Assembly (NCBI GenBank): GCA_018675685.1
Contig: JABGXP010000014.1
Coordinates: 81,288 to 145,287, forward strand
Reading direction: 5' to 3'
From: a bacterium
GTDB lineage: Bacteria; Patescibacteriota; Minisyncoccia; Moranbacterales; DUUL01
DNA: 64,000 bases
Shown here: positions 1 to 64,000 of the stretch, one piece after another
Layout: the number at the start of each line of letters is the position of its first letter
How positions within the stretch are numbered: the first letter of the stretch is position 1
The notes under the pieces: generated by a model
What the model saw: the letters and a program-made list of their open reading frames with translations, nothing else
What the model was told of the DNA's origin: nothing
Databases searched by the model: none
Translations under genes and position numbers: made by a program

Positions 1-375
1 CAAAATATCGAAAAGTTCGAGCGAATTAAGAAAATGATCCATGCTGCCATAAAAGAAGCGGGTGGTAAAATTGAAATTATTGATACAATCTGTCGAGCAA
101 CCTTTGTGCGCCAAAAAGAGGCTTTTGTGATTGCAAAAGAAATGGATGCAGTAATTGTAATTGGTGGTAGGAGCAGTTCTAATACAAAACAGCTTTGGAA
201 AATAGCGAAAGATCAAAACCCAAATACAATTTGGATTGAAGACCCTAGTGAAGTAAAAAGCGATGAGAATAAGGAGTTTCTTCGAAGGGCTAAATCGATC
301 GGAATCATTTCTGGAGCCTCAACCTCTCCAGATGACATCAACATGGTTAGAAAAATGATCGAAAGTTCTGATTAG
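1..375 (+). CDS. ispH: 4-hydroxy-3-methylbut-2-enyl diphosphate reductase IspH/LytB, C-terminal fragment (5' end lies outside the window)
   Basis: The reading frame is open from nt 1. C-terminal IspH motifs are present: VIVIGGRSSSNTKQL (compare E. coli VVGSKNSSNSNRL) and IGIISGASTSP (compare VGVTAGASAP). Confidence 0.6.
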   Translation, partial: QNIEKFERIKKMIHAAIKEAGGKIEIIDTICRATFVRQKEAFVIAKEMDAVIVIGGRSSSNTKQLWKIAKDQNPNTIWIEDPSEVKSDENKEFLRRAKSIGIISGASTSPDDINMVRKMIESSD

Positions 376-428
376 AAAGGATTTTGTAACTTTTTGAAAG
401 GTTGACTGAATAGAAAATTGTTGTTATA

Positions 429-728
429 TTGTGTAGTGTTATGAAACAAGAAGATGTTACATTGATTAGTTGCAGTGTTTGTGGTGAGAGATATCGCACA
501 GGCAGTGCAAAAATCGTAGGGAGTAGGAACAATTCTTTGATTGTTCATATTCATTGTGGAAGTTGTTATTCTTCTACGCTTACGATTATTTCCAAAAACT
601 CAACCGGTGAAAACACCATGACAATGGGAATGTTAACAGATTTAAGTTACAACGAAGCTGTGGAGTCAATGAATATGAGAGCAATCGATGCTGATGAAGT
701 GTTGGATATTATTGAGGAAACTCGATAG
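429..728 (+). CDS. small hypothetical protein with a zinc-ribbon-like arrangement (CSVCG ... HCGSC)
   Basis: ORF with two CxxC-like pairs and no recognisable family. The start may be the internal MKQEDV at nt 441. Confidence 0.3.
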   Translation: MCSVMKQEDVTLISCSVCGERYRTGSAKIVGSRNNSLIVHIHCGSCYSSTLTIISKNSTGENTMTMGMLTDLSYNEAVESMNMRAIDADEVLDIIEETR

Positions 729-834
729 TAGTCGCAAAATCTCAATTCTTTTTTCACAATAAAGTTGTTCAATGTAGGCAAGTCTTTACTAAGTAATTAA
801 AGGGAAATTTCCCATAAGTGTTAAAAAAGTCAAG

Positions 835-1557
835 ATGGAAGAAATCACATTAAAAGCGAGAATTAGAAAAGAAGGTGAAAAATTAACAAAAGAAACTCGA
901 GAAATTCCTGCTGTTGTGTATGGAAAGAAGATCGGTAGTATTGCAATCTTCGTTAATTTATCTGAATTAAACAGAATATTTGATAAAGCAGGAGAGAGCA
1001 CGATTATAAACTTGCAAGTCGAGGATGAAAAAGGTAAAAACGAAATTTACAAAACGTTAATTTATGATTATCAAACAGAGGCCATTGGAAATGAATTTAT
1101 TCATGTTGATTTTTTTAACGTCAAGATGGACCAAAAAATTGAGACAAATGTCGAATTGGAATTTGTTGGAGAGTCAATCGCCGTGAAAGAGTTAGGTGGA
1201 ACTTTTGTTAGAGGTTTAGATTCAGTTGAAGTTCAGTGTTTGCCTGCTGATTTGCCCGGTAGTATTGAGATCGATATTTCAGTGTTGGATTCTTTCGATA
1301 AACATATTTATGTAAAAGATGTTATTGTTGGTGAAAAAATTAGTATTTTAACGGATGATACGATCGTTGTAGCGGCTGTCAGTGCTCCACGAACAAAGGA
1401 AGACGTTGAAAGTTTAGATGAAGCTGTTGATTCTGATATTTCACAAGTTGAGGGAATGGAAGAAATAGAGGCAGAAGGAGCGGCAGAAGGAGATGACGAA
1501 AAGAAAAAAGAAAAAGAGAGTAATGAGAATAAAGAGAAAAAGGAGAAAAAGGAATAA
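835..1557 (+). CDS. rplY: 50S ribosomal protein L25 / general stress protein Ctc, with a K/E-rich C-terminal tail
   Basis: N-terminal L25 domain (LKARIRKEGEKLTKETREIPAVVYGKK ...). Central beta-barrel plus C-terminal Ctc-like domain (IHVDFFNV ... VELEFVGESIAVKELGG). Confidence 0.8.
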   Translation: MEEITLKARIRKEGEKLTKETREIPAVVYGKKIGSIAIFVNLSELNRIFDKAGESTIINLQVEDEKGKNEIYKTLIYDYQTEAIGNEFIHVDFFNVKMDQKIETNVELEFVGESIAVKELGGTFVRGLDSVEVQCLPADLPGSIEIDISVLDSFDKHIYVKDVIVGEKISILTDDTIVVAAVSAPRTKEDVESLDEAVDSDISQVEGMEEIEAEGAAEGDDEKKKEKESNENKEKKEKKE

Positions 1558-1597
1558 TTAGTCCTTGGAATAAAAATTTTTAAGAGATAGCCTTGAA

Positions 1598-2884
1598 ATG
1601 TCTCAAAAAAAAAGAAAAATAAAATCTAGGATCTTTTTGATAACTATGACCTCACTGATTGTGATGTGGGGTCTAGTTTTTTCTTTTCCAAGTGATTATC
1701 TAAATTTTGCCATTGCTGCTAGTGATGATGAAGACGATAAAGAAAAGGAAGAGGAAGCTGAGGAGATTGAAGATGATGTTGAAAACCTAGAAGATGACCT
1801 AGAGAAAGCTCTAAAAGAGAAAGCTGTTAAGGAACAGGAAAAATTATTGATTTCAAATGAACTTTGGGCAATCCGAAAGAACATAACTGTTGTTGAGGCT
1901 GATATCGAAGAGACTGGCAATGAAATCAAGAAACTTGAAAGAGAAATTGTCGAGGCTATCGATGAAATTGCTTTAAAGAAAAAATTAATGGGGGCAATTT
2001 TGCGACAAATAAATCGAACAAACCGAGAGTTGCAGTTGATTGCTTACGGGAAAGAGAGTGGTTTGAGTGAGTATTTCTCGATTGTTGATGGTTTAGAGAA
2101 CATGGAGGGTAAGTTGTCGACATTGATTGTCGAGGTAAGACAGAAAAAAGAAGATCTAGAAAAGCAGAGAATCAAGCAAAAAGAGGGCTTGGCTTTACAT
2201 GATGACCAAAAAGAATTATTGGAGTATCAAAAAAATAAAAAAGGTTGGGTTCTTAGTCAAAAACAACAAGCTATCAACGAAGATGCTTCTGAGATCGGTC
2301 AAATTCAGGCCAAGATTTCTAAAATGAAATCAGAGATTTCTAAATTACTTGGAAAGGGGTATGATGCAAGTGATATTAAAAGTGCTGTTAAATATGCTAG
2401 TAAAAAGACGGGTGTTAGAAGAGATTTTTTGATGGGAATGTTAGTTGTCGAATCTAATTTAGGACGTTTCACTGGTGGGTGTAATTACAAAGAAAGTCGT
2501 ATGAGCGATTACCGAAAAACAATATTCAAGCAAATTTGTAAAGAAGTCGACAGAAATTATAAAAAAATGAAAGTCTCCTGCCCACCTTCTAATTACAAAG
2601 GAACTGGTGGTGCGATGGGAGTTCAGCAATTTATGTCAGACACTTGGTTAGGATATAAGGATAGAATTTCAGAAAAAACAGGTAATTATCCTCCTGACCC
2701 TTGGAATTTAACAGACGGAGTGATGGCGATGGCAATTAAACTTGGTAATGATGGAGCAACAAAAAAAAGCGGTGAATGGAGGGCTGCATCACGTTACCTT
2801 GGTACATGCCATACAAAAACCACCGAATTTTATTGTAGAGATGTTTTGTATTGGGCGGATAATTATGAAAAAGTTTTGAATTAA
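1598..2884 (+). CDS. membrane-anchored coiled-coil protein with a C-terminal lytic-transglycosylase-like (SLT/lysozyme-like) domain
   Basis: N-terminal TM helix and a long acidic coiled coil. The C-terminus has ESNLGRF ... GAMGVQQFMSDTW, resembling the E-S ... G-x-M-Q-F-x-x-x-T-W signature of SLT-type peptidoglycan lytic transglycosylases. Confidence 0.45.
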   Translation: MSQKKRKIKSRIFLITMTSLIVMWGLVFSFPSDYLNFAIAASDDEDDKEKEEEAEEIEDDVENLEDDLEKALKEKAVKEQEKLLISNELWAIRKNITVVEADIEETGNEIKKLEREIVEAIDEIALKKKLMGAILRQINRTNRELQLIAYGKESGLSEYFSIVDGLENMEGKLSTLIVEVRQKKEDLEKQRIKQKEGLALHDDQKELLEYQKNKKGWVLSQKQQAINEDASEIGQIQAKISKMKSEISKLLGKGYDASDIKSAVKYASKKTGVRRDFLMGMLVVESNLGRFTGGCNYKESRMSDYRKTIFKQICKEVDRNYKKMKVSCPPSNYKGTGGAMGVQQFMSDTWLGYKDRISEKTGNYPPDPWNLTDGVMAMAIKLGNDGATKKSGEWRAASRYLGTCHTKTTEFYCRDVLYWADNYEKVLN

Positions 2885-2940
2885 TTTTGAAGCAATAGCA
2901 CAAAGCAAGTAATATTTTTTCTAGTTACTTGTTGGTGTAA

Positions 2941-2976
2941 AAAGACCGGAGTTTAACAACACAGGTCTTTTTTTGT
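2941..2976 (+). terminator. rho-independent terminator after the 1598..2884 gene
   Basis: Hairpin aaagacc-ggagtttaacaacaca-ggtcttt followed by a run of eleven T. Confidence 0.55.
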
Positions 2977-3007
2977 TTTTTAAATTCTTGCTAAATGTAT
3001 AAATGTG

Positions 3008-3036
3008 TTGACGCGGAAATGAAAGTGGTGTAGAAT
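3008..3036 (+). promoter_or_regulatory. sigma70-type promoter of the mraZ operon (TTGACG-17-TAGAAT)
   Basis: TTGACG at 3008-3013, a 17-nt spacer, and TAGAAT at 3031-3036, about 115 nt upstream of the mraZ ATG. Confidence 0.55.
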
Positions 3037-3060
3037 GTAAGTGAAGTGGAGTGAAGTGGG
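3021..3060 (+). promoter_or_regulatory. MraZ operator: three direct repeats of AAGTGG
   Basis: AAGTGG at 3023-3028, 3044-3049 and 3054-3059 (gAAAGTGGtg / gtgAAGTGGa / gtgAAGTGGg), spaced 21 and 10 nt. The repeats overlap and lie just downstream of the -10 element. MraZ is known to bind 10-bp-phased direct repeats (GTGGG / AAAGTG[G/T]) at its own promoter. Confidence 0.5.
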
Positions 3061-3151
3061 GAAAACACGAAACAAGTCTCTTAAGGGGAGGGATGGGAGT
3101 TGGACTCTTTGTCCTGCTCCCAGAGGCAATAAGAATTCATCCATTTATCTC

Positions 3152-3586
3152 ATGTTTATAGGTGAATACCAACACACAATTGACCCAAAGAAGCGGATTG
3201 CAATTCCGTCTAAGTTTAGGTTGCATTTTGAAGGTGGTGTGGTGGTGACAAGGGGCTTAGATAAATGCCTTTTTATCTATTCAAGAGAAGAGTGGTCAAA
3301 AATAGCTACAAAATTAGGAGAAATGCCAGTTGGTGAAAAATCAACCAGAAGTTTTGTTAGATTAATGCTCGCTGGTGCAGTTGATTCGAATCTCGACTCT
3401 CAAGGAAGAGTTTTAATTCCAGAGTATCTGAAAGAATACGCAAACTTAAAAAAACAAGTTATTGTTGCGGGCTTGTTTAATCGTTTAGAACTTTGGGATG
3501 AAAATGAGTGGAATAAATACAAAAAATCTGCTGAGGAGAATCAAGATGAAATAGCAGAGCAATTGGGGAAATTAGGAATGTACTAA
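3152..3586 (+). CDS. mraZ: transcriptional regulator MraZ
   Basis: MFIGEYQHTIDPKKRIAIPSKFR ... two MraZ half-domains (DSQGRVLIPEYLKEYANL). The track ORF begins at an in-frame GTG at 3041 inside the operator; the ATG at 3152 gives the canonical MraZ N-terminus. Confidence 0.85.
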   Translation: MFIGEYQHTIDPKKRIAIPSKFRLHFEGGVVVTRGLDKCLFIYSREEWSKIATKLGEMPVGEKSTRSFVRLMLAGAVDSNLDSQGRVLIPEYLKEYANLKKQVIVAGLFNRLELWDENEWNKYKKSAEENQDEIAEQLGKLGMY

Positions 3587-3590
3587 AAAT

Positions 3591-4556
3591 ATGCACAAGA
3601 CAGTTTTATTAGCAGAATCAGCTTTTCAATTGAATCTAAAAAAAGGAGATGTAGTAGTCGATGCAACACTTGGAATGGGTGGACACACGATTGAACTTGC
3701 TAAAATAGTAGGTGAAAAAGGGAGAGTTATTGCAATTGATATGGATGCCGTTGCAATTCGTGAAGCAAAAAATCGAATTAAAAAAGAGCACAAAGAGTTT
3801 CTAGATAGAATAATTTTCGTAAAAGACAATTTCAAAAACATTGACAAAATAGTTGCTGGACAGGGGACTTCAGCAATTAAAGTAAAAGGTGTTTTAGCTG
3901 ATTTGGGCTGGAGAATCGAGCAAATCAATGATCCGGCATACGGTCTCAGCTTCAACGTTGATGCTAGACTCAATATGCGTCTAGATGAAGCTGGTGATAG
4001 TCCAGAAGACTCTGAGGATGCATTTGATATCATTAACTCTTGGTCAGCTGATGACCTAGAGAGATTATTCCGAGAGCTTGGAGAGGAGAGGTTTTCGAAG
4101 AGAATTGTTATTGCGATTAAAGAGGCAAGAAAAGAAAAGGAAATAAAAACAACGATGGAATTGGCCAATATTATAGAGGAATCAGTTGGTCACAGAGGAA
4201 GGAAAGGTGGGAGAAAAATACATCCAGCAACAAAAGTTTTTCAAGCACTTAGAATCCAAGTGAACAGTGAATTGAATAACTTAAATGTATTCTTGGAGAA
4301 CGCGCTTAAAGTATTGGAAAAGGATGGGCGTTTGGCAATTATCTCCTTTCATTCAATTGAGGATCGAATCGTGAAGAACTTTTGCAAGAGTGGTACAAAA
4401 GGATGTGTGTGTCCTAAGGAATTCCCAATCTGCAAATGTGGGAAAGAACCTAAATTGAAACTGATCACGAAAAAACCAATCATTCCTAGTGACTTGGAAC
4501 TTAAAGAAAATAGACGGGCAAGGAGTGCCAAGTTAAGGGTTATTCAAAAAAAATAG
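3591..4556 (+). CDS. rsmH: 16S rRNA (cytosine1402-N4)-methyltransferase RsmH (MraW)
   Basis: DATLGMGGHT SAM-binding motif and overall RsmH architecture. Position immediately after mraZ. Confidence 0.9.
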   Translation: MHKTVLLAESAFQLNLKKGDVVVDATLGMGGHTIELAKIVGEKGRVIAIDMDAVAIREAKNRIKKEHKEFLDRIIFVKDNFKNIDKIVAGQGTSAIKVKGVLADLGWRIEQINDPAYGLSFNVDARLNMRLDEAGDSPEDSEDAFDIINSWSADDLERLFRELGEERFSKRIVIAIKEARKEKEIKTTMELANIIEESVGHRGRKGGRKIHPATKVFQALRIQVNSELNNLNVFLENALKVLEKDGRLAIISFHSIEDRIVKNFCKSGTKGCVCPKEFPICKCGKEPKLKLITKKPIIPSDLELKENRRARSAKLRVIQKK

Positions 4557-4604
4557 ACATAGAGGTATAAATAAAAAGTAAAAGTGTGAGGGGGCAACGT
4601 TGAT

Positions 4605-4970
4605 GTGGTAGCATATTCAGTTGCAACAAAAAAAGGAAAGATTGAAAGATGCAAAAAGATTCAAAAAAAGCATGAGTCTTCTTTTGGGTCTTCCTTATCT
4701 TCAATGGTTAACGCACTGACATTTGCGGTTGTTGTTGTTGGTGTGCTCTATGTAGCACAAACTAATAGACTAGCCACCATGGGGTATGAAATAAAAGAAA
4801 AAGAAAATGAAATCAACACACTATTTAAAGACAATGAAGCTCTTAAGATTAATGCCGCAGAGCTAAAATCGATGCATCATCTTGAGCTTAAGAAAGAAGA
4901 GATGAAACTAAGAAAGCCTCAAGAGATTGGTTATTTAGAGATTGATGATTCGGTAGCAATGGGGAGATAG
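4605..4970 (+). CDS. ftsL: FtsL-like cell-division protein (single TM plus coiled coil)
   Basis: Small bitopic protein (TM LTFAVVVVGVLYVAQ, then a coiled coil) located between rsmH and ftsI, as in dcw clusters. There is no strong sequence signature. Confidence 0.4.
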   Translation: MVAYSVATKKGKIERCKKIQKKHESSFGSSLSSMVNALTFAVVVVGVLYVAQTNRLATMGYEIKEKENEINTLFKDNEALKINAAELKSMHHLELKKEEMKLRKPQEIGYLEIDDSVAMGR

Positions 4971-4977
4971 GAACAAT

Positions 4978-6849
4978 ATGCTTAAAAAAGTTAAAAAAAG
5001 GAGAAAATCTGTGTCATCTGACTTGAAACAGAAAGTTCTACCAAGGTCCAGAGTGTATCTGGTTGTTTTTGCTATATTAATTTTTACGGGAATTATTGTT
5101 TTTCAATTGTATCGTCTACAAATCAAAGGCAATATTAAGTATACAAACCTAGCAAAAAAACAACACCAGGCAAGTAATAGAATTTTACCTTCAAGAGGCG
5201 AAATTTTTTTGTGTCAAAAAGAGGCAAAATTTTCATTAGCAGTTAACAAAGAACTTAAGACGGTTTTTGCTATGCCAAATGAGATTAAAGATCCAGTATT
5301 AACCGCGAGTATAATTGCCCCGATCTTAGACTTAGAAGAGACAGATGTTTTGAGAAAACTTTCAAAAAAAGGTGATTTATACGAAGTTTTAAGGCGTAAA
5401 ATTTCCAAAGAACTTTTCTTGAAGGTTGAAAAACTGAAATTGGAAGGGATTTATGGGGAAAGCGAATATTGGAGGTATTATCCAGGTAATTCGCTGGCAG
5501 CTCAAGTAGTTGGATTCGTTGGCTATAAAGAGGACAAACTATTTGGACAATATGGGATAGAGAGTAAATTAGAAGAAAGACTTAGTGGAAGAGAGGGTAT
5601 GATGGAACAAGAAAGGGATGTCTTTGGGAGGTGGATTTCAATTGGCTCCAAGTTAGTAACACCTGAGCGTGACGGACAAGATGTTGTTTTGACCTTGGAT
5701 CATGTTTTGCAGTTTAAGACAGAATCTGCACTTAAAAGTGCTATTAAAAGACACGATGCTGATAGTGGAAGAGTTATTATTACGAATCCAAGTACAGGCG
5801 AAATTTTAGCCATGGCTGCATACCCAACCTTTGATCCAAACGAATATTCAAAAGTTGAGGATATTAGTGTTTTTAAAAACTCTTTGATTTCAAATGAGTA
5901 TGAGTGTGGGTCTGTTTTTAAACCAATAACGATGGCTATTGGGCTAGACACAGAAAAAATTACACCAGAGACAACCTATATCGACAGAGGTTTTGTTGCA
6001 GAGGCTGGGTTTACTATTAATAATTCGGATAAAAAAGCATACCAAAAGCAAACAATGACACAGGTGATTGAGAAATCGCTAAATACAGGAGTTATCTTTG
6101 TTGAAAAAGAAATTGGAAATCAAGAATTTTATCGATATATAAAAGATTTTGGTTTCGGAGAAGTCACGGGTGTCTCCTTACCAGGAGAGGCTGACGGAAA
6201 CATCTCAAATTTAAAAAAGAATAGAGATATTGAATACTTCACTGCTTCTTTCGGGCAAGGAATTACTGTTACACCATTACAATTGGCAATGGCATACGGA
6301 GTGATGGCAAATGGAGGAGAGTTATTGAAGCCACAAATTATAAATAGTATTATTGATTTAAACGGAGCGGAAGAGAAATTTGAAACCAAGAAGGTTAAGT
6401 CTGTTATTTCTAAGAAAACATCTGAAGAGGTTTCTTTGATGCTAGAGAGTAATATTCTTAATGGACACGGGAAGTTAGCAGGAGTTCCAGGATACCGCAT
6501 CGCTGGTAAGACTGGAACAGCACAAATTCCTGATAAAGAGAACGGTGGATATTTAGAAGATGCAACCACTGGAACTTTCGCGGGATATGGACCTGTGGAA
6601 GATCCAATCTTTGCAATGGTTGTGATAATAGATTATCCTAAAGATGTGGAATGGGCAGAGAGTACAGCAGCCCCAGTTTTCGGAGAATTAGCGAAAGTAG
6701 TTCTTGATTATTATGGGGTAGAACCGACCGAGGAATATGATTTAAAGGATTTAGAAAAATTTGCAAAAACCCACAACTATCTTTTTAATAAAGAAGAAGA
6801 AATAAAAAATGAGTCATTAGAGACTGAAACAAGTAAGGATCAAGATTAA
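4978..6849 (+). CDS. ftsI: penicillin-binding protein 2/3-type peptidoglycan transpeptidase (FtsI)
   Basis: N-terminal TM and PBP dimerisation domain. Transpeptidase motifs SxxK (GSVFKP), SxN (SLNTG) and KTGT (AGKTGTA). Confidence 0.85.
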   Translation: MLKKVKKRRKSVSSDLKQKVLPRSRVYLVVFAILIFTGIIVFQLYRLQIKGNIKYTNLAKKQHQASNRILPSRGEIFLCQKEAKFSLAVNKELKTVFAMPNEIKDPVLTASIIAPILDLEETDVLRKLSKKGDLYEVLRRKISKELFLKVEKLKLEGIYGESEYWRYYPGNSLAAQVVGFVGYKEDKLFGQYGIESKLEERLSGREGMMEQERDVFGRWISIGSKLVTPERDGQDVVLTLDHVLQFKTESALKSAIKRHDADSGRVIITNPSTGEILAMAAYPTFDPNEYSKVEDISVFKNSLISNEYECGSVFKPITMAIGLDTEKITPETTYIDRGFVAEAGFTINNSDKKAYQKQTMTQVIEKSLNTGVIFVEKEIGNQEFYRYIKDFGFGEVTGVSLPGEADGNISNLKKNRDIEYFTASFGQGITVTPLQLAMAYGVMANGGELLKPQIINSIIDLNGAEEKFETKKVKSVISKKTSEEVSLMLESNILNGHGKLAGVPGYRIAGKTGTAQIPDKENGGYLEDATTGTFAGYGPVEDPIFAMVVIIDYPKDVEWAESTAAPVFGELAKVVLDYYGVEPTEEYDLKDLEKFAKTHNYLFNKEEEIKNESLETETSKDQD

Positions 6850-6873
6850 AGGCTAATTGATAAATTTCACCAT

Positions 6874-8199
6874 ATGAACAAGTCAAAGAAAGCAAGATTT
6901 TTAGAGAAAGTATTGCGTTTAATGGCAATTTGTGTTTTATGGCGACATAAACCAAAAGTTGTTGCAATTACGGGAAGTGTTGGGAAAACTACAACAAAAG
7001 ACATGACCTGGAAATTGTTGGAGAAGTATTTCAATGTCAGGAGGAATATTAAGAACTATAATAATGAAATTGGCGTTCCATTGACTATCATCGGCGTGGA
7101 GTCTGGGGAGAGCTCAATGATCAAATGGTTTTTTGTTTTCCTGAGTTGGGTGGGTGTTATGTTTTCTAGGAAATATCCAGAGATTTTGGTCTTGGAAATG
7201 GGTGCTGACAAGCCAGGTGATATCAAATACCTTACTAGTTTTGTGCCTATTGAGGTTGGAGTTATAACAAACATTGGGATTTCTCATCTTGAAAATTTTA
7301 AAACAAAAAAAGCGGTAGCTGTGGAAAAGGGGCATCTCCTAAGAAGTGTCCCTGTGAATGGACTGGCGATTTTAAATAGCGATGATGCTGAATGTCAAAA
7401 ACTAGCCCCACAGCTTAAAACCAACGTAATTAAGTGCGGTTTTGAGGAGGGGGCGTCAATGCTTGGAAGCGATATTATTTATGGTTATCGCTCATTGGAA
7501 ACCAGAAGTGGGAAAAAGATTAAGTTAGTTAAGGGGATTTTATTTAAATTAAACTATCAAGGTAAGATTATCCCAATTAAACTGAAGCACGCACTAGGTT
7601 ACCCTCAAGTTTATGCAGCACTCAATGCATTTGCTGTGGCAGAATACTTTAAACTGAATAAGCTTGAAGCCGCGGAAGCATTGCAGGATTTTCTTCCTCC
7701 ACCAGGAAGAATGGTTTTAATGCCAGGTATTAAAAATTCGGCAGTGATTGACGATACTTACAATAGTGCTCCGGAAAGTCTGAATGCTTGCCTTGTTACG
7801 CTTGATAAAATAAAAGCCGAAAGGAAAATTGTCGTCTTAGGTGATATGTTGGAGCTTGGAGAAGAAGAGGAGAGCGCTCATCGAGAGGCAGGAAAAAAAG
7901 TTGCCGAGTTACAACCAGAATTCTTCGTTGCTGTTGGAAAAAGAATGAAATATGCAGCGATAGAGTACAGGAAAAACACCCAAGATAAGGATTCAATAGG
8001 ATGCTTTAGCTCCCCCAACGAAGCAATGATTTTCATTCAGCATACGCTGAAAGAAGGAGATGTGGTTTTAGTGAAAGGATCACAGGGAATGAGAATGGAA
8101 AAAATTGTTGAAGAAATTATGAGGCAACCAGAAAAGAAAAAAGAATTGCTAGTTAGACAGGATGACACTTGGCAAACAAAGGATTTTATAGCGCCATAG
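6874..8199 (+). CDS. murF: UDP-N-acetylmuramoyl-tripeptide--D-alanyl-D-alanine ligase MurF (Mur ligase family)
   Basis: P-loop VVAITGSVGKTTTKDM (MurF-like TGSxGKTxxKxM), the Mur ligase central and C-terminal domains, and a 441-aa length typical of MurF. Confidence 0.7.
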   Translation: MNKSKKARFLEKVLRLMAICVLWRHKPKVVAITGSVGKTTTKDMTWKLLEKYFNVRRNIKNYNNEIGVPLTIIGVESGESSMIKWFFVFLSWVGVMFSRKYPEILVLEMGADKPGDIKYLTSFVPIEVGVITNIGISHLENFKTKKAVAVEKGHLLRSVPVNGLAILNSDDAECQKLAPQLKTNVIKCGFEEGASMLGSDIIYGYRSLETRSGKKIKLVKGILFKLNYQGKIIPIKLKHALGYPQVYAALNAFAVAEYFKLNKLEAAEALQDFLPPPGRMVLMPGIKNSAVIDDTYNSAPESLNACLVTLDKIKAERKIVVLGDMLELGEEEESAHREAGKKVAELQPEFFVAVGKRMKYAAIEYRKNTQDKDSIGCFSSPNEAMIFIQHTLKEGDVVLVKGSQGMRMEKIVEEIMRQPEKKKELLVRQDDTWQTKDFIAP

Positions 8200-8232
8200 A
8201 GAATACAACAGAGTGAATTCAAATAATAAAAA

Positions 8233-8262
8233 AGTCGCTATCTTTGTTTGGGTGACTTTTTT
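8233..8262. terminator. bidirectional hairpin terminator between convergent murF and the rhodanese-like gene
   Basis: aaaagtcgc-tatctttgtttgg-gtgactttttttaaaa: a stem followed by a T-run on the plus strand and an A-run (T-run on the minus strand) on the other side. Confidence 0.5.
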
Positions 8263-8287
8263 TAAAACCAAACATGTTATTTATTTC

Positions 8288-9163
8288 CTATTTGTCAGCA
8301 GGCTCTTCTTTCCCAATATTAGCGATAGTATCCTTCATATCGTTGTAAGTGTCCTTACAGTTATATACACCAAGAACATTCATGTCATAGAGCCTTACTG
8401 CGGCTTGAAAGCTTCGAATAGGGTCTTTATCTAGAACAATAAAGCTTCTAACCGGTAATTTGTCTTTCTTTTTTTCTAATTCTTCTAAGGGGATATTAAT
8501 TGATCCATCGATATGATCAAGCGCAAAATCCACAGCTGAACGAGTGTCAATAAATTTCAGTCTAGACCCATCCAAGAGTTGTTCAATAATTTCCTTGGCT
8601 GTATAAGAAGTTACTTTCAGCAGATCTGATTGTATTAAGGGATTCCCAAGCGTAACCAAACCAAATTCGTTGTGAGCATAGTTTATGATCCCACCATCAA
8701 GATATTTTACAGTCAAACCCTCCTTCTGAAGATGTTCAGTGAGAATCCTACCATTAGGAGAATCTGTTCTATCTATAATTATTATAGTTTTTGTTTTGCT
8801 TAGTAAGTTTAGTTTATCCTCTAGTTTTGTCAGGGGTATATTAATCGAAGCTTCAATATGTTTTAAAATAAACTCATTCTCCTCTCGAATGTCCACCAAT
8901 TGAAAATCTTCGTTTCGAATTGCCCTTGAAGTTTCCTTTGGTGAAATTGTGGGAACTTGTAAATTAGCGTCTGCTTCTACCTGTTTGTTTTCAGAAAGTT
9001 TTTTTTCTAATGCACCCTTTTGTTTATTTATTTTTTTTACATAAAAAACACCAGAAATAGTTACTATTAGAATAAAAGCAACAAGGGCTGGCCAGATCAG
9101 AAAAGGTTGCGTCTTTTTTGACTCTTGGGAAATAATTTGTTTCCTTGGTGGTTGGTGTTGCAT
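8288..9163 (-). CDS. membrane-anchored protein with two rhodanese-like domains, both lacking the catalytic cysteine
   Basis: N-terminal TM (LIWPALVAFILIVTISGVFYV) and two rhodanese-fold repeats (LVDIREENEF ... IIIIDRTD ; FIDTRSAVDF ... FIVLDKD). Asp occupies the active-site loop position where Cys is expected. Confidence 0.5.
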   Translation of the reverse strand: MQHQPPRKQIISQESKKTQPFLIWPALVAFILIVTISGVFYVKKINKQKGALEKKLSENKQVEADANLQVPTISPKETSRAIRNEDFQLVDIREENEFILKHIEASINIPLTKLEDKLNLLSKTKTIIIIDRTDSPNGRILTEHLQKEGLTVKYLDGGIINYAHNEFGLVTLGNPLIQSDLLKVTSYTAKEIIEQLLDGSRLKFIDTRSAVDFALDHIDGSINIPLEELEKKKDKLPVRSFIVLDKDPIRSFQAAVRLYDMNVLGVYNCKDTYNDMKDTIANIGKEEPADK

Positions 9164-9168
9164 ATATT

Positions 9169-10122
9169 TTATTTTAAAATTGTTTTTATGAAAGTTGGTC
9201 TTCCGTTTACAAAATCCTTGGCAGAAATTTCATTTTTCCCCTCTAATTGAACTGTTTTTAATAATAAAGCACCTTGGATTGTTTGAATTAACACCTCCTT
9301 GTCACGTTCGAACACTTGTCCTACCTCCATTGAATAGTTTTTTGAATCATAATCTTTGAAGGTCAATGTAACTCTTTTGTCTAAGTCAGCTTGTTTCCAG
9401 AAAGCACAAACTTTTGGCCAAACATTGAAGGCACGATATAAATTGAAGATATCTTCAGCATTTTGGTTCTGCCAAAGTATTTTCCCATCTTCTTTTCTTA
9501 TCATTCTTGTTGATGAAGACTGCTCATTGTTTTGCGGTGTAGAAGTAAGCTCTTTTTTTACAATCTTTTCAAGAGTCGGGATGAGTAATTGATTCGAAAT
9601 TTTAATTAGCTCATCTTCTAATCCTAAATAAGTAATATCTCTAGGTATAACAATGCTTTTTTGTGAAAAAATCTTACCAGTATCAACCCCTTCATCCATC
9701 AACATAATGGAAACACCAGTCTTCCCCCTACCATTTTTTAGTGCATTATGAATCGGAGAAGAACCGCGAAACTCTGGTAAAACTGAAGCATGAACATTGA
9801 TACAACCAAACAAGGGAATATCCAGAATTTCTTTTGGTAAGATGATTCCGTAGGCAGCAACAATTATTAGATCTGGCTGTTTGCTTCTTAAAAGGTTTAT
9901 TGCAGTAGCATTTAATTTTTCATATTGAATAACTTCAATGCCTTGTTTCTTAGCAATCTCCTTGACTGGACTTGCAAGCAGTTTACTTTTTCTTCCAATT
10001 GCTTTGTCTGGTTGAGTGAAAACACAATCTATTTTTATGCCTTCTTCAAGTAAATTCAATAAAATTTCACTTGCAAAGCGAGGGGTTCCCATGAAGACTA
10101 TTTTCTTGGAATCTAATAACAT
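9169..10122 (-). CDS. fmt: methionyl-tRNA formyltransferase
   Basis: IVFMGTPRFA N-terminus, formyltransferase core (HASVLPEFRGSSPIHNAL) and C-terminal Fmt domain. Adjacent to def. Confidence 0.85.
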   Translation of the reverse strand: MLLDSKKIVFMGTPRFASEILLNLLEEGIKIDCVFTQPDKAIGRKSKLLASPVKEIAKKQGIEVIQYEKLNATAINLLRSKQPDLIIVAAYGIILPKEILDIPLFGCINVHASVLPEFRGSSPIHNALKNGRGKTGVSIMLMDEGVDTGKIFSQKSIVIPRDITYLGLEDELIKISNQLLIPTLEKIVKKELTSTPQNNEQSSSTRMIRKEDGKILWQNQNAEDIFNLYRAFNVWPKVCAFWKQADLDKRVTLTFKDYDSKNYSMEVGQVFERDKEVLIQTIQGALLLKTVQLEGKNEISAKDFVNGRPTFIKTILK

Positions 10123-10129
10123 CTTTTAT

Positions 10130-10588
10130 TTATTTTGTAGTAGTATTGCTAGCTATTTTGTGGTCAATTAAAAGCGTTCCTTCAAGATGGTCAATTTCGT
10201 GTTGTAGCGCTCGGGCAAAGAACCCACGAGCCCTAATTATTTGTTTTTTGCCGTTTGCATCGATTGCCTTAACTTTTATTTTTTCGTATCGCTCAATTTG
10301 TAGGAATTTTCCAGGGAAAGAAAGGCAACCTTCCTCAGAAAGGATTTTTTCCCCTGAAAGTTTTTTAATTTCAGGATTAATCAATACAAAAAGTTCATCT
10401 TCGATTTCTATAATGCAAAGTTGAATATTTTCACCAACCTGCGGTGCTGCAAGTCCAACACCTTTATGTGCTCTTAAGGTATCTGTCATTTCGGTGATAA
10501 GGTTCTTAATCCTATCATTAGTTGGATCCATCACAGGAAGAGATTTTTTTCGTAAAATATCATTTGGGAAGGTCAGTAGTTCTAGCAT
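10130..10588 (-). CDS. def: peptide deformylase
   Basis: All three PDF motifs are present: GVGLAAPQVG, EGCLSFPG and HEIDHLEG. The start was chosen at the internal Met (MLELLTFPNDIL) to avoid overlap with priA. Confidence 0.85.
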   Translation of the reverse strand: MLELLTFPNDILRKKSLPVMDPTNDRIKNLITEMTDTLRAHKGVGLAAPQVGENIQLCIIEIEDELFVLINPEIKKLSGEKILSEEGCLSFPGKFLQIERYEKIKVKAIDANGKKQIIRARGFFARALQHEIDHLEGTLLIDHKIASNTTTK

Positions 10589-10646
10589 CAGACTGTAGTT
10601 AGATTTAATAAGTTGTTGAGAAAATTTACTTGATATTCTTATTGTA

Positions 10647-12653
10647 TTAGAAAATTGATTCAGAATCAACATCAATAATCCATTCATCAGGAACGATATT
10701 TGAAATACTCTTCCAAGTTTCAGATGTAAATGATGTTGTTTTCAAGAGAATGTGTTTTTCCCATCTCCCCCTGACCTTTTTGATAGTAGCAAAATAAGGT
10801 GGTTGAACCAAGGTTTTTGAGTTTCTAAAGTTTGTCGAAAGTTTATTGTAGGTTACTCTCGTTTTTTTAGCAAGAGTTGCTTCGTTAGGTTGCTTGAGAG
10901 TAAGACGAATTATATAAGAAAAAGGAGGGTAACTAAAAGCTTTTCTTGTCTCCAGTTCTTCCTTTGCAAATTCTAACCAATTTTGTTTCTGCACAGTTTC
11001 CAAGAGTTCACTTGCAGGGTCGTATGTTTGAATAATGCATTTTCCGTTTCGCTTGCTATTCACTCGATTTAGCCTTCCAGCCAATTGGAATAGATTTCCG
11101 ACCCATCTTTCGTCAAAACGAAAATCTGTTTGTCCAGCCCAATTATCAACGTTTATGGTAGCAGTGAGTTCAACGTTCGGTAAATCAAATCCTTTTGCAA
11201 TTGCATAGGTACCAACAAGAATATCAAGTTTATTATTCTGTAGTTTTTGAAAGAGTATCTTTCTGTCACTAATTTTTTCAAAAATTGTGCCATCAATAAG
11301 CTCGATTCTTGCGGAAGGGTAATGTTTCTTAAGGAAGCTGGCAACACCCTCTGTTCCAAACCCAATGTCCTTTAAGCGAAAACTTTTGCAAGAAGGACAT
11401 TGAGTCAGATTTGATGTTTTGAATGAGCAATGAAGACATTTATAGTTATTTTTTTCATGAACAAGAGGTAAGTTGCAAGAAGGGCATTGAAGTTTCTTCT
11501 TGCAATCAGTGCAATAGATAAGCTTACTTTTACCTCTTCTTGGAATGAGCACAAAAGAAAGCCCTTTCCTTTTAAGTGTTTTTGCAAGTTCAGTTTCCAG
11601 CTCTTCTGAAAAAGGAATCTCTCCTCTTTTAGTGTATATTTTTCTTAAATCAGGCAAAATAAACTCAGGTTCTATAACTTGGAAACCTTTTATTTTTAAT
11701 CTAGGGAGCTCCAAGAAGTAATATTTTCCATCTAGAGATTTTTTGACGGATTCCATCGACGGTGTACTTGAAATGAAAATAGTTTTAGTTTTGTAGATTT
11801 TCGTCATCATCTCCACTACAGTTCTTGCGTGATATCGAGGTGAACTATCCCATTGTTTATGCGAGATATCTTGCTCTTCATCAACAATGATTAATCCTAA
11901 ATTTTTAAACGGTAAGAAGAGCCCAATTCTGGTTGAAATTATAATATCAGCTGAACCTTCTTTTATTTGATTAAGCGCAAAAGTTACTTCCGTGGATTTC
12001 AATTTGGAATGGAAGAACAAGATGTTTTTTCCAGAAAATCTCTTTTTATATCTGATAATTTCTTGATTGGAGAGAAAAATTTCAGGAATAATTAAAAGAG
12101 ATTGTTTCTTTTCCTTGAGCATTTCTTGCATAGTAGTCATAGCCACCTCTGTTTTTCCGGCACAAGCAGGACCAAAGAGAAGAAATGGCTTTGTTGCGTT
12201 TCCATGTTTTATTTCTCCAATGACACTTTTTTGCTCTTTGGTGTGTTTTATTTTTTTTTGATCTTTCTCAGACTTAGACTGCTTAACAAAACAGGGAGTT
12301 TCTTTTTTGGCAAACTTTGGCACAAATTGTTTTGTGACAACACCAAGTGAGGTTAGATAATATACAGAAATTTGCCTTGCTAGTTTAATTTGCCTTGGAG
12401 TTAAAAATCCATAGCTAATAACTTTTGAAATAGGCCTTGTTTTGAATGTTGGGCGAGTTGTTTTTTTTGCTACAATCCCCGTAATCTTTTTTCTTCCGAA
12501 ATTAATCTCAACCAATGTTCCTATTGCTATTTCAATGTTATTTGAATAGGTGAAAAACTGAGGCTTATTCCGAGCCACCTTTGTTAGTGGGATGACATCA
12601 AAATAGTTCATTTTGTTTAAATATTTTTTGCTATTCTCTAATTTATTTTCCAA
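10647..12653 (-). CDS. priA: primosomal protein N' (PriA helicase)
   Basis: N-terminal 3'-DNA-binding region, Walker A LLFGPACAGKTEVAM, DEEQ box, cysteine-rich zinc-binding insertion (CTDCKKKLQCPSCN ... CLHCS ... CPSC) and the C-terminal PriA domain. Confidence 0.85.
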   Translation of the reverse strand: MENKLENSKKYLNKMNYFDVIPLTKVARNKPQFFTYSNNIEIAIGTLVEINFGRKKITGIVAKKTTRPTFKTRPISKVISYGFLTPRQIKLARQISVYYLTSLGVVTKQFVPKFAKKETPCFVKQSKSEKDQKKIKHTKEQKSVIGEIKHGNATKPFLLFGPACAGKTEVAMTTMQEMLKEKKQSLLIIPEIFLSNQEIIRYKKRFSGKNILFFHSKLKSTEVTFALNQIKEGSADIIISTRIGLFLPFKNLGLIIVDEEQDISHKQWDSSPRYHARTVVEMMTKIYKTKTIFISSTPSMESVKKSLDGKYYFLELPRLKIKGFQVIEPEFILPDLRKIYTKRGEIPFSEELETELAKTLKRKGLSFVLIPRRGKSKLIYCTDCKKKLQCPSCNLPLVHEKNNYKCLHCSFKTSNLTQCPSCKSFRLKDIGFGTEGVASFLKKHYPSARIELIDGTIFEKISDRKILFQKLQNNKLDILVGTYAIAKGFDLPNVELTATINVDNWAGQTDFRFDERWVGNLFQLAGRLNRVNSKRNGKCIIQTYDPASELLETVQKQNWLEFAKEELETRKAFSYPPFSYIIRLTLKQPNEATLAKKTRVTYNKLSTNFRNSKTLVQPPYFATIKKVRGRWEKHILLKTTSFTSETWKSISNIVPDEWIIDVDSESIF

Positions 12654-13432
12654 TGACCAACGAGATAACCAACTCCAATAGGCGCTTCATAGGAAAGTTG
12701 CTTAAAAGTGTGCCTATGATTCTCTAGTGCCCCAAGCGCAATAATAATCGAGCGTAGACCACATTCTCCAGCTTCTTCACAAAAATCAGGATTTAAATTC
12801 ATGATTTTAGAGGTCTCGTTTTTCTTGAGAAGCTCTATGAGCGTTTGATCAAATTTGACTCCATATGGAGAGAACCCAGCAGGGGCATCTTCAGTAAGAC
12901 GATGAGACATGTCTCCGCTGGCAATAATCGCAACATTTTCATTAACTTCGTCGATGACCTCACTTATGAATTTTCCGAAATTAAAATGTGTTTGCCAATC
13001 TAACGCTGTGTATGTCAAGGGAATAATCTTTGGCCTCCAACTCAAGTCTTTTAAGAGATGAAAAAGAGGAATAAGCACACCATGATCAATTTTTGACTCT
13101 CGAAGAACCTCTATCGGAAAATGTTTCTTCCTTAATTCAGAAAAAACTAGTTTTGCTAATTCTGGGTTGTTAGAAAAAGAAAAGTCGCTATTAGATGCTC
13201 CAAAATCAGAAAAACTACCCTTGAAATTATCTTCAAAGTTAATTGTGAATTTATCATATCTCATCGGTCCATGAGGTGAAACAATTATGATTGTCTCTGG
13301 TGCGGCTTTCTTGAATTCTTTCGCCAGTTTTTCCAGTGCATCAATTGTTTTTTTCGCAAGAGTAATTTGAGATCCTCCAATCTCTGGAATGATAAGTGGT
13401 GGATGAGGGCAAATTGCAGCAAAATTCAACAT
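12638..13432 (-). CDS. class III extradiol dioxygenase family protein (LigB/YgiD/DODA-like)
   Basis: AAICPHPPLIIPEIGG, TIIIVSPHGPM and IIASGDMSHRL align with E. coli YgiD ALFLGHGSPMN / AIVVVSAHW / LVASGNVVHNL. Confidence 0.55.
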   Translation of the reverse strand: MLNFAAICPHPPLIIPEIGGSQITLAKKTIDALEKLAKEFKKAAPETIIIVSPHGPMRYDKFTINFEDNFKGSFSDFGASNSDFSFSNNPELAKLVFSELRKKHFPIEVLRESKIDHGVLIPLFHLLKDLSWRPKIIPLTYTALDWQTHFNFGKFISEVIDEVNENVAIIASGDMSHRLTEDAPAGFSPYGVKFDQTLIELLKKNETSKIMNLNPDFCEEAGECGLRSIIIALGALENHRHTFKQLSYEAPIGVGYLVGHWKIN

Positions 13433-13690
13433 CTTTTTTTGTTATTTTCCATAAAAAACAAGATAAAAGTATTTTTTGTAAAATACTTCAATGATTCTTT
13501 CGTCTATAACGATAGCAAAAGAGTTTGAAAAAGTCCAACTTCAGGGGCCCCAGAGACAATACGAATATATGCAAATGTATTGACATTTTCATATAAATGT
13601 GTTAAAATTTTAAAAATGGTACTTTAAATCTATAAAATATACACAATAGAAAAAACGGTTTAAATTTTTTCAAAGAGAGGAGAGAATAAA

Positions 13691-13909
13691 ATGAATGCAT
13701 TGGTTCATGAGGTAGCAAAAGCTCTTTTTCTTACGGGAGCATTAGGTTTTTTAGTGCTTATAGTTGTGTCAATATATGGAGCACACAGAAAAAAACGGAG
13801 CAACGAAGATGGAATGCTGGACTATAAAAGGGATCTCAGACCTGTTTATTGGTTGCTTGCAACAATGGCGTTGATGATATCTGGAATTGGTTTGGGAATT
13901 TTTTTCTGA
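13691..13909 (+). CDS. small two-TM membrane protein, hypothetical
   Basis: Two hydrophobic helices. Preceded by a TTGACA-17-TAAAAT promoter-like sequence at 13580-13608 and an AGGAGAG RBS. Confidence 0.3.
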   Translation: MNALVHEVAKALFLTGALGFLVLIVVSIYGAHRKKRSNEDGMLDYKRDLRPVYWLLATMALMISGIGLGIFF

Positions 13910-14140
13910 CAACAGAAATTTTGTGAATATTTTTAAAAAGGCATGAACTAGAACTTCTAGTGCATGCCTTTTTACTTTTTGATTAACAGAAATCATTTTT
14001 TATAAGGATTTATTTGAACTATTTTTGAAATTATAACCAAAGTTTTTAATAAATACAACATTGCGGAATGAAGATTCTTTCATGTCAAGAGTTGACACCA
14101 TCCCAATGCAAGATTATAATGTAGTAGTGTCATGGAGTAC

Positions 14141-14169
14141 TTGATTGACACAACATATTGTGCTATTAT
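14141..14169 (+). promoter_or_regulatory. nrdR promoter (TTGATT/TTGACA ... TATTAT) overlapping a candidate NrdR box
   Basis: The 16-mer aCACAAcATATTGTGc at 14148-14163 is a near-perfect palindrome matching the published NrdR-box shape (CAC..ATAT..GTG). It sits between the -35 and -10 elements about 35 nt upstream of the nrdR ATG. Confidence 0.45.
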
Positions 14170-14197
14170 GTAGAAAAGAGTTAAATAAAACAAAATT

Positions 14198-14656
14198 ATG
14201 AAGTGTCCTTACTGTGGTCACAAGGAAACGAAGGTTGTTGATTCGCGAGAAATTGAAGACGGAAAGACGATCAGGAGGAGAAGGGAATGTGAGAAAGTGG
14301 AATGCAAGTTGAGATTTTCAACATATGAGCAAATTGAAACACTAAATTCGACTGTGTTGAAGCGCGACGGACAAAAAGAAGAATATAAAAGAGAGAAACT
14401 AGAAGAATCAATTAGAAGGGCAACAAACAAGAGATTGGAAGAATCTCAAATTGCACAAATTATTTCATCCGTTGAGTCCGAACTACGAACAAAGGGAAAA
14501 TGTGAGATGACTGCAAAGGAGATTGGAGAAGTAGTACTAACACATTTAAAAACACGCGATGAAGTTTCATATTTGCGATTTGCTTCAGTTTTTAAATCAT
14601 TTGGAACAGGAAAAAGATTTGTGAAAGAACTCGATAAGTTGGAGGAAAAAGAATAA
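14198..14656 (+). CDS. nrdR: transcriptional repressor NrdR (zinc ribbon plus ATP-cone)
   Basis: MKCPYCGHKETKVVDSRE ... RRRRECEKVECKLRFSTYE zinc ribbon followed by an ATP-cone. Confidence 0.9.
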   Translation: MKCPYCGHKETKVVDSREIEDGKTIRRRRECEKVECKLRFSTYEQIETLNSTVLKRDGQKEEYKREKLEESIRRATNKRLEESQIAQIISSVESELRTKGKCEMTAKEIGEVVLTHLKTRDEVSYLRFASVFKSFGTGKRFVKELDKLEEKE

Positions 14657-14764
14657 CAAAAAGATAAACACAAGAAAGGTAATTACATTTGGAAAGTTTT
14701 TGGCCAAAAATATTCCAATATTCCAATATCCATAATATATTAATTTTTGCGGGGGCAAACAAAA

Positions 14765-16894
14765 ATGAAAAAAGGGAAAAAACAGGTAGCTGCAAAGAAA
14801 GTGAACATTGCAAGAGCTACAAAAGGGGCGAAAACAAAGAAAAAAAGATTTGTACCGAAATTTAGCGAAGTTGTGAAAAGAGATGGCTCGGTGGTTAAAT
14901 TCTCTCAGAAAAAGATTTCAGAGGCTGTCTACAAGGCCTTCAAAGAGGTTGATGAGGGAAGTCTAGTGAAAGCAAGAGCTGTGTCAGAGAAAGCAGCTAG
15001 AATGCTGAGTAAGAACTGTGCACGTGGATATGTTCCGAGTATTGAAGAGGTTCAGGATACGGTTGAGAGAGTTTTAATGGTACTAGATTTTGAGGAAACA
15101 GCCAAAGCATATATCTTATATCGAGATAAGCGAAGAAAAATCAGAGACACAGAAGCTTCTTTGGAAGAAGCGGTTGAATTAGTGGATCAATACCTAAGAG
15201 AACTTGATTGGCAAGTGAAGGAAAATTCAAACATGGCATATTCCTTGCAAGGTTTGAATAATTACATTTCTTCAATTGTGAGTAGTAAGTACTGGATGGA
15301 AAGAATCTATGCAAAGAAAATTAAACGTTCGCATGAAGAAGGAGATCTACATATACATGACTTGGATAAATTAGCAGCTTATTGCTGTGGCTGGGATCTT
15401 CAAGATTTATTAAATAGAGGGTTCACAGGAGTTCCTGGAAAGATTTCCTGTAAACCACCACGACATTTTAGAACGGCGCTTGGACAATTAGTCAACTTCT
15501 TCTACACAACGCAGGGTGAAACAGCTGGAGCTCAAGCATTTTCAAACATTGATACATTGCTTGCACCATTTATTAAGTATGACAAGTTAGACTACAAAGC
15601 CGTGAAACAGGCTATTCAGGAATTTGTTTTCAATTTAAATGTTCCAACAAGGGTCGGATTTCAAACTCCATTTACCAATATCACATTAGACCTAGAGGTA
15701 CCAAAGATGTTCAAGGATCAGAATGTGATTAGGGGTGGTCAATTACAGGAAGACAAGTATGGTGATTTTCAAGAAGAGATGGACATGTTTAATCGGGCAT
15801 TTGCTGAAGTGATGAGCGAGGGTGATGCAAACGGAAGAGTGTTCACATTTCCAATTCCTACATATAACATTTCGAAGAAATTTAATTGGGATAACAAGAA
15901 TTTGGACAAAGTCTGGGAGATGACAGCTAAATATGGAATTCCATACTTTGCAAACTTCATTAATTCTGATATGGACCCAGAAGACGCTCGTTCAATGTGT
16001 TGCAGGCTAAGACTTGACAACAGAGAACTTCGGAAGAGAATGGGTGGCTTGTTTGGAGCTGCACCGCTAACAGGTTCAATTGGCGTTGTGACAATCAATC
16101 TTCCAAGAATTGGATACCTAGCAAAAGATAAAAAAGATTTCTATAAGAGATTAGATGTCCTAATGGATATCGCCAGAGACAGTTTGGAGGTCAAACGGAA
16201 GGTTATCGATAATTTTACAAAGAAAGGTTTGTATCCATATGCTGCATTCTATCTAGATGGGACGTTGCAAAGAAAGGGAAGTTGTTGGTCAAATCATTTC
16301 TCAACAATCGGCCTTGTGGGAATGAACGAGGCTGTTGTAAACTTGATTGGAAAATCAATTACCACAAAAACCGGAGTAAAATTCGCAGAAGAGGTTTTGG
16401 TTCATATGAGAGAGCGCATGATAAAATTCCAGACAGAAACTGATAATTTATATAACCTAGAAGCAACACCAGCAGAAGGAACAAGTTACCGACTAGCCCT
16501 CAAGGACCAAAAGCGTTTTCCAAAGATGATTTTTGCAAATAACGGAGCGGTAGAAGAAGGAGCTCAACCATATTACACAAACTCCTCGCAATTGCCTGTT
16601 GGACATACTGACGATCTATTTGAAGCACTGGACTTGCAAGATAAGTTGCAAACGAAGTATACTGGCGGGACTGTGCTACATGGATTTCTCGGAGAGCGAA
16701 TTAATGATATTAATACAACGAAAAGTCTTGTGAAAAAAATTGCCTCAAATTATGAGATGCCATATTTCACACTTTCTCCGACTTTCAGTGTTTGTCCAGT
16801 TCACGGGTATTTAACAGGAGAGCACAAGGCATGTCCAAAATGTGTTGCTCATTTGCCAGAGAAATATTCCAAGAAGTCTGCAGAGGTTAAATAA
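14765..16894 (+). CDS. nrdD: anaerobic ribonucleoside-triphosphate reductase (class III RNR) large polypeptide; it carries a C-terminal CxxH..CxxC zinc ribbon but no glycyl-radical motif
   Basis: N-terminal ATP-cone (VVKRDGSVVKFSQKKISEAVYKAF) and a class III RNR core. The polypeptide ends with SVCPVHGYLTGEHKACPKCV. The track ORF starts at TTG 14747; the ATG at 14765 is preferred. Confidence 0.85.
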   Translation: MKKGKKQVAAKKVNIARATKGAKTKKKRFVPKFSEVVKRDGSVVKFSQKKISEAVYKAFKEVDEGSLVKARAVSEKAARMLSKNCARGYVPSIEEVQDTVERVLMVLDFEETAKAYILYRDKRRKIRDTEASLEEAVELVDQYLRELDWQVKENSNMAYSLQGLNNYISSIVSSKYWMERIYAKKIKRSHEEGDLHIHDLDKLAAYCCGWDLQDLLNRGFTGVPGKISCKPPRHFRTALGQLVNFFYTTQGETAGAQAFSNIDTLLAPFIKYDKLDYKAVKQAIQEFVFNLNVPTRVGFQTPFTNITLDLEVPKMFKDQNVIRGGQLQEDKYGDFQEEMDMFNRAFAEVMSEGDANGRVFTFPIPTYNISKKFNWDNKNLDKVWEMTAKYGIPYFANFINSDMDPEDARSMCCRLRLDNRELRKRMGGLFGAAPLTGSIGVVTINLPRIGYLAKDKKDFYKRLDVLMDIARDSLEVKRKVIDNFTKKGLYPYAAFYLDGTLQRKGSCWSNHFSTIGLVGMNEAVVNLIGKSITTKTGVKFAEEVLVHMRERMIKFQTETDNLYNLEATPAEGTSYRLALKDQKRFPKMIFANNGAVEEGAQPYYTNSSQLPVGHTDDLFEALDLQDKLQTKYTGGTVLHGFLGERINDINTTKSLVKKIASNYEMPYFTLSPTFSVCPVHGYLTGEHKACPKCVAHLPEKYSKKSAEVK

Positions 16895-16945
16895 TTAGCA
16901 AATAAATAGTTTACATATTTAATAAAACCATAAAAAACAAAAAAA

Positions 16946-17224
16946 ATGGTAAAAGTTACAAAACAAAAAATAGGGGAAAGTGAAATAGTTTGTCATGACT
17001 GCGGCAAGACAATGGCGGAAGGTGACATGTGCGTGCCTTATGATGTGGCAAAAAAAACTTTCTACAAGTGCGATAAATGCTTTGTAAAAGATGATTCATT
17101 AAGAAATTATCAAGAGACAGAGGTTTATTCTAGGATCGTTGGTTATATTAGACCAGTGAAGCAATGGAATGTTGGGAAGACAGCAGAATACGCTGATAGA
17201 AAAGAGTATTGTGTAGAAGCTTAA
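16946..17224 (+). CDS. stand-alone class III RNR glycyl-radical domain protein (zinc ribbon plus RIVGY motif)
   Basis: CHDCG ... CDKC zinc ribbon followed by YSRIVGYIRPVKQWNVGKTAEYADRKEY, which matches the NrdD C-terminal glycyl-radical signature (RVCGYLG .. WN.GK .. E .. R). It is in the same frame as nrdD but separated by three in-frame stop codons within 51 nt. Confidence 0.7.
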   Translation: MVKVTKQKIGESEIVCHDCGKTMAEGDMCVPYDVAKKTFYKCDKCFVKDDSLRNYQETEVYSRIVGYIRPVKQWNVGKTAEYADRKEYCVEA

Positions 17225-17300
17225 GTTTGCTGAAGGTGTAACGAAAGTTGCACCTTCTTCTTTTTACCTAGAAAAAAGAAATTAAAAATTAAGAAGTAAA

Positions 17301-18368
17301 ATGAGAAAAAGAATCGAGAAGTTTAAGGAAACATTTCATGCCCAGTCCTTCATTGCTGGAATCGTCGCGATTGTTTTTTTAGCGGGACTGTTTGTTTTTG
17401 TTTCTAATTTTAGTTTGGGTTTTAACGCAGTTGGGATCTCTACAATGATCGGTGAAGATAAGGTTGCTAGTATAATGAAGGATTTAGTGGAAAATAATTT
17501 AACTAAGAAGGGAACAGATGTAGCTGTCGAGAATGTTGAGTTTATTAAGGAACTGGGATTGTATGAAGTTAAGATGAAGCTTGCTGGGAAGGCAGAAACT
17601 AGTGCTTTTTTAAGTAGGGACGGGAAATATTTTGTTAAAGAGGCTGCAAGTTTGGAAGAAATTAAGTCAAAACGTGAGGCTCAAGAAGAGGCTGCAGCTG
17701 GGGAAGCGGAAAGAAAAAGAGATATCAAGATTCCCAAAACCAAAAAACCTAATGTTGAAGTTTTTGTGATGAGTCACTGTCCATTTGGAACACAGGTGCA
17801 AAAAGGTTTTCTACCTGTTATCAAAAAACTCGGAAGTAAGGCGGATATAAATTTCAAGTTTGTGGATTATTTAATGCATGGAAAAAAAGAATTGACTGAA
17901 AATTTGAATCAATATTGCATTGAGCAAGAGGAAAATAAAAAATACTTGAAATACCTGGAATGTTTTTTGGGTAGCACAGGAGAGGCGAGTGATTCAACGA
18001 GTTGTATGAAGGAGTTCGGAATTTCTGAAAAGAAAATTGCAAGCTGCAGTACCAAAGTTGATGAGAAATTTCTCATAAGTAAGCAGTTCGCAGACAAAAC
18101 TACTTGGCAAGGAGGAAAATACCCGCTTTTTAATTTGCAAAAAGAAGAAAATGACAAATATAAAGTTGGGGGATCACCAACTATCGTGATTAACGGTGTT
18201 ACCGTTGAACCAAACCGAGATCCGAAGAGTCTTTTAAAAACGGTATGCTCAGCCTTTGAGGAGGCTCCAAAGGAGTGTGAAGAGGTCGTTCCCTCTCAAA
18301 CACCGTCTCCGGGATTTGGCATTGGGAAGGCCCCAACAGTTTCAAGTGATGGAGGTTGCGAAGAATAG
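17301..18368 (+). CDS. membrane-anchored thioredoxin-fold (DsbA-like) protein with an atypical CPFG motif
   Basis: N-terminal TM. VFVMSHCPFGTQ at the position of a thioredoxin CxxC, and GGSPTIVINGV resembling the DsbA-family cis-Pro region. The second cysteine is absent. Confidence 0.4.
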   Translation: MRKRIEKFKETFHAQSFIAGIVAIVFLAGLFVFVSNFSLGFNAVGISTMIGEDKVASIMKDLVENNLTKKGTDVAVENVEFIKELGLYEVKMKLAGKAETSAFLSRDGKYFVKEAASLEEIKSKREAQEEAAAGEAERKRDIKIPKTKKPNVEVFVMSHCPFGTQVQKGFLPVIKKLGSKADINFKFVDYLMHGKKELTENLNQYCIEQEENKKYLKYLECFLGSTGEASDSTSCMKEFGISEKKIASCSTKVDEKFLISKQFADKTTWQGGKYPLFNLQKEENDKYKVGGSPTIVINGVTVEPNRDPKSLLKTVCSAFEEAPKECEEVVPSQTPSPGFGIGKAPTVSSDGGCEE

Positions 18369-18392
18369 AAGCTCTAAATTAGTATAAAATAA

Positions 18393-18422
18393 AACCACCA
18401 GTTTTTGCCGGTGGTTTTATTT
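18393..18422. terminator. bidirectional terminator hairpin between convergent genes
   Basis: aaaaccaccag-ttttt-gccggtggtttta flanked by A- and T-rich runs. Confidence 0.5.
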
Positions 18423-18495
18423 ATCAAAATTTCGTCTAACAACTCGTTATTTATTGATCGAGTTTAATCTAATTGAGCAATGTTAAAAAACTAGA

Positions 18496-20169
18496 CTATA
18501 ACCCTAGGAATCCGCCTCTATCAATTAGCTTTGAGCTATGAAGCCTTAGTTGACCATCAACGGATTTCTTGGAGTACAAAAGTTGAGTGTTTTTATCATA
18601 AATAACATCCCTGTTCTCTATTTCGACATCATTCTTTTGAACATTAACAAGCTCGATATGATCACGAGTATCAATCCCCGAAGACTTCACGGTGTCTCCA
18701 ATTGTAAAGAAGATGTTCTCATAATCTTCTATCCATTGAACGTTATAGATTGGAGCAGATGATCTGGTGATCATAAATTTCTCACCCTTTTCCCTGATTG
18801 GTTGGACCTCCCAGTCTCGTAACATAACGTACCAAATTTCATTATCACTCCAATATAAAAGCTTCTTCCCATCATCAGAAAATTGAATATCTTGAATTTC
18901 TCCTGAAAGTTCCTTGATGGAAACTTCACCTTCCTCTTTTTCATAATTAAAAAGAAAGAGTTTTTGATTAGGCGTCATGATTGCAATCCTGTATTGATCA
19001 TAAGTAACCATTTTTACAAAAGAGTCCTTATCTGTAATCGTTAAGATGCTGGCAATTTGTTTCTTAGTTTCAATATCGTTATTTTTGATTTCCCAAATTG
19101 AGTTGTCGACCAAATGGAAATAATAGATTCTGTTACCAGCAAAATCAAAGCCACCAACCTGATTGTCTAGTAAGAGTGCCTGATCTGGTTTTTGAATATC
19201 AACATAAAGAAGCTCGTGGTTTTTTGTTAAAATGACCAACTCATCGTTTTTATTGAACATCCAGCGAACTTGCTTGAACTCTATTTTATCAGAAGCATTT
19301 TCCGTAACATCATCTTTTATTTGTGTGGTTTCTGGGATGATTGTTGCTTGGTTTGTAGAAACTTCTTCGTTTAAACTTGGCACTGTAGAGATTTTTTGAT
19401 CAGCTTTTTTGCTAATTCCTTTTTCCTTTGATGTTTCTGTTTCCAAGCCTTTCTTGATTGTTACCCCATTTTCTTCTTTAAAAAGATCGTTTAGCACAAT
19501 AATGTCTTCTAGATTTTCTTTGTCTACCTTGGCAATTATGAAAATTTTCTCACCGTCAGATGATGAGAAGGGCATAAGAATCCTTTTATTGTCGCTGCTC
19601 CATTCAACATTCTCTTTTTCAGATTGTGGGAGGAAATTGAATTCAGAAGTTTCGTATATTGTTTTCACAGAGTTATCTTCAGTATTCAACAGAGCGACAA
19701 TTCTTAAGTCATCTTTTTCTGAAAAAAGGACAACTTCAGTATTGTTTCTTGGAGAAAGAAAGAATTGTTTTACATTTTCAACGATAAATGTGTTTTCCTC
19801 AAGCCCTGTATTGGGAAGCAGAAGAATATTCCAAAACTCTGTTGAGATTCCGGAGTGGACATTAATTGTTTTACTCCAAGAAGTATAGCCCTCCTTTTTG
19901 CAGGCAATAGTGTGTTTTCCTGGTCTAATACCATTCAATGTATAGGACCCATTAATAACGCTTAATTTACTCTTCTTTTGTTTTTTATTATCAACATAGA
20001 TGTCTATATCTCGAGGAGCACTTTTAATGGTAATAGACCCGCTATATACAAAAATGTTATTTACTGTGTCAAAGCGATATCCTTTTGCAAAGAGTACGAT
20101 TACAGGAGCTGTTAGAAAGAACAGAATGATAAAGAACAATAAATATAATCGTCTTTGGGTAATTGTCAT
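18496..20169 (-). CDS. membrane-anchored PEGA-domain protein with a C-terminal beta-propeller-like region
   Basis: N-terminal TM. A PEGA-like domain (SAPRDIDIYVDNKK ... GSYTLNGIRPGKHTIACKKEGYTSW) followed by repetitive beta-rich sequence. Confidence 0.45.
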   Translation of the reverse strand: MTITQRRLYLLFFIILFFLTAPVIVLFAKGYRFDTVNNIFVYSGSITIKSAPRDIDIYVDNKKQKKSKLSVINGSYTLNGIRPGKHTIACKKEGYTSWSKTINVHSGISTEFWNILLLPNTGLEENTFIVENVKQFFLSPRNNTEVVLFSEKDDLRIVALLNTEDNSVKTIYETSEFNFLPQSEKENVEWSSDNKRILMPFSSSDGEKIFIIAKVDKENLEDIIVLNDLFKEENGVTIKKGLETETSKEKGISKKADQKISTVPSLNEEVSTNQATIIPETTQIKDDVTENASDKIEFKQVRWMFNKNDELVILTKNHELLYVDIQKPDQALLLDNQVGGFDFAGNRIYYFHLVDNSIWEIKNNDIETKKQIASILTITDKDSFVKMVTYDQYRIAIMTPNQKLFLFNYEKEEGEVSIKELSGEIQDIQFSDDGKKLLYWSDNEIWYVMLRDWEVQPIREKGEKFMITRSSAPIYNVQWIEDYENIFFTIGDTVKSSGIDTRDHIELVNVQKNDVEIENRDVIYDKNTQLLYSKKSVDGQLRLHSSKLIDRGGFLGL

Positions 20170-20369
20170 AGATTTAAAAACAAATGATAAGCCAACAGCC
20201 TAGCCGTTCTTGAAGAAGGAAGAAAGGTTGTTGGTTTGTAATAATTAATATAGCACTGCCTTTATAGTATACTTGAAAAAAGATAGATTCTCAAACAGGA
20301 AAAGTATTAAGTTAAATCCTAAACTACCACCTATAATAATCAGCAATAAACTCCAGTAAGTAAAGCTCA

Positions 20370-20840
20370 ATGCATGCAACTTGTCAAGGTTGTAAAGGTT
20401 TTTTATATATGTTAGATTTAAGTGAACAAGAGGGATTCTGGGGGAAGATAATTCTAGAGAAAAAATATATGGAAAACAAAGAAGTGAAAAGTGGTAGCAA
20501 AGAAGCGATTGTGAAGGAGGATAAAAAAACAGAATTGTTGCCAGTTAACGATTCTAAAGAGAGTAAGAATGGCGGTGTCTCTAAATACATTGACATTCGA
20601 ATTGTCATTCTGTTTGTAATAGGAGTTTTGTTTGGTTTTGCTATGAAAACGCAGACAACCAAAACAAACGTAATCGGAGCCAATGACCCACAACTCGAGA
20701 AAACGAGAGGTGATTATTTGTTCACCCAGTTTGAGCGAGAACAGGAACTTTCTGTGGAGGAAGCAGAGTTAATCGAAGCAGAAGCTGATGATTCAGTGAT
20801 AGAAGAAAGCGAAGATGTCTTGATAGATACAGAAGAGTAA
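20370..20840 (+). CDS. hypothetical single-TM protein with an acidic C-terminus
   Basis: One TM helix (IRIVILFVIGVLFGFAM) and an acidic tail. The start may be the internal MENKEV (20462). Confidence 0.3.
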   Translation: MHATCQGCKGFLYMLDLSEQEGFWGKIILEKKYMENKEVKSGSKEAIVKEDKKTELLPVNDSKESKNGGVSKYIDIRIVILFVIGVLFGFAMKTQTTKTNVIGANDPQLEKTRGDYLFTQFEREQELSVEEAELIEAEADDSVIEESEDVLIDTEE

Positions 20841-20901
20841 AGGTAGTTTTAGGAGAAAAAATAAGGAGGATGATAGAATATTCAATAAATAAACAAAGGA
20901 T

Positions 20902-22230
20902 ATGTCAAAGAAAAAAAAGAAAAACGGGGGGCATGCAAAGAAAGAGATAATAGAATCAAACGTAAAAAAAGAAGCAATGAAAAAAGAAGACTCATTAAAG
21001 ACCGAGATGAAAAAAAGGGAAGAAGAAATCAAGGTGAACGCTGTCTCAAAAGAGGAAGTTAAATCAGAAGAAGAAATTGTTGGTCAAACAACACTTTCAG
21101 AATTGGATGAAAAGACAGAAAATCAAAAAACAATAAAAAATCTTGTTTCAGCTGTAATTTTGCTTTCAGGGATTGCAGTCGGTAGTTTTTTCGTTGATAT
21201 CGTCCAGTTTATGAGTGGTGATGGTTTCTCAAAGCGAGCTTTAGACAATTCCGAAGTATTGGTCGCAGGAGATCGAACCTGGGTAGCTTTTAATGAACCA
21301 GCCATTGATGTAAAAGTTTTGACTGTGAGTGAGGAAGAAATGAAGAATTGCAAGAATTGTGACACAAAGGAAGTGCTACTCTGGTTAAGGGATTACATTC
21401 CAACAATGGTAGTAAATAACGTGGATGCAGAATCAGAAGAAGGGAAGGCAATGATTGAAGCATATGAAATTAAATCATTACCAGCATTTTTCTTTTCTGA
21501 GGAAATCGAACAAACAAAGTTTTTCCAAGGTGAAGGTAGAGTTGTTTTCGCAGAAAAGAATGATTCTTTTATGCTAAATGCTGCTGGACTTGGAATCCCA
21601 GTCGGAAAGTATCTACAAACTCCTGAAGTAGGCGAAACAGATGCAATTCTTGGCAACAAAGAAGCGAAGGTGAAAGTGGTTGTTTTCTCTGATTTCCAGT
21701 GTCCATATTGTGGAGAACATTTTAAAAATGCAAAAGAAGCCGTTAAAGGTTTTAGCGAAGAAGAAGTTGCTCTTGTGTATAAAGACCTACCATTAAACTT
21801 TCATTTGCAAGGGAAAAATGCAGCAATGGCCGCAAGATGCAGTCAGGATCAAGAGAAATTTTGGGAAATGGGAGAACTGCTATATAGCTCACAAAAGGAT
21901 TGGCAGGACACTGAAGGAATTGCACAATTCAAAAAATATGCTAGAGAGCTAAAACTTGATACATTTAAATTTAACAAGTGTATGGATGATCGATCTGCAG
22001 AAGCTCTTGTTGATGAGGATTTGGCTCAGGCAAAGGAAATTGGAGTAACTGGAACACCAGCAACATTTGTTGGAACTCAGTTTGCAAGCGGAGTTGTTAC
22101 TGCACTAGAAATTAAAGCAATGATTCAAAATGAGTTGGATGGCGACATTGATGAGATGGACGCTGATATATTAGAAGATGTTTCAAGCGAAATGGAAGAA
22201 GAAACAGAAGAAGAAGTTAAAGTTCAATAA
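20902..22230 (+). CDS. membrane-anchored DsbA-family thiol:disulfide oxidoreductase (CPYC)
   Basis: K-rich N-terminus and a TM helix. Thioredoxin-fold domain with the FSDFQCPYCGEHF active site and DsbA-like helical insertion. Confidence 0.6.
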   Translation: MSKKKKKNGGHAKKEIIESNVKKEAMKKEDSLKTEMKKREEEIKVNAVSKEEVKSEEEIVGQTTLSELDEKTENQKTIKNLVSAVILLSGIAVGSFFVDIVQFMSGDGFSKRALDNSEVLVAGDRTWVAFNEPAIDVKVLTVSEEEMKNCKNCDTKEVLLWLRDYIPTMVVNNVDAESEEGKAMIEAYEIKSLPAFFFSEEIEQTKFFQGEGRVVFAEKNDSFMLNAAGLGIPVGKYLQTPEVGETDAILGNKEAKVKVVVFSDFQCPYCGEHFKNAKEAVKGFSEEEVALVYKDLPLNFHLQGKNAAMAARCSQDQEKFWEMGELLYSSQKDWQDTEGIAQFKKYARELKLDTFKFNKCMDDRSAEALVDEDLAQAKEIGVTGTPATFVGTQFASGVVTALEIKAMIQNELDGDIDEMDADILEDVSSEMEEETEEEVKVQ

Positions 22231-22251
22231 CTATTTATTCCTACGGGAATT

Positions 22252-22818
22252 ATGAAAAATAAAAACAAATACGAGATAATTATCCATGGCCGTGGGGGTC
22301 AGGGTGCTAAGACTACGGCTGAAATTTTGGTGCAAGCTGCTATTTTGAAGGGAAAATTTGTACAGGCTTTTCCAAATTTTGGCCCGGAACGAACAGGTGC
22401 TCCGATGTGTGCATTTGTGAGAATTTCCAATGAGCCAATCAGGACTCGCGAACCAGTCGTTGATCCTGATTGTGTTTTGGTCTTAGATGAAACGATTACC
22501 GATGTGATTGATGTAACAAAAAACGTAACAGATACGGAGGCTTTAATCATAAATTCGACAAAAGAAAAACAAGAATTGGCGAAGAAACTGAAGTTTGAGG
22601 GAAATCTTATCCCCATCGATGCTAGTGGGATGTCCCAAGAGATTATTGGTGAGAATAGACCTAATACAGTAATTATAGGTAGATTTGCTTTTGCTTCTCA
22701 TATTGTTGAACTGGAGGATGTAATAAAAGTTTTCCGCAATAAATATGAAAATAAAATTGGAAAAGAAAAGACTGATAAAAATATAAAAGCAATCGAAAAA
22801 GCTTTTAGGCATCACTAG
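22252..22818 (+). CDS. porG: pyruvate/2-oxoacid:ferredoxin oxidoreductase gamma subunit
   Basis: IIIHGRGGQGAKTTAEIL ... FPNFGPERTGAPMCAFVRIS. Confidence 0.85.
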   Translation: MKNKNKYEIIIHGRGGQGAKTTAEILVQAAILKGKFVQAFPNFGPERTGAPMCAFVRISNEPIRTREPVVDPDCVLVLDETITDVIDVTKNVTDTEALIINSTKEKQELAKKLKFEGNLIPIDASGMSQEIIGENRPNTVIIGRFAFASHIVELEDVIKVFRNKYENKIGKEKTDKNIKAIEKAFRHH

Positions 22819-22843
22819 AGTTAAGTTTTTTAGGTTTACAAAA

Positions 22844-23179
22844 ATGACACAAATAAAACAAACAAAAAGCACCCATTTTAGAAAAATAGCAGCAAAAACA
22901 AAACAGGAGAAGACCCAAATGGGGAAAGAATTAGGTGCTGCAATTGAAAATAAGGCTGAAAAATACCCTTCAATTGGAGAGTGGAAGAGTTCGATCTTCA
23001 CTGTCAAGGAGAAATGTATTGGCTGTGAAATGTGCGTAAAGCATTGTCCGGAGGCTGCTATAACAACAAAGGAAATCGGGGATAAAAAAAGAGCAGAAAT
23101 TGACCAATCTTTCTGTAAGGGTTGCGGGATATGCGAGAATGTTTGTCCAGTTGAAGCGATTGAGGTGAAGAAAATGTAA
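22844..23179 (+). CDS. porD: pyruvate:ferredoxin oxidoreductase delta subunit (2x[4Fe-4S] ferredoxin)
   Basis: Two CxxCxxCxxxCP motifs: CIGCEMCVKHCP and CKGCGICENVCP. Confidence 0.85.
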   Translation: MTQIKQTKSTHFRKIAAKTKQEKTQMGKELGAAIENKAEKYPSIGEWKSSIFTVKEKCIGCEMCVKHCPEAAITTKEIGDKKRAEIDQSFCKGCGICENVCPVEAIEVKKM

Positions 23180-23199
23180 GAGTTAAAAAGAAGGAATAA

Positions 23200-23871
23200 A
23201 TGGAAAAAAAATGTGGCAAGTTCAACTTGGTGATTGACTTTGACAGTACATTCATCAAATTGGAAGCCCTTGATGAACTGGCAAAGATTGCCCTGGAGAA
23301 TGATTCAAGAAAGGAAGAAAAAACTGCAGAGATACAGAAAATCACAAATCGTGGGATGGTAGGAGAAATCTCTTTTCCAGAATCACTACAATCAAGACTT
23401 GATTTGTTCAGTATAAAGAGAGAACATATAGAGAAGTTAATTAAGAAACTAAAAGGGAGTATTTCAGAATCCTTTTTGCGGAATAGAGATTTTTTTCTAA
23501 AAAATAAGGAGCATATATATATAATTTCAGGAGGTTTTCTCGACTATATTTTACCAGTTGCTCAAAATTTTGGAATTTCGAAAGAGCATATTTTAGCAAA
23601 TAGATTTGTTTTCGAAGGGGAGGATGTTATTGGTTTCGATAAGACAAGTTTTTTAGCGCAGGAAAGCGGTAAAGTGAAAGCTGTAAAAAATCTTGGAATT
23701 GGAAAAGTTGTGGTTGTCGGTGATGGATGGACTGATTATGAAATTAAAGAAACAGGTAATGCTGAAAACTTCTTTGCTTTTTCAGAGAATGTGAAGAGAG
23801 TAAAAGTAATAGAAGTTGCAGACGTAGAATGTTTTGACCTCGAACAAGTTATTGAAAAAATAAAGTCGTGA
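23200..23871 (+). CDS. HAD-superfamily hydrolase, phosphoserine-phosphatase (SerB)-like, inserted inside the por operon
   Basis: Motif I DFDST, motif II/III region and motif IV VVVVGDGWTDYE. SerB-like cap helices (SLQSRL). Confidence 0.55.
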   Translation: MEKKCGKFNLVIDFDSTFIKLEALDELAKIALENDSRKEEKTAEIQKITNRGMVGEISFPESLQSRLDLFSIKREHIEKLIKKLKGSISESFLRNRDFFLKNKEHIYIISGGFLDYILPVAQNFGISKEHILANRFVFEGEDVIGFDKTSFLAQESGKVKAVKNLGIGKVVVVGDGWTDYEIKETGNAENFFAFSENVKRVKVIEVADVECFDLEQVIEKIKS

Positions 23872-23903
23872 AAATAGGCTAACACATTTATTGTTATATA
23901 AAG

Positions 23904-25031
23904 ATGAATACAAAAAATAAAAAAATTGCGCTTACTGGCGGTTATGCTGTTGGTGAGGCGATGCGACAAATTAATCCAGACGTTGTTGCAATGTACCCGA
24001 TTACTCCACAAACTCCAATTATTGAATATTTTGCTAAACAAAAAGCAAACGGAAAAGTGAAAACGGAGGTTGTCACTGTTGAGTCAGAGCACAGTGCTAT
24101 GAGTGCTTGTATTGGCTCTTCAGCATCAGGTGCACGAACTTTAACAGCTTCAAGCTCTCAGGGGATCATGTATATGTTTGAAGTTTTGCCAGTCGCTTCT
24201 TCAATGAGATTGCCAATTTTAATGGCAGTTTCAAATCGTGCAATTTCAGGGCCAATCAATATCCATGGTGATCATTCTGATGCCATGGCGATGAGAGATA
24301 CAGGCTGGATTCAAATTTTTGCCGAAAACACTCAGGAGGCATACGACAACACGATTATCGGAATGAAATTGGCAGAAAAAGCTCTTTTGCCTCTTGCGAC
24401 TAACATGGATGGATTTTTTGTTTCACATAGCGTTGAAAACCTAGAACTACTCGAAGACGAAGAAGTAAAAGGATTTATTGGTGAATATTCCCCTAAACAA
24501 AGTTTGTTTGACTTTGACAATCCGAAAACCTTTGGACCTGTTGCTTTGCAGAATTCTTATTTTGAGTTTAGAAAACAAATTCAGGATGCAATGCTGAAAA
24601 CTTCAAAAATGTTTGAAGAGGTGGCAGAAGAGTTTGAAAAAATATCCAAAAGAAAATATGGTTTTGTCGAGGAATATCGAACTGAAGACGCAGGTAAGGT
24701 AATAGTTGCGATGGGGAGTGTTTGCGGAACCATCAAAGAAACAGTTGATCGCCTAAGAGACGAAGGGAAGAACGTTGGGTTGTTGAAAATAAGACTTTTC
24801 AGACCATTTCCTTATAAGCAGGTTGCCAAAGCGCTAAAAGGTGTGCAAGATATTATTGTAATGGATCGAAACTTAGCATTTGGAACGAAGCAGGTTTTAG
24901 CATCTGAGATTGAACATGCAACAGGAAAGAAAGTACAAAGCGTTGTTTATGGGTTGGGAGGAAGAGATGTCTTCGAGAAACAGATTGAAGAGTTGTTCTT
25001 GGAAGAGAAATCCCCAGAATATTTAATGTAA
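23904..25031 (+). CDS. porA: pyruvate:ferredoxin oxidoreductase alpha subunit
   Basis: GGYAVGEAMRQINPDVVAMYPITPQT N-terminal pyrimidine-binding domain, typical of PorA. Confidence 0.85.
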   Translation: MNTKNKKIALTGGYAVGEAMRQINPDVVAMYPITPQTPIIEYFAKQKANGKVKTEVVTVESEHSAMSACIGSSASGARTLTASSSQGIMYMFEVLPVASSMRLPILMAVSNRAISGPINIHGDHSDAMAMRDTGWIQIFAENTQEAYDNTIIGMKLAEKALLPLATNMDGFFVSHSVENLELLEDEEVKGFIGEYSPKQSLFDFDNPKTFGPVALQNSYFEFRKQIQDAMLKTSKMFEEVAEEFEKISKRKYGFVEEYRTEDAGKVIVAMGSVCGTIKETVDRLRDEGKNVGLLKIRLFRPFPYKQVAKALKGVQDIIVMDRNLAFGTKQVLASEIEHATGKKVQSVVYGLGGRDVFEKQIEELFLEEKSPEYLM

Positions 25032-25069
25032 AAAGGCAATAATTTAAAAATAAGTCTTAGATTTGAAAT

Positions 25070-25990
25070 ATGAACAAAACATATAAAAAACAAAAATTTA
25101 CTGCAGCTACGACTTGTGCTGGTTGCCCAATTGGAGTTGTGGCTCGCACCGTTTTAAATGCAACCGATGATCCCATCGTGGTTACTAATGCAACCGGATG
25201 TATGGAGGTAACTTCTACTATATATCCCAATACCTCCTGGAAAGTTCCATATATACATAGCGTTTTTGGTAATGCTGGTGCAACTGCTTCGGGGATTGAA
25301 GCTGCTGTAAAATCTCTCAGTAAACAAGGAAAAGTTGATGAAAAAGTTAAAGTTATTGCTTTTGCTGGCGATGGTGGAACCTATGATATTGGCTTTCAGG
25401 CACTTTCTGGTGCGCTAGAAAGAGGCCATGACTTCTTGTATGTTTGTTATGATAATGGAGCTTATATGAACACAGGGAATCAGAGAAGTGGAGCAACTCC
25501 TTTAGGGGCTAGCACACAAACAACTCCTTTTGGAAAAGAAGCTTTCGGAAAGCAAACCAGAAGAAAAGATATTATGACAATTGTGGCTGGTCACCATGTT
25601 CCGTATGCAGCAACAGCAAATATTGGTTTTCTGGAAGATTTTAAAGCTAAGGTCAAAAAAGCTCTAGCAATTAAAGGCCCAAAATTTATTCTAGTTTTTT
25701 CACCCTGTGTTGCACTTTGGAAGTTTCCACCTGCAAAGACCTTTGAGGTTGCAAAGCTCGGCACAGAGACTAATTTTTGGCCTTTGTATGAGATTGAAAA
25801 TGGGCACTATAAGTTCTCCTATGAACCAAAAAAGCGAAAACCAATTGAAGAATTTTATGGCACCCAGGGAAGGTTCAAACATATCTTCAAAAGAGACGAC
25901 AAAGAAGCTTTATTGCAAAAAATTCAAAAAGAAATTGACGATGATTTTGCAAGAATTAAAGCAACAGTTGAATCACATCAAAAAGTATAA
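25070..25990 (+). CDS. porB: pyruvate:ferredoxin oxidoreductase beta subunit (TPP-binding)
   Basis: CAGCPIG N-terminal cysteine motif and the TPP-binding AFAGDGGTYDIG. Confidence 0.85.
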   Translation: MNKTYKKQKFTAATTCAGCPIGVVARTVLNATDDPIVVTNATGCMEVTSTIYPNTSWKVPYIHSVFGNAGATASGIEAAVKSLSKQGKVDEKVKVIAFAGDGGTYDIGFQALSGALERGHDFLYVCYDNGAYMNTGNQRSGATPLGASTQTTPFGKEAFGKQTRRKDIMTIVAGHHVPYAATANIGFLEDFKAKVKKALAIKGPKFILVFSPCVALWKFPPAKTFEVAKLGTETNFWPLYEIENGHYKFSYEPKKRKPIEEFYGTQGRFKHIFKRDDKEALLQKIQKEIDDDFARIKATVESHQKV

Positions 25991-26060
25991 AATACATTAA
26001 AAAGCAATTAAGCTTTTAATTAATTGTAGAAGCTAAATAACTTTGAACAGGAAATAGTAT

Positions 26061-27200
26061 ATGGGAATTGAAATCATCATCATTGGAGTTTTTATAATCG
26101 CTGGCTTTATTGGCTTAGGTTTTTTTCTTAATGGAAAATTCTCAAACGTTCAAACCCAAGACAAAGGAAAAGAGCTCTTGCTTTTACAGCAACAAATGGG
26201 ACAAGTGATCCAGGTATTGGACCAAAGATTAGCTGAAAATAAACAAGAACTAGATCGAAAACTTTCAGAATCTAATATGATATCCAAAAATCAATCAACT
26301 GAAAATATTCGTGTGATTCAAGATATTTCACGTGATAGTCAAGACCAAGTTGCTAGAATCAACAAGCAATTATTAGGCGTGACACAGCAGATGACAAAAT
26401 TAGATGAAACAAACCGTCAAGTGATGGACTTTTCTTCCCAATTAAAGAATTTACAGGATATTTTAAAAAACCCGAAACAAAGGGGAGTGCTAGGGGAATA
26501 TTTTTTAGAAGAAACTTTGAAAAATGTACTACCTCCGAATAGTTACAAGATGCAATATGGATTTAAGGATGGAGTGATTGTGGATGCCGTTGTTTTTGTT
26601 AAGGAGAAGATTATCCCGATTGATTCGAAGTTTTCCTTAGAAACCTATGAAAAACTCTTAAGTTGCACTGATGCGAAACAAAGAACAATCCTGGAAAAAC
26701 AGTTTAAACAAGATTTGAAGAATCGAATTGACGAAACTTCAAAATATGTTAAACCAAACGAGCAAACGGTGGATTTTGCATTTATGTTCATTCCGTCAGA
26801 AGCGATTTATTACGACCTTCTTGTAAATAAAGTTGGTTCCGCGCAAGTTTCTTCACGAGATTTAATTGAGTATGCATTTAAAGACAAGCATGTGATTATT
26901 GTTTCACCTACATCATTTTTAGCCTATCTACAAACAGTTTTACAGGGATTGAGAGCCTTGGAAATTGAAGAATCAGCAAAAGAAATCCAAAAAAATGTTG
27001 AAAAACTCGGAAAACATCTCAGCCAATATTCTATATATCATGATAAACTTGGAAATACCTTAAAGACAACAGTTAATCATTTCAATAACTCCAGTAAAGA
27101 ATTCAATAAGGTTGATAAGGATATCATGAAAGTTACAAACACGAAAAAAAAGTTGGATTTAGAGGGGGAGGAAGTTGAATCTCCGAAGCTAGAGGCCTGA
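26061..27200 (+). CDS. rmuC: DNA recombination protein RmuC
   Basis: N-terminal TM, a long coiled coil and a C-terminal RmuC domain (IPIDSKFSLETYEKL ... FAFMFIPSEAIYYDLL), matching E. coli RmuC IDAKFPLEAYERL. Confidence 0.7.
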   Translation: MGIEIIIIGVFIIAGFIGLGFFLNGKFSNVQTQDKGKELLLLQQQMGQVIQVLDQRLAENKQELDRKLSESNMISKNQSTENIRVIQDISRDSQDQVARINKQLLGVTQQMTKLDETNRQVMDFSSQLKNLQDILKNPKQRGVLGEYFLEETLKNVLPPNSYKMQYGFKDGVIVDAVVFVKEKIIPIDSKFSLETYEKLLSCTDAKQRTILEKQFKQDLKNRIDETSKYVKPNEQTVDFAFMFIPSEAIYYDLLVNKVGSAQVSSRDLIEYAFKDKHVIIVSPTSFLAYLQTVLQGLRALEIEESAKEIQKNVEKLGKHLSQYSIYHDKLGNTLKTTVNHFNNSSKEFNKVDKDIMKVTNTKKKLDLEGEEVESPKLEA

Positions 27201-27221
27201 AAATCGAAATAATTTGCAATG

Positions 27222-27262
27222 AAAAGACGAGTCGGAGGAATTTCTCCTGACTCGTCTTTTGG
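27222..27262. terminator. strong bidirectional rho-independent terminator
   Basis: aaaagacgagtcggagga-atttc-tcctgactcgtctttt: a stem of about 15 bp flanked by A- and T-runs. Confidence 0.7.
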
Positions 27263-27281
27263 TTATACCAAGATTCACAAT

Positions 27282-27734
27282 CTACCATCTCCATTGATTA
27301 CTTTGATGAAAGAGCGCTTTTAAATTCTGAGCACTTAACTTAAAGGCTTCTTCTATCTCATCAACACTCTTGTTGTATTGAAGAAGTTTCTTGGAGAACG
27401 CCGGATCCCCATTGATTGGTTTTGATAGAAAGGTTTTAGGCTCATAAACATGGCCCCGAATTTCAAGGGATAAACAACTACAGTAGAGTGCCTTTATTAG
27501 ATTACTACTCTCTTTTGTACTCTCGCTTTCTTCCCCTCCTCCTTTTTTGCATGGCTCAATTTTTGCTATGCAAACAGGAAAGAGAATCAATATCTCATGA
27601 AATATATCCTTGCCAACTGCAGCTTCTAGGGCATCCTTTCCGAGAAGATTTGTTTTGGGATGATAAAGATACATCTTACTACATTCTATTTCGATAGAAT
27701 TAACTTGGATTGTTCCTGTGGAAAGTTCTGTCAT
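27282..27734 (-). CDS. hypothetical protein
   Basis: A 150-aa ORF with coding-like composition and no recognisable motif. Confidence 0.3.
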   Translation of the reverse strand: MTELSTGTIQVNSIEIECSKMYLYHPKTNLLGKDALEAAVGKDIFHEILILFPVCIAKIEPCKKGGGEESESTKESSNLIKALYCSCLSLEIRGHVYEPKTFLSKPINGDPAFSKKLLQYNKSVDEIEEAFKLSAQNLKALFHQSNQWRW

Positions 27735-27950
27735 GACGTATCTCCTAAAGGGTTTTTTGCTGTAATTAAGAAAGTTTCAAAGAACTAGTTAACAAAAAAT
27801 GGTATATTGAAAAACACATTTGTAACGATTAATATAGCACGCTTTATTTTTTTGTAAATGGCAACTTGCTGTATTTTATCTAAAAACATACCTATAAAAC
27901 AAAAAACAACCCAATAATAAAAAGAGTTGTACTTGGTTTTAGCTGTTTTT

Positions 27951-30650
27951 CTAAAGTGAGATCCTTAGAATATCACCATTTTTAGTGCTAATAAATGCTC
28001 GATCCTGTTTTTCATTGACCCAGAAGTGTTCAGCATCTATGAATTTTTCACTGAATTTTTTCACTGTCTCCGATTGATTGCTCTTTAAAATCTTCATAAG
28101 AACCCCGTTTTTTGAGTCCAAAGAATATATATTACTTGGTTGAGACCTAGTTTCGATATCGACAATTCTTGTCTCTTCATAATCATCATTTTTTGCAGAG
28201 AAAGAAGTTTTTAATTTTCCTTCAAAGTATTGTTGAATTTCTCCGTTTTCAGATGCCACCAAAAGTGAATCATCAACCGCTAAGTCAATTGCTGCTGAAA
28301 AGAATTGTTGGTTCGGTATCCTGATTTTATAATTATGAAAACCTCCTGGTTTGCGAGGAAATTGATAGATATTCTTTGAATTATTATCAAGAATATAAAG
28401 ATATTGGAGATAAACCCCAGCTCCTCCAATGGCAAGATTGTTAGGGAGTTTAATATCAACATCTGTAAAGCGATTTGTTACGGGGCTATAAGAAAAAACA
28501 CGCTTTTCTGAAATAAGGAAGACCAGTCTAAGGGTCGGCATAGATACAAGTGTTTTGGTTTCTTTCATATCATTCTTAAGAGGGACTTCTTTCAAATTAT
28601 TATTGGTGATGTCTAATCGGAAGAATTTTCCTGAAGCTGTGAGGATGAATAATTCGTCCTTATCTCCAGTTAAAGCTTTAATCTCCTCATTAACAGCTGC
28701 TATTGTTGTTGTTTCTGTCTCACTTTCGGAACCTCCTCTTTTTTGATCATTTATTATCTCGGTAGTTGAGGTTTCATTGAAAGCTTTATTTCCAATTAAT
28801 TTAGACAAAAATGAGAATAAGAAAATCAACGCCAAGAGAGAAATCGTGCCTATAAGAATTATTTTTTTGTATTTTCTTGTAAGCAAAACAAACTTTCTCT
28901 TGAGTCTCCCCAAATCTTTTTGTTTTGAGATTGCTATAACAGAGGTAATTGAACTCGTCATGGCATCTCGAAAAGAAGTTTTTATTTGTGTATCAGTTGG
29001 TTTTGTACTTTCGCTGGCAATGTTATTTCCCTTCCCGATTCTCTTCTCTCCAGAGACAAGAGAATTAATCTTAGCATGCATAGCTGTGTAGAGCTCCTTG
29101 ATTTTTTCTGTCAATTTAAGGAATATAGACTTTAGCTCATTCAGAATCCTTTGAAAATCAATTAAATCAAGTTTCTCTTTCACTTTTTTTAAATAGACGC
29201 CAATGGTTCTTCGAACACTCTTGGCTTGTTTTTCTTTAAATGTAGACTCTTCTTTTTTTCGTATCTCTCCATTTTTTACACGCATAAACTCTCTTTCTTT
29301 ACGAATCGTTTCTTTTTCTGCCTCCATTTTTTCTTGCTCCTCTAGTTCTTTCGATGGTTCAATGGGGTAGGATATGCTGTTATTGAAAGAGAGGTCTTTT
29401 ATGTTGTCATCTGATTTCCCAAGCTTAATTTTCGAAATTAAAGGGATTGAACTTGCTGAAATATTGTTATTTTTTTTCAAATCCTCAAGAGTTTTTTTGG
29501 CTTTATTTAAAATAGAATTAAAGCTCTTCTCATTGGTGTCGTCAATTTCCTTCATTTCAAGAACTTCTTTATTCCCATCAGCTTCTTTAATAAAAAGTTC
29601 CGGTTGCTCTTCAAACGGAGAAATAGGAGATGATCCCACAGTTTTGTTTTTTTGTTCCGTAGGCGCAGTTGGTTTGTTCGGAATATTCACTGCCCCTTTC
29701 TTTGCCTTTTTAGACAATTCTATTTCTCCGTCTCTTGTCTTTTTTGGTATTAATGAGGAGATTGGGGCCTCTGTCGTGATACTAACTTCTTTGTCTTTGG
29801 TATTTTTAGTCTCCTGTTCTATGTTTTTTAGTGAGCGGCATCTTTTGCCTAGAGAGGTCTTTGGAGTGAACGCTTCACTTTCTCCAAAAAAATTAAGCTT
29901 TGCGAGATCTTTTTCTTTTGGAGCCGAAGTCACGCTTTTCTCTTTGATGTTAGTGATAACAACCCCCACATCCTCTCCCTCTAAGTCCAAAGTTGATTTG
30001 AGAATATTATCAAATTCACTGGAAGTAAAGGTTTTTGTGTGGCGAGTGATTTCCTCCCAAGAAAGGGAGTCAAAAAGTTTCTTTGTTGAAAAAATAAGTT
30101 TATCTCCAATTGAGAGTTCACCATAAGAAATATCAGAAAATGTTTTCACAGGGTGCACGTTTTTTTCCTCATTTAACCCCTTTGATATTTCAGCAATTTT
30201 TTTATTCTTGGAGAGAAAAATTTGTCCATTCCCAAGCTTAGTAAAATGGAGTTCATTTCCGCTGATAACTCCAATAACAGCATCTAAATTATTGATCCAG
30301 TTTGTTATTTCATGTTGAGCAAGATCCTCTAATGCCAGGTTGATCTTATTAAGGGCACTTCCAAAACTTTCCTCTGTTCCCCTGTTTGGTTTTAAGAAGA
30401 ATTCTCGCTTAATCACCTGGGAAAGAAGATTCGGAAGATAGGCGGATCCTTCTGAGTTGTCATTACTTCTGATTATACCAAAAAGGTCTCCCAATTTACG
30501 TTGGGCTGGATTCTCTCCCTCAAAATGAAAAGTGTTTGAAAATGGTTGCAAAGCTTTATCTTTACAGACCGCCACCAAGAAGGAATCTAATTCAATTTCA
30601 ATTTTAGATTTTTTTTCTTTAATATTGTTGTGCATAGCAAAATATTTCAA
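27951..30650 (-). CDS. large bitopic membrane protein (N-terminal cytoplasmic domain, coiled coil, central TM, C-terminal extracytoplasmic beta-rich domain), hypothetical
   Basis: An 899-aa ORF with a single central TM (IILIGTISLLALIFLFSFL). The N-terminal roughly 230 aa are globular, followed by a K/E-rich coiled coil. No confident family call. Confidence 0.4.
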   Translation of the reverse strand: MKYFAMHNNIKEKKSKIEIELDSFLVAVCKDKALQPFSNTFHFEGENPAQRKLGDLFGIIRSNDNSEGSAYLPNLLSQVIKREFFLKPNRGTEESFGSALNKINLALEDLAQHEITNWINNLDAVIGVISGNELHFTKLGNGQIFLSKNKKIAEISKGLNEEKNVHPVKTFSDISYGELSIGDKLIFSTKKLFDSLSWEEITRHTKTFTSSEFDNILKSTLDLEGEDVGVVITNIKEKSVTSAPKEKDLAKLNFFGESEAFTPKTSLGKRCRSLKNIEQETKNTKDKEVSITTEAPISSLIPKKTRDGEIELSKKAKKGAVNIPNKPTAPTEQKNKTVGSSPISPFEEQPELFIKEADGNKEVLEMKEIDDTNEKSFNSILNKAKKTLEDLKKNNNISASSIPLISKIKLGKSDDNIKDLSFNNSISYPIEPSKELEEQEKMEAEKETIRKEREFMRVKNGEIRKKEESTFKEKQAKSVRRTIGVYLKKVKEKLDLIDFQRILNELKSIFLKLTEKIKELYTAMHAKINSLVSGEKRIGKGNNIASESTKPTDTQIKTSFRDAMTSSITSVIAISKQKDLGRLKRKFVLLTRKYKKIILIGTISLLALIFLFSFLSKLIGNKAFNETSTTEIINDQKRGGSESETETTTIAAVNEEIKALTGDKDELFILTASGKFFRLDITNNNLKEVPLKNDMKETKTLVSMPTLRLVFLISEKRVFSYSPVTNRFTDVDIKLPNNLAIGGAGVYLQYLYILDNNSKNIYQFPRKPGGFHNYKIRIPNQQFFSAAIDLAVDDSLLVASENGEIQQYFEGKLKTSFSAKNDDYEETRIVDIETRSQPSNIYSLDSKNGVLMKILKSNQSETVKKFSEKFIDAEHFWVNEKQDRAFISTKNGDILRISL

Positions 30651-30831
30651 GGAGACAACCAGTCTCCACGATATCGCTTTTCTTCTTTATTATAAAGCAA
30701 CTCTATTTTTTGTGCAAAGAAAAGAGGATAAAGTTATGTTAAAGAATTTCAAAAAAGACGGTTTGCTAAATTTTAGCAAACCGTCTGTTCCAATTGAGAG
30801 TAAAATGTACAAGGTGGAACCTCCGATTGAA

Positions 30832-31032
30832 TTAGAGTATTGCTCTGGGTGCACGTTTTTTCCAGTTCCATGGAAAAACGTTGAATTGGTCGCCAAACAT
30901 AATCATTAATCCAGCAATAAATGTGGTGAAAAAACTGCAAATACAGCAAGAGGCAAGAAAAAGAGCCTCTCCAGTTCCGTGGCTACGGTTTGCTTGGCAA
31001 ATTTTTTCCAACGAAGGTTGATACTGTTCCAT
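30832..31032 (-). CDS. possible small membrane protein (66 aa)
   Basis: Strong AGGAGA RBS 7 nt upstream of the ATG and a hydrophobic helix FFTTFIAGLMIMF. It overlaps an antisense 57-aa ORF (30736..30909 +), so only one of the two is likely real. Confidence 0.25.
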   Translation of the reverse strand: MEQYQPSLEKICQANRSHGTGEALFLASCCICSFFTTFIAGLMIMFGDQFNVFPWNWKKRAPRAIL

Positions 31033-31105
31033 AAGATATCTCCTCTTCTTTTGATTGAAAGAATCAAGCTATTAACAGTTTTAATTATATGCTAAGTAAA
31101 AAGAT

Positions 31106-31134
31106 TTGACAAATATTTGGAGCTGTCATACAAT
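31106..31134 (+). promoter_or_regulatory. consensus sigma70 promoter of the hrcA-grpE-dnaK operon (TTGACA-17-TACAAT)
   Basis: TTGACA at 31106-31111, a 17-nt spacer and TACAAT at 31129-31134, immediately upstream of CIRCE. Confidence 0.65.
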
Positions 31135-31138
31135 GATA

Positions 31139-31165
31139 TTAGCAGTCGATGGGGTAGAGTGCTAA
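31139..31165 (+). promoter_or_regulatory. CIRCE operator (HrcA binding site)
   Basis: TTAGCAGTC-N9-GAGTGCTAA versus the consensus TTAGCACTC-N9-GAGTGCTAA, with one mismatch. It sits 23 nt upstream of the hrcA ATG. Confidence 0.8.
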
Positions 31166-31187
31166 ATAACGAATTAACAAAAAATAG

Positions 31188-31958
31188 ATGCTTTCAGACA
31201 GACAAGGAAAAATTCTAGCGTTAATCGTTCAAGAGTACACAAGATCGGCAGTCCCAGTCAGCAGCTCTTCTATTATGAAGGCTTTTAGAGAAAATATTTC
31301 TTCAGCAACAATTCGAAATGAAATGTTCGAACTTGAGAGAATAGGGTTTCTATTGAAACCACATGTTTCAGCAGGTAGAACACCATCAGACGCTGGATAT
31401 CGATACTTTATTGACAATCTTTTGAAAAATCGCAAACTCACACAAGATGATCAAAAGACGTTGCAAGTCGAGATGCTAAAGTTGAAAGCGCAAAATACGA
31501 GACTTTCAAGAACTCTTGCAAAAACACTCTCAACAACATCAAGATGCATGGCTTTGTCAGGAATGATTGAAAAAAAGGACTATTATGATTTTGGAATGCA
31601 CACATTGATGGATGATCCAGAATTCAACGAACTCGATGAAGTTTCGCGAATTGCTGCCTCACTTGACGTGATTGATGAGAAAATGGAGAAACTTCTAGAC
31701 CACCTAGAAGACGGAGAAATAAGAATATTCATCGGAGAAGAGAATCCAATTGAAGAGATTCGTAAATGTTCCATGATTATTTCACCATATCGACTGGAAA
31801 ACGGTGAACGAGGAGTCTTGGCGATTATTGGCCCTAAAAGGATGGAATATGGAAAGAACAAGAATTTAATTGATTTTGTAAGTGGATTCTTCAGTAATAA
31901 AAGCACAAAAGCTTTCTTCATAACAGCGACAACAGCGAATTTAGTTAACTTAATTTAG
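31188..31958 (+). CDS. hrcA: heat-inducible transcription repressor HrcA (short form)
   Basis: N-terminal winged-helix LSDRQGKILALIVQEYTRSAVPVSSSSI ... RNEMFELERIGFL.KPHVSAGRTPSDAGYRYF. Located downstream of CIRCE. Confidence 0.85.
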   Translation: MLSDRQGKILALIVQEYTRSAVPVSSSSIMKAFRENISSATIRNEMFELERIGFLLKPHVSAGRTPSDAGYRYFIDNLLKNRKLTQDDQKTLQVEMLKLKAQNTRLSRTLAKTLSTTSRCMALSGMIEKKDYYDFGMHTLMDDPEFNELDEVSRIAASLDVIDEKMEKLLDHLEDGEIRIFIGEENPIEEIRKCSMIISPYRLENGERGVLAIIGPKRMEYGKNKNLIDFVSGFFSNKSTKAFFITATTANLVNLI

Positions 31959-32023
31959 CAAAGCTTAGAGCCCAAGCGCATATCAATAGAATAAGCAGGA
32001 TTAATAAAAAAAATAAAATAGCG

Positions 32024-32956
32024 ATGATGAACTTAGGGAGAAAAATTAAAAATAAGCAACAAACCGAAGATAAGATGAAAAAAGATAATTTTGATTTTGA
32101 AAACAGTAGTATACGACCGATGGCAATTACAGTGAAGATTGTAGTTTTAAACTCCGATCAGAAAGTTCTTCTCTTAAAAAGGAGCAAAAAGTCTTTGAAT
32201 CCGAAGAAATGGGACTTGCCGGGTGGGCATATCGACGAAGGAGAGTCTATAGAAGAAACAATCAAGAGAGAGGTCTTGGAAGAAACAGGGCTTTCTGTAG
32301 AGATTGGGCCAATCATCAACGTAGTTGAGTTTGCCAAGGATCACAAGGCATTTAAAGAGGAAAAAAGAGGTTTGCGATATATTGCACTAACAACTGATAC
32401 GGAAGTTGTACTAAACGAGGACGAGCATTCAGAATTCAAATGGCTTTCCTTTGATGAAGCAATTGCTAGCTTGGAAGACAAGGGGTTTGAAGGGGAGAAA
32501 AAACAAACCATCAAAGAAGCGAAAAATCGAATGGAACTCGAAAAATCATTAAATGGTTGGCACAGAACACTAGCCGAGTTTGATAATTTTAAAAAGAGAA
32601 CTGAAAAATCAAATGATGAATTCCGAAAATTTTGCCTCGAAAACTTTATCATGGAACTTTTACCAGTAATTGACAACTTTGAAATGGCAACGCAGCATAT
32701 TCCGACAGAACAACAGGAAGAGGGATGGGTTGTGGGCGTGATGCATATTAAAAATCAACTACTTGGAGTTTTGGAGGCTAATGGAGTGACAGAAGTTCCC
32801 ACCGCAAAAGGAGATGATGTAAATGAATCGATCCATGAGATACTGAAAGCTTCAGAAAAAAAAGATGGTGAAGGCGGAAAGGTTAAGAAGGTTTTGAAGA
32901 AGGGGTATCAAATCGAAAAGCGGATAATTCGACCAGCGACCATTGAAGTAGAATGA
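32024..32956 (+). CDS. grpE: NUDIX hydrolase - GrpE fusion protein (nucleotide exchange factor with an N-terminal Nudix domain)
   Basis: Canonical Nudix box GHIDEGESIEETIKREVLEETGL (Gx5Ex7REUxEExGU) at residues about 66-88. GrpE core from about residue 170: AEFDNFKKRTEKSNDEFRKFCLENFIMELLPVIDNFEMA ... KGYQIEKRIIRPATIEV. It is a single uninterrupted ORF. Confidence 0.8.
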   Translation: MMNLGRKIKNKQQTEDKMKKDNFDFENSSIRPMAITVKIVVLNSDQKVLLLKRSKKSLNPKKWDLPGGHIDEGESIEETIKREVLEETGLSVEIGPIINVVEFAKDHKAFKEEKRGLRYIALTTDTEVVLNEDEHSEFKWLSFDEAIASLEDKGFEGEKKQTIKEAKNRMELEKSLNGWHRTLAEFDNFKKRTEKSNDEFRKFCLENFIMELLPVIDNFEMATQHIPTEQQEEGWVVGVMHIKNQLLGVLEANGVTEVPTAKGDDVNESIHEILKASEKKDGEGGKVKKVLKKGYQIEKRIIRPATIEVE

Positions 32957-33105
32957 TAAGTTGCATTGAAATGAAAGACGAATAAATAGTTTGAGTGCAT
33001 ATCTTGGTGATATTTCTTGTCGCCAAGGATATGGATTTAAAATAAGGGAGGGACAACCCCTGTAAAAATAGATCCAATTTTAATAAGTTAAGTGAAAATA
33101 AAGTT

Positions 33106-35049
33106 ATGGGAAAAATCCTAGGAATCGATTTAGGAACAACCAACTCTGCGATGGCTATCGTGGAAGGCGGAACTCCTGAGATCGTAGAAAACAAAGAAGG
33201 GAACAGAACAACTCCTTCAGTAGTCGCGATTAATAAAGGTGGTGAAAGATTAGTAGGTCTTTTAGCAAAAAGGCAAGCTGTGACAAATCATGAGAATACA
33301 ATCTATTCAGCAAAACGTTTGATTGGGCGAAAGTTTTCAGATGCAGAGGTAAAGGAAACTGCTACAAAACTTCCTTTTAAAATTACTTCAGGTAAAAATG
33401 AAGCCGTTAATATCACAATGAACGGAAAAGCATACCGACCAGCTGAAATTTCAGCAATGGTTTTGCAGAAATTAAAAGCTGATGCAGAGGAAAAACTCGG
33501 AGAAAAAATCGAAGAAGCTGTGATTACAGTTCCTGCATATTTTGACGATGCTCAAAGAAAAGCGACAAAAGATGCTGGAGAAATTGCTGGGCTCAAGGTG
33601 ATGCGAATCATCAATGAACCAACAGCTGCAGCACTTGCGTATGGTTTTAACAAGAAAAAAGACGAAAAAATTGCTGTCTATGATCTTGGAGGAGGAACTT
33701 TCGATATTTCAATTTTGGAAGTTGCTGAAGACACTGTGGAAGTTAAAGCTACAAATGGTGATACTTATCTTGGTGGAGATGATTTTGATGAAAAAATCAT
33801 AACTTGGATTCTAGATGAATTCAAGAAAGCAGAAGGAATTGATCTTTCAAAAGATCCACTTGCTCTTCAGAGAATCAAAGAATCTGCTGAGAAAGCGAAA
33901 ATTGAACTTTCAACAGCACAAGAAAGTGAAATCAACCAACCATTTATCACTTCAGGTGATGATGGACCAAAACATCTTGTGATGAAAATTTCAAGAGCTA
34001 AATTGGAAGAACTAGTAGGAGATTTAGTAGACAAAACACTTGAACCAGTGAAAAAGGCATTGGCTGACGCAAAATTCAAAGCAGCTGATATCAATGAAAT
34101 TGTGATGGTTGGAGGAATGACAAGAATGCCATTGGTTTTGAAGAGAGTAGAAGAATTCTTTGGAAAGAAACCATCGACCAGTGTTAATCCAGATGAAGTT
34201 GTGGCAATGGGTGCTGCAATTCAGGGTGGAGTTCTTCAAGGCGATGTCAAAGATGTATTGTTACTTGATGTGACACCACTTACTCTTGGAATTGAAACAA
34301 TGGGTGGAGTTTTAACACCACTTATTGAACGAAATACTACAATTCCAACAACAAAGTCACAAATATTTTCAACTGCAGCTGATAATCAACCTGGTGTTGA
34401 AATTCATGTTTTGCAGGGTGAACGAAAAATGGCTGCAGACAGCAAACCACTTGGAAGATTTATGTTGGATGGAATTCCACCAGCACCAAGAGGAGTGCCA
34501 CAAGTTGAAGTTTCTTTCGACATCGATGCAAATGGAATCTTGAATGTAAAAGCAATTGACAAAGCAACAAATAAAGAGCAATCAATTCGTATTGAAGCTT
34601 CAAGCGGAATGTCTGAGGAAGAGATTGAGAAAATGAAAAAGGATGCTGAACTGCATGCTGAAGAAGACAAAAAGAAAGCTGAGGAAATTGAAATAAAGAA
34701 CACAGCTGATGCAATCGTTCATTCGACCGAAAAAACTTTTAAAGAGGTTGGAGACAAGATTTCTGATGACAAGAAAAAACCAGTTGAAGAAAAGCTTGAA
34801 GCCTTGAAAAAAATAAAAGATGGTGATGACTTTGAGGCAATCAAAAAAGCTTCTGAAGAGCTTTCAACTGAGGCTCAGAAAATTGGCGAAGAGATGTATA
34901 AAGCAGCTCAAGAAGCAGAAGCAGCTAAAGCAGCACCTGAAGGAGAAGAGAAAAAAGAAGAGGGTGATGTAAAAGAGGCTGAAGTTGAAGAAAAAGAAGA
35001 AGAAAAGAAGGAAGAGAAGAAAGACGAAAAAGAAGAAGAAAAGAAATAG
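33106..35049 (+). CDS. dnaK: molecular chaperone DnaK (Hsp70)
   Basis: [27 protein letters not shown] and [11 protein letters not shown]. Substrate-binding domain and an acidic EEKKEE C-terminal tail. Confidence 0.95.
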
Positions 35050-35064
35050 TTCGGTTCTAGATAG

Positions 35065-35096
35065 ACGGGGGGCATCAGAGTGCCCCCCGTTTGTTC
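35065..35096 (+). terminator. rho-independent terminator of the dnaK operon
   Basis: acggggggca-tcagag-tgccccccgt followed by ttgtt: a 10-bp GC-rich stem. Confidence 0.75.
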
Positions 35097-35285
35097 TAAA
35101 GAGGAACTTTATTGAATTAAGGACTGAGGAGAACATAGTCATTACATATGTAAGTACACATGTAATGACATCACAACCTAGATAAAATTTAAGTACAAAA
35201 TCTTTCAAGTCAAAGATGAACACATGTAGTGTTAATTTACAAAAAGGGAATAAAACTAAATTAAAAATAATTAAACCCCAATAAA

Positions 35286-35591
35286 ATGAACCAAAACCAA
35301 CAACCCCAAGCGGGTCAACAACAAATCCAGATCAAAGCCAATGATGAGGATTTGAAGGGGAAGTATTCAAACACAGTCCAGATGATGCACACTAAAGAGG
35401 AATTTGTTTTAGATTTTTTGAATATCTTCCCTCCAACAGGCACACTCAATTCACGTGTGATTGTTTCTCCTTCACATTTCAAAAGAATGACTGCTGCAAT
35501 GAGCGACAATTTGAAGAAATATGAAGAGAAGTTCGGAAAGATCAAGGACGTGAAAGGGGAGGAAAGTGGAAAAATGGGATTTGTGGGATAG
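35286..35591 (+). CDS. hypothetical small protein (Q/N-rich N-terminus)
   Basis: A 101-aa ORF. It possibly resembles DUF3467-type proteins (EFVLDF motif) often found near dnaK, but this is weak. Confidence 0.35.
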   Translation: MNQNQQPQAGQQQIQIKANDEDLKGKYSNTVQMMHTKEEFVLDFLNIFPPTGTLNSRVIVSPSHFKRMTAAMSDNLKKYEEKFGKIKDVKGEESGKMGFVG

Positions 35592-35615
35592 GAAAAAACT
35601 AAAAACGCCGAGTTA

Positions 35616-35650
35616 GTCAACTGCGCAATTTTTTAATTGGGCAGTTTTTT
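35616..35650 (+). terminator. rho-independent terminator after the 35286..35591 gene
   Basis: ctgcgcaatt-tttt-aattgggcag followed by a run of seven T. Confidence 0.5.
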
Positions 35651-35747
35651 TATTTGCTAAAAAGATGAAAACGTTGTATCATCTGAAGTTGGAATTTTAG
35701 ATTTTAACGAGTACTTATTTTAAATATTTTTTTTACGGGGGTGTATC

Positions 35748-36450
35748 ATGATGGGGGGCAATCAAGAACGTGTTTGGAAACCAGTTTTTGAAATCGACAC
35801 AAGTAAAGAACCTTTTTTAACTCAAAGGATGCCAAAACCAGGAGTCTTGCATGAACTTTTTCGTTTGATGTTAAACCTAAGAGTAGTTCATTACGTTACT
35901 GATGATTTTTTGGAAGAATACAGTCCATCATTGGCAATGTTGGCAAAGGTTGAAGTTAGCAGGGGTTTCAATGTCTTTGTTAAAAAAAATTACCAGCAAG
36001 AAAAGAGTTGCAGAAACACTCAGACTTTTGCGGAAAGGAGTTATTGCTAAAGCAGTCTTTGAAGCCGATGGGTACTTCCAGGATGTCTCGTTCTGCTTTG
36101 GGTCATTTTGTTTTCACGCTGGACCTGATGATATGGATGGACGGGAAAAGGTGCTTGCAAACGACATCAAAATCTTTGACGGAGTGGAGATTGTCTTTGA
36201 TTACGAGCGTTGGAAGAACGGATCCCATTTGTCATGGGGCGTTGAACTTTCCTTTGGGTGGGCAAACACTCTTGAACTTGGGTGTAAAGGCTCAATACGA
36301 GCAGATTCAAGGGAAGATACCATCAATGCATTGTTGGCGTATCTGAAAGAGGGGAAGAAGCACATTAAACCTCGCTTTCAAAAGGATCGCAAAAAACTGA
36401 TTGAGGCATTGAATCGGTTCGGGGATTCATATTGGTATTTCAAAATTTGA
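35748..36450 (+). pseudogene. GC-richer gene of unknown function interrupted by a +1/-1 frameshift at an A8 homopolymer (35982-35989)
   Basis: Frame 0 ORF 35748..36050 and frame +1 ORF 35902..36450 both read as protein-like and overlap across the A8 run. Removing one A fuses them into a protein of about 234 aa. Local GC is visibly higher than the surroundings. Confidence 0.45.
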
Positions 36451-36470
36451 GCAGTAAGCGCAAATGCGCG

Positions 36471-36510
36471 AGAAGACTTGGTCTAATTTAGATCAAGTCT
36501 TCTTAATTTA
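36471..36510 (+). terminator. rho-independent terminator
   Basis: agaagacttggtc-taattta-gatcaagtcttct (13-bp stem with one G-U pair) followed by a T-rich stretch. A second long palindrome at about 36519-36556 (aacaggaccctttgaaatttcaaagtgtcctgtt) probably terminates the convergent minus-strand gene. Confidence 0.55.
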
Positions 36511-36618
36511 CAGATAACAAAAAACAGGACCCTTTGAAATTTCAAAGTGTCCTGTTTAGAAGAGATGAGAGAATTATTTTTTACACAAGTCCATTTTAGG
36601 TTCTTTCCCCACTAAATT

Positions 36619-36885
36619 TTAGCCTTGCATTGCATCTTTGATGATCTCCACAGTACCTTCATTCGAGATTTTTTCCAAGAGATTACGTAGTTGCTTTTCC
36701 AAATAGCTGGTTTCGGAAAAGATCATATCGACTAGGTGTTGTGGATCAACATCCCTGCCAAGTCCTATCTCCTGAATATAATCCTTAGTAGCTCCACTTA
36801 ATTTTTGCGTAGAAATAGCAGTTATTACAACCAACTTTGTAAGATCCGAAATGACCGTTGCTTGTTTTTTGAGCTTGCTATCCAT
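36619..36885 (-). CDS. hypothetical small cytoplasmic protein
   Basis: The start was chosen at MDSKLKK, with a GGGAGGG RBS 8 nt upstream. No recognisable motif. Confidence 0.35.
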   Translation of the reverse strand: MDSKLKKQATVISDLTKLVVITAISTQKLSGATKDYIQEIGLGRDVDPQHLVDMIFSETSYLEKQLRNLLEKISNEGTVEIIKDAMQG

Positions 36886-37040
36886 GACCCCATCCCTCCC
36901 TTTTTGGTGTACGCAATAATGTGCACGAAAATTCAAACTAAAAAGTGCTATTGAATGATTTATTTATATACCATATAACAAGATTTGTCAATAGAATAAA
37001 ATGAAGAAGCTATTACCTAGTAAAGAGGTTTTTCTCTATC

Positions 37041-37823
37041 ATGAAAGAACATGCTATACTGAAATCAACTAGAATCAACTTAAAACGAAAATATAAAACT
37101 AAAATCATGCAACTCGAAGAACTTAAAAAAAGGGAACTGGGAATTAGAGCGGCCAGAATAAAAAAATTGAAACAGGAGAGAAGTAAAATGCAAAAGATTG
37201 ATTTCAAGGTTTCTGAGGCGAAGTTCAGTATTGGAGGACAAATTATTACAACTTGGGTCACTTTCTTCATAGTAGCTTCCATAACAGCATTTTTGATTTG
37301 TTTTATCGCTTTTGGTGACACAAGAGTATCTGTTTGTGATAGCCAAATTTCCTCAACCATTACAAATTTTTGTATTGGTTGGCAATCTTTGTTTATGCTC
37401 ACATTTTCAATTATTATTCTCCCAATAACTTTTTTGATTGGGACTGTGGAGTTTTTTCAAAGCATCAAGCAAGGGACGACCTTGAAGGAATTAAGTGAAC
37501 AATTGCAGTTTCAAAAGGATTTGAACACTGTTAGTAAGGTCTTGGTTTATTCATTGTTTATCCTGTCTATTCAAATTTTGATTTATTTTGGAACTTTTGA
37601 GATACTTCCAGATGTCTTGAAATTACCATTTATTGTTTTTGATACGGATGCAATGTTACCAATTGCGCTAGCCCTTTTATATTATTCTGTACATCAGAGA
37701 ATTGTATTTTTCTCAACAAGTACTAGGCTTTTATATACTGTGATTATTGTCAATCTTGCATCGATAGTTTTCTCCAGAGGAGTGCAATTAGTTTGGGAGG
37801 TTAGCTTCGGAAGATTATTCTAA
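37041..37823 (+). CDS. polytopic membrane protein, hypothetical
   Basis: At least five predicted TM helices. The N-terminal K/R-rich segment may be upstream of the true start (internal Met at 37104 or 37188). Confidence 0.35.
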   Translation: MKEHAILKSTRINLKRKYKTKIMQLEELKKRELGIRAARIKKLKQERSKMQKIDFKVSEAKFSIGGQIITTWVTFFIVASITAFLICFIAFGDTRVSVCDSQISSTITNFCIGWQSLFMLTFSIIILPITFLIGTVEFFQSIKQGTTLKELSEQLQFQKDLNTVSKVLVYSLFILSIQILIYFGTFEILPDVLKLPFIVFDTDAMLPIALALLYYSVHQRIVFFSTSTRLLYTVIIVNLASIVFSRGVQLVWEVSFGRLF

Positions 37824-38066
37824 GATAAGCATTGAATTTTTTTAAAACTCAGGACTTTTAACAAGGAGACAAACGTTCATTTTCAGCTATTATCTGTTTG
37901 GTCCATTTTTTCTTTTTAAAAAAATAAAAACCCTTGAAATTACTTTATCTCTAGTGTAATATTGATGAGGGTAAAATAATAAGATTATTTCTCCAAAGAA
38001 CAGAAAGTGTTTGACTTGTTTGTTTACATGAGAAATAGGCGCCTTTAATTAATAGTTTTAATTTTT

Positions 38067-39329
38067 ATGAATACAGAAGTAATACTAGGGGGATTGCGAA
38101 GCAAAAAGAAAGGACACTGGTTTTTGATCAGTGCTGCCCTGGTTTTAATAATTGTTTTGGTTTTCAATTTTGGATCCAATGCAAAAGGTGAGGACAAAGA
38201 AGGAGACACAATAGATATATCGCAGAAAGTTGTCGCATATGTTGAGACGGTGACACTAGGTGAAGGATCTTCAGATGCAGCCAAGCTTGAAAGAACGGCT
38301 ATTTTTCGTTCCGCACAAGCTGGAAATGTTGTCGCTGAAAACACAGGAAGGATTAAACAAGTCAATTTTGAAATTGGTGATTTTGTAAGGCAGGGCCAGG
38401 TCCTAGCCGTATTTGATCAATCTAGCTTGAAAACAACAGCTGTAACGGCTCTATCTTCAGCAAGCGCTGGATTGGAAATTGCCTTGGATACTCAAAAAAA
38501 GACAGAAAAAGTTGCAAAAGAGAGCTTGGAGCTAACTAAAAACGCAAGAAAAATTGCTAAAATGCAATATGAAAATGCAAAAAATGATCCCACGGAAGAT
38601 GAGGACATTGCAAAGAGAGCGTATGAAAACGCAAAAGATCTAGAGGATCAAGCTGAGCAAAATGTTAAGATCCAAAAGAATCAAGCACAGTTACAAGTTA
38701 ACGGTGCTAAGCAGACAATGGATGGTGCAAGAGTTGTTTTTGAAAAAACTATTCTTAGAGCTCCAATTTCTGGGACAGTTGTTTCTAAGAATGTTGCAAT
38801 TAGTGATTATATTACAAGTGGTTCTCGAATCGCTGGAGTTGTTGGAGAAGGAAAACTGCAAACAGTCGTTTCCTTGAATGCTGATCAAATCTCCAGAATA
38901 AAAATTGGCGACGAAGTTGCTATTGCGATTGGAAAAAGCCAGCACAAGGGGAAAATTGTCTCCCTTTCAACGATTGCAAAAACAACAAATCAAAGGTTTG
39001 ATGTTAAGATTGAAACTTTAAAGGAAGTTATGACAAACGCGAACAAGACAGGCAAAGTTCTTTTTTCGTTAGCGCTAGAAGAGGAAGTAGTAGAGCCCTC
39101 TGAGCAGAAGATTTTCTTCGCTCCGATAAGTTCTGTGAATTTAGGACAAAGGAGATCTGTCGTGTTTATCTTAGAAGAAGGGAAAGCCATTGCCAGAGAA
39201 ATTGAAGTTGGCGAAATTGTTGGTGATAAAATTGAAATAACAAAAGGAGTTTCTTTTGGAGAGAAGTTGATTATTGTTAATTCAAGAAATCTTACAGATG
39301 GTCAAGCAGTCACCACCAAAAAGGATTAG
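38067..39329 (+). CDS. efflux RND transporter periplasmic adaptor (membrane fusion protein, HlyD family)
   Basis: N-terminal TM, a coiled-coil hairpin, and a lipoyl / beta-barrel segment (ILRAPISGTVVSKNVAISDYITSGSRIAGVV). Confidence 0.75.
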   Translation: MNTEVILGGLRSKKKGHWFLISAALVLIIVLVFNFGSNAKGEDKEGDTIDISQKVVAYVETVTLGEGSSDAAKLERTAIFRSAQAGNVVAENTGRIKQVNFEIGDFVRQGQVLAVFDQSSLKTTAVTALSSASAGLEIALDTQKKTEKVAKESLELTKNARKIAKMQYENAKNDPTEDEDIAKRAYENAKDLEDQAEQNVKIQKNQAQLQVNGAKQTMDGARVVFEKTILRAPISGTVVSKNVAISDYITSGSRIAGVVGEGKLQTVVSLNADQISRIKIGDEVAIAIGKSQHKGKIVSLSTIAKTTNQRFDVKIETLKEVMTNANKTGKVLFSLALEEEVVEPSEQKIFFAPISSVNLGQRRSVVFILEEGKAIAREIEVGEIVGDKIEITKGVSFGEKLIIVNSRNLTDGQAVTTKKD

Positions 39330-39380
39330 AAGATAAGGCTTGCAAAGAGCACAAATAAGAAATCGAAAAGAACTATTACA

Positions 39381-42300
39381 ATGAATAGCACAGAAAATTC
39401 TAGTGAAAACAAAGATTCTCGGGTGAAAAAATTGAAACTCAGAGAAAAAATCGTTCGAGAGTTGGAAGAATTTGAAAATTCTCCCTGGGTTTTTTTGATT
39501 AGGAAAAGCAAGCTTACAATCTTGATTATTATTGCATTATTAATCTTTGGGATAGCAACAATTAAAAACATGCCACGGGAACTGAACCCTGAGATAGAAA
39601 TTCCTTTTGCTATTGTTGTGACAGTTTTTCCGGGAGCGTCACCCTTGGATATTGAACAGCAAGTTACAAAAAAGATTGAGAGCGAAATAAGCGATCTAAA
39701 CGGAATCAAAAGAATTGACTCCTCGAGTTCTCTTGGATTTTCTTCTATTTTTGTTGAATTTGAGGCCGGCGAGGATATTGATAAATCAATCAAAGAACTT
39801 AAAGATAAGGTTGACAATGCCAAAACTGAGCTGCCAGAAGATGCTAGTGAACCAAAAACAGTTGAGGCTAAAATCGATGATCGGCCCGTAATGGAAGTGA
39901 CTCTTGTCTCAGAGGAATATGACGTCGCTGAGCTAAAACAGTTTGCCGAAAACTTAAAAGATGAGATAAAAGGAGTCCCTTTTGTGTCAGAGGTTAATAT
40001 TTCAGGAGGAAGAGATCGAGTGATCAAAGTTGATTTTGATCAAGATATTCTTGCAAAAAAAGGATTAACGGTGCAAGGAGTGCTAGGTGTCTTGAGTGCT
40101 AATAATGTTAATTTTCCTGCAGGTTCTATTGTGATTGAAAAATCAAGATATAATGTAAGAATCCAAGGAGAATTCAAGGATTCTTCCGAAGTAGGAATAT
40201 TTCCAATTGGTGCGAATAATGATGGAAGTTTGATTTATCTTGAAGATGTTGCGAAAGTAAAAGACGATTTTTCAAAAGAATTTTCCCGATCGAGATTTTC
40301 AATTGCTGGTGATGAGCCACTTGATGCAGTGTCAATTCAAATTTACAAAAAAACTGGGGGTGACGTGACAGCGCTAGCTAGTGAAGTTAGAGATCGAATC
40401 GAAAATGAGAAAGGTTCTGCATATCCAGAAAATGTAACAGTTGAGGTGACAAATGATTTTTCAAAGTTTGTGACTGATAGTATCAATACCTTGGTTGGTA
40501 ATGGTTTGGCAACTGTATTTTTAATCCTCTTGCTCTTATTGATTTTTCTAGGTTGGCAAGAAGCTTTTTTGGCTGGACCTGCTGTACCTTTTTCATTTTT
40601 CATTGCTTTTATCGTGATGGCAAGTGTTGGAGAGAGTTTGAACACTATTTCACTTTTTGCGCTTGTCTTATCCCTCGGTCTCTTGGTTGATAGTGCTATT
40701 GTAATTGTTGAGGGGATGCATAATAAGGTTGAAAAGTACAAATTAACAGGTTATCAAGCGGCTATTTCAACAGTAAGAGAATATGCAGCACCATTACTTG
40801 CAGGAATGCTAACAACAGTAGCAGCCTTTTTCCCGCTATTGTTTGTGAAAGGAATCTTCGGGTCCTTCATTAGAACAATTCCAATTGTTGTGATTTCGAC
40901 ACTTATCGCTGGGTTGTTTGTTTCCGTATCAATTATTCCAGCACTCGGCACATATCTTATTAAACCCGTTAGAAAGAAGAAAGAAGAACCTTGTGGCAGA
41001 AATTTTTTCACAAAAGTTTGCTTGAAAATGAAACAAATTTTTAAGGGAAAGCCACGAAAAGAGCGATTTTCTTCAAAAATGTTTGACTGGATCGCTAAGG
41101 TATACAGAAGGAATATTCCAAAAATTTTAACCAGTCGTAAAAGACGCATTCAAGTAATCGCTGGGATTTGGATATTTTTCTTTATTTCGATGGCATTGCC
41201 GGTGTTTGGTTTGATTAAAATGCAAGCTTTTGGTCAGGATGATTCTGATTTTTTCTACATCAACCTCGAAATGCCAAACGGAACTGTTTTGGAAAGAACG
41301 GATGAAATAACCAAGAAAATTGAGAATGAACTTCGGAAAGAATCTGAAATTGAGAATTTCGTTACTAACATAGGGAGCGCTATAGGTGGAGATGGCGCAA
41401 CTTCAGCTTCTGAAGGGGATAGCAACAAGGCTTTTATTCAAATTAATCTTATAGATAAAAAAGAACGTGAGACTTATAGTTTTGAGTTTGTTTCGGAGCT
41501 AAGAAAGAAACTCGAACCAATTGTCACCCAAGGGGACATTCGCTTTGTAGAGCTTGATTCAGGCCCCCCAGCAGGTAAGCCAATCGAACTTAGAGTAAGC
41601 GGTCCAGACCTTTTGATATTGGAGGAATTTGCTGAAAAAATTGCCGATGAATTGAAAAGCATTCCAACAACAATTGATGTGGAAACCTCTGTTAAACTTG
41701 CTGCAGGAGAGTTGGTTTTTACCCCAAACAAAGAAATCTTAGCTAAAAATGGAATTTCAGTGATTCAAATTGCTGGTGAGTTGAGGAGCAAGGTTGCTAG
41801 GAACGACGACATTGAGATTACCAGGGATGGTGATGAAGTGAAGATTGACACAGGAATTAATGACAAACAGTTATCAAGCACAGAAGACATCAAAGGGCTT
41901 TCTGTTTTAAATTCTAAGGGAGAGAAATTCTCAATCACTGAATTGGGCATGCTGACCTTTGAGCCTTCCCTTGCTACAATCAATAGGAGGGACAATGAAA
42001 GAATTGTCTTGATAACAGGGGATTCTGATGGAGGAAACACAACTGAAATCACTCAACAGCTTTTGGGTGAGATTGAAAAAATGTCATTGCCAAGTGGATA
42101 TACTGTTTCTTCTGGAGGTGAAGCGCAGGAGATGATGGAAGTTTATATCGATATGTTCTTGAAGATGATTTTGGGAATTGTGCTTATTCTGTTTATTCTT
42201 GTTTTGCAGTTCAATTCATATCGACAAACCATGATTATCATATTCACTATTCCGCTCGCAATGATCGGTGTGCTTTGGGGGATGACGATCTTTAGAATGA

Positions 42301-42638
42301 CATTGGATATCCCAGCTTTTATTGGAATTATTTCCTTGGCCGGGATTGTTGTTAATAACGCAATTATTCTTATTGATCAAATCAACCGTGAATTGAAGGA
42401 GGGAAGTGGATTGATTGATGCAGCTAAAAATGCAGGTTACATTCGTTTAAGGCCAATCTTCCTTACAACAATCACTACAATCATTGGTTTGTTACCACTT
42501 TCAATCACACAGCCAATTTGGAGAAATCTCGGTTTTGCGATTATTTTCGGACTGGCATTTTCAACGCTATTAACATTGATCATTGTACCAACAATGTTCG
42601 TGAGTCTTTATCGAAAAGAATATCCTCTTGAGAAGTAA
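39381..42638 (+). CDS. efflux RND transporter permease (AcrB/HAE1-like)
   Basis: 1085 aa and 12 predicted TM helices. Two large extracytoplasmic loops and the conserved TM4 region (ALVLSLGLLVDSAIVIVEG). Confidence 0.85.
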   Translation: MNSTENSSENKDSRVKKLKLREKIVRELEEFENSPWVFLIRKSKLTILIIIALLIFGIATIKNMPRELNPEIEIPFAIVVTVFPGASPLDIEQQVTKKIESEISDLNGIKRIDSSSSLGFSSIFVEFEAGEDIDKSIKELKDKVDNAKTELPEDASEPKTVEAKIDDRPVMEVTLVSEEYDVAELKQFAENLKDEIKGVPFVSEVNISGGRDRVIKVDFDQDILAKKGLTVQGVLGVLSANNVNFPAGSIVIEKSRYNVRIQGEFKDSSEVGIFPIGANNDGSLIYLEDVAKVKDDFSKEFSRSRFSIAGDEPLDAVSIQIYKKTGGDVTALASEVRDRIENEKGSAYPENVTVEVTNDFSKFVTDSINTLVGNGLATVFLILLLLLIFLGWQEAFLAGPAVPFSFFIAFIVMASVGESLNTISLFALVLSLGLLVDSAIVIVEGMHNKVEKYKLTGYQAAISTVREYAAPLLAGMLTTVAAFFPLLFVKGIFGSFIRTIPIVVISTLIAGLFVSVSIIPALGTYLIKPVRKKKEEPCGRNFFTKVCLKMKQIFKGKPRKERFSSKMFDWIAKVYRRNIPKILTSRKRRIQVIAGIWIFFFISMALPVFGLIKMQAFGQDDSDFFYINLEMPNGTVLERTDEITKKIENELRKESEIENFVTNIGSAIGGDGATSASEGDSNKAFIQINLIDKKERETYSFEFVSELRKKLEPIVTQGDIRFVELDSGPPAGKPIELRVSGPDLLILEEFAEKIADELKSIPTTIDVETSVKLAAGELVFTPNKEILAKNGISVIQIAGELRSKVARNDDIEITRDGDEVKIDTGINDKQLSSTEDIKGLSVLNSKGEKFSITELGMLTFEPSLATINRRDNERIVLITGDSDGGNTTEITQQLLGEIEKMSLPSGYTVSSGGEAQEMMEVYIDMFLKMILGIVLILFILVLQFNSYRQTMIIIFTIPLAMIGVLWGMTIFRMTLDIPAFIGIISLAGIVVNNAIILIDQINRELKEGSGLIDAAKNAGYIRLRPIFLTTITTIIGLLPLSITQPIWRNLGFAIIFGLAFSTLLTLIIVPTMFVSLYRKEYPLEK

Positions 42639-42847
42639 TGCTTATTCTATGAAGAGTTTAAAGTGAAAATCTTCTCATCGAAGTTATAACAGAGGTGAAT
42701 TTTAGAAAAACTGAAGAGGTTGACATGTTTAAATCAAATATGTCGACCTCTTTTTTATTTCTTGCTAATTTGCTATAATTAGATTAAATAAGAGAACTAG
42801 AACAATTCTGGAGGTCTAGCAAGTCTAAACAAATAAAATATTAAAAT

Positions 42848-43990
42848 ATGTCATTAAAAGTAGTATTAGCCGGTGGTGGAACAGGCGGTCACCTCTTCCC
42901 GTTAGTGACCGTGGCAAAATATATAGAGAAGGATTTAATGACTAAAGGCGGGGCCCAGTTTTTGTATATTGGACCAAGGGGAGCGATGGAGAAGGAGGTA
43001 ATGACTAAAAACAATATTCCTCAAAAAACAATTCTCACAGGTAAACTTCATCGATACTTCACTCCAAGATATTTTCTTGACATCTTTAAGGCTCCTTTAG
43101 GCACTCTACAGTCTTTGTGGATTTTGCTTTGGTTCACTCCCGATGTTGTTTTTGCAAAAGGCGGCTTTGCTTCCGTACCAGTTGTGATTGCAGCAAAAAT
43201 GTATAATATTCCTGTTTTGATACATGAGTCAGATGCAATACCTGGTTTGGCAAATAAGTTCCTAGGATCGATTGCTAATAAAGTAATAATTTCTTTTGAG
43301 AGAGCAAGAATGTATTTCCCTAAATCCAAAACAGTACTAGCAGGAGTCCCGATTAAAGAGGATGCCATAGATGGAGATGCTAAAATAGGAAGGGAACTTT
43401 TGAATCTGCACAAAGAAGCAAAACCCGTAATATTCTTTATTGGGGGCTCTCAGGGGGCGCAAATTATAAATGAACGCGTCATGCTTATTTTGCCAGAATT
43501 AATTAAGAAATATCAAGTTATTCACCAAACAGGGAAATCCCATTATGACTTTATAGTCTCACAAGCTCAAAAACAGGGGTATAAAATTGGACACAGTGAT
43601 TATTACCCAATTGCATTTATTGGAGAGGAATTGAAACATATTTTTGCACTTGCCGATGTGGTTGTCTCGCGTGCTGGAGCAACTGCAATATTTGAAATTG
43701 CAGCAAATGAAAAACCAAGTATTTTGGTTCCAATCACAAACAGCGCGAATAATCATCAGCGAATCAACGCCTATGAAGTTTCAAAAGTGGGTGGAGCTGT
43801 AGCAATTGAAGAAGCTAATTTTCAAGAGCACCTTCTCTTGCACACTATTGATCAAATCGTGGGTGATCAAGAAATAAGGAGCAAAATGCAAGAGGGAATC
43901 AAATCTCTCTATTTTCCTCACTCCACAGAACAAATTGCAGAGGAATTAGTAACTCTAGCTAAGAAGTCAACAGCGGAAATAAATGATTAA
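42848..43990 (+). CDS. murG: undecaprenyldiphospho-muramoylpentapeptide beta-N-acetylglucosaminyltransferase MurG
   Basis: N-terminal VLAGGGTGGHLFP glycine-rich loop and C-terminal GT-B donor-binding region (GGSQGA ... E). Confidence 0.85.
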   Translation: MSLKVVLAGGGTGGHLFPLVTVAKYIEKDLMTKGGAQFLYIGPRGAMEKEVMTKNNIPQKTILTGKLHRYFTPRYFLDIFKAPLGTLQSLWILLWFTPDVVFAKGGFASVPVVIAAKMYNIPVLIHESDAIPGLANKFLGSIANKVIISFERARMYFPKSKTVLAGVPIKEDAIDGDAKIGRELLNLHKEAKPVIFFIGGSQGAQIINERVMLILPELIKKYQVIHQTGKSHYDFIVSQAQKQGYKIGHSDYYPIAFIGEELKHIFALADVVVSRAGATAIFEIAANEKPSILVPITNSANNHQRINAYEVSKVGGAVAIEEANFQEHLLLHTIDQIVGDQEIRSKMQEGIKSLYFPHSTEQIAEELVTLAKKSTAEIND

Positions 43991-44096
43991 GTTTATTATC
44001 AAAACCGACCCAAATTTCTGTTTGTAACTATTGACATCTGTGAGAATTGATATATAATGTCGGTGTAAAGCTAGCAAAGTGTAGAAAAGTAAAGAT

Positions 44097-44405
44097 ATGG
44101 AACGTTCTTCAAAGGAAGAGGGGGGAGAAGAGGCAGCTTGGTGGCAACCTAGTTTAATTCTTTTTTCAAAATTGAGCGGTTGGATTGGCGTGCCAATCAT
44201 AATCGCACTCTTTATCGGCAAATGGCTTGATGAAAGATATGAAACAGAGCCATGGCTGTTTTTGTTTTCAATTGGAATTGCCTTCGTCGGTTCATCAATT
44301 GGAATTGTAAAAGAGGCCAAAAGAGCAATGGATGAGATTGTAAGAGAAGACGAAGCGAAAAAGGCGAAGGAGAAGAAGGAGACGAAAAAAAAGAATTTTA
44401 GTTAA
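44097..44405 (+). CDS. atpZ: AtpZ/AtpI-family small membrane protein preceding the ATP synthase operon
   Basis: Two TM helices (GWIGVPIIIALFIGKWLD ; LFLFSIGIAFVGSSIGI) and a position immediately upstream of atpB. Confidence 0.5.
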   Translation: MERSSKEEGGEEAAWWQPSLILFSKLSGWIGVPIIIALFIGKWLDERYETEPWLFLFSIGIAFVGSSIGIVKEAKRAMDEIVREDEAKKAKEKKETKKKNFS

Positions 44406-44459
44406 GTTTGATCGACAGGCGATGACGAGAGTATTATTTATTTATATTCGGAGATTACA

Positions 44460-45296
44460 ATGAAACAAGGAAATACCCAGGGCGCTAGTGAACAAGTGCA
44501 ACATGAGATTACGTTGTTCGCAGAGCCAGTGCTAAAATTTGAAAATTTCACAATTACCAACTCTTTGTTGAATAGTTTTGCGACAGTGCTTATCTTGGTG
44601 CTGTTTTTTATTGCCGCAGGAAGAAAAATCAAACAGATTCCAAAAGGAATTCAAAACTTTTTTGAAATGATTCTTGAGGAGTCTTTAACTTTTGCAGACA
44701 CAGTTACTGGTAGTCGTAAGAACTCAAAAAGATTTTTACCGATTGTGCTTTCGCTCTTCCTCTTTATATTAGTGAATAATTGGTTAGGGATTTTTCCAGG
44801 AATTGGAACCATCGGGTTCGTCGATTCACATGAAGGACACAAAGTATTTGTGCCCTTTTTTCGTGGTGGAACTGCGGATTTGAACACAACACTTGCGTTG
44901 GCACTTATTTCTATTGTCGGTTCACATGTTTTCGGAGTCATTACAGTTGGTGCTTGGAACTATCTAAATAGGTTTATCAATATCAAAGCATTGCTGGAGA
45001 TTCCAAGCAAGTTTAGAAAAGACCCTTCGGTCATACTAGTGAACCCAATTAAAGTAATGGTGGGAATGATTGAGATTGTTTCTGAAATTGCAAAAGTTGC
45101 TTCATTGTCATTTAGGCTTTTCGGAAATATTTTTGCAGGAGAGGTTCTGTTAGTTTCCATGATGGCGCTATTTGCATTTCTTTTGCCACTGCCATTTATG
45201 TTTATGGAAATTTTAGTTGGTTTTATTCAGGCATTAGTTTTCGCAATTTTGGTTTTAGTATTTTTCACAATGGCCACCGCTAGTGCTGAGCATTAA
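44460..45296 (+). CDS. atpB: F0F1 ATP synthase subunit a
   Basis: Conserved Arg-containing helix LSFRLFGNIFAGEVLL. Confidence 0.85.
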   Translation: MKQGNTQGASEQVQHEITLFAEPVLKFENFTITNSLLNSFATVLILVLFFIAAGRKIKQIPKGIQNFFEMILEESLTFADTVTGSRKNSKRFLPIVLSLFLFILVNNWLGIFPGIGTIGFVDSHEGHKVFVPFFRGGTADLNTTLALALISIVGSHVFGVITVGAWNYLNRFINIKALLEIPSKFRKDPSVILVNPIKVMVGMIEIVSEIAKVASLSFRLFGNIFAGEVLLVSMMALFAFLLPLPFMFMEILVGFIQALVFAILVLVFFTMATASAEH

Positions 45297-45447
45297 TATA
45301 TTGTTTTTGCGTTTGAGGTTTGAGACGAAAAGGATGAGCATGCTTTTTGTCTGAAGTCTTAAAAGAGGCTTATTTAATTATTTTCTTATTTTCTTTTGGT
45401 GTGTTTGTAAAACCGACGTTAAATAAATATCCCCGTCGATCAAGTAA

Positions 45448-45720
<273 letters not shown>

Positions 45721-45831
45721 ATATTGTTTACTTTAGACTTCTTTCTGCTGAGCAGACAGCTAGCAGAAGAGGTCCTCTAGTGAATATTATTTAGAAGTTA
45801 TTAATTTAAACAGACTAAAAGATCGAAAATT

Positions 45832-46332
45832 ATGGAAGAGTTAATTAAAACATTTCACATTGACTATAAGATGCTAGCAGCGCAGATGGTTAATTTTGCT
45901 ATTGTTATTGCTGTTCTTTATAAATTCGCGTACAAACCACTTTTAGTAAAAATGGATGAAAGAAGTGATACGATTGAAAAAGGCTTGAATGACGCAAGAG
46001 AAGCTGGAGAAAAACTAGAAGCTGCAGCAGAAGAAAGGGAAAAGCAGATTCAAGAAGCAAAAAAAGAAGCAAGACAAATTATCGACCAGGCGCAAAGACA
46101 ATCTGACAGAAACAAAGAAGAAGCAGTTGGTCAAGCAAGAATTGATGCTCAAAAGGTTGTTGACCAAGCTAAGAAGCAAATTCAAGCCCAGAAAGAAAAA
46201 ATGGTAGTTGAAATCAAGAGAGAAGTTGGAATGCTCGTTACCCTTGCAGTAAAGAAGGTTATTAATGAGAAATTAGACAGCAAGAAAGACGAAGAGTTGA
46301 TTGAGAAAGCGATTGCGGATGTGAAAAACTAA
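45832..46332 (+). CDS. atpF: F0F1 ATP synthase subunit b
   Basis: N-terminal TM followed by a long charged helix (ERE.I..A..EA). Confidence 0.75.
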   Translation: MEELIKTFHIDYKMLAAQMVNFAIVIAVLYKFAYKPLLVKMDERSDTIEKGLNDAREAGEKLEAAAEEREKQIQEAKKEARQIIDQAQRQSDRNKEEAVGQARIDAQKVVDQAKKQIQAQKEKMVVEIKREVGMLVTLAVKKVINEKLDSKKDEELIEKAIADVKN

Positions 46333-46344
46333 TCAAAAGAACAC

Positions 46345-46752
46345 ATGAATATTTCAAACAATCAATATGCCGAACTTGCCAAATTCATTCTTGATGAATC
46401 GAAAGACAAGAAAGCAGCCAAGGAAGGTGTTGTTAAATTAGCAAAACTAATCGTTGAAAATCGTGATCAAGGTGGATTTGAGAGGATTGTAAAACAGTTT
46501 AACAATTTAATAGAGAAAGAGGCCGGAGTTGTAAATGTGAACATTGTCAGCGCAAAAGAACTATCCAGCAAACAAGAGAAGCTTTTACAGGAGTCTATTG
46601 CAAAGAAATTGGACATCAAAAAAGATTTAATTGAAATTTTCAAGGAAGTTGATGAATCATTAATAGGCGGGATTAGTATTCAGATTGGAGCGAAAGTTAT
46701 AGATGGAAGTTTGAGGGCTAAAATAGAGAAATTGGAAAATTCACTACTATAA
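46345..46752 (+). CDS. atpH: F0F1 ATP synthase subunit delta (OSCP), short form
   Basis: Position between atpF and atpA, and a C-terminal OSCP-like sequence (IDESLIGGISIQIGAKVIDGSLRAKIEKL). Confidence 0.6.
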   Translation: MNISNNQYAELAKFILDESKDKKAAKEGVVKLAKLIVENRDQGGFERIVKQFNNLIEKEAGVVNVNIVSAKELSSKQEKLLQESIAKKLDIKKDLIEIFKEVDESLIGGISIQIGAKVIDGSLRAKIEKLENSLL

Positions 46753-46785
46753 ACTATAAACTAACTTATAAATATCCTAAAAGAT

Positions 46786-48369
46786 ATGAACAAAGATTAT
46801 ATAATTGACGAACTTAAGAAACAAATTGCGAATGTTGATACCTCTTCAGAACTGAAAAGTGTCGGGAAAGTATTAGAAGTTGGAGACGGAGTGGCAAAAG
46901 TCGCTGGTCTTGATGATCTGATGATGTCTGAGATGGTTAAATTCGACACAGAAGATGGAGAAAACCTATTCGGTGTTGCATTGAACCTTGAAGATGGAAG
47001 AATTGGTGTAATCATCATTGGAGAAGTTTCGAGGGTAAGAGAGGGAATGAAGGTTTCTGCGACTGGTAAAATTCTTTCAATCCCGGTTTCTGATGAAATG
47101 ATTGGACGAGTTGTTGATCCAATCGGAACGATTATTGATGATGGTGATCAAATCAAAAAAGGGGAGTATTATCCAATCGAAAAAATTGCACCTGGTGTGA
47201 TGACTCGAGCTGGCGTTAGCCAACCTTTGCAAACCGGAATCAAATCAATTGATTCAATGATTCCAATTGGACGAGGACAAAGAGAATTGATTATTGGGGA
47301 TCGACAAACTGGAAAAACCGCAATTGCAATTGATACAATTATCAATCAAAAAGGTGAAGATGTGATTTGTATCTATGTTGCGATTGGACAAAAGAAATCA
47401 AAAATTGCTCAAATTGTTGAAAAGTTGAAAGAAAATGACGCAATGGAGCATACAATTATTGTTGTTGCTGGTTCTTCTGATCCTGCTGCATTTTCATTCA
47501 TTTCTCCATATTCTGGATGCGCAATTGGTGAATATTTCATGGAACAAGGAAAAGATGTACTAATTGTGTTTGATGATCTTTCTAAGCATGCTTGGGCATA
47601 TCGACAACTTTCATTACTTCTAAAGAGACCGCCAGGGCGAGAAGCATATCCTGGAGATGTTTTCTATTTACATTCAAGGCTTCTAGAGAGAAGTGCTAAA
47701 TTGAACAAAGAGAATGGCGGTGCTTCAATGACTGCTTTGCCAATCATTGAAACTCAAGCTGGAGATATTTCGGCATTTATTCCTACAAATGTGATTTCAA
47801 TTACAGATGGTCAAATTTTCTTGGAGTCAGATTTGTTTTATCAAGGAATTCGGCCAGCTATTAATGTCGGTCTTTCAGTTTCACGTGTAGGCTCTGCTGC
47901 TCAAACAAAAGCGATGAAAAAAGTTGCTGGTAAGATCAAGCTGGAATTAGCACAATTTCGAGAATTGGAAGCTTTCACAAAATTTGGTTCAGAATTGGAT
48001 GATCGAACAAAGCAAAAGATTGATCGAGGATACCGAACAATTGAAATTCTAAAACAAGCTCAATATGCTTCAATGCTAATGGAGGATCAAGTTGCAATCA
48101 TGTGGGCTTTGACAAAGGGATATATCGATGAAGTGGAAGTGGAAAAAGTAAAGGAGTGGGAAGCAAAGTTCAGTGAATATATGCAAAAAACTGGCAAAGA
48201 CGCTTTGAGGGCAATTAAAGAGGAAAAGAATATTTCTGAAGAACTCGAAGAGAAGCTAGTTAGCTTAACTGAGGATTTCAATAGTACCTGGAAGGAAGAG
48301 AATGAAGAGGAACAAGAAAAAGAAGAAAAGGAGGAGAAGAAAGAGGTACAGATGAAAAAGGCCGAGTAA
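46786..48369 (+). CDS. atpA: F0F1 ATP synthase subunit alpha
   Basis: GDRQTGKTAIAIDTIINQ Walker A and the full alpha-subunit architecture. Acidic K/E C-terminal extension. Confidence 0.95.
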   Translation: MNKDYIIDELKKQIANVDTSSELKSVGKVLEVGDGVAKVAGLDDLMMSEMVKFDTEDGENLFGVALNLEDGRIGVIIIGEVSRVREGMKVSATGKILSIPVSDEMIGRVVDPIGTIIDDGDQIKKGEYYPIEKIAPGVMTRAGVSQPLQTGIKSIDSMIPIGRGQRELIIGDRQTGKTAIAIDTIINQKGEDVICIYVAIGQKKSKIAQIVEKLKENDAMEHTIIVVAGSSDPAAFSFISPYSGCAIGEYFMEQGKDVLIVFDDLSKHAWAYRQLSLLLKRPPGREAYPGDVFYLHSRLLERSAKLNKENGGASMTALPIIETQAGDISAFIPTNVISITDGQIFLESDLFYQGIRPAINVGLSVSRVGSAAQTKAMKKVAGKIKLELAQFRELEAFTKFGSELDDRTKQKIDRGYRTIEILKQAQYASMLMEDQVAIMWALTKGYIDEVEVEKVKEWEAKFSEYMQKTGKDALRAIKEEKNISEELEEKLVSLTEDFNSTWKEENEEEQEKEEKEEKKEVQMKKAE

Positions 48370-48402
48370 TAATAAAAGAATAATTTAATTTCCAGCAATA
48401 AT

Positions 48403-49368
48403 ATGGCAGGTAATTCAAAGGAAATACAACGAAGAATAAAGTCTATTGGAAATACTCGAAAAATTACTCGGGCTATGGAGATGGTTTCAGCATCCAAGAT
48501 GAAAAAAGAGATTAATCGGGTGTTGCAAGTCAGGGAATATGCACGAGCTTCTTGGGGTGTTTTGACAAACCTTTCGAAGGCTTTTGATCGACTGGAGCAC
48601 GGTCTCTTGGAGGTGCGTGAAGTTAAACGAGTTTTGATAGTGCTAATCACTTCAAACAGAGGTTTATGCGGAGCATATAATGCTCAAATAATTAAAAAAC
48701 TTTCCCAGCAAGTGAAAAATCCGAAATTGTTGAAAATTAACAGAATCGGGAATGAGAAAATTGGTTCAACGATAAAAGATGAAGATTTGGAGTTTGATTA
48801 TATTGCTGTTGGAAAAAAAGGTTTTAATTATCTTGCAAGGCGAGACAAGGATGTAGTTGCAAGTTTTGAAGATTTCAATTATTCGCCTTCAGTTGAGGCA
48901 GTCAGGTCACTGGCTAGAATTGTGATTGATGACTATGTAAGTGGAAAATATGATAAAGTTGTGGTTGCGTATACTGATTTTAAGAATACAGCCGTTCAAG
49001 TGCCAAAACTGAGACAGCTTTTGCCAATTTCAAAGATTGATATCGAAAAGCAAATCGAAGAAATGAACAGAGAAGATGATGTTAAAGATCTAAAAGAGAA
49101 AGAAGAGATTATTGATTACAAGATTGAACCAAAGCCGATCAAAGTTCTTCAGCAACTTTTGCCAAGGTTAGTGGAGGTGCAACTGTACCATGCAGTGCTT
49201 GAATCAAACGCTTCAAAAGAATCAGCAAGAATGTTGGCAATGAAGAATGCCTCTGATGCGGCAGCTGATATGATAACAGAATTGCAATATTCATATAATC
49301 AGATTCGTCAGACAGGAATTACGCAAGAGATTGCGGAAATTACTTCTGGTCGAGCTGCATTGGAATAA
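48403..49368 (+). CDS. atpG: F0F1 ATP synthase subunit gamma
   Basis: N-terminal IKSIGNTRKITRAMEMVSASKM and a C-terminal helix. Confidence 0.85.
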   Translation: MAGNSKEIQRRIKSIGNTRKITRAMEMVSASKMKKEINRVLQVREYARASWGVLTNLSKAFDRLEHGLLEVREVKRVLIVLITSNRGLCGAYNAQIIKKLSQQVKNPKLLKINRIGNEKIGSTIKDEDLEFDYIAVGKKGFNYLARRDKDVVASFEDFNYSPSVEAVRSLARIVIDDYVSGKYDKVVVAYTDFKNTAVQVPKLRQLLPISKIDIEKQIEEMNREDDVKDLKEKEEIIDYKIEPKPIKVLQQLLPRLVEVQLYHAVLESNASKESARMLAMKNASDAAADMITELQYSYNQIRQTGITQEIAEITSGRAALE

Positions 49369-49390
49369 AAAAGGACATAATTAATTTTAG

Positions 49391-50809
<1,419 letters not shown>

Positions 50810-50832
50810 CAAAGGAATTATTAATAGTGTAA

Positions 50833-51285
50833 ATGATGAAAACCATTAAACTTAAAGTTACTACACCAGAGCGAGTTGTTTTGGAGACCCAGGTGGAACA
50901 AATAACACTTTCAACGCAGGTTGGTAAGGTTACAATCTTGCCAAATCATGTGCCGCTCCTCAGCATTATCGTTCCTGGAATAATTGAAACCAAACAAGAG
51001 GGTCAAATAGAGCATATGGCCACCTCAGGAGGTTTTTTGGAGTTTCATGATAATGAGCTCACAATCTTGGCCGACACCGCTGAGAGGGCTGATGAGATTG
51101 ATCTGGAGCGTGCCCAAGAGGCAAGAGAGAAGGCAGCAGAAATGAAAAAAGATCAACAAATGCACATAGATGAAAATCAATATGCAATTGTTGTTTCTGG
51201 AATTGAAAAACAATTAGCAAGAATTAGGGTTGCAAAGAAATACCGACCGAAAGGACTCGGCAATAAAGGAGTGCCAAGAAATTAG
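50833..51285 (+). CDS. atpC: F0F1 ATP synthase subunit epsilon
   Basis: N-terminal beta-sandwich (LKVTTPERVVLETQVEQITL) and a C-terminal helical hairpin. Confidence 0.8.
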   Translation: MMKTIKLKVTTPERVVLETQVEQITLSTQVGKVTILPNHVPLLSIIVPGIIETKQEGQIEHMATSGGFLEFHDNELTILADTAERADEIDLERAQEAREKAAEMKKDQQMHIDENQYAIVVSGIEKQLARIRVAKKYRPKGLGNKGVPRN

Positions 51286-51304
51286 CAATATTATGAAATA
51301 GGAA

Positions 51305-51341
51305 AGAGGGTAACCAGGAACTTTGGTCACCCTCTTTTTTG
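51305..51341 (+). terminator. rho-independent terminator of the atp operon
   Basis: agagggtaacc-aggaactttg-ggtcaccctct followed by a run of six T. Confidence 0.7.
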
Positions 51342-51374
51342 AAAATCCTCTTTGCAAGACTTTTTAAAAAGATT

Positions 51375-51570
51375 AACAAGGGTGGCCTTTCGTGGTATAA
51401 TGTTTGCGTATGTAATTGAAAATAAATACATACAAAAAAAGAGACGTGTTTGACTCCCGATTTAACGGAGGAAAACACAGAACCATAGATCCCGTTCATT
51501 GGAAGCGGGTTTTATGGTATATGGATATTAAATAGCAAAGAGAGTGTACAGTGCATTCTCTTTTTGCAAT
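51375..51570 (+). ncRNA. candidate small RNA: extended -10 promoter plus terminator hairpin with no ORF between them
   Basis: TTAACA-17-TGgTATAAT at 51375-51400. About 130-160 nt downstream is the hairpin agagagtg-tacag-tgcattctct followed by ttttt (51536-51570). No credible ORF lies between them, and the next gene is on the opposite strand. Confidence 0.25.
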
Positions 51571-51646
51571 AAATAATCATCGACTTTCATCGATGATTAT
51601 TAAAAATAGCTTTTTAGATTTGAGTTCTTTAATCTTAAATATCGAA

Positions 51647-52606
51647 TCAAGTTGTGCTTTTTCTTCCTAGCATTTCAAGGAGAGAGGGGAGTGCAAAGTG
51701 AACGACAATTCCAATTCCAATAGCTGAAAGTGGCACCCAGTAGAGCGCGTGACAATTTTCAAGGAGATACCAAGTTGCAACGAGAGCCGTTACTCCTGCA
51801 GTATCAAACTTCCAACCATAATCGCTGAGTTCTACATGTTTCCAGGTATTAGCAATAAGAGCTATTGCCAAAACGATAAGCGCTAGTACCCACGGCAACT
51901 TTTTTGTATTTTCGCAAGTAGTTGATGTCCCCTTAACATCTCCAGCATTTTCTGATCCTGCTCCTTCCTCGGAAATTATTGGTGTGTTTTCGCCGAGAAC
52001 TTCAGCCTCTTCTTCTGGTAAGTTCTCTGTTAGACCAAGCACGCGTCCTTGGTCAGTAAGAATATCTTCCTCGGTTTCATCTTCTGTTGCTACGCGTGAT
52101 TCTATTTCAAATTCAATATCAAATTTTGCTTCTAAGTTTTGATATTCATTACCAGCATCTTCATCGAATTTTATTTTAATGCGATATTCTTTGCCTTTTG
52201 TAGCGCTCAGACGGTCCATGTATAACTCTTCTTCATCTGCCTTTTTCAAGTCATAGCGGTCCCCTGGTCCGCCAATCCGATAACTCCCATTCTCAACCCT
52301 GATAACATATAGTTTCAATTCTTCTGCTAATTTCTTGTCACCCTTAAGGTCAATAGTAAAAAATAAATTAATATCATCTGTTTCGCTGTCATTTTCCACT
52401 CTAATAGTTTTCTTTTCTTGCCAACCAGGCAGGATGTTAGTGAAATCGAAAATAGCACTTTCATTTAAATTTGTTCCCACTGGATATTCAACATCGATTT
52501 TGTCATCTGCCCAAGCAATGTTTGTGAAAAAAACTCCACTAAAAAGCAAGCTTATTGTAAGTAAGAAGAATTTTTTCAGTCCAAATTTTATACCATCTTT
52601 TTTCAT
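51647..52606 (-). CDS. secreted TasA/camelysin-like-fold protein with a C-terminal double-TM anchor; last gene of the sipW operon
   Basis: Signal peptide (FTNIAWA/DD). A beta-rich domain with a TasA-like NILPGWQEKKTIRVEN motif. An acidic linker and two C-terminal TM helices. Its start overlaps the stop of the upstream gene by 4 nt. Confidence 0.4.
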   Translation of the reverse strand: MKKDGIKFGLKKFFLLTISLLFSGVFFTNIAWADDKIDVEYPVGTNLNESAIFDFTNILPGWQEKKTIRVENDSETDDINLFFTIDLKGDKKLAEELKLYVIRVENGSYRIGGPGDRYDLKKADEEELYMDRLSATKGKEYRIKIKFDEDAGNEYQNLEAKFDIEFEIESRVATEDETEEDILTDQGRVLGLTENLPEEEAEVLGENTPIISEEGAGSENAGDVKGTSTTCENTKKLPWVLALIVLAIALIANTWKHVELSDYGWKFDTAGVTALVATWYLLENCHALYWVPLSAIGIGIVVHFALPSLLEMLGRKSTT

Positions 52607-54948
52607 GCCAATATGTTATTGATAATTAACATTACTATTTCTCCCAGATCATTCTCTTCCTCTTTTTTTTCTTCTTCCTTTAACTCTTCTTTTTCTTCTG
52701 ACTCTTCTTCTTTAATCGCTTCTAGTTCTACTTGTTCCTCTTTGGGTTCCTCAGATGTTTCGTTTTCTGCTTCCTCTGCTTTCTCGTCTTTTAATTCAGG
52801 GGTTTCATTGTTAGCTGATTCTTCTTCTACACTTTCCAATTTCTCTTCTTCTGGGGCTACCTCCTCTGCAATTTCTGGTATCGAGTCTTCTTCTTTGGAG
52901 TTTTCATTATTTAAATCAGAATCCTTGTCGTCAGTTTGGTTTTCTTCACTCTCAATAGAAGACTCTTCGCCCGAATCTTCTTCAGGTAGTTCAACTTGCT
53001 CAGTATCGGTTTGCTTTATGTTTTCTTCTTGGGCCTGATCAGTTTCTCCTTTAGAAGTATCCTCCCCTTTAATGGCATCGAGGAAAACTTCATCGCCATC
53101 TTCCTTTTTTTCATCTTCGTCTTCTTCTTGCGATTCCAAAGCAATTTCTGCTAGGATTTCGCGATAAACATCTTTGGGCATTTCATCATCATTTTCATCA
53201 TCTAAAAGACCCAAGTATTCCAAGAAAACTCCCTTGCAAAATGGATGTTCTTCCTCTCTGTCGAAATCTCTTTTGTCGAAACATTCTTCCAGAACTATTG
53301 CTTGATAATAATCTTTTTCATCGCTAGAGAGTTTGTTTTCTTTGCCTAAGCGAGGATTTGGGTCAACAAAAGGACCAACACCATCTGGGATTCGTTGAAA
53401 CGCTTTATTTTCAAAGAAATCGCTTGGCTTTTGATAATCATAGTGATCATTTTCAATTTCAACACTGCCATAACGAGCAATCAGATATAATTCACCGTTG
53501 TTGTTATTATCAAAGAATTCAGCTGGATTAAATTGTCCGTCTGCATACACAACTAGATCATCGCCAGCTGGAACAATGGTCTCACCACTATCTGAAGGGT
53601 TGTCATCATTGTCGCCGTTGGAAGTCGAAATAATAATTTCATCTCCGTCTTTATTGGCAATGATCCAACCAGCCACATCCCAGTCCTTGTCATCATTATT
53701 CCAAAGTTCAATCACTTCACCATTTGGCATTGGCGCTACGTCACTTCCAGATGGATTTGCCACAAACTCATTTAAAACTATTGGCAAGAGGTTTTGTCCA
53801 CCAGGCGTGCCATAGTTATTGATTTCATCTTCCCAAAAGTCAGTATCATTAGCAGCTGGGTGATTTGTCGTGAACCAATTTTTAGCATCCGTGCCATCTC
53901 CTGGGAGAGGCATTCTTTGCATTGAACGATAATCCGAACCATTTTCTCCTGCTGGCCAAGCTGAATCTTTCCAGGCGACGTCAACTGTTGTACCAGCTTT
54001 GTTTGCAAGTAAAAGTCCCTCGCCGTCATTGTGGAGACTCACATTTGATTTATGGGTGATTCCTTTATCAGAGTCTAGATTGCTGGAGAGGCCAATAGCT
54101 GTTTCATTCCATTTTTTTCTCAAGATCAAGAAATATCCATTAGCTTTGATGCTATATCCATGTGGAATTTCTAGGTGTGCCATTGCCCCTGCGCCATGGC
54201 CAAGACCATGAACATTCCAATTTGAAAGGTCAATCTCTTTGTCTGTCATGTTGCGAAGTTCAATCCATTCGTCAGAACTTCCTTCTTCTGATCCCATCCA
54301 CATAATCTCGTTGATAACAACAGCTTGGCTAGCTGACCACTGGTCGGAAGTAACACGGTTACTCGTAGTTTCAATATCAGAAAAGCCATCAGCTCCATGG
54401 GTCGAACCTGTTTGCCAAGCTTCAAATTTAAAATCAAAATCACAAACTTTATCAGCCAGGGAAGGATTGCCATCAGTTAATTTAACGGTAAAGTTCCAAG
54501 TTTCTTTTGAAATATTTTGTGTACTCGAAAAAAGATAGTCAGCTAATTTTTGATAGGTATTTGTTTGATCGTCTTTGATTTCCAATTTTTCACAAAGATC
54601 TAAGTCGCCAGAAAGATTTGTAGTTGAAACTTTGTAATTAAAATCCAGTATCCCGAGTTTTGAAAGCGAAACAGATTTAGAAGTTTCTGTGGAGGGTGAA
54701 ACTTTGGGAGAGAAACTGTCGTCGGAAGGAATGGAAAAGTCTAGAGTGGAAGCGCCCAGAGTGTTATTTGCGCCCTCTTCTTTGTCTGAAAAACTAGCAT
54801 TAGTGCCCCCAGGAAAATTCAGTGAAAAAGAAAAAACTGATATCAAAAGACAAATTCCCACTTTTTTGAGCGAGCTTAGGATTCTTCTTGTGATAACTGA
54901 TTTATATCTCCTTTTCTTCTTTGACATCGTCTTTTTTAGTATTATCAT
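52603..54948 (-). CDS. large secreted protein with a SipW-cognate signal peptide, two lamin-tail (LTD) domains and a highly acidic repetitive C-terminal region
   Basis: N-terminus GGTNASFSDKEEGANNTLGASTLDFSI (SipW-cognate class). LTD signatures VVINEIMWMGSEEGSSDEWIELRN ... DLSNW and IVLNEFVANPSG ... EVIELWN ... DVAGW. The C-terminal roughly 300 aa are D/E/K low-complexity. Confidence 0.65.
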   Translation of the reverse strand: MIILKKTMSKKKRRYKSVITRRILSSLKKVGICLLISVFSFSLNFPGGTNASFSDKEEGANNTLGASTLDFSIPSDDSFSPKVSPSTETSKSVSLSKLGILDFNYKVSTTNLSGDLDLCEKLEIKDDQTNTYQKLADYLFSSTQNISKETWNFTVKLTDGNPSLADKVCDFDFKFEAWQTGSTHGADGFSDIETTSNRVTSDQWSASQAVVINEIMWMGSEEGSSDEWIELRNMTDKEIDLSNWNVHGLGHGAGAMAHLEIPHGYSIKANGYFLILRKKWNETAIGLSSNLDSDKGITHKSNVSLHNDGEGLLLANKAGTTVDVAWKDSAWPAGENGSDYRSMQRMPLPGDGTDAKNWFTTNHPAANDTDFWEDEINNYGTPGGQNLLPIVLNEFVANPSGSDVAPMPNGEVIELWNNDDKDWDVAGWIIANKDGDEIIISTSNGDNDDNPSDSGETIVPAGDDLVVYADGQFNPAEFFDNNNNGELYLIARYGSVEIENDHYDYQKPSDFFENKAFQRIPDGVGPFVDPNPRLGKENKLSSDEKDYYQAIVLEECFDKRDFDREEEHPFCKGVFLEYLGLLDDENDDEMPKDVYREILAEIALESQEEDEDEKKEDGDEVFLDAIKGEDTSKGETDQAQEENIKQTDTEQVELPEEDSGEESSIESEENQTDDKDSDLNNENSKEEDSIPEIAEEVAPEEEKLESVEEESANNETPELKDEKAEEAENETSEEPKEEQVELEAIKEEESEEKEELKEEEKKEEENDLGEIVMLIINNILA

Positions 54949-55495
54949 TCTCTAATTCATCTGCTTTGCGTTTTTTTGTTCTTCTTCGATAATCAAGTTT
55001 TTTCAATATTTCTTTCTTGATGGTCAAAATTTCATCATAGATAATAATAACTGCGGGAACAATGATGATTAGAACAAAACCAATCGGTTTTTGCGCAGCA
55101 TTCACGGCATATCCTAAAAATGGAACAGAGAAGAGCACTTTTCCAATAACTTCATTTTTTGAGACTTGTTTGTGGTCTTTCGCATTATTAGCATCTCCTT
55201 TAGTGATGTATTTTTCGATATCGTCATTTTTTTCTATGGCTGTGATTCTATGTGTGGTCGGTGTTTTCATTTTGGAGGACTCTCCAAAAGTGATCACATC
55301 ACCAACTTGATAATTTTCAGCTGGTTTTGTGGCTACTATGCTTCCTGTGCGAATTTTTGGTTCCATTGAGCCAGAAAGCACGATAAATGATTTATAACCA
55401 CCTTTTATGGGAATAGCAGACAGAACTAAAAAAACGGCAATAATTGCAATTGCAAGGATAAATAGGTAATAGAAAGTTTTGAAGATTTTTTTCAT
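54902..55495 (-). CDS. sipW: signal peptidase I, SipW-type (archaeal/eukaryotic-like S26B)
   Basis: N-terminal TM followed by VLSGSMEPKIRTGSIV (catalytic Ser in SGSMEP) and the conserved His region (KGDANNAKDH). C-terminal TM and basic tail. Confidence 0.8.
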   Translation of the reverse strand: MKKIFKTFYYLFILAIAIIAVFLVLSAIPIKGGYKSFIVLSGSMEPKIRTGSIVATKPAENYQVGDVITFGESSKMKTPTTHRITAIEKNDDIEKYITKGDANNAKDHKQVSKNEVIGKVLFSVPFLGYAVNAAQKPIGFVLIIIVPAVIIIYDEILTIKKEILKKLDYRRRTKKRKADELENDNTKKDDVKEEKEI

Positions 55496-55590
55496 TAGAG
55501 GTGTGTTTCTTGGTAGTTGCTTGTTTAAAAACAGGAATAGTTAACTTATTGACTGCCCGAGAGTTCAGGCAGTCTAAAGTCAACTAACTA

Positions 55591-56643
55591 TTAGTAAGAA
55601 CTAACTATTAGTAAGTCAGTATCTTCATACCAAATCAAACCAGTCTCCCAGAGCCATTTGTCCATTTGAGTCCATTGAATAGCTCCATCATTCCATGCAG
55701 TCTTTGGGAGCAACCAAACCTTAACATCTTTCATGTCTTTTCCAAGCTCCATATCTCCGGTGAAATTGATATCACCACTTCCGTTTGATATGCTTTCTCC
55801 TAGGTATGTATCAACATTAGTACCACCATCATATCCAGCAGCTAATACATACGTTGTGTTAGGCAAAGCAACTTTTCCGTCAAATTCAAAATCAAAAGTT
55901 GGATTTTTAACTTCATAGGTTAGTGTGCCTTTGAAATCATCATCTTGAAGCACGTTCCAAGGTCCAGAAGTGTCTTTATTTTCTAGCCAAGCCTCCCCAT
56001 GAAGTTGTTCAGCATAGAGCTCAATGTTGAAAGTCATTTGATCACCTTGATATTCGTTGCCAGCGTTTTCATTCATGTGATAGCTTTGTCTAACTTGCAT
56101 GTAGCCATTAGCAGGAATCATTCCTAAGAACACTTTTTTAGCACCAGCATAGACATCATCAAGAGTTTTACCTTCTGAATCAAGGTAGAGGGTTTGTTCC
56201 CAGATAGGAGTATTACTTGAATCGTATACTTCAACGTATAGATCATAAATAATAACACTAGAGAGATCATTATTGTCAGTTGCACCACCCCAAGAACAAG
56301 CATCATTACTCCAATTACCACCTTGGCCATCACATTCAGGCTCTGATACTACACCTGTTATTTCTACAATTTCGGTGATATCCTTCCAAACATTAACAGG
56401 GTTTGCACTCTCTCCCTCATTTTCAATTTCAAAGTTGATATAATCGATATAATCTGGTTTCATGTCATCCATGGCGAAGCTTTCACTCCAAGGATTCATG
56501 TTATTTACTGAAATATCAATTGTTCCAGCAGTGAAAGTGTTGCCGACTGATTTTTCTTCATCTGAAAAATAGGCTACCGTACCACCGATTGCTACTGCTG
56601 CAACGGCTGTGATAACCATTAAACTTTTTAAAATCTTTTTCAT
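55591..56643 (-). CDS. TasA/camelysin-family protein with a SipW-cognate signal peptide
   Basis: N-terminus MKKILKSLMVITAVAAVAIGGTVAYFSDEEKSVGNTFTAGTIDIS is the textbook SipW-cognate class. The mature domain is beta-rich with a TasA-like core. Confidence 0.75.
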   Translation of the reverse strand: MKKILKSLMVITAVAAVAIGGTVAYFSDEEKSVGNTFTAGTIDISVNNMNPWSESFAMDDMKPDYIDYINFEIENEGESANPVNVWKDITEIVEITGVVSEPECDGQGGNWSNDACSWGGATDNNDLSSVIIYDLYVEVYDSSNTPIWEQTLYLDSEGKTLDDVYAGAKKVFLGMIPANGYMQVRQSYHMNENAGNEYQGDQMTFNIELYAEQLHGEAWLENKDTSGPWNVLQDDDFKGTLTYEVKNPTFDFEFDGKVALPNTTYVLAAGYDGGTNVDTYLGESISNGSGDINFTGDMELGKDMKDVKVWLLPKTAWNDGAIQWTQMDKWLWETGLIWYEDTDLLIVSSY

Positions 56644-57225
56644 TTTTTCTTGTTAAATTTTTATACTAAATTTCTCCCTCTAGCAATTTAGTTAGTTTGG
56701 TTTAAGCTCTAATAGTTTAAACCAGAGAACCGTGCACAAATGTTTTTGGGTAGCTTATTCCTTCCTAGTGTTAATATTTAGTGTTTTATCTTAAACTTTG
56801 TTCATTTAACTAGATTTAAGGTAACAAAAAAATCAGAAACTTTTTGCTCCGTTGTTTTTTAGGGTTTTTTGATTTTGTTTTTCTTTCTTTTCAGGAATGC
56901 TCTTTCCATATCTGTTATTTAATCATTTAACAAAAATAATAAACAGACTCTTTCACAAACTAGCAACCAGGACCCCTCTTTTAATAACGAGTATAGCAAG
57001 TCATTTTCAAACGTCAAATGGGATTAAACTTATAACCCTGTTTTTAGGGCAAAAAACAGGGGGATTCCTTTTTCCGAAAAAATGTTAAATCTAATTGACA
57101 TTTCCTGGTATTTATGTTCAAATTAATGAGCAGAAAATTATCTGGTAACAGTTTTTTTACAAAAAGCACGAAAAAGCAGTTAAACAAAAAACCTAGACTA
57201 GGCTATTTCCAAAGGAGAAAGGTTC

Positions 57226-57741
57226 ATGAAAAATAGAAGAGAAGAAAGAAGATTGTTGAGAGAAGAAGGTCTCCCAATTGAAAGAATGAGAATCATCGAC
57301 ACAGCAGAGACGTTGGATTTGCAAATCAAAGAATTTCTGGGTTGTCATGTATCCGTGAGTGGTTGTGGTTCTTCGAAAGAGCAGACACTGGATCTCTCAT
57401 TGGTGAGAGAGTTTGTCGGAGCAATTCCGGTTGCCAACGTTTTGTTCGAAGCACCTCGCTTTGCATGGACCAATGAGGAAGATGATATTCCTGTCAGGGC
57501 GATTGTTCTGGAAGTTTTGGCTGGTAGCAAAGGAGATGACCTTCTGAATGGCATTTTCGATGATGTTGGCATGATCTTTGAGGATATTCGTTTTTTGAAC
57601 TTTCTCTCAGTTATCCAAGCGACGTTGTCGCCAGTGTTTCCAGTTTGTGAGCTGGAGGTTTTGCTGAAAATGATTAATGATTTCAAAAAAAGTCCGGTGA
57701 TCCAAAAATCAGACATGGGGGATGAAAATATCAATGAATAG
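57226..57741 (+). CDS. hypothetical protein in a GC-richer island
   Basis: A 171-aa ORF with an AAGGAGAAAGG RBS. GC is clearly above the local background. No motif recognised. Confidence 0.3.
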   Translation: MKNRREERRLLREEGLPIERMRIIDTAETLDLQIKEFLGCHVSVSGCGSSKEQTLDLSLVREFVGAIPVANVLFEAPRFAWTNEEDDIPVRAIVLEVLAGSKGDDLLNGIFDDVGMIFEDIRFLNFLSVIQATLSPVFPVCELEVLLKMINDFKKSPVIQKSDMGDENINE

Positions 57742-57971
57742 CTCCTTTTGTCGAATAGTTCGTTCTATTGAATGTTTGCGAGGTGTCTAGTGGAAAATTC
57801 CGCTGGACACCTTTTTTTGAATAATTTTTGTCGATTTTCATTGACAAAAGTAACAAAATCATGTATGGTTATTGGAATGATCCAAATCTCTTTTGAGTCA
57901 AGGTCATTTGCTAGTTCTTCGTCAATTTGGAATTTTAGAAAAAAACTTTTTAATTTTTTTGGAGGTAAGTC

Positions 57972-58367
57972 TTGAAAGAAGAGCATGGAAGGATAAATGT
58001 TTTAATCGTGGATAGCGAGGAAGATGATGCTATAATTCTCGATATCAGAAAGTTGATCATCAATTTACATCAAAAACAAGGGAGCAAAAAAGAGCTAGCT
58101 ATTAGCTTAATTGATAGCCAAGTGAATCTTTTTGCACATCATTTAGAGTTTGATTTTCAAATTGTTATTCTGTTAAACAACAATGAAAAAAGCGATTTGA
58201 TTTTTCAATATCTAAATGGGTTTTTTTCTGGCAAGGCAAAGTTTATTGTCATTGGCCCTGAAATTGAAACTGCGGCTAAGCACGCGAAGTTTGAAGGTGC
58301 TTGGGTTGTTTCAAACACCTTTAATGAAGTGATCCCACAGTTCGAAACATTGATGGGAGAGAAGTAG
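57972..58367 (+). CDS. response-regulator receiver (REC)-like single-domain protein, possibly atypical
   Basis: INVLIVDSEEDDAII at the beta1/acidic pocket position, LIDSQ (candidate phospho-acceptor region) and FIVIGPE ... K late in the domain. A single-domain CheY-like fold is inferred. Confidence 0.35.
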   Translation: MKEEHGRINVLIVDSEEDDAIILDIRKLIINLHQKQGSKKELAISLIDSQVNLFAHHLEFDFQIVILLNNNEKSDLIFQYLNGFFSGKAKFIVIGPEIETAAKHAKFEGAWVVSNTFNEVIPQFETLMGEK

Positions 58368-58426
58368 TTTAAACGGTCAATCAGCAAAGTAAACTGCAAA
58401 GGTTTACTGAAGATGGGGAGGATGCT

Positions 58427-58603
58427 ATGGACAGATATCTTGACCCAGAAATACGACAAAGGCGCAGAAACAAACTAGTAAGTGGCAAGTGCACTGTTTG
58501 TTCAAATGACGCTGCAATTCCTTGGAAGCAACATCAATATTGTTACGACTGCTGGGTAATTGCAGAGGTTTATTTCATGAAAGAACTGCGGAATGAAAAA
58601 TAA
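58427..58603 (+). CDS. 58-aa zinc-ribbon mini-protein (CTVC ... CYDC), not in the ORF track
   Basis: GGGGAGGA RBS 5-12 nt upstream of the ATG. Sequence MDRYLDPEIRQRRRNKLVSGKCTVCSNDAAIPWKQHQYCYDCWVIAEVYFMKELRNEK. Confidence 0.3.
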   Translation: MDRYLDPEIRQRRRNKLVSGKCTVCSNDAAIPWKQHQYCYDCWVIAEVYFMKELRNEK

Positions 58604-58653
58604 GGAGAGCGAAAGATTAATTTAACCTATCAATCAGCAAAGGTGGTAAGAAG

Positions 58654-59619
58654 ATGGAGAAAAGAAAAAAAGGAGATAAAAAACCAGAGAATGTAAGAAT
58701 CATTTTTGTTTCTGCTGTCTGCGGAAAAGAACCAGAGCTCATGACCAGTTTTCTTGAAGAGTTTGATTCTTTCGCGAAGAAGCAGGACAAAAAAACTTTT
58801 GTCTTGATTTTCTGCGGAAAAGCAAGCGACCCAAGCAAGCTTTTGCGAAAGGCTGACATTCTGGTAACTGATCCCGTGATCACTTGGGGTGGAAGAAAGA
58901 CATTCCTTCCTCAGCTAGGTTCTGCCAACGATGAGCGCGAGAATGGAAAACGCAGAATCATTATCGTTCTTCCAAGAAAGAAGGATGAAAGAAATAAATT
59001 CTTTGCTGACCCCCGGTGTTTTGCAAAGACATTGATGCCAAATGTGGAGCATCCTCGGAAAGTTGAAAAAATCTCGCATATTCCTTTGAATGGCAAGACT
59101 CTGGAAAAAATCGAAGATGAAGTCATTTTCGAACTACCAGAACATTGTTCAGCCCCGAGAGTGATGATCGCACTTTCTAATTCTTTTGAAATGATTGAAG
59201 CGAAAAAACTGAAGGAGACAATTGAGGCACAATTTGCCCTTGAGGTGATGGTGGTTCCTTGGAAAAGCTTCCGAGCTTCAATGGCCGCCGAAGCGGATGT
59301 TTTGATTACTAGCACTGTTCAACAGCTCGATAGACTCCCAACACCTGCAAGAGTTCCCACTAATAGGCACAATGGTAGAAACAACAAGTTTGTCGAATCA
59401 AAAGTTCACACCTATCAAAACTTGGCGCATGTTGACATGTCCAAGAAGGCTAATCCAGCCCTGCAGGTTGTTCTTTTGGGAAGGGAAGTGACAGCGTTCA
59501 TTGTTCGTTATGCGGACATCCTATCCGGCTTCTTAGAGTTTCCGCCAACAAAGGCTTCTTTGTCAGCAGCTTTACAAAGAGCAGCTTTGAAAAGCGAAAA
59601 ATCAGTTCTTATCAATTAG
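58654..59619 (+). CDS. hypothetical protein with an N-terminal Rossmann-like alpha/beta segment, in the GC-richer island
   Basis: A 321-aa ORF with an AGGTGG RBS. Alternating beta-strand/helix pattern (VRIIFVSAV ... FVLIFCGKASD ... ADILVTDP). No family recognised. Confidence 0.35.
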   Translation: MEKRKKGDKKPENVRIIFVSAVCGKEPELMTSFLEEFDSFAKKQDKKTFVLIFCGKASDPSKLLRKADILVTDPVITWGGRKTFLPQLGSANDERENGKRRIIIVLPRKKDERNKFFADPRCFAKTLMPNVEHPRKVEKISHIPLNGKTLEKIEDEVIFELPEHCSAPRVMIALSNSFEMIEAKKLKETIEAQFALEVMVVPWKSFRASMAAEADVLITSTVQQLDRLPTPARVPTNRHNGRNNKFVESKVHTYQNLAHVDMSKKANPALQVVLLGREVTAFIVRYADILSGFLEFPPTKASLSAALQRAALKSEKSVLIN

Positions 59620-59898
59620 GAAAATATCAAGTACATCAGGCTTAATTCTAAAGCAAGTTCTAAAACTAAAGTTTCAAAAAATGATTGAGGCATGCAGGAA
59701 ATTTTTCCTTCGCATGCCTCTTTTTGTCAATTAAAGTTGACGTTTTAGCTAGAATATGCTAAAAAGAAATATTATACTTTTCAAAAAGAGATTACTTTTA
59801 TTTTCAATGAATATTTCGATTTGCTAGTCGCCGGGAAGCAAATTGATTTTGTAAGAAGATTTGTTAGAATGGTTTTGCATTACAAGTAATATGACTTT

Positions 59899-60507
59899 AT
59901 GGAGCTTAAAGAGTATTTAAAAGTTTTGAAGAAATACAAAACAACCTTTGTTGTCATCTGGGTTGGAGCGATTGCTTTTGGATTGATTGCAGCGTCTCTT
60001 GTTCCACAGAGATACAAAACGACTTTTTCAATTGATATCACAAGAGATACGCAGGAAGAAGGAACTCAGGAATATGACTTTGATCAATTCTATCGTTTAG
60101 AAGCAGACGATCGATTCGGCAGGACAATTGTAGAATGGTTTAGTGATGGTGCAATTGTAAACAACATTCACGCTGTCGCAAGAAGCGTGGAAGAGAATTT
60201 TGAAAATGAAGAACTCGAAACGAAATTTAAAGCAAAAAAGCTCGCAAATAGCTATTTGAGGGTTAGCTTCTTGGTTTCAGAGAAAAAAGAAGTAAAACCA
60301 CTTTTTCTGGGAGTGAAAAAAGTTCTAAATGAGAAAACCAAGGAGTTTAATGGCGGTTTCAATAAACAAAGCAGCTTTAAGCTCATTTTTAATGGACCAA
60401 CTATTGCAAATGCTACAATTCCACTTACCCCACTACTTATCAGTTTGATTGGCAGTGGTTTTTTCTTGGCAGCATTCGGGATTATGTTTAGAAAGTATCT
60501 AGAATAA
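59899..60507 (+). CDS. Wzz/Cap-type polysaccharide chain-length determinant protein (short form)
   Basis: N-terminal LKEYLKVLKKYKTTFVVIWVGAIAFGLIAASL (Wzz N-terminal TM motif), a periplasmic segment and a C-terminal TM (LISLIGSGFFLAAFGIMF). Confidence 0.5.
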   Translation: MELKEYLKVLKKYKTTFVVIWVGAIAFGLIAASLVPQRYKTTFSIDITRDTQEEGTQEYDFDQFYRLEADDRFGRTIVEWFSDGAIVNNIHAVARSVEENFENEELETKFKAKKLANSYLRVSFLVSEKKEVKPLFLGVKKVLNEKTKEFNGGFNKQSSFKLIFNGPTIANATIPLTPLLISLIGSGFFLAAFGIMFRKYLE

Positions 60508-60515
60508 GAATCATT

Positions 60516-61664
60516 ATGAAAATAGGGATTGATATTAGATGTTTAGCAGAAGGGAATCGAACTGGTGTTGAGGAATACACGATTAGCTTTTTGAAGCGTC
60601 TTTTTGAGCAGGATTCGAAGAACGAATACCTGCTTTTTATTAACTCTTTTAAGAAAGTTAAAGAAGACCTTTCCTGGTTAGAGGAGTATCCAAACGTTGA
60701 AATGAGAAACTTTGGTTTTCCTAATAAACTTTTAAACTTTGCAATGTGGTTTTTGCGTTGGCCAAAAATTGACCTTTTGCTTGGAGGAGTTGACCTTTTT
60801 TTTGCACCAAACATTTCTTTCATAGCTCTTTCTGATAAATGTAAGTTCACTCTCACTGTTCACGATCTTTCATTTGAAAGATTCCCCGAACACTTTTCCG
60901 CTAAAAGAAGATTATGGCACTATGTTGTGAATCCAAGATTGCTTTGCAAGAGAGCTGACAAGATCTTAGCTGTATCAAATTCAACAAAAGATGACCTGAC
61001 GATGCTTTATCGAATCAGTGAAAGTAAAATAGAAGTAGCTTATCCTCGTTTGGAGACTAAAAATTTCACAGAACCCAATATTTCTGGAGACAAAACAATG
61101 AGAATGATCAGAGATTATAGCTTGCCTGATGAATTTGTCTTGTATTTAGGAACAATTGAGCCAAGGAAAAACATTATCTCACTTGTAAAAGCATTTGAGC
61201 ATTTGAAAAAAAGCGGCAAAGTATATAAAAACTTAAAACTGGTGATTGCGGGAAGAGTTGGGTGGTCGTATGAAAGAATAATTAAGGCCGTGGAATCAAG
61301 CCCTAATAAAAAAGATATTCTGTTTACTGGCTTTGTGCATGACTCTGATAAAGCTATTTTATATAAATTAGCAAAGGTTTTTGTCTATCCATCTTTCTTT
61401 GAAGGCTTTGGTTTTCCTCCGGTAGAGGCAATGGCAAGTGGTGTTCCTGTGATTACTTCAAATTGTTCTTCTATCCCAGAGGTCGTGCAAGATGCCGCAG
61501 TATTAATTGATCCATATCGGCCAGCTGAAATTTCACTAGCGATCAAACTTCTTTTGGAGGACAAAATATTGTATAATGATTTTATCAAGAAAGGAAGAAT
61601 GCACGTTGAAAAAATTGAAAAGCGATATTTGGAAGAGAATATTCTTTCTTATCTCAAGATATAG
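60516..61664 (+). CDS. GT4-family glycosyltransferase (RfaG-like)
   Basis: GT-B fold and EX7E region FFEGFGFPPVEAMASGVPVITS. Confidence 0.75.
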   Translation: MKIGIDIRCLAEGNRTGVEEYTISFLKRLFEQDSKNEYLLFINSFKKVKEDLSWLEEYPNVEMRNFGFPNKLLNFAMWFLRWPKIDLLLGGVDLFFAPNISFIALSDKCKFTLTVHDLSFERFPEHFSAKRRLWHYVVNPRLLCKRADKILAVSNSTKDDLTMLYRISESKIEVAYPRLETKNFTEPNISGDKTMRMIRDYSLPDEFVLYLGTIEPRKNIISLVKAFEHLKKSGKVYKNLKLVIAGRVGWSYERIIKAVESSPNKKDILFTGFVHDSDKAILYKLAKVFVYPSFFEGFGFPPVEAMASGVPVITSNCSSIPEVVQDAAVLIDPYRPAEISLAIKLLLEDKILYNDFIKKGRMHVEKIEKRYLEENILSYLKI

Positions 61665-61739
61665 CAATTGTTTATGGTGATGGCGAGAAAAAACTCAAGC
61701 TTGAAACAAAAGATATAAAAAAGTTAGGAAAAACAAAAG

Positions 61740-62876
61740 ATGAAAAAAATTGGAATCGATGCTCGTTTTTATGGACCAACAGGGAAGGGTCTTGGAAGGT
61801 ATGCGCAGAAACTAGTTGAATACTTGGAAATGGTTGATGGAGGGAATAAGGAACGACAATATGTTGTTTTTTTGAGGAAAGATAATTTTGATCTGTATCA
61901 ACCAAAACATGAGAACTTTACTAAGGTACTGGCTGATTTTAGCTGGTATTCTTTTGCGGAACAATTAGGGTTTCCGCTTTTTTTATATGCTCAGAAGCTT
62001 GATTTGGTGCATTTTTGTCATTTCAATGTGCCACTTTTATATTGTAAGCAATTTGTTGTTACGATTCATGATTTAATCTTATTCCACCACCCGACTGTTA
62101 GGAATACGACTTTGAATAAATATTTCTATTTTTTGAAACTATTTGCATACAGGCTGGCGATCAGAAGGGCAGCAAAAAAGGCAAGGAAGATTATTGCAGT
62201 TTCGGAGTTCACAAGAAGCGATATTGTAGCCAATCTTGGTGTTACTAAAGAGCAAGTTGAAATGACCTATGAAGGCTGTGAATACCAATGTTTTTTGAAC
62301 AGTAAATGCGATGATGATGTTTTAACAAAGTATGGTATAATGAAACCATATCTGCTTTATGTCGGCAATGCTTATCCACACAAGAATCTAGAGAGACTAG
62401 TGGCGGTGTTTAGCAGACTTAGAAATAAAAATGATAAACTCCAATTAGTACTTGTTGGAGGAAAGGATTTTTTCTATGAAAATTTGGAAAAATTTGTTTT
62501 TGATGGGGGGTATGAGGGAATAATTTTCCCTGGCTATGTTCCAGATCGAGAACTTGATGTTTTGTATAAAAGAGCAGAACTCTATGTCTTTCCTTCTCTT
62601 TATGAAGGGTTCGGCTTACCACCACTAGAAGCTCTAGCTAAGAGCACAATGGTAGTCTCATCTTGCAGGACTTCTATGCCAGAAATTTTGCAAGACGCTG
62701 TTAGTTATTTTGACCCAGAAGATCTCGATTCAATGGAAAAATCAATTTTATTTGCCTTAGAAAACAAGCCCCCAAAAAAGGAGCTTCCCAAAAAAGCAAT
62801 TAAGGTTTTGGCAAAATTTTCTTGGAGAAAGATGGCGGAAGAGACATTAGATATATATAAAAAAGTTTTAAGGTAG
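61740..62876 (+). CDS. GT4-family glycosyltransferase
   Basis: EX7E region LYEGFGLPPLEALAKSTMVVSS and an N-terminal GT-B domain. Confidence 0.75.
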   Translation: MKKIGIDARFYGPTGKGLGRYAQKLVEYLEMVDGGNKERQYVVFLRKDNFDLYQPKHENFTKVLADFSWYSFAEQLGFPLFLYAQKLDLVHFCHFNVPLLYCKQFVVTIHDLILFHHPTVRNTTLNKYFYFLKLFAYRLAIRRAAKKARKIIAVSEFTRSDIVANLGVTKEQVEMTYEGCEYQCFLNSKCDDDVLTKYGIMKPYLLYVGNAYPHKNLERLVAVFSRLRNKNDKLQLVLVGGKDFFYENLEKFVFDGGYEGIIFPGYVPDRELDVLYKRAELYVFPSLYEGFGLPPLEALAKSTMVVSSCRTSMPEILQDAVSYFDPEDLDSMEKSILFALENKPPKKELPKKAIKVLAKFSWRKMAEETLDIYKKVLR

Positions 62877-62895
62877 CACAGTTTTTAAAATAAAA

Positions 62896-64000
62896 ATGAG
62901 CAAAATTCTAGATCATAGAACTAGCAAAACATACGATATTAAACCCGTTGACAAAAGGGGTAATCTTGACGAAGAAAAATTAAGAGAAGGGGAAGACTTG
63001 GTGCAACTCAGGGATCTAGAAAGAGAAGGGAAGAGTGCTCAAATGCTCAAAAAATTTGAAGAAGAAAAAGAGAGGGTCTCGCAAGACAGACTCATTTTTG
63101 ATATTGGAATTAAAGCTGAAGCTTTGGAAGTGGAAACACAAGGACAAGAAGAGAGACTGATAGAAAACCAAATAGCAGAAGATCAAATAGACCAAAAAGA
63201 AAAGGAAAAGGAAGATATTTCTGTTTTTGAATCGCCGCAACCACAAATAGAAAGAGAAGAAGACGGTATTGAAAATGTTGATGGCTTTGAAGTTGCTGAA
63301 GATGAATCTCCTGAAGATGTTCTAAAAAAATTCAAAGAAACCTTCGAGGAAAAAGATCAATCTGAAGAGGTTCTTTCTGATATCCAAATACAAGAAGAAG
63401 TGTCGATTCCAAAGAGAACTATTGAAGAGGTTCGCTTTGAAGAATCTGAAGAGAGAGAAGTAGAAGAAACGGAAACAGGTCTTGTGAGTGAAGAAGTTTT
63501 GCAGAATGAAGTTGAACATGAGAATTATGTTATTTTTGAGGGTAACCGTGCATTTACGCCAGAAGAAAGACCTGAAATTAAGGTTTTAAAGATTCAAATT
63601 TCGGGATTGCAGAAATTTGAAAAGAAACAAGAACAAGAACAAGAACAAGAACTCAATGGACAGCTTAAAGAGGAGAGAAGTCTAGATTGTAAACTAGAAA
63701 AGACAAGAAAGAGACAAGAAAACGCAGAACTCTTGGATCAATGGATGTCGGAGGATAAGAAAGAACAAGAGGGAATTGTAGAAGAGCAAAGATTAATAAG
63801 CGAAGAGTCGCAAGCAAGAGCTATTTTAATAGAGCAAAACAGGAAGGATGCCGAGGAAAGAAAGGAGGCAAAAAGAGAGCGAGAAGAAAAATTGGAGCTA
63901 GAAAAACAAGAAAAGGCCCAAGAGAGAGCTATTTTAATAGAGCGAAATAGGAAGGATGCCGAAGAAAGAAAAGAGGCAAAAAGAGAACAAGAGGAGAGAT
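62896..64000 (+). CDS. highly acidic E/K/Q-rich repeat protein, 5' part (continues beyond the window end)
   Basis: Open frame from the ATG at 62896 to the window edge. It contains a (GAACAA)n microsatellite and a 108-bp tandem repeat. Confidence 0.45.
   Translation, partial: MSKILDHRTSKTYDIKPVDKRGNLDEEKLREGEDLVQLRDLEREGKSAQMLKKFEEEKERVSQDRLIFDIGIKAEALEVETQGQEERLIENQIAEDQIDQKEKEKEDISVFESPQPQIEREEDGIENVDGFEVAEDESPEDVLKKFKETFEEKDQSEEVLSDIQIQEEVSIPKRTIEEVRFEESEEREVEETETGLVSEEVLQNEVEHENYVIFEGNRAFTPEERPEIKVLKIQISGLQKFEKKQEQEQEQELNGQLKEERSLDCKLEKTRKRQENAELLDQWMSEDKKEQEGIVEEQRLISEESQARAILIEQNRKDAEERKEAKREREEKLELEKQEKAQERAILIERNRKDAEERKEAKREQEER
63817..64000 (+). repeat. 108-bp (36-aa) in-frame tandem repeat, at least 1.7 copies, truncated by the window end
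   Basis: agagctattttaatagagcaaaacaggaaggatgccgaggaaagaaaggaggcaaaaagagagcg ... recurs at 63925 with only a few substitutions. The encoded unit is RAILIEQNRKDAEERKEAKRE ... Confidence 0.7.

Follow-up and report, generated by a model that had tools for sequence, protein, structure and literature searches.

A class III ribonucleotide reductase likely encoded in two pieces: a stand-alone glycyl-radical domain protein behind a truncated nrdD of a Patescibacteria lineage

Class III ribonucleotide reductases (RNR) are essential and oxygen-labile in many anaerobes. Oxygen inactivates glycyl-radical enzymes (GRE) by cleavage of the chain at the radical glycine, which for class III RNR is irreversible. 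A gene for such an enzyme that lacks the radical loop raises the question whether it is a decaying gene, a gene joined to its missing part by recoding, or one half of an enzyme that works in two pieces. We analysed such a gene in a stretch of 64,000 nt (GCA_018675685.1, JABGXP010000014.1:81288-145287), here termed the window, whose source is an ultra-small (CPR) bacterium, a Patescibacteria lineage. A sequence-only reading had proposed a class III RNR with its radical domain encoded as a separate zinc-ribbon mini-protein, resembling GrcA/YfiD. It had described a 709-aa NrdD that stops past its zinc ribbon without a radical motif, an adjacent NrdR with a candidate NrdR box, and, 51 nt downstream of nrdD, a 92-aa ORF in the same frame behind three stops; it took the gap to be neither simple readthrough nor a group I intron and saw no nrdG in the window. 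Support for the stops, alignment to known NrdDs and a search for the same split in relatives were named as checks, and a small ORF lacking conservation would have refuted the proposal. From comparative genomics, and without any biochemistry, we consider it likely that the locus encodes a two-piece class III RNR in which a GrcA-like spare part is now the only radical-bearing subunit.

The features of the locus are compiled in Table 1. For the large ORF two starts are possible, of which the ATG is preceded by GGGGG. The chain ends in SVCPVHGYLTGEHKACPKCVAHLPEKYSKKSAEVK directly before the stop codon; it has no RxxGY motif, and none was found when its last 75 residues were searched. Single-frame translation of 16700-17224 places the stops between the ORFs at 16892-16894 (TAA), 16907-16909 (TAG) and 16931-16933 (TAA), with the ATG of the small ORF at 16946. 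The sequence, these stops included, is the same over 3103 nt in three assemblies that come from different samples and archives (two from ENA, one NCBI MAG). Thus, the split nrdD is not an assembly artefact and sequencing error is ruled out as the cause of the stops. The exact 92-aa protein is furthermore indexed in 81 blocks of the sequence collection.

Table 1. Annotated features of the nrdR-nrdD locus; positions count from the first nucleotide of the window
Feature	Position	Strand	Basis and remarks
Sigma-70-type promoter-like site (TTGACA, 17 nt, TATAAT)	14092..14120	+	12/12 consensus match only; upstream of nrdR
Candidate NrdR box ACACAACATATTGTGC	14148..14163	+	14/16 consensus; 50 nt 5' of nrdR start
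nrdR, 152 aa, transcriptional repressor with Zn ribbon and ATP-cone	14198..14656	+	TIGR00244, PF22811, PF03477
nrdD large chain, 709 aa (715 aa from TTG 14747)	14765..16894	+	NF006126, PF13597
Zinc site kept in large chain, CPVH...CPKC	16793..16843	+	sequence and alignment to 4COI, 8P23
A/T-rich spacer, 51 nt, two more in-frame stops	16895..16945	+	frame translation; Rfam 0 matches
Putative stand-alone glycyl-radical domain protein, 92 aa	16946..17224	+	PF13597 positions 510-562
Cys4 ribbon of small ORF	16991-17080	+	C16, C19, C42, C45
Radical glycine G66 codon GGT, small ORF	17141-17143	+	C-terminal tail downstream
Intrinsic-terminator-like hairpin and T-run	17232..17267	+	11-pair stem, then TTCTTTTTAC

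Judged by profile matches, the large chain clearly belongs to NF006126, catalytic barrel included. It covers positions 3-655 of 684 of this NCBIfam model with 1032.8 bits (cutoff 548), reaches 534.1 bits with TIGR02487 (cutoff 326.35) and matches the Pfam family NRDD (PF13597) over positions 1-528 of 562 (E = 2.7e-185); an ATP-cone is present. The ends of the ORF and of the profile matches agree with a chain that stops past the zinc ribbon without a radical motif. The chain aligns to the NrdDs of T. maritima (4COI) and P. copri (8P23) as far as the zinc sites. In these sequence alignments, which are the only basis for the assignment, the finger-loop SMCCRLRLD falls on the cysteine segment of 4COI and the first-strand segment AAYCCGWDL on both structures. 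The zinc site, with a Cys3His ligand set, aligns to the zinc-ribbon cysteines of both and is kept in all truncated and full-length relatives. Truncated-type large chains are 70-90% identical to full-length relatives, and the closest full-length relatives of the window NrdD are 75-80% identical to it. Since the large chain keeps its CxxH...CxxC zinc site, the small ORF is not simply a cut-off remainder.

The small ORF matches the very end of the Pfam NRDD model (positions 510-562 of 562, E = 1e-11) and has the anatomy that had been described for it, with C16-x2-C19 and C42-x2-C45, followed by the loop YSRIVG66Y and a tail. The residues C16, C19, C42, C45, G66, Y67, R69, P70, W74 and N75 are invariant among its homologues. 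On these motifs we regard it as a second radical domain that is complete and brings a Cys4 ribbon of its own. There was no match at E <= 0.01 to Pfam Gly_radical (PF01228) or to the NCBIfam GrcA model, and when the profile of the small family and phmmer were used against the PDB, NrdD chains were matched weakly (E = 0.036 for 4COI, 0.3 for 8P23). An AlphaFold2 model of the 92-aa protein (pLDDT 82.6) places G66 at the tip of a beta-hairpin. In the cryo-EM structure of P. copri NrdD the radical domain consists of a Zn site, the buried glycine loop and a tail, and it is highly mobile; the authors expect a largely rigid-body motion (PMC11226230). The 92-aa protein has a Zn site, a glycine loop and a tail, and hence fits this definition. 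A model of the large chain fused to the small one, based on 27 aligned sequences of full-length NrdDs and small proteins, reached only pLDDT 58.5 and pTM 0.47, which is too poor to judge about docking. Between the window and the relative L009, pN and pS are 0.093 and 0.83 for the small ORF and 0.076 and 0.78 for the large ORF. To go by these ratios, both are under purifying selection, and the small ORF is conserved.

Homologues of the small protein are numerous. All of the best 120 of 179 homologues found are 65-130 aa long. An exhaustive profile search yielded 868 cluster representatives at E <= 1e-10, of which the best 150 all have lengths of 42-159 aa. RxxGY is kept in 143 of 146 retrieved family sequences and is preceded by at least two CxxC motifs in 120 of the 146; members are annotated as 'hypothetical' or generically as 'NrdD'. 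Comparison thus places the small protein in an old and widespread family of what appear to be autonomous NrdD-type radical domains. The genes occur in three contexts. The small gene can lie between a full-length nrdD and nrdG, as in the cultured Minisyncoccus archaeiphilus; the order [nrdR]-nrdD-small-nrdG is found there and in many Patescibacteria MAGs. It can lie behind a truncated nrdD, as in the window. Finally, it is unlinked to nrdD in Desulfobacterales MAGs that also hold a full-length nrdD-nrdG elsewhere; these unlinked genes have a good Shine-Dalgarno sequence. Their neighbourhood shows only synteny with AsmA-like and S1-domain genes, which gives no functional clue.

Among the related loci, 14 have an upstream NrdD with the EVYSR[IV]VGY loop still in place and 9 have one without it, so the split sought in relatives does recur. 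The gap between nrdD and the small gene varies between -11 and 136 nt, and most loci have the two genes in different frames. Accordingly, the two ORFs do share one frame across three stops in the window, as had been noted, but this sharing is coincidental. Because the small protein stands beside a full-length NrdD in many relatives, the arrangement of the window is a derived one that arose by loss of the cis domain. Parsimony on 157 NrdDs gives a full-length root and about 10 losses (neighbour-joining tree without support values). The loss is always accompanied by a small gene downstream, and a small ORF was found downstream of every truncated NrdD examined. This held as a prediction for three further independent truncated lineages (P0155, P0131 and P0200), in each of which the small ORF follows directly.

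Several loci preserve intermediates of the decay. The cis loop ends as EVYSQIVS before a stop in L007, reads EVFLKVGEE in L011 and TVYLKVVMAD before a stop in L018, and has become KIYSKIVGVDENK before a stop in P0178. In L096 a fresh frameshift and an in-frame stop lie inside a still recognisable cis loop (VVGYLCPTS, stop, WNTGKAEEYANRKEFVT), while an intact trans copy and nrdG follow downstream. In the window no such relic was detected, as local alignment of 16850-16945 with the cis-domain DNA of L005, L012 and L017 was no better than with shuffled sequence; therefore, the loss in this lineage is old. The comparison indicates that NrdD's own loop decayed in several Patescibacteria lineages and that the putative spare part was then left as the sole carrier of the radical. 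Where both loops exist, the trans loop is most like the cis loop of its own locus in 11 of 13 loci (identity 0.875 vs 0.753). Near-identical trans and cis loops are what a shared binding site predicts. Identical codons make up 42-79% of the identical residues between cis and trans loops, and gene conversion, instead of a common binding site, could explain part of the co-variation. The comparison shows the anatomy of the locus, its conservation and synteny, the recurrent losses and the co-variation.

The regulatory signals fit one transcription unit. A terminator-like hairpin begins 8 nt past the stop of the small ORF and is the sole such site on the + strand within 13900-17400, from which we infer a common transcript for nrdR, nrdD and the small ORF; the promoter-like site upstream of nrdR is inferred to be the putative operon promoter. 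Within the spacer no promoter-like or terminator-like site was found to start, no ORF is present and a search against Rfam, introns included, gave 0 matches at E <= 1, in line with the earlier view that the gap is not a group I intron. A Shine-Dalgarno sequence for the small ORF was not found, its leader being merely A-rich, and likewise for nearly all CPR homologues. NrdR is indeed adjacent to nrdD and its assignment rests on 154 bits against TIGR00244 (cutoff 124.65) and on matches to Pfam PF22811 and PF03477. NrdR boxes (acaCwAtATaTwGtgt) usually occur as a tandem pair. The candidate box is the only match with <=3 mismatches in the whole window, so that a single box without a second is present, and its count is by itself not above chance (0.93 expected in the window). 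The support for the candidate comes from relatives. Of 23 related loci, 21 carry an equivalent box ahead of nrdR that matches 12-15 of 16 positions; in L009 and L003 it shares the -50 location, and in the nrdR-nrdD spacers taken as controls the box score never exceeds 11.

The activase gene is missing from the window, as previously stated: there is no ORF of at least 80 aa with CxxxCxxC in the 64 kb, and an NrdG query gave no match in tblastn. In most relatives nrdG lies directly downstream of the small ORF; the closest relatives L005, L007, L009 and L017 lack an adjacent nrdG. We could not locate the nrdG of the window genome among the best 120 matches of a search with a relative's NrdG.

We propose the following mechanism. 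An NrdG-type radical-SAM activase encoded elsewhere in the genome would take the C-alpha hydrogen from Gly66 of the small protein. The glycine hairpin would then enter the barrel of the large chain in place of the usual cis C-terminal domain, and in turnover the radical would shuttle between Gly66 and the finger-loop cysteine. The large chain would supply the ATP-cone, the barrel with the thiyl-radical cysteine loop and the structural zinc site. After oxygen damage only the 10-kDa subunit would need replacing. Expression of the small protein, activation and radical formation at Gly66, docking and the catalytic competence of the pair are inferred, and no biochemical, transcript or peptide evidence exists for them. 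Conservation, synteny, co-variation and the linkage to truncated NrdDs support a separately encoded zinc-ribbon radical domain, as the sequence-only reading had it, and the likeness to GrcA/YfiD is strengthened by the 14 loci that pair the same small protein with a full-length NrdD.

Other explanations have to be weighed against such a two-piece enzyme, in which the packing of two zinc ribbons, one per chain, is unexplained. The small protein might be a regulator, decoy or radical buffer that titrates NrdG, senses oxygen or stores the radical, and the truncated NrdD might have a role other than that of a reductase. We think this unlikely. In its favour, there are no activity data and no structural docking model was obtained. 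The small protein also occurs beside full-length NrdDs, which could in principle do without it, and as a gene unlinked to nrdD in Desulfobacterales, and its additional Cys4 ribbon has no counterpart in GrcA. However, the truncated NrdDs keep ATP-cone, finger-loop cysteines, zinc site and NrdR control and are as constrained as full-length ones. A barrel without a radical source would be useless as reductase, yet it is kept in about 10 lineages. Moreover, in its glycine loop and tail the small protein agrees with the partner's cis loop at nearly every residue, and in L096 it is the cis loop that decays while the trans copy is intact.

Very little speaks for a joining of the two ORFs by ribosomal bypass as in T4 gene 60, by stop readthrough or by RNA splicing. 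The ORFs share one frame, the 51-nt gap is near the 50-nt coding gap of gene 60 and it is flanked by AAA codons, but three stops would have to be passed, and every small ORF starts with an ATG of its own and encodes a conserved ribbon at the N-terminus. Joined into one chain, the products would have two zinc ribbons in tandem, an arrangement seen in no full-length relative, and the same protein occurs as an unlinked gene. Gene-60-type bypass and readthrough, the latter already doubted from the three stops, were rejected because of the variation of gap length and frame across homologous loci, and an intron or other RNA element in the spacer because of the lack of any Rfam match. Even less probable, and strongly disfavoured, is that nrdD is a decaying pseudogene or assembly artefact with the small ORF as a leftover fragment. 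The missing loop, which is essential to the canonical enzyme, the A/T-rich gap and the absence of nrdG from the window could be read this way. Against it stand the identity of three independent assemblies, intact ORFs across a clade with saturated synonymous sites and pN <0.1, the size and spread of the family, and the N-terminal ribbon of the small ORF, which is conserved and was not part of the ancestral cis tail. The preferred reading remains that of a catalytic chain with its radical domain on a second polypeptide.

Such an arrangement has partial precedents. GrcA/YfiD of E. coli and Y06I of T4 are autonomous glycyl-radical 'spare parts' of pyruvate formate-lyase (PMC13450708, PMC12288474), and a review of June 2026 states that spare parts have been identified for no GRE class other than formate lyases (PMC13450708). 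Like GrcA, the small protein is a small stand-alone copy of a GRE C-terminal radical domain with the glycine motif and, in relatives though not in the window, coexists with a full-length partner (14 loci and the Desulfobacterales MAGs). By this analogy, it would be activated by the activase of its partner and would replace the oxygen-cleaved domain (PMC13450708, PMC12288474). In contrast to GrcA, it matches only Pfam NRDD, has a Cys4 zinc ribbon and partners an RNR instead of a formate lyase, and hence is an analogue derived from NrdD and not a member of the GrcA family. A further difference is that the only nrdD of the window is truncated, without a full-length partner; because the partner's own domain was lost here and in about 10 lineages, the 'spare' has become obligatory. 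A pyruvate formate-lyase with a likewise obligatory spare part was not found in the literature searched, and a full-text literature search did not turn up any account of a separately encoded radical domain for NrdD.

Divided RNR genes are known from other classes and from phages. In the split class II enzyme NrdJa/NrdJb the catalytic chain is likewise divided near the C-terminus between adjacent genes, the small downstream one encoding a zinc-finger product (PMC9669993); NrdJ, however, uses AdoCbl, and in the window a zinc module is present in both pieces and not divided between them. The 'genes-in-pieces' NrdA of Aeromonas phage Aeh1 and the intron- or intein-split nrdD genes of T4, Lactococcus phage 949 and Clostridium phage c-st are also interrupted in DNA with function kept or presumed (PMC3653736; Friedrich 2007 and Crona 2011, as far as they are cited in 10.1101/2022.08.31.505936). 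Unlike these phage splits, which are due to homing endonucleases, group I introns or inteins, the spacer of the window has 51 nt with neither ORF nor RNA family, and its small piece stems from an independent gene family older than the truncation. With canonical NrdDs (T4, T. maritima, P. copri) the large chain shares ATP-cone, barrel, finger-loop cysteines and zinc site; what differs is that the glycine loop and tail are on a second gene. Conceptually, a radical on a separate small subunit that docks on the catalytic subunit recalls the alpha/beta organization of class I RNR, although proteins and chemistry are unrelated: the beta subunit of class I is a ferritin-like di-metal or tyrosyl protein, and its radical is transferred over a long range.

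Taken further, and with less confidence than for the locus itself, we lean towards regarding this as the first natural two-component GRE and the first RNR spare-part system, in which an exchangeable 10-kDa zinc-ribbon protein would dock on a radical-less NrdD and which would have evolved repeatedly from a widespread, unrecognised GrcA-like repair protein found from Patescibacteria to Desulfobacterales. A replaceable radical domain, if true, would be a repair strategy not recognised before for dNTP synthesis, parallel to GrcA. If NrdD is the only RNR of the genome-reduced Patescibacteria that live at oxic-anoxic interfaces, such repair may be important to them. There are practical consequences as well. 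Hundreds of annotations as 'hypothetical' or mis-sized 'NrdD' could be renamed, and a truncated nrdD should not be taken for a pseudogene. Barrel and radical domain as separate proteins would ease the study of activase recognition, docking and radical transfer, and cultured Minisyncoccus archaeiphilus offers a model organism with the full-length-plus-spare version. The truncated forms show that a GRE radical domain can work, or at least be selected, as a separate subunit, and the family preserves the intermediates of a change from 'spare part' to 'obligate subunit' that took place more than once.

We show here that the small protein encoded downstream of nrdD is a complete and constrained radical domain of the NrdD type. 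The radical domain of the P. copri NrdD consists of a zinc site, a buried glycine loop and a tail (PMC11226230), and the 92-aa protein has all three elements. It matches the last 53 positions of Pfam NRDD (E = 1e-11), and its motifs run C16-x2-C19 ... C42-x2-C45, followed by YSRIVG66Y. In the AlphaFold2 model calculated with the family alignment (pLDDT 82.6), the hairpins of the ribbon come first; strands 59-62 and 67-70 then form a beta-hairpin that has G66 at its tip, and a helix follows. In the NrdDs of E. coli and T4, radical generation requires the zinc site, which would explain why an autonomous domain has its own ribbon. A word-indexed search returned 179 homologues of the small ORF, and all 120 among the matches listed are 65-130 aa long; when 1.84 billion cluster representatives were searched exhaustively with a profile, 868 matched at E <= 1e-10, and the best 150 of these all span 42-159 aa. 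Of the 146 family members retrieved, RxxGY is kept in 143 and two CxxC precede it in 120, while the four cysteines, Y32, G66 and the signature YSR.VGY.RP..WN..K..E...R are invariant in 36 diverse members. Family members are annotated at source as 'hypothetical protein' or, generically, 'anaerobic ribonucleoside-triphosphate reductase', and neither Pfam nor NCBIfam holds a family-specific model.

The large chain, conversely, is an NrdD that is complete and constrained except for the glycine loop. It carries an ATP-cone and matches Pfam NRDD at 1-528 of 562 and NCBIfam NF006126 at 3-655 of 684 (1032.8 bits, cutoff 548). Aligned to the solved NrdD structures from T. maritima and P. copri it reaches the zinc-ribbon cysteines and breaks off there. 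A sequence-only reading had described an nrdD without its radical loop, a small ORF carrying one and three in-frame stops between them; the profile matches and a one-frame translation of 16700-17224 (TAA, TAG, TAA) confirm this description.

The truncated state is derived and arose repeatedly from ancestors that had full-length NrdD plus the small protein. The closest 120 homologues of NrdD divide into 83 full-length ones (...CPxHGY..GEH..CPKCVIEQKCEVYSRIVGYIRPV.QWN.GK...) and 37 that end shortly past CPKC. Parsimony on a neighbour-joining tree of 157 NrdDs gives a full-length root and about 10 losses, an approximate count because the tree lacks support values. The truncated tails vary in decay, with EVYSQIVS* (locus L007), EVFLKVGEE... 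(L011), TVYLKVVMAD* (L018) and KIYSKIVGVDENK* (homologue P0178) as examples. At locus L096 (5090-5270; GCA_053939025.1, JBMXOQ010000003.1) the cis loop is, judged from its sequence, freshly pseudogenised: a frameshift and an in-frame stop interrupt it, it is still readable as VVGYLCPTS*WNTGKAEEYANRKEFVT, and gene calling placed a 38-aa ORF on the relic. Just downstream, a trans copy of 86 aa (IVGYLRPTSQWNAGKAEEYADRKEFVT) is intact, and nrdG comes next. No DNA relic of the cis loop is left in the window's own lineage. When the model was tested on three further independent truncated lineages, the small ORF lay directly downstream in all three, and no truncated NrdD without a small ORF was found among those examined. 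Several NrdD homologues of Patescibacteria, truncated ones included, contain large insertions (P0219 and P0232, both 1027 aa, L086 with an NrdD ORF of 1117 aa, and L087); those of P0219 and P0232 match the intein and LAGLIDADG families PF14890 and PF14528 of Pfam, and inteins have thus entered this NrdD clade too.

Where both loops exist, they resemble each other. In 11 of 13 such loci the best match of the trans glycine loop and tail (32 residues) is the cis loop of the same locus (identity 0.875, against 0.753 to other loci), and the lineage-specific signatures NEGKQQEF, NAGKSEEY, NKGKQAEF and NVGKTEEY are common to cis and trans copies. Such similarity would be expected of two loops that must fit one and the same site of a shared barrel; a contribution from occasional gene conversion is possible.

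A survey of GTDB species genomes and metagenome contigs revealed three contexts of the small gene. At 14 loci a full-length NrdD with an EVYSR[IV]VGY loop is followed by the small ORF and nrdG, among them the complete genome of the cultured Minisyncoccus archaeiphilus (L001); locus L005, also with full-length NrdD, has the window's PriA-LigB-NrdR-NrdD-small synteny. The loop-less arrangement of the window, again with the small ORF behind NrdD, recurs at 8 further loci. Finally, the small ORF occurs without nrdD or nrdG within 6 kb in Desulfobacterales, other Deltaproteobacteria, Syntrophales, Saccharibacteria and a Methanophagales-labelled contig. Two Desulfobacterales MAGs (L035/L073 and L044/L074) combine an unlinked small gene with a full-length nrdD on another contig, and one of them also has nrdG in the stretch examined. 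The unlinked Desulfobacterales gene sits in a conserved neighbourhood of AsmA-like and S1-domain genes, also on a 4.99-Mb contig (L092). A rubrerythrin-like gene, judged by its sequence start only, lies directly 3' of one unlinked copy (L026:6326-6898), and a ferritin/rubrerythrin gene about 4 kb from another (L092:12536-13075); a connection with oxidative stress is possible, chance association not being ruled out. On the Methanophagales-labelled contig (L028:4300-9900) the small gene is surrounded by numerous short ORFs and immediately follows an ORF of 292 aa that by eye resembles a DNA methyltransferase. The stretch resembles a virus or a mobile element, and the spare-part gene could thus sometimes travel on mobile DNA.

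Features of the nrdR-nrdD-small ORF region in the window
Feature	Position	Strand	Remarks
Sigma-70-type promoter match	14092-14120	+	perfect
Candidate NrdR box	14148-14163		14/16 consensus positions; single box, no tandem pair
nrdR	14198-14656	+	co-oriented with nrdD and small ORF
nrdD large chain	14765-16894	+	alternative TTG start 14747; GGGGG run 5' of ATG
Small ORF, 92 aa	16946-17224	+	same orientation as nrdR and nrdD
Terminator-like hairpin	17232-17257	+	only one on + strand in operon region; directly 3' of small ORF

The promoter match and the sole terminator-like hairpin suggest that nrdR, nrdD and the small ORF form one transcript; no terminator-like site separates nrdD from the adjoining small ORF. 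The NrdR box proposed earlier is not significant in the window by its count alone, but 21 of 23 related loci conserve an equivalent box ahead of nrdR, with control spacers reaching at most 11/16. The window's small ORF has no Shine-Dalgarno sequence and starts behind a conserved A-rich leader (16926-16945, AACCATAAAAAACAAAAAAA-ATG) of a kind that nearly all CPR homologues have, whereas Desulfobacterales small genes have a canonical GGAGG. In three Minisyncoccales loci (L001, L024, L027) the small gene begins just 4 nt past the nrdD stop, suggesting translational coupling, although L027 is not delimited and may overlap; most other gaps measure 16-136 nt. Further genes surround the operon. Between a LigB/Memo-like gene and nrdR, a 72-aa ORF (13691-13909), by eye a two-helix membrane protein, is called in three independent assemblies and has no Pfam match. 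Downstream lie a thioredoxin-fold protein (17301-18368; GILT and Thioredoxin_4 matches below Pfam cutoffs only, N-terminus hydrophobic by eye), a PEGA-domain protein on the opposite strand, a second thioredoxin-fold protein (about 20902-22230, mapped from L089 coordinates; Thioredoxin_4 and DSBA matches) and a pyruvate:ferredoxin oxidoreductase cluster (about 22250-26000).

We consider it probable that the locus encodes a two-piece enzyme of large chain and small protein, with the reservation that expression and activity data are lacking and the nrdG of this genome has not been located. Neither an NrdG-like sequence nor a radical-SAM (CxxxCxxC) ORF occurs in the window, in agreement with the initial reading. 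Gaps and frames that vary between loci contradict a single product joined by recoding or bypass of the stops, as do the unlinked copies and the failure to find an RNA element, and the earlier exclusion of readthrough and of an intron holds on the same grounds. Equally, a pseudogene or assembly artefact would not account for three assemblies, which come from different samples and archives and agree with the window at each of 3103 nt, the stops among them; the stops are real and no sequencing error. Both ORFs are moreover under constraint, since in the comparison with L009, the closest relative, synonymous differences have reached saturation and non-synonymous ones amount to only 0.093 (small ORF) and 0.076 (large chain). 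A purely regulatory small protein cannot be excluded, yet it would leave unexplained why about 10 lineages keep radical-less barrels and constrain them strongly. For the two-piece enzyme, we infer that Gly66 of the small protein would receive its radical through NrdG, presumably encoded elsewhere in the genome; the hairpin of the small protein would then dock into the large-chain barrel and stand in for the cis domain that was lost.

In function, GrcA/YfiD, to which the sequence-only reading had likened the mini-protein, is the nearest precedent. GrcA replaces the oxygen-cleaved radical domain of pyruvate formate-lyase as a spare part (PMC13450708, PMC12288474). According to a review of June 2026, spare parts have been identified for no class of glycyl-radical enzymes other than formate lyases (PMC13450708). 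The small ORF does not belong to that family, as it has no Gly_radical match in Pfam or NCBIfam; unlike GrcA it also has a zinc ribbon, and the enzyme it serves belongs to another class. Split ribonucleotide reductases are known from NrdJa/NrdJb (PMC9669993) and from phage genes interrupted by introns, inteins or endonucleases (PMC3653736), however in none of these is the detached piece the part of a glycyl-radical enzyme that bears the radical. We found no description of a separate NrdD radical domain in full-text searches; most subscription journals were outside coverage, and a prior mention is possible. In genomes with full-length NrdD, the small protein would, by analogy with GrcA, serve as a spare once oxygen has cleaved the enzyme. 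The comparative evidence supports and extends the idea of a separate radical-domain protein, its activity being inferred in the absence of activity data: the small ORF probably encodes an autonomous glycyl-radical cofactor for class III ribonucleotide reductase, which in the organism studied here would be obligatory.

Follow-up and report, generated by a model that had tools for sequence, protein, structure and literature searches.

A Nudix-GrpE fusion protein encoded between hrcA and dnaK

A 64,000-nucleotide stretch of DNA from an ultra-small bacterium (Patescibacteria), referred to here as the window, contains between its hrcA and dnaK genes an open reading frame (ORF) in which a Nudix hydrolase domain precedes GrpE sequence (32024..32956, on the + strand, as are all features described below). 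The locus raises the question of whether such a protein is real, whether it is still the GrpE of the organism, and what a Nudix domain might contribute to the exchange factor of DnaK. The ORF specifies 310 aa, with an uncertain start codon (M1, M2 or M18).

The setting is that of a heat-shock operon. Upstream of hrcA lies a sigma-70-like promoter, TTGACA-17-TACAAT (31106..31134), recognized by its consensus match alone (11/12). The CIRCE consensus tested was the inverted repeat TTAGCACTC-N9-GAGTGCTAA between this promoter and the first gene. An operator of this HrcA binding-site type, TTAGCAGTC-N9-GAGTGCTAA (31139..31165), is present with 1 mismatch and starts 5 nt downstream of the promoter-like site; it is the sole match in 64 kb, versus 0.02 expected by chance. 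The heat-shock repressor gene hrcA follows (31188..31958; Pfam HrcA, E 5.5e-24), then the fusion ORF and, downstream of it, dnaK, encoding Hsp70 (33106..35049; HSP70, E 8.7e-256). Gene order, CIRCE site and HrcA match together bear out the initial annotation, which had placed the ORF in a predicted hrcA-grpE-dnaK operon of the CIRCE/HrcA type. An Rfam search of the window returned no matches.

The same position is occupied by fusions elsewhere. Nine representative genomes (L001-L009) have a fusion flanked by hrcA and dnaK, as do three loci of divergent subtypes (L084, L086 and L088), and every fusion locus examined, the window and 12 others, has this arrangement. Relatives whose DnaK is 70-77% identical to that of the window encode a plain GrpE of 180-220 aa in the same place (L010-L012, L015 and L019), and the 64-kb window contains neither a second GrpE nor a related Nudix gene. 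Because plain GrpE occupies this locus in relatives, and because no other GrpE is present in the window, the fusion is, by position and sequence, an orthologue of grpE.

Both domains are called with confidence in a single ORF that runs from an ATG start to a TGA-TAA stop with no internal stops or frameshifts. Pfam NUDIX (PF00293) matches aa 35-153 with 89.4 bits against a cut-off of 21.1 (E 2.6e-25), and Pfam GrpE (PF01025) matches aa 158-309 with 125.3 bits against a cut-off of 25.8 (E 2.5e-36), spanning profile positions 15-163 of 165, or nearly the full length. The GrpE motifs AEFDNFKKRTEKSNDEF, LLPVIDNFEMA and RIIRPATIEV are all found, as is the Nudix box, so that the motifs quoted when the in-frame fusion was first proposed are present and the fusion itself stands, with both domains above their family thresholds. 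At least 20 NCBIfam GrpE models, lineage-specific PRK models, also match, from aa 105-176 to aa 305-309 (E 1e-27 to 1e-11), although the GrpE equivalog cut-off is missed (best NF010738, 97.2 bits versus 137).

That two genes were wrongly joined in assembly or annotation has next to no probability. Such an artefact might be read into L082 and L083, two further assemblies of what is essentially this strain (99.9% identical), in which products of 247 aa (P0001) and 56 aa are called. The split, however, stems from a single base, G to T at 32765, which turns the GGA codon of Gly248 into TGA; this position belongs to the GrpE part, well away from the Nudix/GrpE junction, which is identical and in frame in both assemblies. 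The same architecture is present, in frame, in more than 160 homologous proteins from NCBI, JGI, ENA and Logan assemblies. Taken together, the junction in the same-strain assemblies and the recurrence of the architecture rule out an assembly artefact, and the concern over a hidden frameshift or stop is thereby answered. A seemingly separate Nudix gene in another genome (P0097 in L081) is likewise the fused gene with one in-frame TAA. The two candidates for naturally split genes, P0097 and P0001, were thus rejected: each is the fused gene with a single nonsense codon (TAA and TGA, respectively), not an ancestral two-gene state. No natural two-gene arrangement, with a separate nudix gene beside grpE, was found among the loci examined, and in unfused relatives the sequence up to about 6 kb from grpE contains no free Nudix gene.

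The anatomy of the protein was examined in an AlphaFold2 monomer model built from a 91-sequence alignment (mean pLDDT 88). A Lys-rich tail at aa 1-32 (32024..32119) is predicted to be disordered, with pLDDT below 50 for aa 1-25; its identity is 24.5%, and among homologues the length of this tail varies from 0 to 37 aa. The Nudix hydrolase domain follows at aa 33-150 (32120..32473), as assigned by Pfam, structure searches and the model, in which the strands and helices of a Nudix fold span aa 34-149. A four-residue connector joins the end of this domain at aa 150 to the start of the GrpE stalk helix at aa 154. The junction as a whole (aa 151-162; 32474..32509) has the motif D-G-F-E-x-E-K, of which F155, E156, E158 and K159 are kept at 90% or more across 91 fusions. 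In the subgroup to which the window protein belongs, mean pairwise identity is 0.245 for the tail, 0.505 for the Nudix domain, 0.46-0.53 for the GrpE segments and 0.606 (60.6%) for the junction; the Nudix domain is thus conserved on a par with the GrpE parts, and the junction more highly than any other segment. Because the junction is both the best conserved segment and modeled with a pLDDT of 93-98, a rigid connection between Nudix domain and stalk is suggested.

The GrpE part has the tripartite architecture of the family. The long stalk helix (aa 154 to about 205; 32483..32638), assigned from alignment to GrpE structures and from the model, leads into the four-helix-bundle region with its LLPVIDNF signature (aa ~206-253; 32639..32782) and then into the C-terminal beta domain (aa 254-310; 32783..32953; PMC10803776), the last two being assigned from alignment, conservation and the model. 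The model shows one continuous helix from 154 to 224, a second from 234 to 252, and the strands of the beta domain at 255-309, with pLDDT of about 90 throughout the GrpE part. By sequence, this part matches the GrpE structures 4ANI (5.6e-16), 1DKG (7.2e-13) and 3A6M (1.2e-12), and it aligns with GrpE of Thermus thermophilus from residue 18 and with residues 57-192 of Escherichia coli GrpE. Foldseek searches with the fusion model recovered both Nudix structures (3grn) and GrpE structures (9a81). Residues P214, V215, D217, N218 and F219 of the LLPVxDNF signature, G294-Y295 and R303 are invariant or nearly so across the 91 fusions.

These observations separate two parts of an early suggestion, namely that the Nudix domain had replaced both the disordered N-terminus and the thermosensor helix of GrpE. 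The first part holds in that the tail is displaced, with a Lys-rich remnant of 5-37 residues left ahead of the Nudix domain. The second does not: loss of the thermosensor helix is refuted by the Pfam match over profile positions 15-163 of 165, by the T. thermophilus and E. coli alignments and by the modeled helix at 154-224, in all of which the stalk is retained. The Nudix domain therefore lies at the foot of the stalk, with a short disordered tail in front of it.

The Nudix box (G68-L90; 32225..32293) has the sequence GHIDEGESIEETIKREVLEETGL, an exact fit to GX5EX7REUXEEXGU, and includes the metal-binding and catalytic residues E74, R82, E83, E86 and E87. Among 97 sequences of the near clade, E83 and E87 are present in all 97, R82 in 96, E74 in 95 and E86 in 94. 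A degenerate relic, the alternative raised when the domain was first noticed, is thus not what the window's clade contains, because the box is conserved in its orthologues. In the wider family, 127 of 167 fused sequences keep all seven key residues of the box, and about 25 have conservative changes, mostly of the last Gly. About a dozen divergent fused lineages (~13) have clearly lost the catalytic residues and kept a Nudix-like domain. The protein P0255, for example, from an hrcA-X-dnaK locus (L088), has an N-terminal domain without a Nudix box that nevertheless models with Nudix topology and matches Nudix folds at E ~1e-5, a result possibly biased by the true Nudix fusions contained in its alignment. 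Judged from sequence, this degenerate-box minority probably keeps a dead domain, and the loss of the box points to a non-catalytic role of the domain in some members at least. The Nudix domain of the window protein itself is apparently catalytically competent.

Assignment of the domain to a Nudix subfamily is broad. Among solved structures the nearest is 3GRN, from an uncharacterised Methanosarcina mazei 'MutT related protein' (sequence 2e-13, profile 1.9e-24, Foldseek 6.5e-11 with TMt 0.76), and the next, at a distance, are NudI, NUDT18, NUDT15, Ap4A hydrolases, MutT and AtNUDX1. None of the Nudix equivalogs in NCBIfam reached its cut-off (NudB NF006961, 47 bits versus 103; PRK08999, 46.5 versus 245), and searches for substrate-specific relatives in NCBIfam, by PDB sequence, by PDB profile and with Foldseek returned generic MutT-like matches alone. 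Residues after the box reportedly mark certain subfamilies, with a Pro at about +15 in ADP-ribose pyrophosphatases and a Tyr at about +16-18 in Ap4A hydrolases, a scheme said to go back to Dunn et al. in 1999. The window protein has neither of these after L90, and it lacks SQPWPFPxS as well. The subfamilies considered, none of which was matched by equivalog or marker, were MutT 8-oxo-dGTPase, NudB, Ap4A hydrolase, ADP-ribose pyrophosphatase and NADH pyrophosphatase. A search with the domain alone for free-standing orthologues recovered only distant stand-alone Nudix proteins.

The fusion recurs well beyond the window, in many related uncultured lineages, which answers the question, raised at the outset, of its conservation across a clade. 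Databases contain at least 160 proteins with the Nudix-GrpE architecture, from NCBI, JGI, ENA and Logan assemblies. In a 5.8-billion-protein collection, it accounts for about 96 clusters (at 90% identity) that are 41-100% identical to the window protein, and in a profile search of 1.84 billion 50%-identity cluster representatives, 73 of the best 150 matches are Nudix(-Nudix)-GrpE proteins. The named sources of fusions are all Patescibacteria MAGs, of Moranbacteria (Moraniibacteriota) and Pacebacteria/Paceibacteria, and the public annotation of these named proteins is 'nucleotide exchange factor GrpE' and nothing more. Among the fusions are tandem Nudix-Nudix-GrpE proteins (P0013, P0044, P0048, P0052, P0056 and P0148). 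Tandem Nudix proteins without GrpE also occur (P0204 and P0240), on short contigs and in unrelated contexts. Other N-terminal domains are found on GrpE in the same group, including DUF3850 (P0277), a weakly matching nucleotidyltransferase-like domain (L013) and domains of unassigned type (P0191 and P0260).

Fused and plain forms do not separate cleanly in evolution. In a tree of DnaK built from 609 columns and 18 taxa, plain-GrpE lineages are interleaved with fused ones, and 5 changes between the fused and unfused states are required in 190 of 200 resamples. A neighbor-joining tree of the GrpE domain gives 23 state changes from an alignment too short to be trusted, and the distances of the Nudix and GrpE domains are weakly correlated (r = 0.30) and saturated. 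Junction sequences differ between subgroups, and some linkers contain CxxC. On this evidence, the Nudix module looks to be an accessory, lost repeatedly or gained more than once; the changes on the DnaK tree and the differences between junctions fit either a single origin with losses or several independent fusions. There is no sign of co-adaptation in DnaK, since no column of the alignment separates the 11 partners of fused GrpE from the 7 partners of plain GrpE.

The placement of the Nudix domain on the chaperone can be approached through solved complexes. In DnaK-GrpE complexes, the far end of the stalk faces the DnaK SBD while the beta domain holds the nucleotide cleft (PMC10803776); in the Mycobacterium tuberculosis complex, determined by cryo-EM, the beta domain contacts lobes IB and IIB of the NBD, and the disordered tail ahead of the stalk is needed for substrate release (PMC10803776). 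The tail of E. coli GrpE binds the substrate site of the SBD through the motif 17-IIM-19 (PMC12915176). By alignment, the helix region that contacts the SBD maps to roughly aa 176-198 in the window protein, and by analogy the Nudix domains of a parallel dimer should lie just below this contact. Their distance from the nucleotide cleft of DnaK is estimated at 75-100 Å, a figure obtained from helix-length arithmetic and not from coordinates.

This geometry bears on the idea, present in the initial annotation, that the Nudix domain couples exchange to the fate of ADP leaving DnaK. In its explicit form, the domain would hydrolyze ADP, or else ATP or ADP-ribose, at the nucleotide site of DnaK, so that exchange is coupled to destruction of the nucleotide. 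The sole basis for such coupling is that both domains handle adenine nucleotides, and nucleoside di- and triphosphates are indeed among the substrates of certain Nudix enzymes, judging by how the solved relatives are named. Direct channeling of ADP is nonetheless unlikely, because the Nudix domain should sit near the SBD at the opposite end of the stalk from the cleft. Its attachment point is residue 154, some 70 helical residues from the beta domain that opens the cleft, and the stalk has been kept and not replaced. Destruction of ADP or ATP beside an ATP-driven chaperone would moreover bring no obvious benefit. Coupling of this kind is thus very improbable. A nucleotide-sensor or alarmone role, also put forward in the initial annotation, may still apply.

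The explanation favored here, with the balance of probability slightly on its side, is that the protein is a true GrpE carrying a tethered MutT-like pyrophosphatase, co-regulated through HrcA and CIRCE and active on a stress-related nucleotide, which probably also alters substrate release. With stalk helix, four-helix bundle and beta domain complete, the ORF would be the GrpE of the organism, and the fusion protein would still serve as the nucleotide-exchange factor of DnaK. Because GrpE is a parallel homodimer, two Nudix domains would be neighbors at the stalk foot. A stalk foot beside the SBD would not allow the module to intercept ADP. The Nudix domain could then be a hydrolase that is tethered to the chaperone, co-regulated with the heat-shock genes and directed at a stress-related nucleotide, with dinucleoside polyphosphates (Ap4A, for example) and damaged or non-canonical NTPs as the best guesses. 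DnaK, GroEL and ClpB of E. coli form cross-links with Ap4A, which builds up under heat and oxidative stress and is degraded by Nudix enzymes (PMC10148737); Ap4A is an attractive candidate substrate, as a conjecture. Since the domain would occupy the place from which the tail of a normal GrpE reaches the SBD, GrpE-assisted substrate release would probably be altered, and the interleaving of fused and plain GrpE lineages on the DnaK tree would make the module an accessory. Weighing against this reading are the absence of an equivalog match and of the ADP-ribose pyrophosphatase and Ap4A hydrolase markers, the loss of catalytic residues in about a dozen lineages, and the lack of any sign of co-adaptation in DnaK.

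Alternatively, the Nudix domain may serve the DnaK cycle chiefly in a regulatory or structural capacity, rather than as an independent enzyme. It could act as a nucleotide-binding sensor, as a bulky substitute for the tail that tunes release from the SBD, or as a dimerisation module that reports unfolding of the thermosensitive stalk. Insertion where the tail emerges beside the SBD is consistent with such a role, as are the conserved and predictedly rigid junction, the ~13 fused lineages that retain the domain at the same locus without the box residues, the Nudix fold matched by the box-less P0255, and the other N-terminal domains borne by GrpE in this group (P0277 with DUF3850, L013, P0191 and P0260). 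The catalytic residues, however, are kept in about 90% of lineages at a mean Nudix identity of only 28% among cluster representatives, a retention that is hard to explain without catalysis, and what appear to be several losses of the domain are not accompanied by any discriminating change in DnaK. A mainly regulatory role is the less likely case. A nearly neutral origin, in which two unrelated stress or housekeeping genes were joined in a streamlined genome and now share transcription and translation with a tether of no benefit, would account for the interleaving of fused and unfused GrpE in close relatives, for the lack of visible co-adaptation in DnaK, and for the resemblance of the domain to generic free-standing MutT-like enzymes. 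It sits poorly with the presence of the fusion in at least 73 clusters (50% identity) with a conserved box, with the high conservation of the junction in the window's subgroup and with the existence of tandem Nudix-Nudix-GrpE derivatives. It would also lead one to look for natural splits, of which the two apparent cases proved to be in-frame nonsense codons, and for a free Nudix gene near grpE in unfused relatives, where the ~6 kb surveyed has none; on balance, neutrality is unlikely.

A bolder reading, and a decidedly improbable one, is that in these Patescibacteria the stalk foot is a docking site for nucleotide-processing modules whose direct targets are the DnaK machine or the clients bound to it. 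The modules would include Nudix, tandem Nudix, a possible nucleotidyltransferase and the ASCH-like DUF3850. Binding or hydrolysis of an Ap4A-type alarmone might gate substrate release, in a manner made temperature-dependent by the thermosensitive coiled coil; as another option, the modules might strip DnaK or client proteins of a nucleotide-derived modification (AMP or ADP-ribose).

No description of a Nudix-GrpE protein was found in the literature, in full-text searches on fusions of GrpE or Nudix domains and on Patescibacteria/CPR, and a 2025 review of GrpE-like exchange factors mentions neither Nudix domains nor fusions. The initial annotation's remark that no described GrpE with a catalytic nucleotide-pyrophosphatase module was known agrees with this. 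A single paper mentions both Nudix and GrpE, in unrelated contexts. What is new here is a GrpE with an enzymatic accessory domain; the proteins are public already, annotated as GrpE alone, a label that hides the enzyme domain. GrpE is among the best-studied co-chaperones, yet the role of its tail in DnaK substrate release was shown only recently (PMC12915176, PMC10803776). A natural and widespread family with a folded, apparently active hydrolase at the tail position offers a test of what the tail region tolerates and how it is used. Stress nucleotides (Ap4A, damaged NTPs) may also be tied physically to Hsp70 in this way, as has been suggested since 1991 without the matter being settled, and the family is an example of genome-reduced Patescibacteria merging functions into single polypeptides. 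Were the link one of co-expression alone, a correction to annotation and a case of repeated domain gain and loss would still result; were the docking-site proposal true, a new layer of Hsp70 regulation would be built into the exchange factor itself.

Canonical GrpE proteins, represented by the structures from E. coli (1DKG), Geobacillus kaustophilus (4ANI), T. thermophilus (3A6M) and M. tuberculosis (8GB3), share with the fusion the same C-terminal architecture of 155 residues. The LLPVxDNF signature, the GY motif, the C-terminal Arg and the position in an hrcA/dnaK operon are common to both, and the C-terminal Arg of the window protein aligns with what we take to be R183 of E. coli GrpE. They differ ahead of the stalk, where canonical GrpE has a disordered tail of 30-45 residues placed directly on the helix, whereas the fusion has a shorter tail and a folded Nudix domain of 120 residues. 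The tail motif of the E. coli protein, 17-IIM-19 (PMC12915176), has no conserved counterpart among the fused proteins.

Free-standing MutT-like Nudix proteins (3GRN, NudI, NUDT18, Ap4A hydrolases, MutT and AtNUDX1) have in common with the fusion the Nudix fold and the full box, and 3GRN also shares an E-H...W motif near the C-terminus of the domain. Unlike these proteins, the fused domain is covalently tied to a coiled-coil stalk by its four-residue connector. Its closest free-standing relatives show 32-52% local identity and at most 65-70 bits, compared to 41-78% over the full length for GrpE-fused homologues.

Nudix domains joined to other proteins offer partial precedents, although none for a pairing with a chaperone co-factor was found in the literature searched. 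NadM-Nudix, an NMN adenylyltransferase/ADP-ribose pyrophosphatase (2QJO/2QJT), is a case of a Nudix domain fused to a functional partner, and the Nudix-domain regulators NrtR and AraR are cases of a dead Nudix domain reused as a ligand sensor. All three are among the structural or profile matches of the fusion Nudix domains. In such known fusions the partner is a metabolic enzyme or a DNA-binding domain, whereas in the protein described here it is a chaperone co-factor.

The fusion of a Nudix domain to GrpE occurs in several variants among related database proteins. Some have a tandem Nudix-Nudix-GrpE architecture of 445-453 aa (P0013, P0044, P0048, P0052, P0056 and P0148), and one subgroup (P0217, P0243 and P0244) carries a CxxC motif in the linker between Nudix and GrpE, for example KHSLFGNKCKKCEDAKKE. 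Other GrpE proteins have different N-terminal domains. In Moranbacteria RIFCSPHIGHO2_02_FULL_40_12b, a 326-aa GrpE (L013:3171-4148) occupies the same position between hrcA and dnaK as the fusion, and its N-terminal domain of about 150 aa differs from Nudix and contains a GS...DxD-like motif. Its Pfam matches, to NTP_transf_2 and DUF2204, are weak (E 0.004-0.009) and fall below the cut-offs. The foreign domain of P0277 is DUF3850 (E 2.9e-12), an ASCH-like domain, and those of P0260 and P0191, at 118-156 aa, are without family assignment.

Nonsense codons interrupt fusion genes at two sites. In two assemblies of the same strain as the window (ENA ERZ4200990 and ERZ27237590), the sole difference is a G-to-T change at window position 32765 (L082:846 and L083:846), which converts GGA (Gly248) to TGA and cuts off GrpE ahead of its C-terminal beta domain. 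Variation within the population, a pseudogene or a read error common to both assemblies, where coverage is about 3x, could each explain this change. Another Nudix-GrpE gene (L081:977-1861), in an hrcA-fusion-hsp20 context, is broken by one in-frame TAA within the stalk helix, at a position that is Glu both in the window and in the alignment consensus. An original GAA codon would make this a G-to-T change too, of the kind that oxidative damage or library artefacts typically produce.

Several of the related MAGs (L003, L006, L009, L010 and L019) carry the labels Fimivivens, Bdellovibrionales or Micavibrio. By identity of HrcA (43-51%) and DnaK (72-77%), they are as close to the window as Moranbacteria MAGs are, and they cluster with these in the DnaK tree; judged from these sequences the labels look unreliable.

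The window has a G+C content of 36.5%. No Rfam family reached its gathering score over positions 1-64000, so the search detected neither tRNA or rRNA genes nor riboswitches in the 64 kb. The 149-nt spacer between grpE and dnaK (32957-33105) folds far better than shuffled sequence (z = -3.2, equalled by 0 of 200 shuffles) and contains a 10-bp hairpin, CTTGGTGATA...TGTCGCCAAG, without a T-run, which is possibly an intra-operon mRNA processing or stability element.

Adjoining the heat-shock operon on the minus strand is an 899-aa ORF (27951-30650) with no Pfam match. Its central part is rich in Lys and Glu, its C-terminal part looks repeat-like, and it contains a single hydrophobic segment. Directly 3' of dnaK, on the plus strand, is a DUF3467 gene (35286-35591, E 9.8e-24), and no dnaJ adjoins dnaK in the window. 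In this the operon differs from the related loci of divergent fusion subtypes, L086 and L088, in which dnaK is followed by dnaJ.

What the first reader, a model, noticed from the sequence alone, without database searches (positions are those of the whole stretch)
35640..36450. GC-richer gene disrupted at an A8 homopolymer: pseudogene, sequencing error or phase-variable switch
Two protein-like ORFs in frames 0 and +1 overlap exactly across aaaaaaaa (35982-35989). Deleting one A yields a continuous protein of about 234 aa. The region stands out compositionally (runs such as ggggtgtatcatgatgggggg) and is bracketed by strong terminators on both sides (35616-35650 and 36471-36556). This is consistent with an inserted accessory gene. 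Homopolymeric A tracts are classic slipped-strand phase-variation sites.
Basis: seen in the sequence. Interest (0 to 1): 0.5.

Follow-up and report, generated by a model that had tools for sequence, protein, structure and literature searches.

The report
Frameshifted orphan gene, probably a young pseudogene
A small gene of unknown function in an uncultured Patescibacteria (CPR) bacterium is broken by one extra A in a run of A's; the break is real and fixed in every public assembly, and it looks like an ordinary recent gene inactivation, not a genetic switch.

Summary
An A8 run (35982-35989) splits one gene into ORF1 (35748-36050) and ORF2 (35902-36450). Removing one A gives a 233-aa protein that aligns end to end with an intact 232/233-aa orthologue (64% identity) in the closest related genome. 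That orthologue reads GTT AAA AAA GTC at the site, so A7 was the in-frame state here and A8 is a +1 insertion.

It is not an assembly error. All 19 loci from at least 17 independent assemblies (ENA, Logan, NCBI) carry A8. No A7 or A9 version exists in a 15-billion-protein collection, so phase variation has no support.

The population is nearly clonal (0-0.6 differences per kb), so the absence of further decay says little. Programmed recoding signals are missing: the shift is not conserved, there is no stimulatory RNA structure, and the run is shorter than the 9 nt or more used by known slippage sites. In-frame A8/A9 runs are tolerated in other genes of the window.

The family is tiny and accessory. 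It is duplicated in one relative and absent from the same slot in another. No Pfam, PDB or fold match was found.

Best reading: a young pseudogene made by replication slippage. A low level of rescue by slippage, or a restart at the internal ATG, cannot be excluded.

The parts
35619..35653 (+). Intrinsic terminator (hairpin 35619-35646 plus U7) that ends the upstream hrcA-grpE-dnaK-DUF3467 unit. It separates the gene from the heat-shock operon.
   Evidence: strand folding (-15.6 kcal/mol, z -2.5); sequence
35654..35682 (+). Promoter-like site TTGCTA-N17-TATCAT, conserved as TTGCCA-N17-TATTAT in the orthologous locus.
35683..35747 (+). Conserved leader. It contains the motif AGTACTTATT (35710-35719, unique in the 64 kb), a T8 run (35727-35734) and the Shine-Dalgarno sequence GGGGGTG (35737-35743). 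The upstream region is about 79% identical to L008, against 69% for the coding sequence.
35748..35988 (+). N-terminal 80 codons of the ancestral gene (frame 0). dN/dS against the intact orthologue is 0.12.
35982..35989 (+). A8 homopolymer: a +1 insertion relative to the in-frame A7 state. The orthologue has AAAAAAG here.
35990..36050 (+). Out-of-frame tail of ORF1 (20 codons, NYQQEKSCRNTQTFAERSYC, then stop at 36048-36050). It has no homology to the family.
35961..35973 (+). SD-like AGGGGT (35961-35966), a 4-nt spacer, then ATG 35971 in the +1 frame. This is a possible restart site and is the start NCBI uses for its 159-aa annotation. It is absent in the orthologue (AAC ATT).
35990..36450 (+). 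C-terminal 153 codons of the ancestral gene (+1 frame) plus the TGA stop. dN/dS against the orthologue is 0.17. It starts with the family's most conserved motif, ITSKKRVAETLRLLRKGVI.KAVFEADGYF.
36470..36511 (+). The gene's own terminator: a 16-bp stem followed by a U-rich tail. The population SNP 36493 T>C turns a G.U pair into G-C.
36522..36557 (-). Terminator of the convergent minus-strand gene 36619-36936 (the U6 run lies on the minus strand). It is not part of this gene.

Best explanation
This is a monocistronic accessory gene with its own conserved promoter/leader and terminator. It encodes a 233-aa cytoplasmic alpha/beta protein of an uncharacterised, very small family. In this lineage of a Patescibacteria (Moraniibacteriota-related) bacterium, it was inactivated by a single A insertion in an A7 run (AAA AAA ATT became A8), the classic product of replication slippage. 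The mutation is fixed in a nearly clonal population.

Ribosomes starting at 35748 make an 80-residue native N-terminal fragment plus 20 missense residues and stop at 36048. The C-terminal 153 codons are translated only rarely, if at all. So the locus is a young, not yet decayed pseudogene.

Shown: the lesion, its fixation, the intact ancestral frame, long-term purifying selection before the lesion, and the absence of recoding signals. Inferred: loss of function, and replication slippage as the cause.
For: (1) The intact orthologue P0002/P0009 (232/233 aa, 64% identity, 100% coverage) sits in the syntenic slot of the closest relative and reads GTT AAA AAA GTC ACC, in frame.

(2) Both halves show old purifying selection (dN/dS 0.12 and 0.17, dS about 1.7). 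The shift is therefore recent relative to the divergence of the two genomes.

(3) 19 of 19 loci have A8, on all four haplotypes of the nearby SNPs. No A7 fusion exists among 15 billion proteins.

(4) The population is nearly clonal: 0-0.6 differences per kb over 5-12 kb in five of the six long loci. Fewer than one further mutation is expected in 703 bp, which explains the lack of decay.

(5) No recoding signals were found. The shift is not conserved. The 121 nt around and after the run have no special structure (z +0.76). The zero-frame codon after the run is an ordinary AAU. The nearest SD-like element is 16 nt upstream.

(6) Restoring the frame needs -1 A or +2 A, whereas slippage at homopolymers gives mainly +1 insertions (PMC5574713). 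Selection against runs typically starts at 9 nt (PMC1088944). In this window, about 14 other A8/T8/A9/T9 runs sit in frame inside long ORFs, including priA and grpE. This implies slippage at A8 is low in this organism.

(7) The gene is dispensable. It is absent from the same slot in L011, and the tandem paralogue present in L008 is missing here.

(8) In the AF2 model the break lies between strand 74-80 and helix 84-95, inside the best-predicted core (pLDDT 83-91).
Against: There is no second lesion. Promoter, leader, SD and terminator are all intact and conserved. The lesion is fixed in every sample, and that pattern is also what is reported for slippage-rescued genes in insect endosymbionts (PMC3017870).

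An SD-like element followed by an ATG (35961-35973) could allow separate translation of the C-terminal part.

The only in-gene variants are two singletons, so no population test of relaxed selection is possible. No read-level or RNA-level data could be examined.
Confidence: 0.65

Rival explanations
1. Leaky or 'rescued' gene. The frameshift allele is still functional at a reduced level. RNA polymerase slippage on the A8 run (mRNAs with A7 or A10), or +1 slippage of tRNA-Lys on AAA AAA A, yields some full-length 233/234-aa protein. This is the situation described for poly(A) frameshifts in Buchnera and Blochmannia.
For: There is a single indel in a homopolymer and the gene is otherwise intact. 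It is fixed in all assemblies. Regulatory regions are conserved. An analogous situation is documented in reduced genomes, with about 30% in-frame transcripts (PMC3017870; PMC5009743). Patescibacteria also have reduced genomes (taxon).
Against: The run is only 8 nt, whereas the documented cases use 9-12 nt. The frame needs -1 or +2, while +1 insertions dominate slippage. Many in-frame A8/A9 runs in essential genes of the same window argue that slippage at this length is low here. It is the only homopolymer-linked disruption in 64 kb. The shift is not conserved in the orthologue. Near-clonality explains the lack of decay without invoking selection.
Confidence: 0.13
2. Split gene. Both pieces are made and work together or separately: ORF1 (100 aa) from the native start, and a 159-aa C-terminal protein from ATG 35971, which is preceded by the SD-like AGGGGT. 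This is how NCBI annotates the locus.
For: AGGGGT, 4 nt, then ATG resembles the gene's own SD arrangement (GGGGGTG, 4 nt, ATG). NCBI MAGs annotate 100-aa and 159-aa proteins. The break falls in a short loop between secondary-structure elements.
Against: The ATG arose by chance from AAT GTC and is absent in the orthologue. The break bisects the best-predicted compact core, immediately before the family's most conserved motif. No family member elsewhere is naturally split. Ribosomes translating ORF1 run over the restart site.
Confidence: 0.08
3. Phase-variable (contingency) gene. The A-run length switches between A7 (ON) and A8 (OFF) by slipped-strand mispairing, and the sampled populations happen to be predominantly OFF.
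For: A homopolymer lies inside the coding sequence at the exact point of frame change. The gene is accessory and sits in a variable slot. Consensus assemblies hide minority variants.
Against: 19 of 19 loci have A8 and there is no A7/A9 allele in any database. An A8 run is not unusual in this genome: 11 A8 and 8 T8 in 64 kb. The orthologue has an interrupted A6G run, so there is no conserved long tract. The protein has no Pfam, PADLOC or PHROG match and no recognised surface or R-M character.
Confidence: 0.07
4. Sequencing or assembly artefact: the true sequence is A7.
For: Homopolymers are error-prone on some sequencing platforms.
Against: A8 is identical in 19 loci assembled by different pipelines from different runs (SPAdes-style NODE contigs, MEGAHIT k141 contigs, Logan contigs and an NCBI MAG). 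The other A8 runs in the window are read in frame.
Confidence: 0.01

Closest known systems
Poly(A)-tract frameshift alleles in reduced endosymbiont genomes (Buchnera, Blochmannia), partly rescued by transcriptional slippage (as summarised in PMC3017870 and PMC5009743)
   Same: A single indel in an A-run of an otherwise intact gene, in a small AT-rich genome, present in all sampled populations with no further degradation.
   Different: The tract is 8 nt, not 9-12. It is the only such case in 64 kb. The gene is a dispensable orphan, not a core gene. The frame needs -1 or +2. No transcript data exist. The population is near-clonal, so conservation carries little weight.
Ordinary young pseudogenes created by replication slippage at homopolymers (first step of gene erosion)
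   Same: A +1 insertion in a mononucleotide run; an intact orthologue in a relative; loss of the neighbouring paralogue; patchy family distribution.
   Different: Nothing essential differs. The only point is that no second lesion has yet accumulated.
Slipped-strand phase-variable contingency loci (e.g. Neisseria, Haemophilus, Campylobacter, Helicobacter, Mycoplasma; from general knowledge)
   Same: An intragenic homopolymer whose length sets the reading frame.
   Different: No length polymorphism was seen in 19 assemblies. The tract is short and ordinary for this genome. It is not conserved as a long tract in the orthologue. The gene is not a recognisable surface or restriction-modification gene.
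Programmed transcriptional slippage or +1 ribosomal frameshifting (Thermus dnaX A9, Shigella mxiE/spa13, IS elements, prfB)
   Same: Two overlapping frames joined at a slippery run.
   Different: The two-frame layout is not conserved. The run is under 9 nt. There is no stop or rare codon at the A site, no SD stimulator at 3 nt, and no downstream structure.

Membership tests
Homopolymer-slippage pseudogene (young, unitary) | Reading frame disrupted relative to an intact orthologue by an indel in a mononucleotide run | tested here: met
   The window has A8; L007/L008 have an in-frame A6G. The fused frame aligns over 233 of 233 residues.
Homopolymer-slippage pseudogene (young, unitary) | No compensating recoding signal, and the disruption is not conserved across species | tested here: met
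   No structure, no SD at the stimulatory distance or slow A-site codon, and the orthologue is intact.
Homopolymer-slippage pseudogene (young, unitary) | Relaxed selection or further decay after the lesion | tested here: inconclusive
   There is no second lesion. However, the population is near-clonal (0-0.6 differences per kb), so none is expected. There are only two singleton nonsynonymous variants and no synonymous ones.
Homopolymer-slippage pseudogene (young, unitary) | No full-length product made | not testable with these tools
   This needs RNA-seq or proteomics.
Phase-variable contingency locus | Simple-sequence tract in the coding sequence or promoter that controls the frame or expression | tested here: met
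   The A8 run is at the frame junction.
Phase-variable contingency locus | Tract-length polymorphism between or within populations | tested here: not met
   19 of 19 loci have A8. No A7-type protein exists in the collection. Minority variants within reads could not be examined.
Phase-variable contingency locus | Tract unusually long for the genome and maintained in orthologues | tested here: not met
   There are 11 A8 and 8 T8 runs in 64 kb. The orthologue tract is A6.
Programmed transcriptional slippage site | Run of 9 or more A/T (the typical threshold) | tested here: not met
   The run is A8. The threshold comes from PMC1088944.
Programmed transcriptional slippage site | Two-frame architecture conserved among homologues | tested here: not met
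   P0002, P0009 and P0010 are each a single ORF. L009 is also a single frame when read with TGA=Trp.
Programmed transcriptional slippage site | Heterogeneous mRNA population at the run | not testable with these tools
   No transcript data are available.
Programmed +1 ribosomal frameshift (prfB-like) | Slippery P-site codon followed by a stop or rare codon, with an SD-like stimulator about 3 nt upstream | tested here: not met
   The sequence is AAA AAA AAU UAC. The nearest SD-like AGGGGT ends 16 nt upstream of the run.
Endosymbiont-type poly(A) frameshift rescued by polymerase infidelity | Single indel in a poly(A) tract, gene otherwise intact, shared by separate populations | tested here: met
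   The weight is limited because the population is near-clonal.
Endosymbiont-type poly(A) frameshift rescued by polymerase infidelity | Long tract (9-12 nt) and several such genes per genome | tested here: not met
   The tract is A8, and it is the only disrupted ORF at any A/T run of 8 or more in 64 kb.
Known protein families (Pfam, NCBIfam, PADLOC, PHROGs, PDB) | Significant sequence or fold match | tested here: not met

The most novel reading that the evidence does not exclude
The population-fixed A8 frameshift is not a dead allele but an expression attenuator. A minority of transcripts or ribosomes slip on the A8 run and produce low levels of the full-length orphan protein. If so, this would be the first example of slippage-dependent decoding in a Patescibacteria/CPR genome, analogous to the endosymbiont poly(A) cases.
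Probability: 0.1. Interest if true: 0.45.

Novelty: new member of a known kind. Interest (0 to 1): 0.15.

Why it matters
The main value is practical. Public annotations, including the NCBI MAGs, list this locus as two hypothetical proteins of 100 and 159 (or 182) aa. They are in fact the two halves of one 233-aa gene, and the intact form exists in a sister genome.

The case also documents gene erosion in progress in a variable slot next to the dnaK operon of a CPR bacterium. It defines a tiny orphan family (orthologue, tandem paralogue and one UGA-recoded distant member) with a family-specific leader motif.

If slippage rescue were shown, it would extend the endosymbiont 'polymerase infidelity' phenomenon to CPR bacteria. 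Nothing here requires that.

Tried and rejected
- More relatives: an exhaustive phmmer search of 1.84 billion representatives gave 4 hits. The profile search found nothing new. Genome, metagenome and viral contig scans with the family profile found nothing.
- Frameshift-stimulating RNA structure around and downstream of the run: none (z +0.76).
- Rfam and tRNA scans of the window: empty.
- HrcA/CIRCE control of the gene: rejected. The only CIRCE is at 31139-31165, before hrcA.
- Recent horizontal insertion: rejected as stated. The gene is syntenic in the closest relative, and the GC excess is only z about 2.
- Population dN/dS: not feasible, with only two singleton variants.
- Sample provenance from the literature: no paper in the library cites the accessions.
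- The 194-aa 'stop-loss' variant P0005 was not reproduced by the DNA of its contig L017.

Full report
**Observation.** The window has AAAAAAAA at 35982-35989. ORF1 (35748-36050, 100 aa) and ORF2 (35902-36450, 182 aa, +1 frame) overlap across it. Removing one A gives a continuous 233-aa protein.

- 35619-35646 plus U7 ends the upstream hrcA-grpE-dnaK-DUF3467 unit.
- 36470-36504 (-28 kcal/mol, z -7) ends this gene.
- 36522-36557 has its U-run on the minus strand and serves the convergent gene 36619-36936.

The compositional contrast is modest: 41.1% GC against 36.5%, z 2.06. The quoted G-run is the Shine-Dalgarno sequence GGGGGTG plus Met-Met-Gly-Gly codons, also present in the orthologue.

**One gene, not two.** The fused protein has no Pfam, NCBIfam or PDB match. 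In 5.8 billion proteins it finds only two things:
- P0001, which is the window's own ORF2.
- P0002, an intact 232-aa protein, 64% identical over 100% of the query.

P0002 and its 233-aa variant P0009 lie on Logan contigs L007 and L008. Synteny with the window is conserved: dnaK (94% aa), DUF3467 (92%), this gene, a small minus-strand gene, then a membrane protein (54%). At the site, the orthologue reads TTT GTT AAA AAA GTC ACC AGC, in frame. The ancestral in-frame state in the window lineage was therefore A7 (…AAA AAA ATT ACC…), and A8 is a +1 insertion.

Family-invariant residues flank the junction (F77 | T82 S83). Both halves carry the signature of long-term purifying selection against the orthologue: dN/dS 0.12 and 0.17, with dS about 1.7. 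The true frame has no stops in 80 and 152 codons, against 3-11 in the other frames.

**Real, and fixed.** ORF2-type and ORF1-type proteins occur on dozens of contigs from ENA, Logan, JGI and NCBI. NCBI MAGs annotate them as two hypothetical proteins of 100 and 159 aa.

I mapped 19 loci from at least 17 assemblies made with different pipelines. All have A8, with no gaps. The exact A7 fusion is absent from a 15-billion-sequence collection, and no other-length variant appeared in any search. A8 is found on all four combinations of the nearby polymorphisms (36493 T/C; 36531/36548 C-T or A-G). This excludes an assembly error and gives no support to phase variation at the consensus level.

The population is nearly clonal, with 0-0.6 differences per kb over 5-12 kb in five of the six long loci. 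Fixation and the lack of a second lesion are therefore also what a recent neutral or slightly deleterious mutation would show.

**Recoding?** The evidence is against programmed recoding.
- The two-frame layout is not conserved: the orthologue, its paralogue and the distant member are each read in one frame.
- The 121 nt around and after the run fold no better than shuffles (z +0.76).
- The zero-frame codon after the run is an ordinary AAU, and the nearest SD-like element ends 16 nt upstream.
- Restoring the frame needs -1 A or +2 A. Transcriptome-wide data show that slippage at homopolymers yields mostly +1 insertions, and no frame restoration was detected in Buchnera (PMC5574713).
- Selection against runs typically begins at 9 nt (PMC1088944).
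- The window has 44 A7, 11 A8, 1 A9 and 0 A10 runs. About 14 other A/T runs of 8-9 nt sit in frame inside long ORFs such as priA and grpE. That argues that slippage at A8 is low here.
- This is the only homopolymer-linked ORF disruption in the 64 kb. In Blochmannia, by contrast, 8 genes per genome are affected, in tracts of 9-12 nt (PMC3017870).

A low adventitious level of rescue cannot be excluded.

**Accessory character.** By HrcA, the nearest GTDB genomes are 'Patescibacteria group bacterium UBA2772' (82%) and a 'Candidatus Moraniibacteriota' MAG (81%). The window otherwise carries ordinary chromosomal genes: PBP, Mur ligase, PriA, NrdD and F-ATPase.

In the Moraniibacteriota MAG (L011), DUF3467 is followed by a single minus-strand ORF and then the membrane-protein gene, with no homologue of this family. 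In L008 the slot holds an extra minus-strand gene, the intact gene and a tandem paralogue, P0010 (34% identity). So the slot is variable. The family is present twice in one relative, absent in another and frameshifted here, which fits ongoing loss.

Only one more family member exists anywhere: L009/P0011, from a JGI metagenome.

The promoter-like TTGCTA-N17-TATCAT and the leader are more conserved than the coding sequence (about 79% against 69%). There is no CIRCE operator at this gene.

**Alternative products.** An SD-like AGGGGT, a 4-nt spacer and ATG 35971 in the +1 frame could allow a 159-aa C-terminal product. That ATG is a chance by-product of AAT GTC and is absent in the orthologue.

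**Verdict.** The locus is an ordinary, recent frameshift inactivation (replication slippage, A7 to A8) of an accessory orphan gene in a near-clonal CPR population.

| Reading | Confidence |
|---|---|
| Young pseudogene | about 0.65 |
| Low-level slippage rescue | about 0.13 |
| Functional split gene | about 0.08 |
| Phase variation | about 0.07 |
| Artefact | about 0.01 |

Read pile-ups, metatranscriptomes and metaproteomes would decide between these.

Noticed in passing
L009:257-904 (JGI 3300036543, Ga0377180_036282): The distant family member is annotated as a 155-aa fragment (P0011). Reading from ATG 257 with TGA=Trp gives a 215-aa ORF. Its two in-frame TGA codons (codons 5 and 208) both align with Trp columns of the family (the 'WKPV' motif and the C-terminal 'W-Y-x-K'). 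The ORF then ends at a TAA followed by a hairpin and T-run terminator. That contig therefore probably comes from a UGA-recoded (code 4-like) organism or phage.
   Followed up: partly
window 36493, 36531 and 36548: Across about 12.5 kb, the only differences among most conspecific assemblies lie in the two terminator hairpins 3' of the gene. 36493 T/C converts a G.U pair to G-C. 36531 C>A and 36548 T>G always change together and are the two partners of the single mismatch in the palindrome 36523-36556, as if the imperfect palindrome had been flipped (reverse-complemented). All four haplotype combinations occur, which implies recurrent flipping or recombination.
   Followed up: partly
window 35710-35719; L008 4377-4386 and 5240-5249: The motif AGTACYTATT occurs once in the 64-kb window and exactly twice in L008. 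Each copy lies 35-41 nt upstream of the start codon of a member of this family (orthologue and paralogue). It is absent from L011, which lacks the family. It is a candidate family-specific operator or promoter element. The pattern was defined post hoc from these same sequences.
   Followed up: partly
window 35927 and 35937 (starts of contigs L021/L026 and L027/L028): Two pairs of short contigs from differently named assemblies start at exactly the same window positions, 45-55 nt upstream of the A-run. This could reflect re-assembly of the same reads or an assembly-graph branch. It is unexplained.
   Followed up: no
window 32024-32956: The grpE gene product (310 aa) carries a NUDIX domain in addition to GrpE, according to the precomputed Pfam hits for the identical gene in L001. 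This is an unusual fusion inside the hrcA-grpE-dnaK operon, and it is conserved at 68-73% in the Patescibacteria relatives L010 and L011.
   Followed up: no
window 31139-31165: A near-perfect CIRCE operator (TTAGCAGTC-N9-GAGTGCTAA, 1 mismatch) lies just upstream of hrcA. It is the only one in the window.
   Followed up: yes
L008 1165-3823 versus window 35050-35750: The closest relative has three extra orphan genes (245 aa, 271 aa, and a minus-strand 231 aa) inserted around DUF3467, between dnaK and this gene. They have only faint PHROG or PADLOC hits. The region downstream of dnaK is a hotspot of gene-content variation in these CPR genomes.
   Followed up: partly
window 27951-30650 (-) and 18496-20169 (-): Large ORFs of 899 aa and 557 aa have no Pfam match at E below 1e-5. 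The 899-aa protein is conserved (about 56% identity) next to hrcA in L010 and L011.
   Followed up: no

Follow-up and report, generated by a model that had tools for sequence, protein, structure and literature searches.

The 64,000-nucleotide window that we analysed, from a very small uncultured bacterium of the Patescibacteria (CPR), contains four minus-strand genes, g1 to g4, spanning positions 51647–56643. The four open reading frames that an earlier note had placed on this strand are all present where it had put them, and every peptide it quoted was recovered in the translations. The genes and their candidate transcription signals are as follows.

56990–57017, minus strand: candidate promoter-like site, TTGACG-16-TATACT with TG, ca. 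350 nt ahead of g1 (10 of 12 consensus positions matched in a scan)
55591–56643, minus strand: g1, TasA-family protein of 350 aa, presumed major (shaft) subunit
55527–55586, minus strand: hairpin and U-run in the g1–g2 spacer, likely an attenuator or 3' stabiliser
54902–55495, minus strand: g2, SipW-like (S26B, archaeal/ER-type) signal peptidase I of 197 aa with N- and C-terminal membrane segments
52603–54948, minus strand: g3, presumed tip/initiator subunit of 781 aa (longest ORF) or 774 aa (from 54927), with a pilin-like N-domain, two lamin-tail domains (LTDs) and an acidic tail
51647–52606, minus strand: g4, membrane-anchored TasA-like protein of 319 aa without a donor strand (AlphaFold2, Foldseek), presumed terminator/anchor
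51477–51495, minus strand: candidate terminator-like hairpin downstream of g4 (consensus scan only)

The genes had been described as tightly packed. The 4-nt overlap of g3 and g4 stands, but the 47-nt overlap of g2 and g3 applies to the longest ORF only; in public gene calls the start of g3 lies 21 nt further in, which gives the 774-aa form and an overlap of 26 nt. g1 and g2 do not overlap. They are separated by a 95-nt spacer containing a strong hairpin (dG −29.7 kcal/mol, z −5.5), and none of 200 shuffled sequences was equally stable. A comparable hairpin lies at the same site, 3' of g1, in all seven relatives examined, and this conserved element would probably hold g1 in excess over g2–g4.

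Hundreds of related bacteria have this gene set, and the order g1–(paralog)–sipW–g3–g4 is kept across Patescibacteria. Co-conservation in relatives, which the earlier note had put forward as a check, is strong: sipW comes after g1 in all 24 evaluable loci, 22 of the 24 have a g3-type gene, and a g4-type gene comes directly after g3, overlapping it or following a short spacer, in 19 of 22. We found no paper in the literature describing the four-gene set.

The g1 protein was divided into four parts.

56572–56643, minus strand: signal peptide, aa 1–24, with predicted SipW cleavage between GGTVA and YFSD (alignment with mature TasA, hydropathy)
56506–56571, minus strand: donor-strand segment, aa 25–46, YFSDEEKSVGNTFTAGTIDISV (conservation, disorder in the model, TasA alignment)
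56005–56514, minus strand: TasA-like jelly-roll domain, aa ~44–213
55621–55995, minus strand: C-terminal β-sandwich, aa 217–341, non-enzymatic, predicted fold Cu,Zn-SOD-like

Its proposed membership of the TasA family and its SipW-type signal were both borne out, with scores of 55.4 bits against PF12389 (Peptidase_M73/TasA; cutoff 22.5), where the best stretch covers residues 8–77 only, and 34.3 against TIGR04088 (SipW-cognate signal; cutoff 19). The cleavage site is predicted from alignment to mature TasA, which starts at AFNDIKS, and hydropathy agrees with it. Across 118 homologues, invariant and near-invariant residues are packed most densely in the donor-strand segment, and 112 of these sequences have the donor motif. 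The segment aligns with TasA residues 28–47, and residues 28–38 of TasA have been shown by experiment to be its donor strand (PMC9674648). In the monomer model, g1 residues 1–38 are disordered (pLDDT <50).

The name of PF12389, a putative metalloprotease, raises a reading without any filament, in which the proteins stay monomeric, at the surface or secreted, as a camelysin-like protease, adhesins or an S-layer-like coat, and have only a SipW-type export signal in common. The g1 match to this family lies mostly in the signal peptide and first strands, and a PDB search with the g1 family profile returned no chain at a significant E-value; both would suit such a reading. On the other hand, g1 has only two histidines, so an HExxH-type zinc-protease motif is impossible, its best structural matches are filament subunits, as are those of g4, and the segment conserved at its N-terminus corresponds to the donor strand of TasA.

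The g2 protein was correctly assigned to the SipW-type S26B peptidases. It scores 124.8 against the archaeal-type signal peptidase I model TIGR02228 (cutoff 51.85) and 23.9 against the bacterial LepB-type model TIGR02227, below the cutoff of 47. The Ser, His, and Asp motifs are SGSMEP (41–46), HRI (82–84), and GDAN (100–103), respectively, and hydrophobic segments occur at 3–34 and 131–161. Phe occupies P2' of the predicted cleavage sites, and PMC10269814 reports that this feature leaves TasA poorly suited as a substrate of LepB.

The g3 protein comprises four recognizable regions downstream of its signal peptide, whose predicted cleavage falls between GGTNA and SFSD.

54358–54795, minus strand: donor-strand motif and compact TasA-like domain, aa 45–190 of the 774-aa form (hhalign, PDB profile matches)
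53977–54336, minus strand: lamin-tail domain 1, PF00932, aa 198–317 of the 774-aa form
53476–53781, minus strand: lamin-tail domain 2, PF00932, 37.1 bits alone (cutoff 34.3)
52606–53367, minus strand: acidic low-complexity tail of 254 aa, 38% D+E (composition)

The earlier note regarded g3 as a giant LTD cargo with a SipW-cognate signal. The two LTDs are there (83.3 bits in total, cutoff 34.3), but g3 is not mere cargo, as its first ~190 residues form a TasA-like pilin domain with the donor-strand motif. The signal motif is visible and 9 of 21 g3 orthologues match TIGR04088 at E ≤ 0.01, although g3's own score of 14.3 stays under the cutoff of 19. The acidic tail, put at about 300 aa, measures 254 aa and has no match in a Pfam search. 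By hhalign, the N-domain is related to the g1 family with 98.4% probability and to the g4-like family with 97.2% probability over 104 columns; the sole PDB sequence matches of its profile are TasA 8aur and 5of1. Cys112 and Cys162 are conserved in this domain, and the donor motif is found in 14 of 14 g3 sequences. The N-domain family has 808 cluster representatives. In 67 of 74 sampled members an LTD directly follows the pilin-like domain, and variable lectin/CBM modules come after it. No description of an LTD serving as tip module turned up in the literature that could be searched. Being homologous to the g4 acceptor core, the N-domain may also accept a strand, so that g3 could sit within the shaft.

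The g4 protein matches neither Pfam nor NCBIfam models, and its description relies on structure prediction.

52091–52507, minus strand: ectodomain, aa 34–172, after an ordinary AxA signal peptide (NIAWA before DD); model strands 37–172
51653–51910, minus strand: C-terminal membrane helices, aa 233–318, preceded by an acidic disordered linker (AlphaFold2 and hydropathy)

The AlphaFold2 model has a pLDDT of 75.8, with low confidence at the ectodomain N-terminus and in the linker (<50 in the latter). With this model, Foldseek ranks the TasA fibre 8aur_A first in the PDB (E 5.7e-6, probability 1.0); CfaB, a Sulfolobus thread, ABP pili, and cannulae come next, and all of these are donor-strand filaments. 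The motifs NILPGW, AGNEYQ, and FDIEF are common to g4, g1, and TasA; structure prediction and fold search together confirm the TasA-like motifs noticed earlier. The F-x-D-x-E donor motif is absent from g4-type proteins (0/35 and 0/15 family members, 0/50 together), and the segment before the L-P-G motif is 14–18 residues shorter than in g1. As for the proposed double transmembrane anchor, hydropathy does give two strongly hydrophobic segments, but AlphaFold2 shows three helices (237–260, 265–282, and 290–318). We found 35 homologues of g4, the named ones being Moranbacteria. In other lineages, g4-type proteins end in a membrane helix and a basic tail, and those of two loci (L006 and L008) carry a terminal LVATG/LPATG sorting signal with a sortase gene (PF04203, ~90 bits) next to them.

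The three paralogues hence comprise one with donor and acceptor, one with donor, acceptor and adhesin modules, and one with acceptor and anchor. This set is what a polar fibre requires, which makes monomeric proteins sharing an export signal a very improbable explanation of the locus.

We favour the reading, at a probability of roughly 0.65, that the four genes are an operon for a cell-attached TasA-type fibre assembled without a chaperone by donor-strand complementation, with g4 as anchor, g1 as shaft, and g3 as tip and initiator. In the proposed mechanism, Sec would export g1 and g3, and g2 would cut both just before the conserved F-S-D-x-E...G-T-(I/L)-D, freeing an N-terminal donor strand. 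Equipped with a donor strand as well as an acceptor jelly-roll, g1 could polymerise head-to-tail as the shaft, which its SOD-like β-sandwich would decorate. The g3 protein, with its donor strand, compact disulfide-containing TasA-like domain, two LTDs and acidic tail, would give its strand to g1 and, as initiator and adhesin, occupy the distal end of the fibre, comparable to TapA in Bacillus or TafC in the haloarchaeal Tat-fimbriae (tafi). Membrane-fixed g4, having an acceptor domain and no donor strand, would accept only the last free g1 strand and so terminate and anchor the fibre, as proposed for TafF. The resulting order would be membrane–g4–(g1)n–g3. Gene content, family membership, synteny and whether the donor motif is present are direct observations, and the folds are those of predicted models; cleavage sites, polymerisation, subunit order and adhesion are inferred. 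The earlier note offered g4 for the TapA role. TapA gives the first donor strand to TasA (PMC9674648, PMC10151520), and this nucleating role fits g3, while g4 without a donor strand fits a terminator/anchor. Attachment to a host or partner by such a fibre is speculation.

An unlikely alternative is a matrix fibre free of the cell, like that of Bacillus biofilms, in which g1 fibres are released, g3 only nucleates like TapA, and g4 is a separate surface protein of the same fold. Its precedent is TasA, whose fibres belong to the matrix and are nucleated by sub-stoichiometric TapA (PMC9674648, PMC10151520); released 'non-finalised' chains are also envisaged for tafi (PMC11821415). Moreover, g4 is missing from 3 of the 22 evaluable loci, so the anchor is not obligatory. 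Against release, the g4-type gene keeps its place directly after g3 in the other 19, with the 4-nt overlap in the window, and the g4 type is an acceptor fold without a donor strand that always has a membrane or sortase anchor. This combination is hard to explain unless g4 binds a donor strand at the cell surface.

The same parts might also be arranged differently, with g4 as a surface nucleator and growth at the distal end, as curli grow from CsgB, or with g3 decorating along the shaft, since its domain can both donate and accept; we likewise hold this to be improbable. In its monomer model g1 has a free N-terminus, as described for the self-polymerising Mth60 fimbrin (PMC11821415), and the g3 N-domain aligns with the g4 acceptor core, both of which would suit such arrangements. 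By contrast, TasA is reported to require complementation before extending its own strand (PMC9674648), and the bulky, variable C-terminal modules of g3-type proteins are typical of tip adhesins. The present data do not tell one order of assembly from another.

We then compared the anchored fibre with known systems. Relative to tapA-sipW-tasA of Bacillus subtilis, the gene order is different, with the shaft gene in first place; g1 carries an additional SOD-like domain at its C-terminus, and g3 has its own TasA-like domain and LTDs. For g4, the third paralogue, which is anchored in the membrane and has no donor strand, we know of no equivalent in the Bacillus operon. None of g1–g4 matches the TapA family in Pfam or NCBIfam, and the Bacillus equivalog cutoffs are missed by g1 (18.5 vs 450) and g2 (126.7 vs 190).

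The haloarchaeal tafi have the same parts list and proposed logic. In the tafi model, TafC is the tip/initiator, TafA the shaft, TafF the terminator and membrane anchor, and TafD the dedicated signal peptidase (PMC11821415, PMC12337348), corresponding to g3, g1, g4, and g2, respectively. TafC has an N-terminal pilin-like domain and a binding module, and TafF a pilin-like domain and a C-terminal membrane helix. Two g3 orthologues with a laminin-G module match the TafC family model (E 7e-13), although the Taf family models match none of the four window proteins. The tip module is an LTD in g3 and laminin-G in tafi. Tafi are archaeal and Tat-dependent, whereas the g1 and g3 signals are Sec-type with a SipW motif and without twin arginine. 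Counterparts of TafB, TafE, and TafG were not found in the g1–g4 operon. The earlier note could name no described system of this kind; since tafi share its logic, the architecture is a variant that has precedent.

Archaeal bundling pili (ABP), Sulfolobus threads (0406 filament), and Pyrodictium cannulae (CanA) are donor-strand filaments as well, formed without a chaperone from jelly-roll subunits that are TasA-like or related. They are among the g4 Foldseek matches, much weaker than TasA, and their accessory genes differ; for ABP, a dedicated signal peptidase was not identified near the operon (PMC9245690). The SipW-BsaA matrix polymer of Clostridium perfringens (TIGR04090; PMC11580942) likewise has a SipW-dependent substrate encoded beside sipW, and g1 scores 15.8 against the BsaA family, below the cutoff of 60. 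Chaperone-usher pili (type 1/P, CFA/I), represented by CfaB among the g4 matches, have in common a polar logic of tip adhesin, shaft, and terminator set by the ability to donate or accept, with no homology implied; the g1–g4 system, in a presumably monoderm organism, has neither chaperone nor usher. Its strand logic would also be the reverse: the subunit that only accepts is the membrane-anchored g4, whereas chaperone-usher pili have it as their tip adhesin.

The operon consists of four minus-strand ORFs, arranged in the window as an earlier note on this DNA had described them.

Genes of the operon in the window
55591-56643, minus strand: g1, ORF of 350 aa, TasA-family protein and presumed shaft subunit
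54902-55495, minus strand: g2, ORF of 197 aa, SipW-like signal peptidase
52603-54948, minus strand: g3, ORF of 781 aa (774 aa in public gene calls, which use an ATG 21 nt downstream), pilin-like N-domain with two lamin-tail domains (LTDs) and an acidic tail, presumed tip
51647-52606, minus strand: g4, ORF of 319 aa, membrane-anchored TasA-like protein and presumed anchor

The 4-nt overlap of g3 and g4 was confirmed. The claimed 47-nt overlap of g2 and g3 holds for the longest g3 ORF and shrinks to 26 nt with the 774-aa version, and g1 and g2 are separated by a spacer of 95 nt. The window has a G+C content of about 36% and contains neither tRNA genes nor Rfam families. Its proteins recur unchanged on a 242-kb metagenomic scaffold and hence the window is real assembled sequence; their closest organism-named homologues are from Candidatus Moranbacteria and other Patescibacteria.

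The protein g1 is a distant member of the TasA family and not an orthologue. It scores 55.4 bits with PF12389 (Peptidase_M73/TasA, gathering threshold 22.5), the best stretch covering residues 8-77 only, and 34.3 with TIGR04088, the model of the SipW-cognate signal (cutoff 19). With NF046066, the equivalog model of B. subtilis TasA, the score is 18.5 bits against a cutoff of 450. The AlphaFold2 model of g1 (118 sequences, pLDDT 84.6) has disordered residues 1-38, a beta domain at about residues 44-213, and a second beta-sandwich at residues 217-341, and the TasA-like jelly-roll fold that marks the TasA/camelysin family is present in the predicted structure. Neither comparison of the g1 family profile (the family has 479 matches) with PDB sequences nor whole-chain Foldseek with g1 returned anything relevant. 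A camelysin-type metalloprotease is ruled out because g1 has only two histidines, and superoxide dismutase activity of the C-domain because residues 217-341 have none. The BsaA-type polymer model TIGR04090 gives g1 a score of 15.8, below its cutoff of 60.

The peptidase g2 had been described as SipW-type S26B, and the profiles bear this out. It scores 124.8 with TIGR02228 (archaeal-type signal peptidase I, cutoff 51.85) and 23.9 with TIGR02227 (bacterial LepB type, cutoff 47), while its 126.7 bits with NF046067, the Bacillus SipW equivalog, come near but stay below the cutoff of 190. The motifs SGSMEP (residues 41-46), HRI (82-84), and GDAN (100-103) presumably supply Ser/His (plus Asp) catalytic residues rather than a Ser/Lys dyad, by analogy with S26B enzymes. 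One hydrophobic segment is N-terminal and another is C-terminal. Judged by its sequence, g2 is an archaeal/ER-type (S26B) SipW-like signal peptidase I encoded beside its substrates. Neither a LepB-like ORF nor a second SipW-type substrate was found within the 64 kb of the window.

The donor strand, by which the N-terminal strand of one subunit inserts into the next, distinguishes the roles of the structural proteins. In TasA fibres, the segment adjoining the SipW cleavage site (residues 28-38) inserts into the following subunit; TapA has the same motif and is believed to provide the first strand (PMC9674648, PMC10151520). The equivalent segment of g1 is YFSDEEKSVGNTFTAGTIDIS, directly following ..GGTVA at the predicted cleavage site, and that of g3 is SFSDKEEGANNTLGASTLDFS, directly following ..GGTNA; both motifs align with mature TasA from residue 28/29. 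The N-terminal donor strand next to the SipW cleavage site, a hallmark of the TasA/camelysin family, is thus present as a sequence motif in g1 and g3. It is the most conserved part of g1, is found in 112 of 118 sequences of the g1 family, and has the form F-x-D-x-E in all 14 aligned g3 N-domains. None of the close (0/35) or distant (0/15) g4-type proteins has it; their signal peptide is of the ordinary AxA kind, and they are shorter by 14-18 residues in the N-terminal segment. From this presence and absence of the motif, g1 is predicted to donate and accept a strand, g3 to donate while carrying large extra modules, and g4 only to accept while fixed in the membrane.

The g3 protein combines this donor-strand motif with LTDs, and the two copies noticed earlier are supported by PF00932, which scores 83.3 bits over two stretches, the second copy alone reaching 37.1 against a gathering threshold of 34.3. 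The signal of g3 scores 14.3 with TIGR04088, below the cutoff of 19, and 9 of 21 g3 orthologues match this model at E <= 0.01. PF12389 matches neither g3 nor g4, and it recognizes 9/21 g3 orthologues at the same E-value. A profile of 14 orthologous g3 N-domains from related loci was compared with the other two families by hhalign. It aligns with the g1 family in the signal and donor-strand part (98.4% probability) and with the g4-type family in the domain core, across 104 columns (97.2%). Its sole matches among PDB sequences are the TasA entries 8aur and 5of1 (E 0.026 and 0.07), both aligned with FNDIKSKDATFASGTLDLS, the N-terminus of mature TasA. When the N-terminal fragment of g3 was used in a word-indexed homologue search, one protein only was found; an exhaustive HMMER search with the N-domain found 808 cluster representatives (50% identity) at E <= 1e-3, nearly all of them proteins of 400-1200 aa in which the domain is N-terminal or nearly so. 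An LTD directly follows the N-domain in 67 of 74 sampled members, and variable modules (such as laminin-G, CBM96, or F5/8 type C) come after it. A pilin domain fused to an LTD is hence the usual arrangement and not a local oddity. One relative (L013:11134-13056) has a 640-aa ORF uniting a SipW-like peptidase with a lamin-tail domain and no separate g3-type gene; this ORF is either a fusion or an artefact of assembly or frameshift.

The g4 protein matches nothing in Pfam and NCBIfam. Its AlphaFold2 model (35 sequences, pLDDT 75.8) has a signal helix and a beta domain (residues 37-172), which an acidic disordered linker joins to three C-terminal helices. The best PDB match of this model in Foldseek is the TasA fibre (E 5.7e-6, probability 1.0), followed by CfaB, the Sulfolobus 0406 thread, Pyrobaculum bundling pili, and Pyrodictium cannulae, all of which are donor-strand filaments. 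Direct hhalign comparison of the g1 and g4 families is weak (43.7% probability, AGNEYQG...FDI strands only), so their link rests on the bridge through g3 and on structure. Taken together, the comparisons mark g1, g3, and g4 all as TasA-like. Elsewhere, g4-type proteins have an added fn3-like module and end in a membrane helix and a basic tail. Those of two relatives, L006 and L008, end in an LVATG/LPATG sorting signal with a sortase gene next. Such endings support a role at the cell-proximal end. The sortase genes (PF04203, about 90 bits; L006:14959-15600 and L008:16831-17475) directly follow the g4-type gene, and the sorting signals stand in place of, or in addition to, a plain membrane anchor. 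Only these two relatives have a sortase after the g4-type gene, and the window operon contains neither a sortase nor LPXTG signals. A sortase pilus or a chaperone-usher pilus is excluded in the window, which lacks such genes.

Co-conservation of the genes was evident when GTDB species, each represented by a single genome, were scanned; this gave 35 loci. Thirty-two are Patescibacteria-type, and 8 of these end right after g1; synteny was counted in the other 24, of which 22 are evaluable for g4-type genes. The sipW gene follows g1 in 24/24 loci, often with a second TasA paralogue between them. A g3-type protein comes after sipW in 22 of the 24, the other two having LTD proteins of different build, and a g4-type protein is next in 19 of the 22. 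The extra paralogue, of about 600 aa in many relatives, is absent from the window. The one scanned example, from L004, combines a signal of SipW type with Cys-rich repeats (MopE / Dicty_CTDC matches).

Extra TasA paralogue between g1 and sipW in relatives
L004, 11265-13079
L005, 2810-4654
L014, 11283-13097
L017, 11204-13036
L021, 5183-7039
L026, 11141-12970

Four loci with the Patescibacteria-type operon and 38-48% identity to g1 (L015, L016, L020, L026) come from metagenome-assembled genomes titled Bdellovibrionales, Pseudomonadales, and Gammaproteobacteria, bins that are probably mislabelled or contaminated. Distant TasA-like genes adjoin sipW-type peptidases in L034 and L035 (Dehalococcoidales, Chloroflexota) and in L036 (Thermoplasmata, an archaeon); g3- or g4-type genes were not detectable in these three loci.

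The operon is likened in its working to B. subtilis TapA-SipW-TasA, and even more to the haloarchaeal Tat-fimbriae (tafi). It differs from the former in that g1 and g2 fall below the Bacillus equivalog cutoffs, and none of the four proteins matches a TapA family of Pfam or NCBIfam at E <= 1. In the model proposed for tafi, TafC is the tip and initiator (pilin-like N-domain plus laminin-G), TafA the shaft, TafF a pilin-like membrane anchor ending the fibre, and TafD a dedicated signal peptidase (PMC11821415, PMC12337348). The architecture is alike, with one cluster encoding a tip (pilin domain plus adhesin module), a shaft, a pilin-like terminator anchored in the membrane, and a dedicated peptidase. 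This likeness is one of the same way of working and not of family membership. The Taf family models (e.g. TafC NF052521) match none of the four window proteins even at E <= 1, a repeat scan of g3 likewise giving no match, and the TafC match of only 2/21 g3 orthologues probably comes from the Laminin_G_3 module, also present in two orthologues. The tafi subunits carry a Tat signal, whereas the window signals are of Sec/SipW type: the N-terminus of g1 (MKKILKS...) has no RR, the Lys/Arg-rich N-region of g3 has its sole adjacent arginines outside a twin-arginine (S/T-R-R-x-F-L-K) context, and both signals have a SipW-type c-region.

From these parts and their features, which are what we observe, we infer the order of assembly and a possible role in adhesion. 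The peptidase g2 would cut g1 and g3 directly in front of their donor strands. Both predicted cleavage sites have Phe at P2', a feature that, according to PMC10269814, renders TasA poorly suited as a substrate for LepB. The strand of g3 would complement a g1 subunit, g1 subunits would chain by strand donation, and membrane-bound g4 would capture the last free strand. The product would be membrane-g4-(g1)n-g3, a chain whose far end bears the LTDs and the acidic tail; g3 may sit either at the tip or along the shaft.

The finding of the earlier note is real, and its reading proved essentially right. The operon is best regarded as a widespread variant on the TasA/tafi type of donor-strand fibre, distinguished by an LTD-bearing tip and an acceptor-only anchor. 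The literature search for TasA/SipW with Patescibacteria, CPR, or lamin tail domain returned only a one-sentence mention that PF12389 occurs in Patescibacteria (PMC9245690), and no paper in the searched literature connects LTDs with TasA-type fibres. The operon is conserved across many Patescibacteria lineages and would give them a TasA-type fibre with a polarity code: donor-and-acceptor shaft, donor-and-adhesin tip, and acceptor-only anchored base. It links three so far separate subjects, Bacillus TasA/TapA, haloarchaeal tafi, and CPR surface biology. It also points to donor-strand pili with tip, shaft, anchor, and their own S26B peptidase as an ancient solution common to bacteria and archaea. 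For the poorly understood bacterial lamin-tail domain, it offers a concrete setting, that of a module in the tip or neck of a pilus. Patescibacteria are generally regarded as living attached to other cells, and type IV pili are, to our knowledge, the main surface structure described for them. As a speculative generalization, to which we give a probability of roughly 0.3, Patescibacteria (CPR) might widely possess, in addition to type IV pili, a second appendage class, namely a donor-strand pilus that depends on Sec and SipW and needs no chaperone. Its base would be a membrane acceptor-only pilin (or sortase attachment to the wall) and its tip a modular adhesin with an LTD 'neck' and interchangeable binding modules, and it would serve host or partner attachment of these ultra-small cells.

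The g1-g2 spacer contains a hairpin (window 55527-55586, minus strand) with a dG of -29.7 kcal/mol and a z of -5.5, followed by a U-run. An equally strong hairpin of differing sequence is in the same place in all seven relatives tested (z -3.0 to -7.1).

Hairpin regions of relatives
L010, 6705-6835
L006, 11025-11145
L033, 11046-11128
L018, 11076-11160
L022, 7381-7473
L015, 11010-11110
L002, 6674-6735

This g1-sipW hairpin probably sets subunit stoichiometry, either as an attenuator or by stabilising the mRNA at its 3' end, and it fits with the major subunit being made in excess.

Immediately next to g4 lies an F-type ATP synthase operon with its full set of genes (a, c, b, delta, alpha, gamma, beta, epsilon; window 44460-51285, plus strand), a neighbourhood not retained in relatives. 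Several of the relatives instead have, upstream of g1, ORFs similar to those of ribosomal proteins L10 and L7/L12 (rplJ-rplL, assigned by eye). On the other side of the window operon and divergent from it, the region 57226-62876 (plus strand) contains three ORFs of 171, 131, and 321 aa without Pfam match. A Wzz-like protein and two GT4 glycosyltransferases come after them, with a DUF4012 protein beyond the window, and this divergent Wzz/GT4/DUF4012 region is possibly a surface-polysaccharide locus adjoining the fibre genes.
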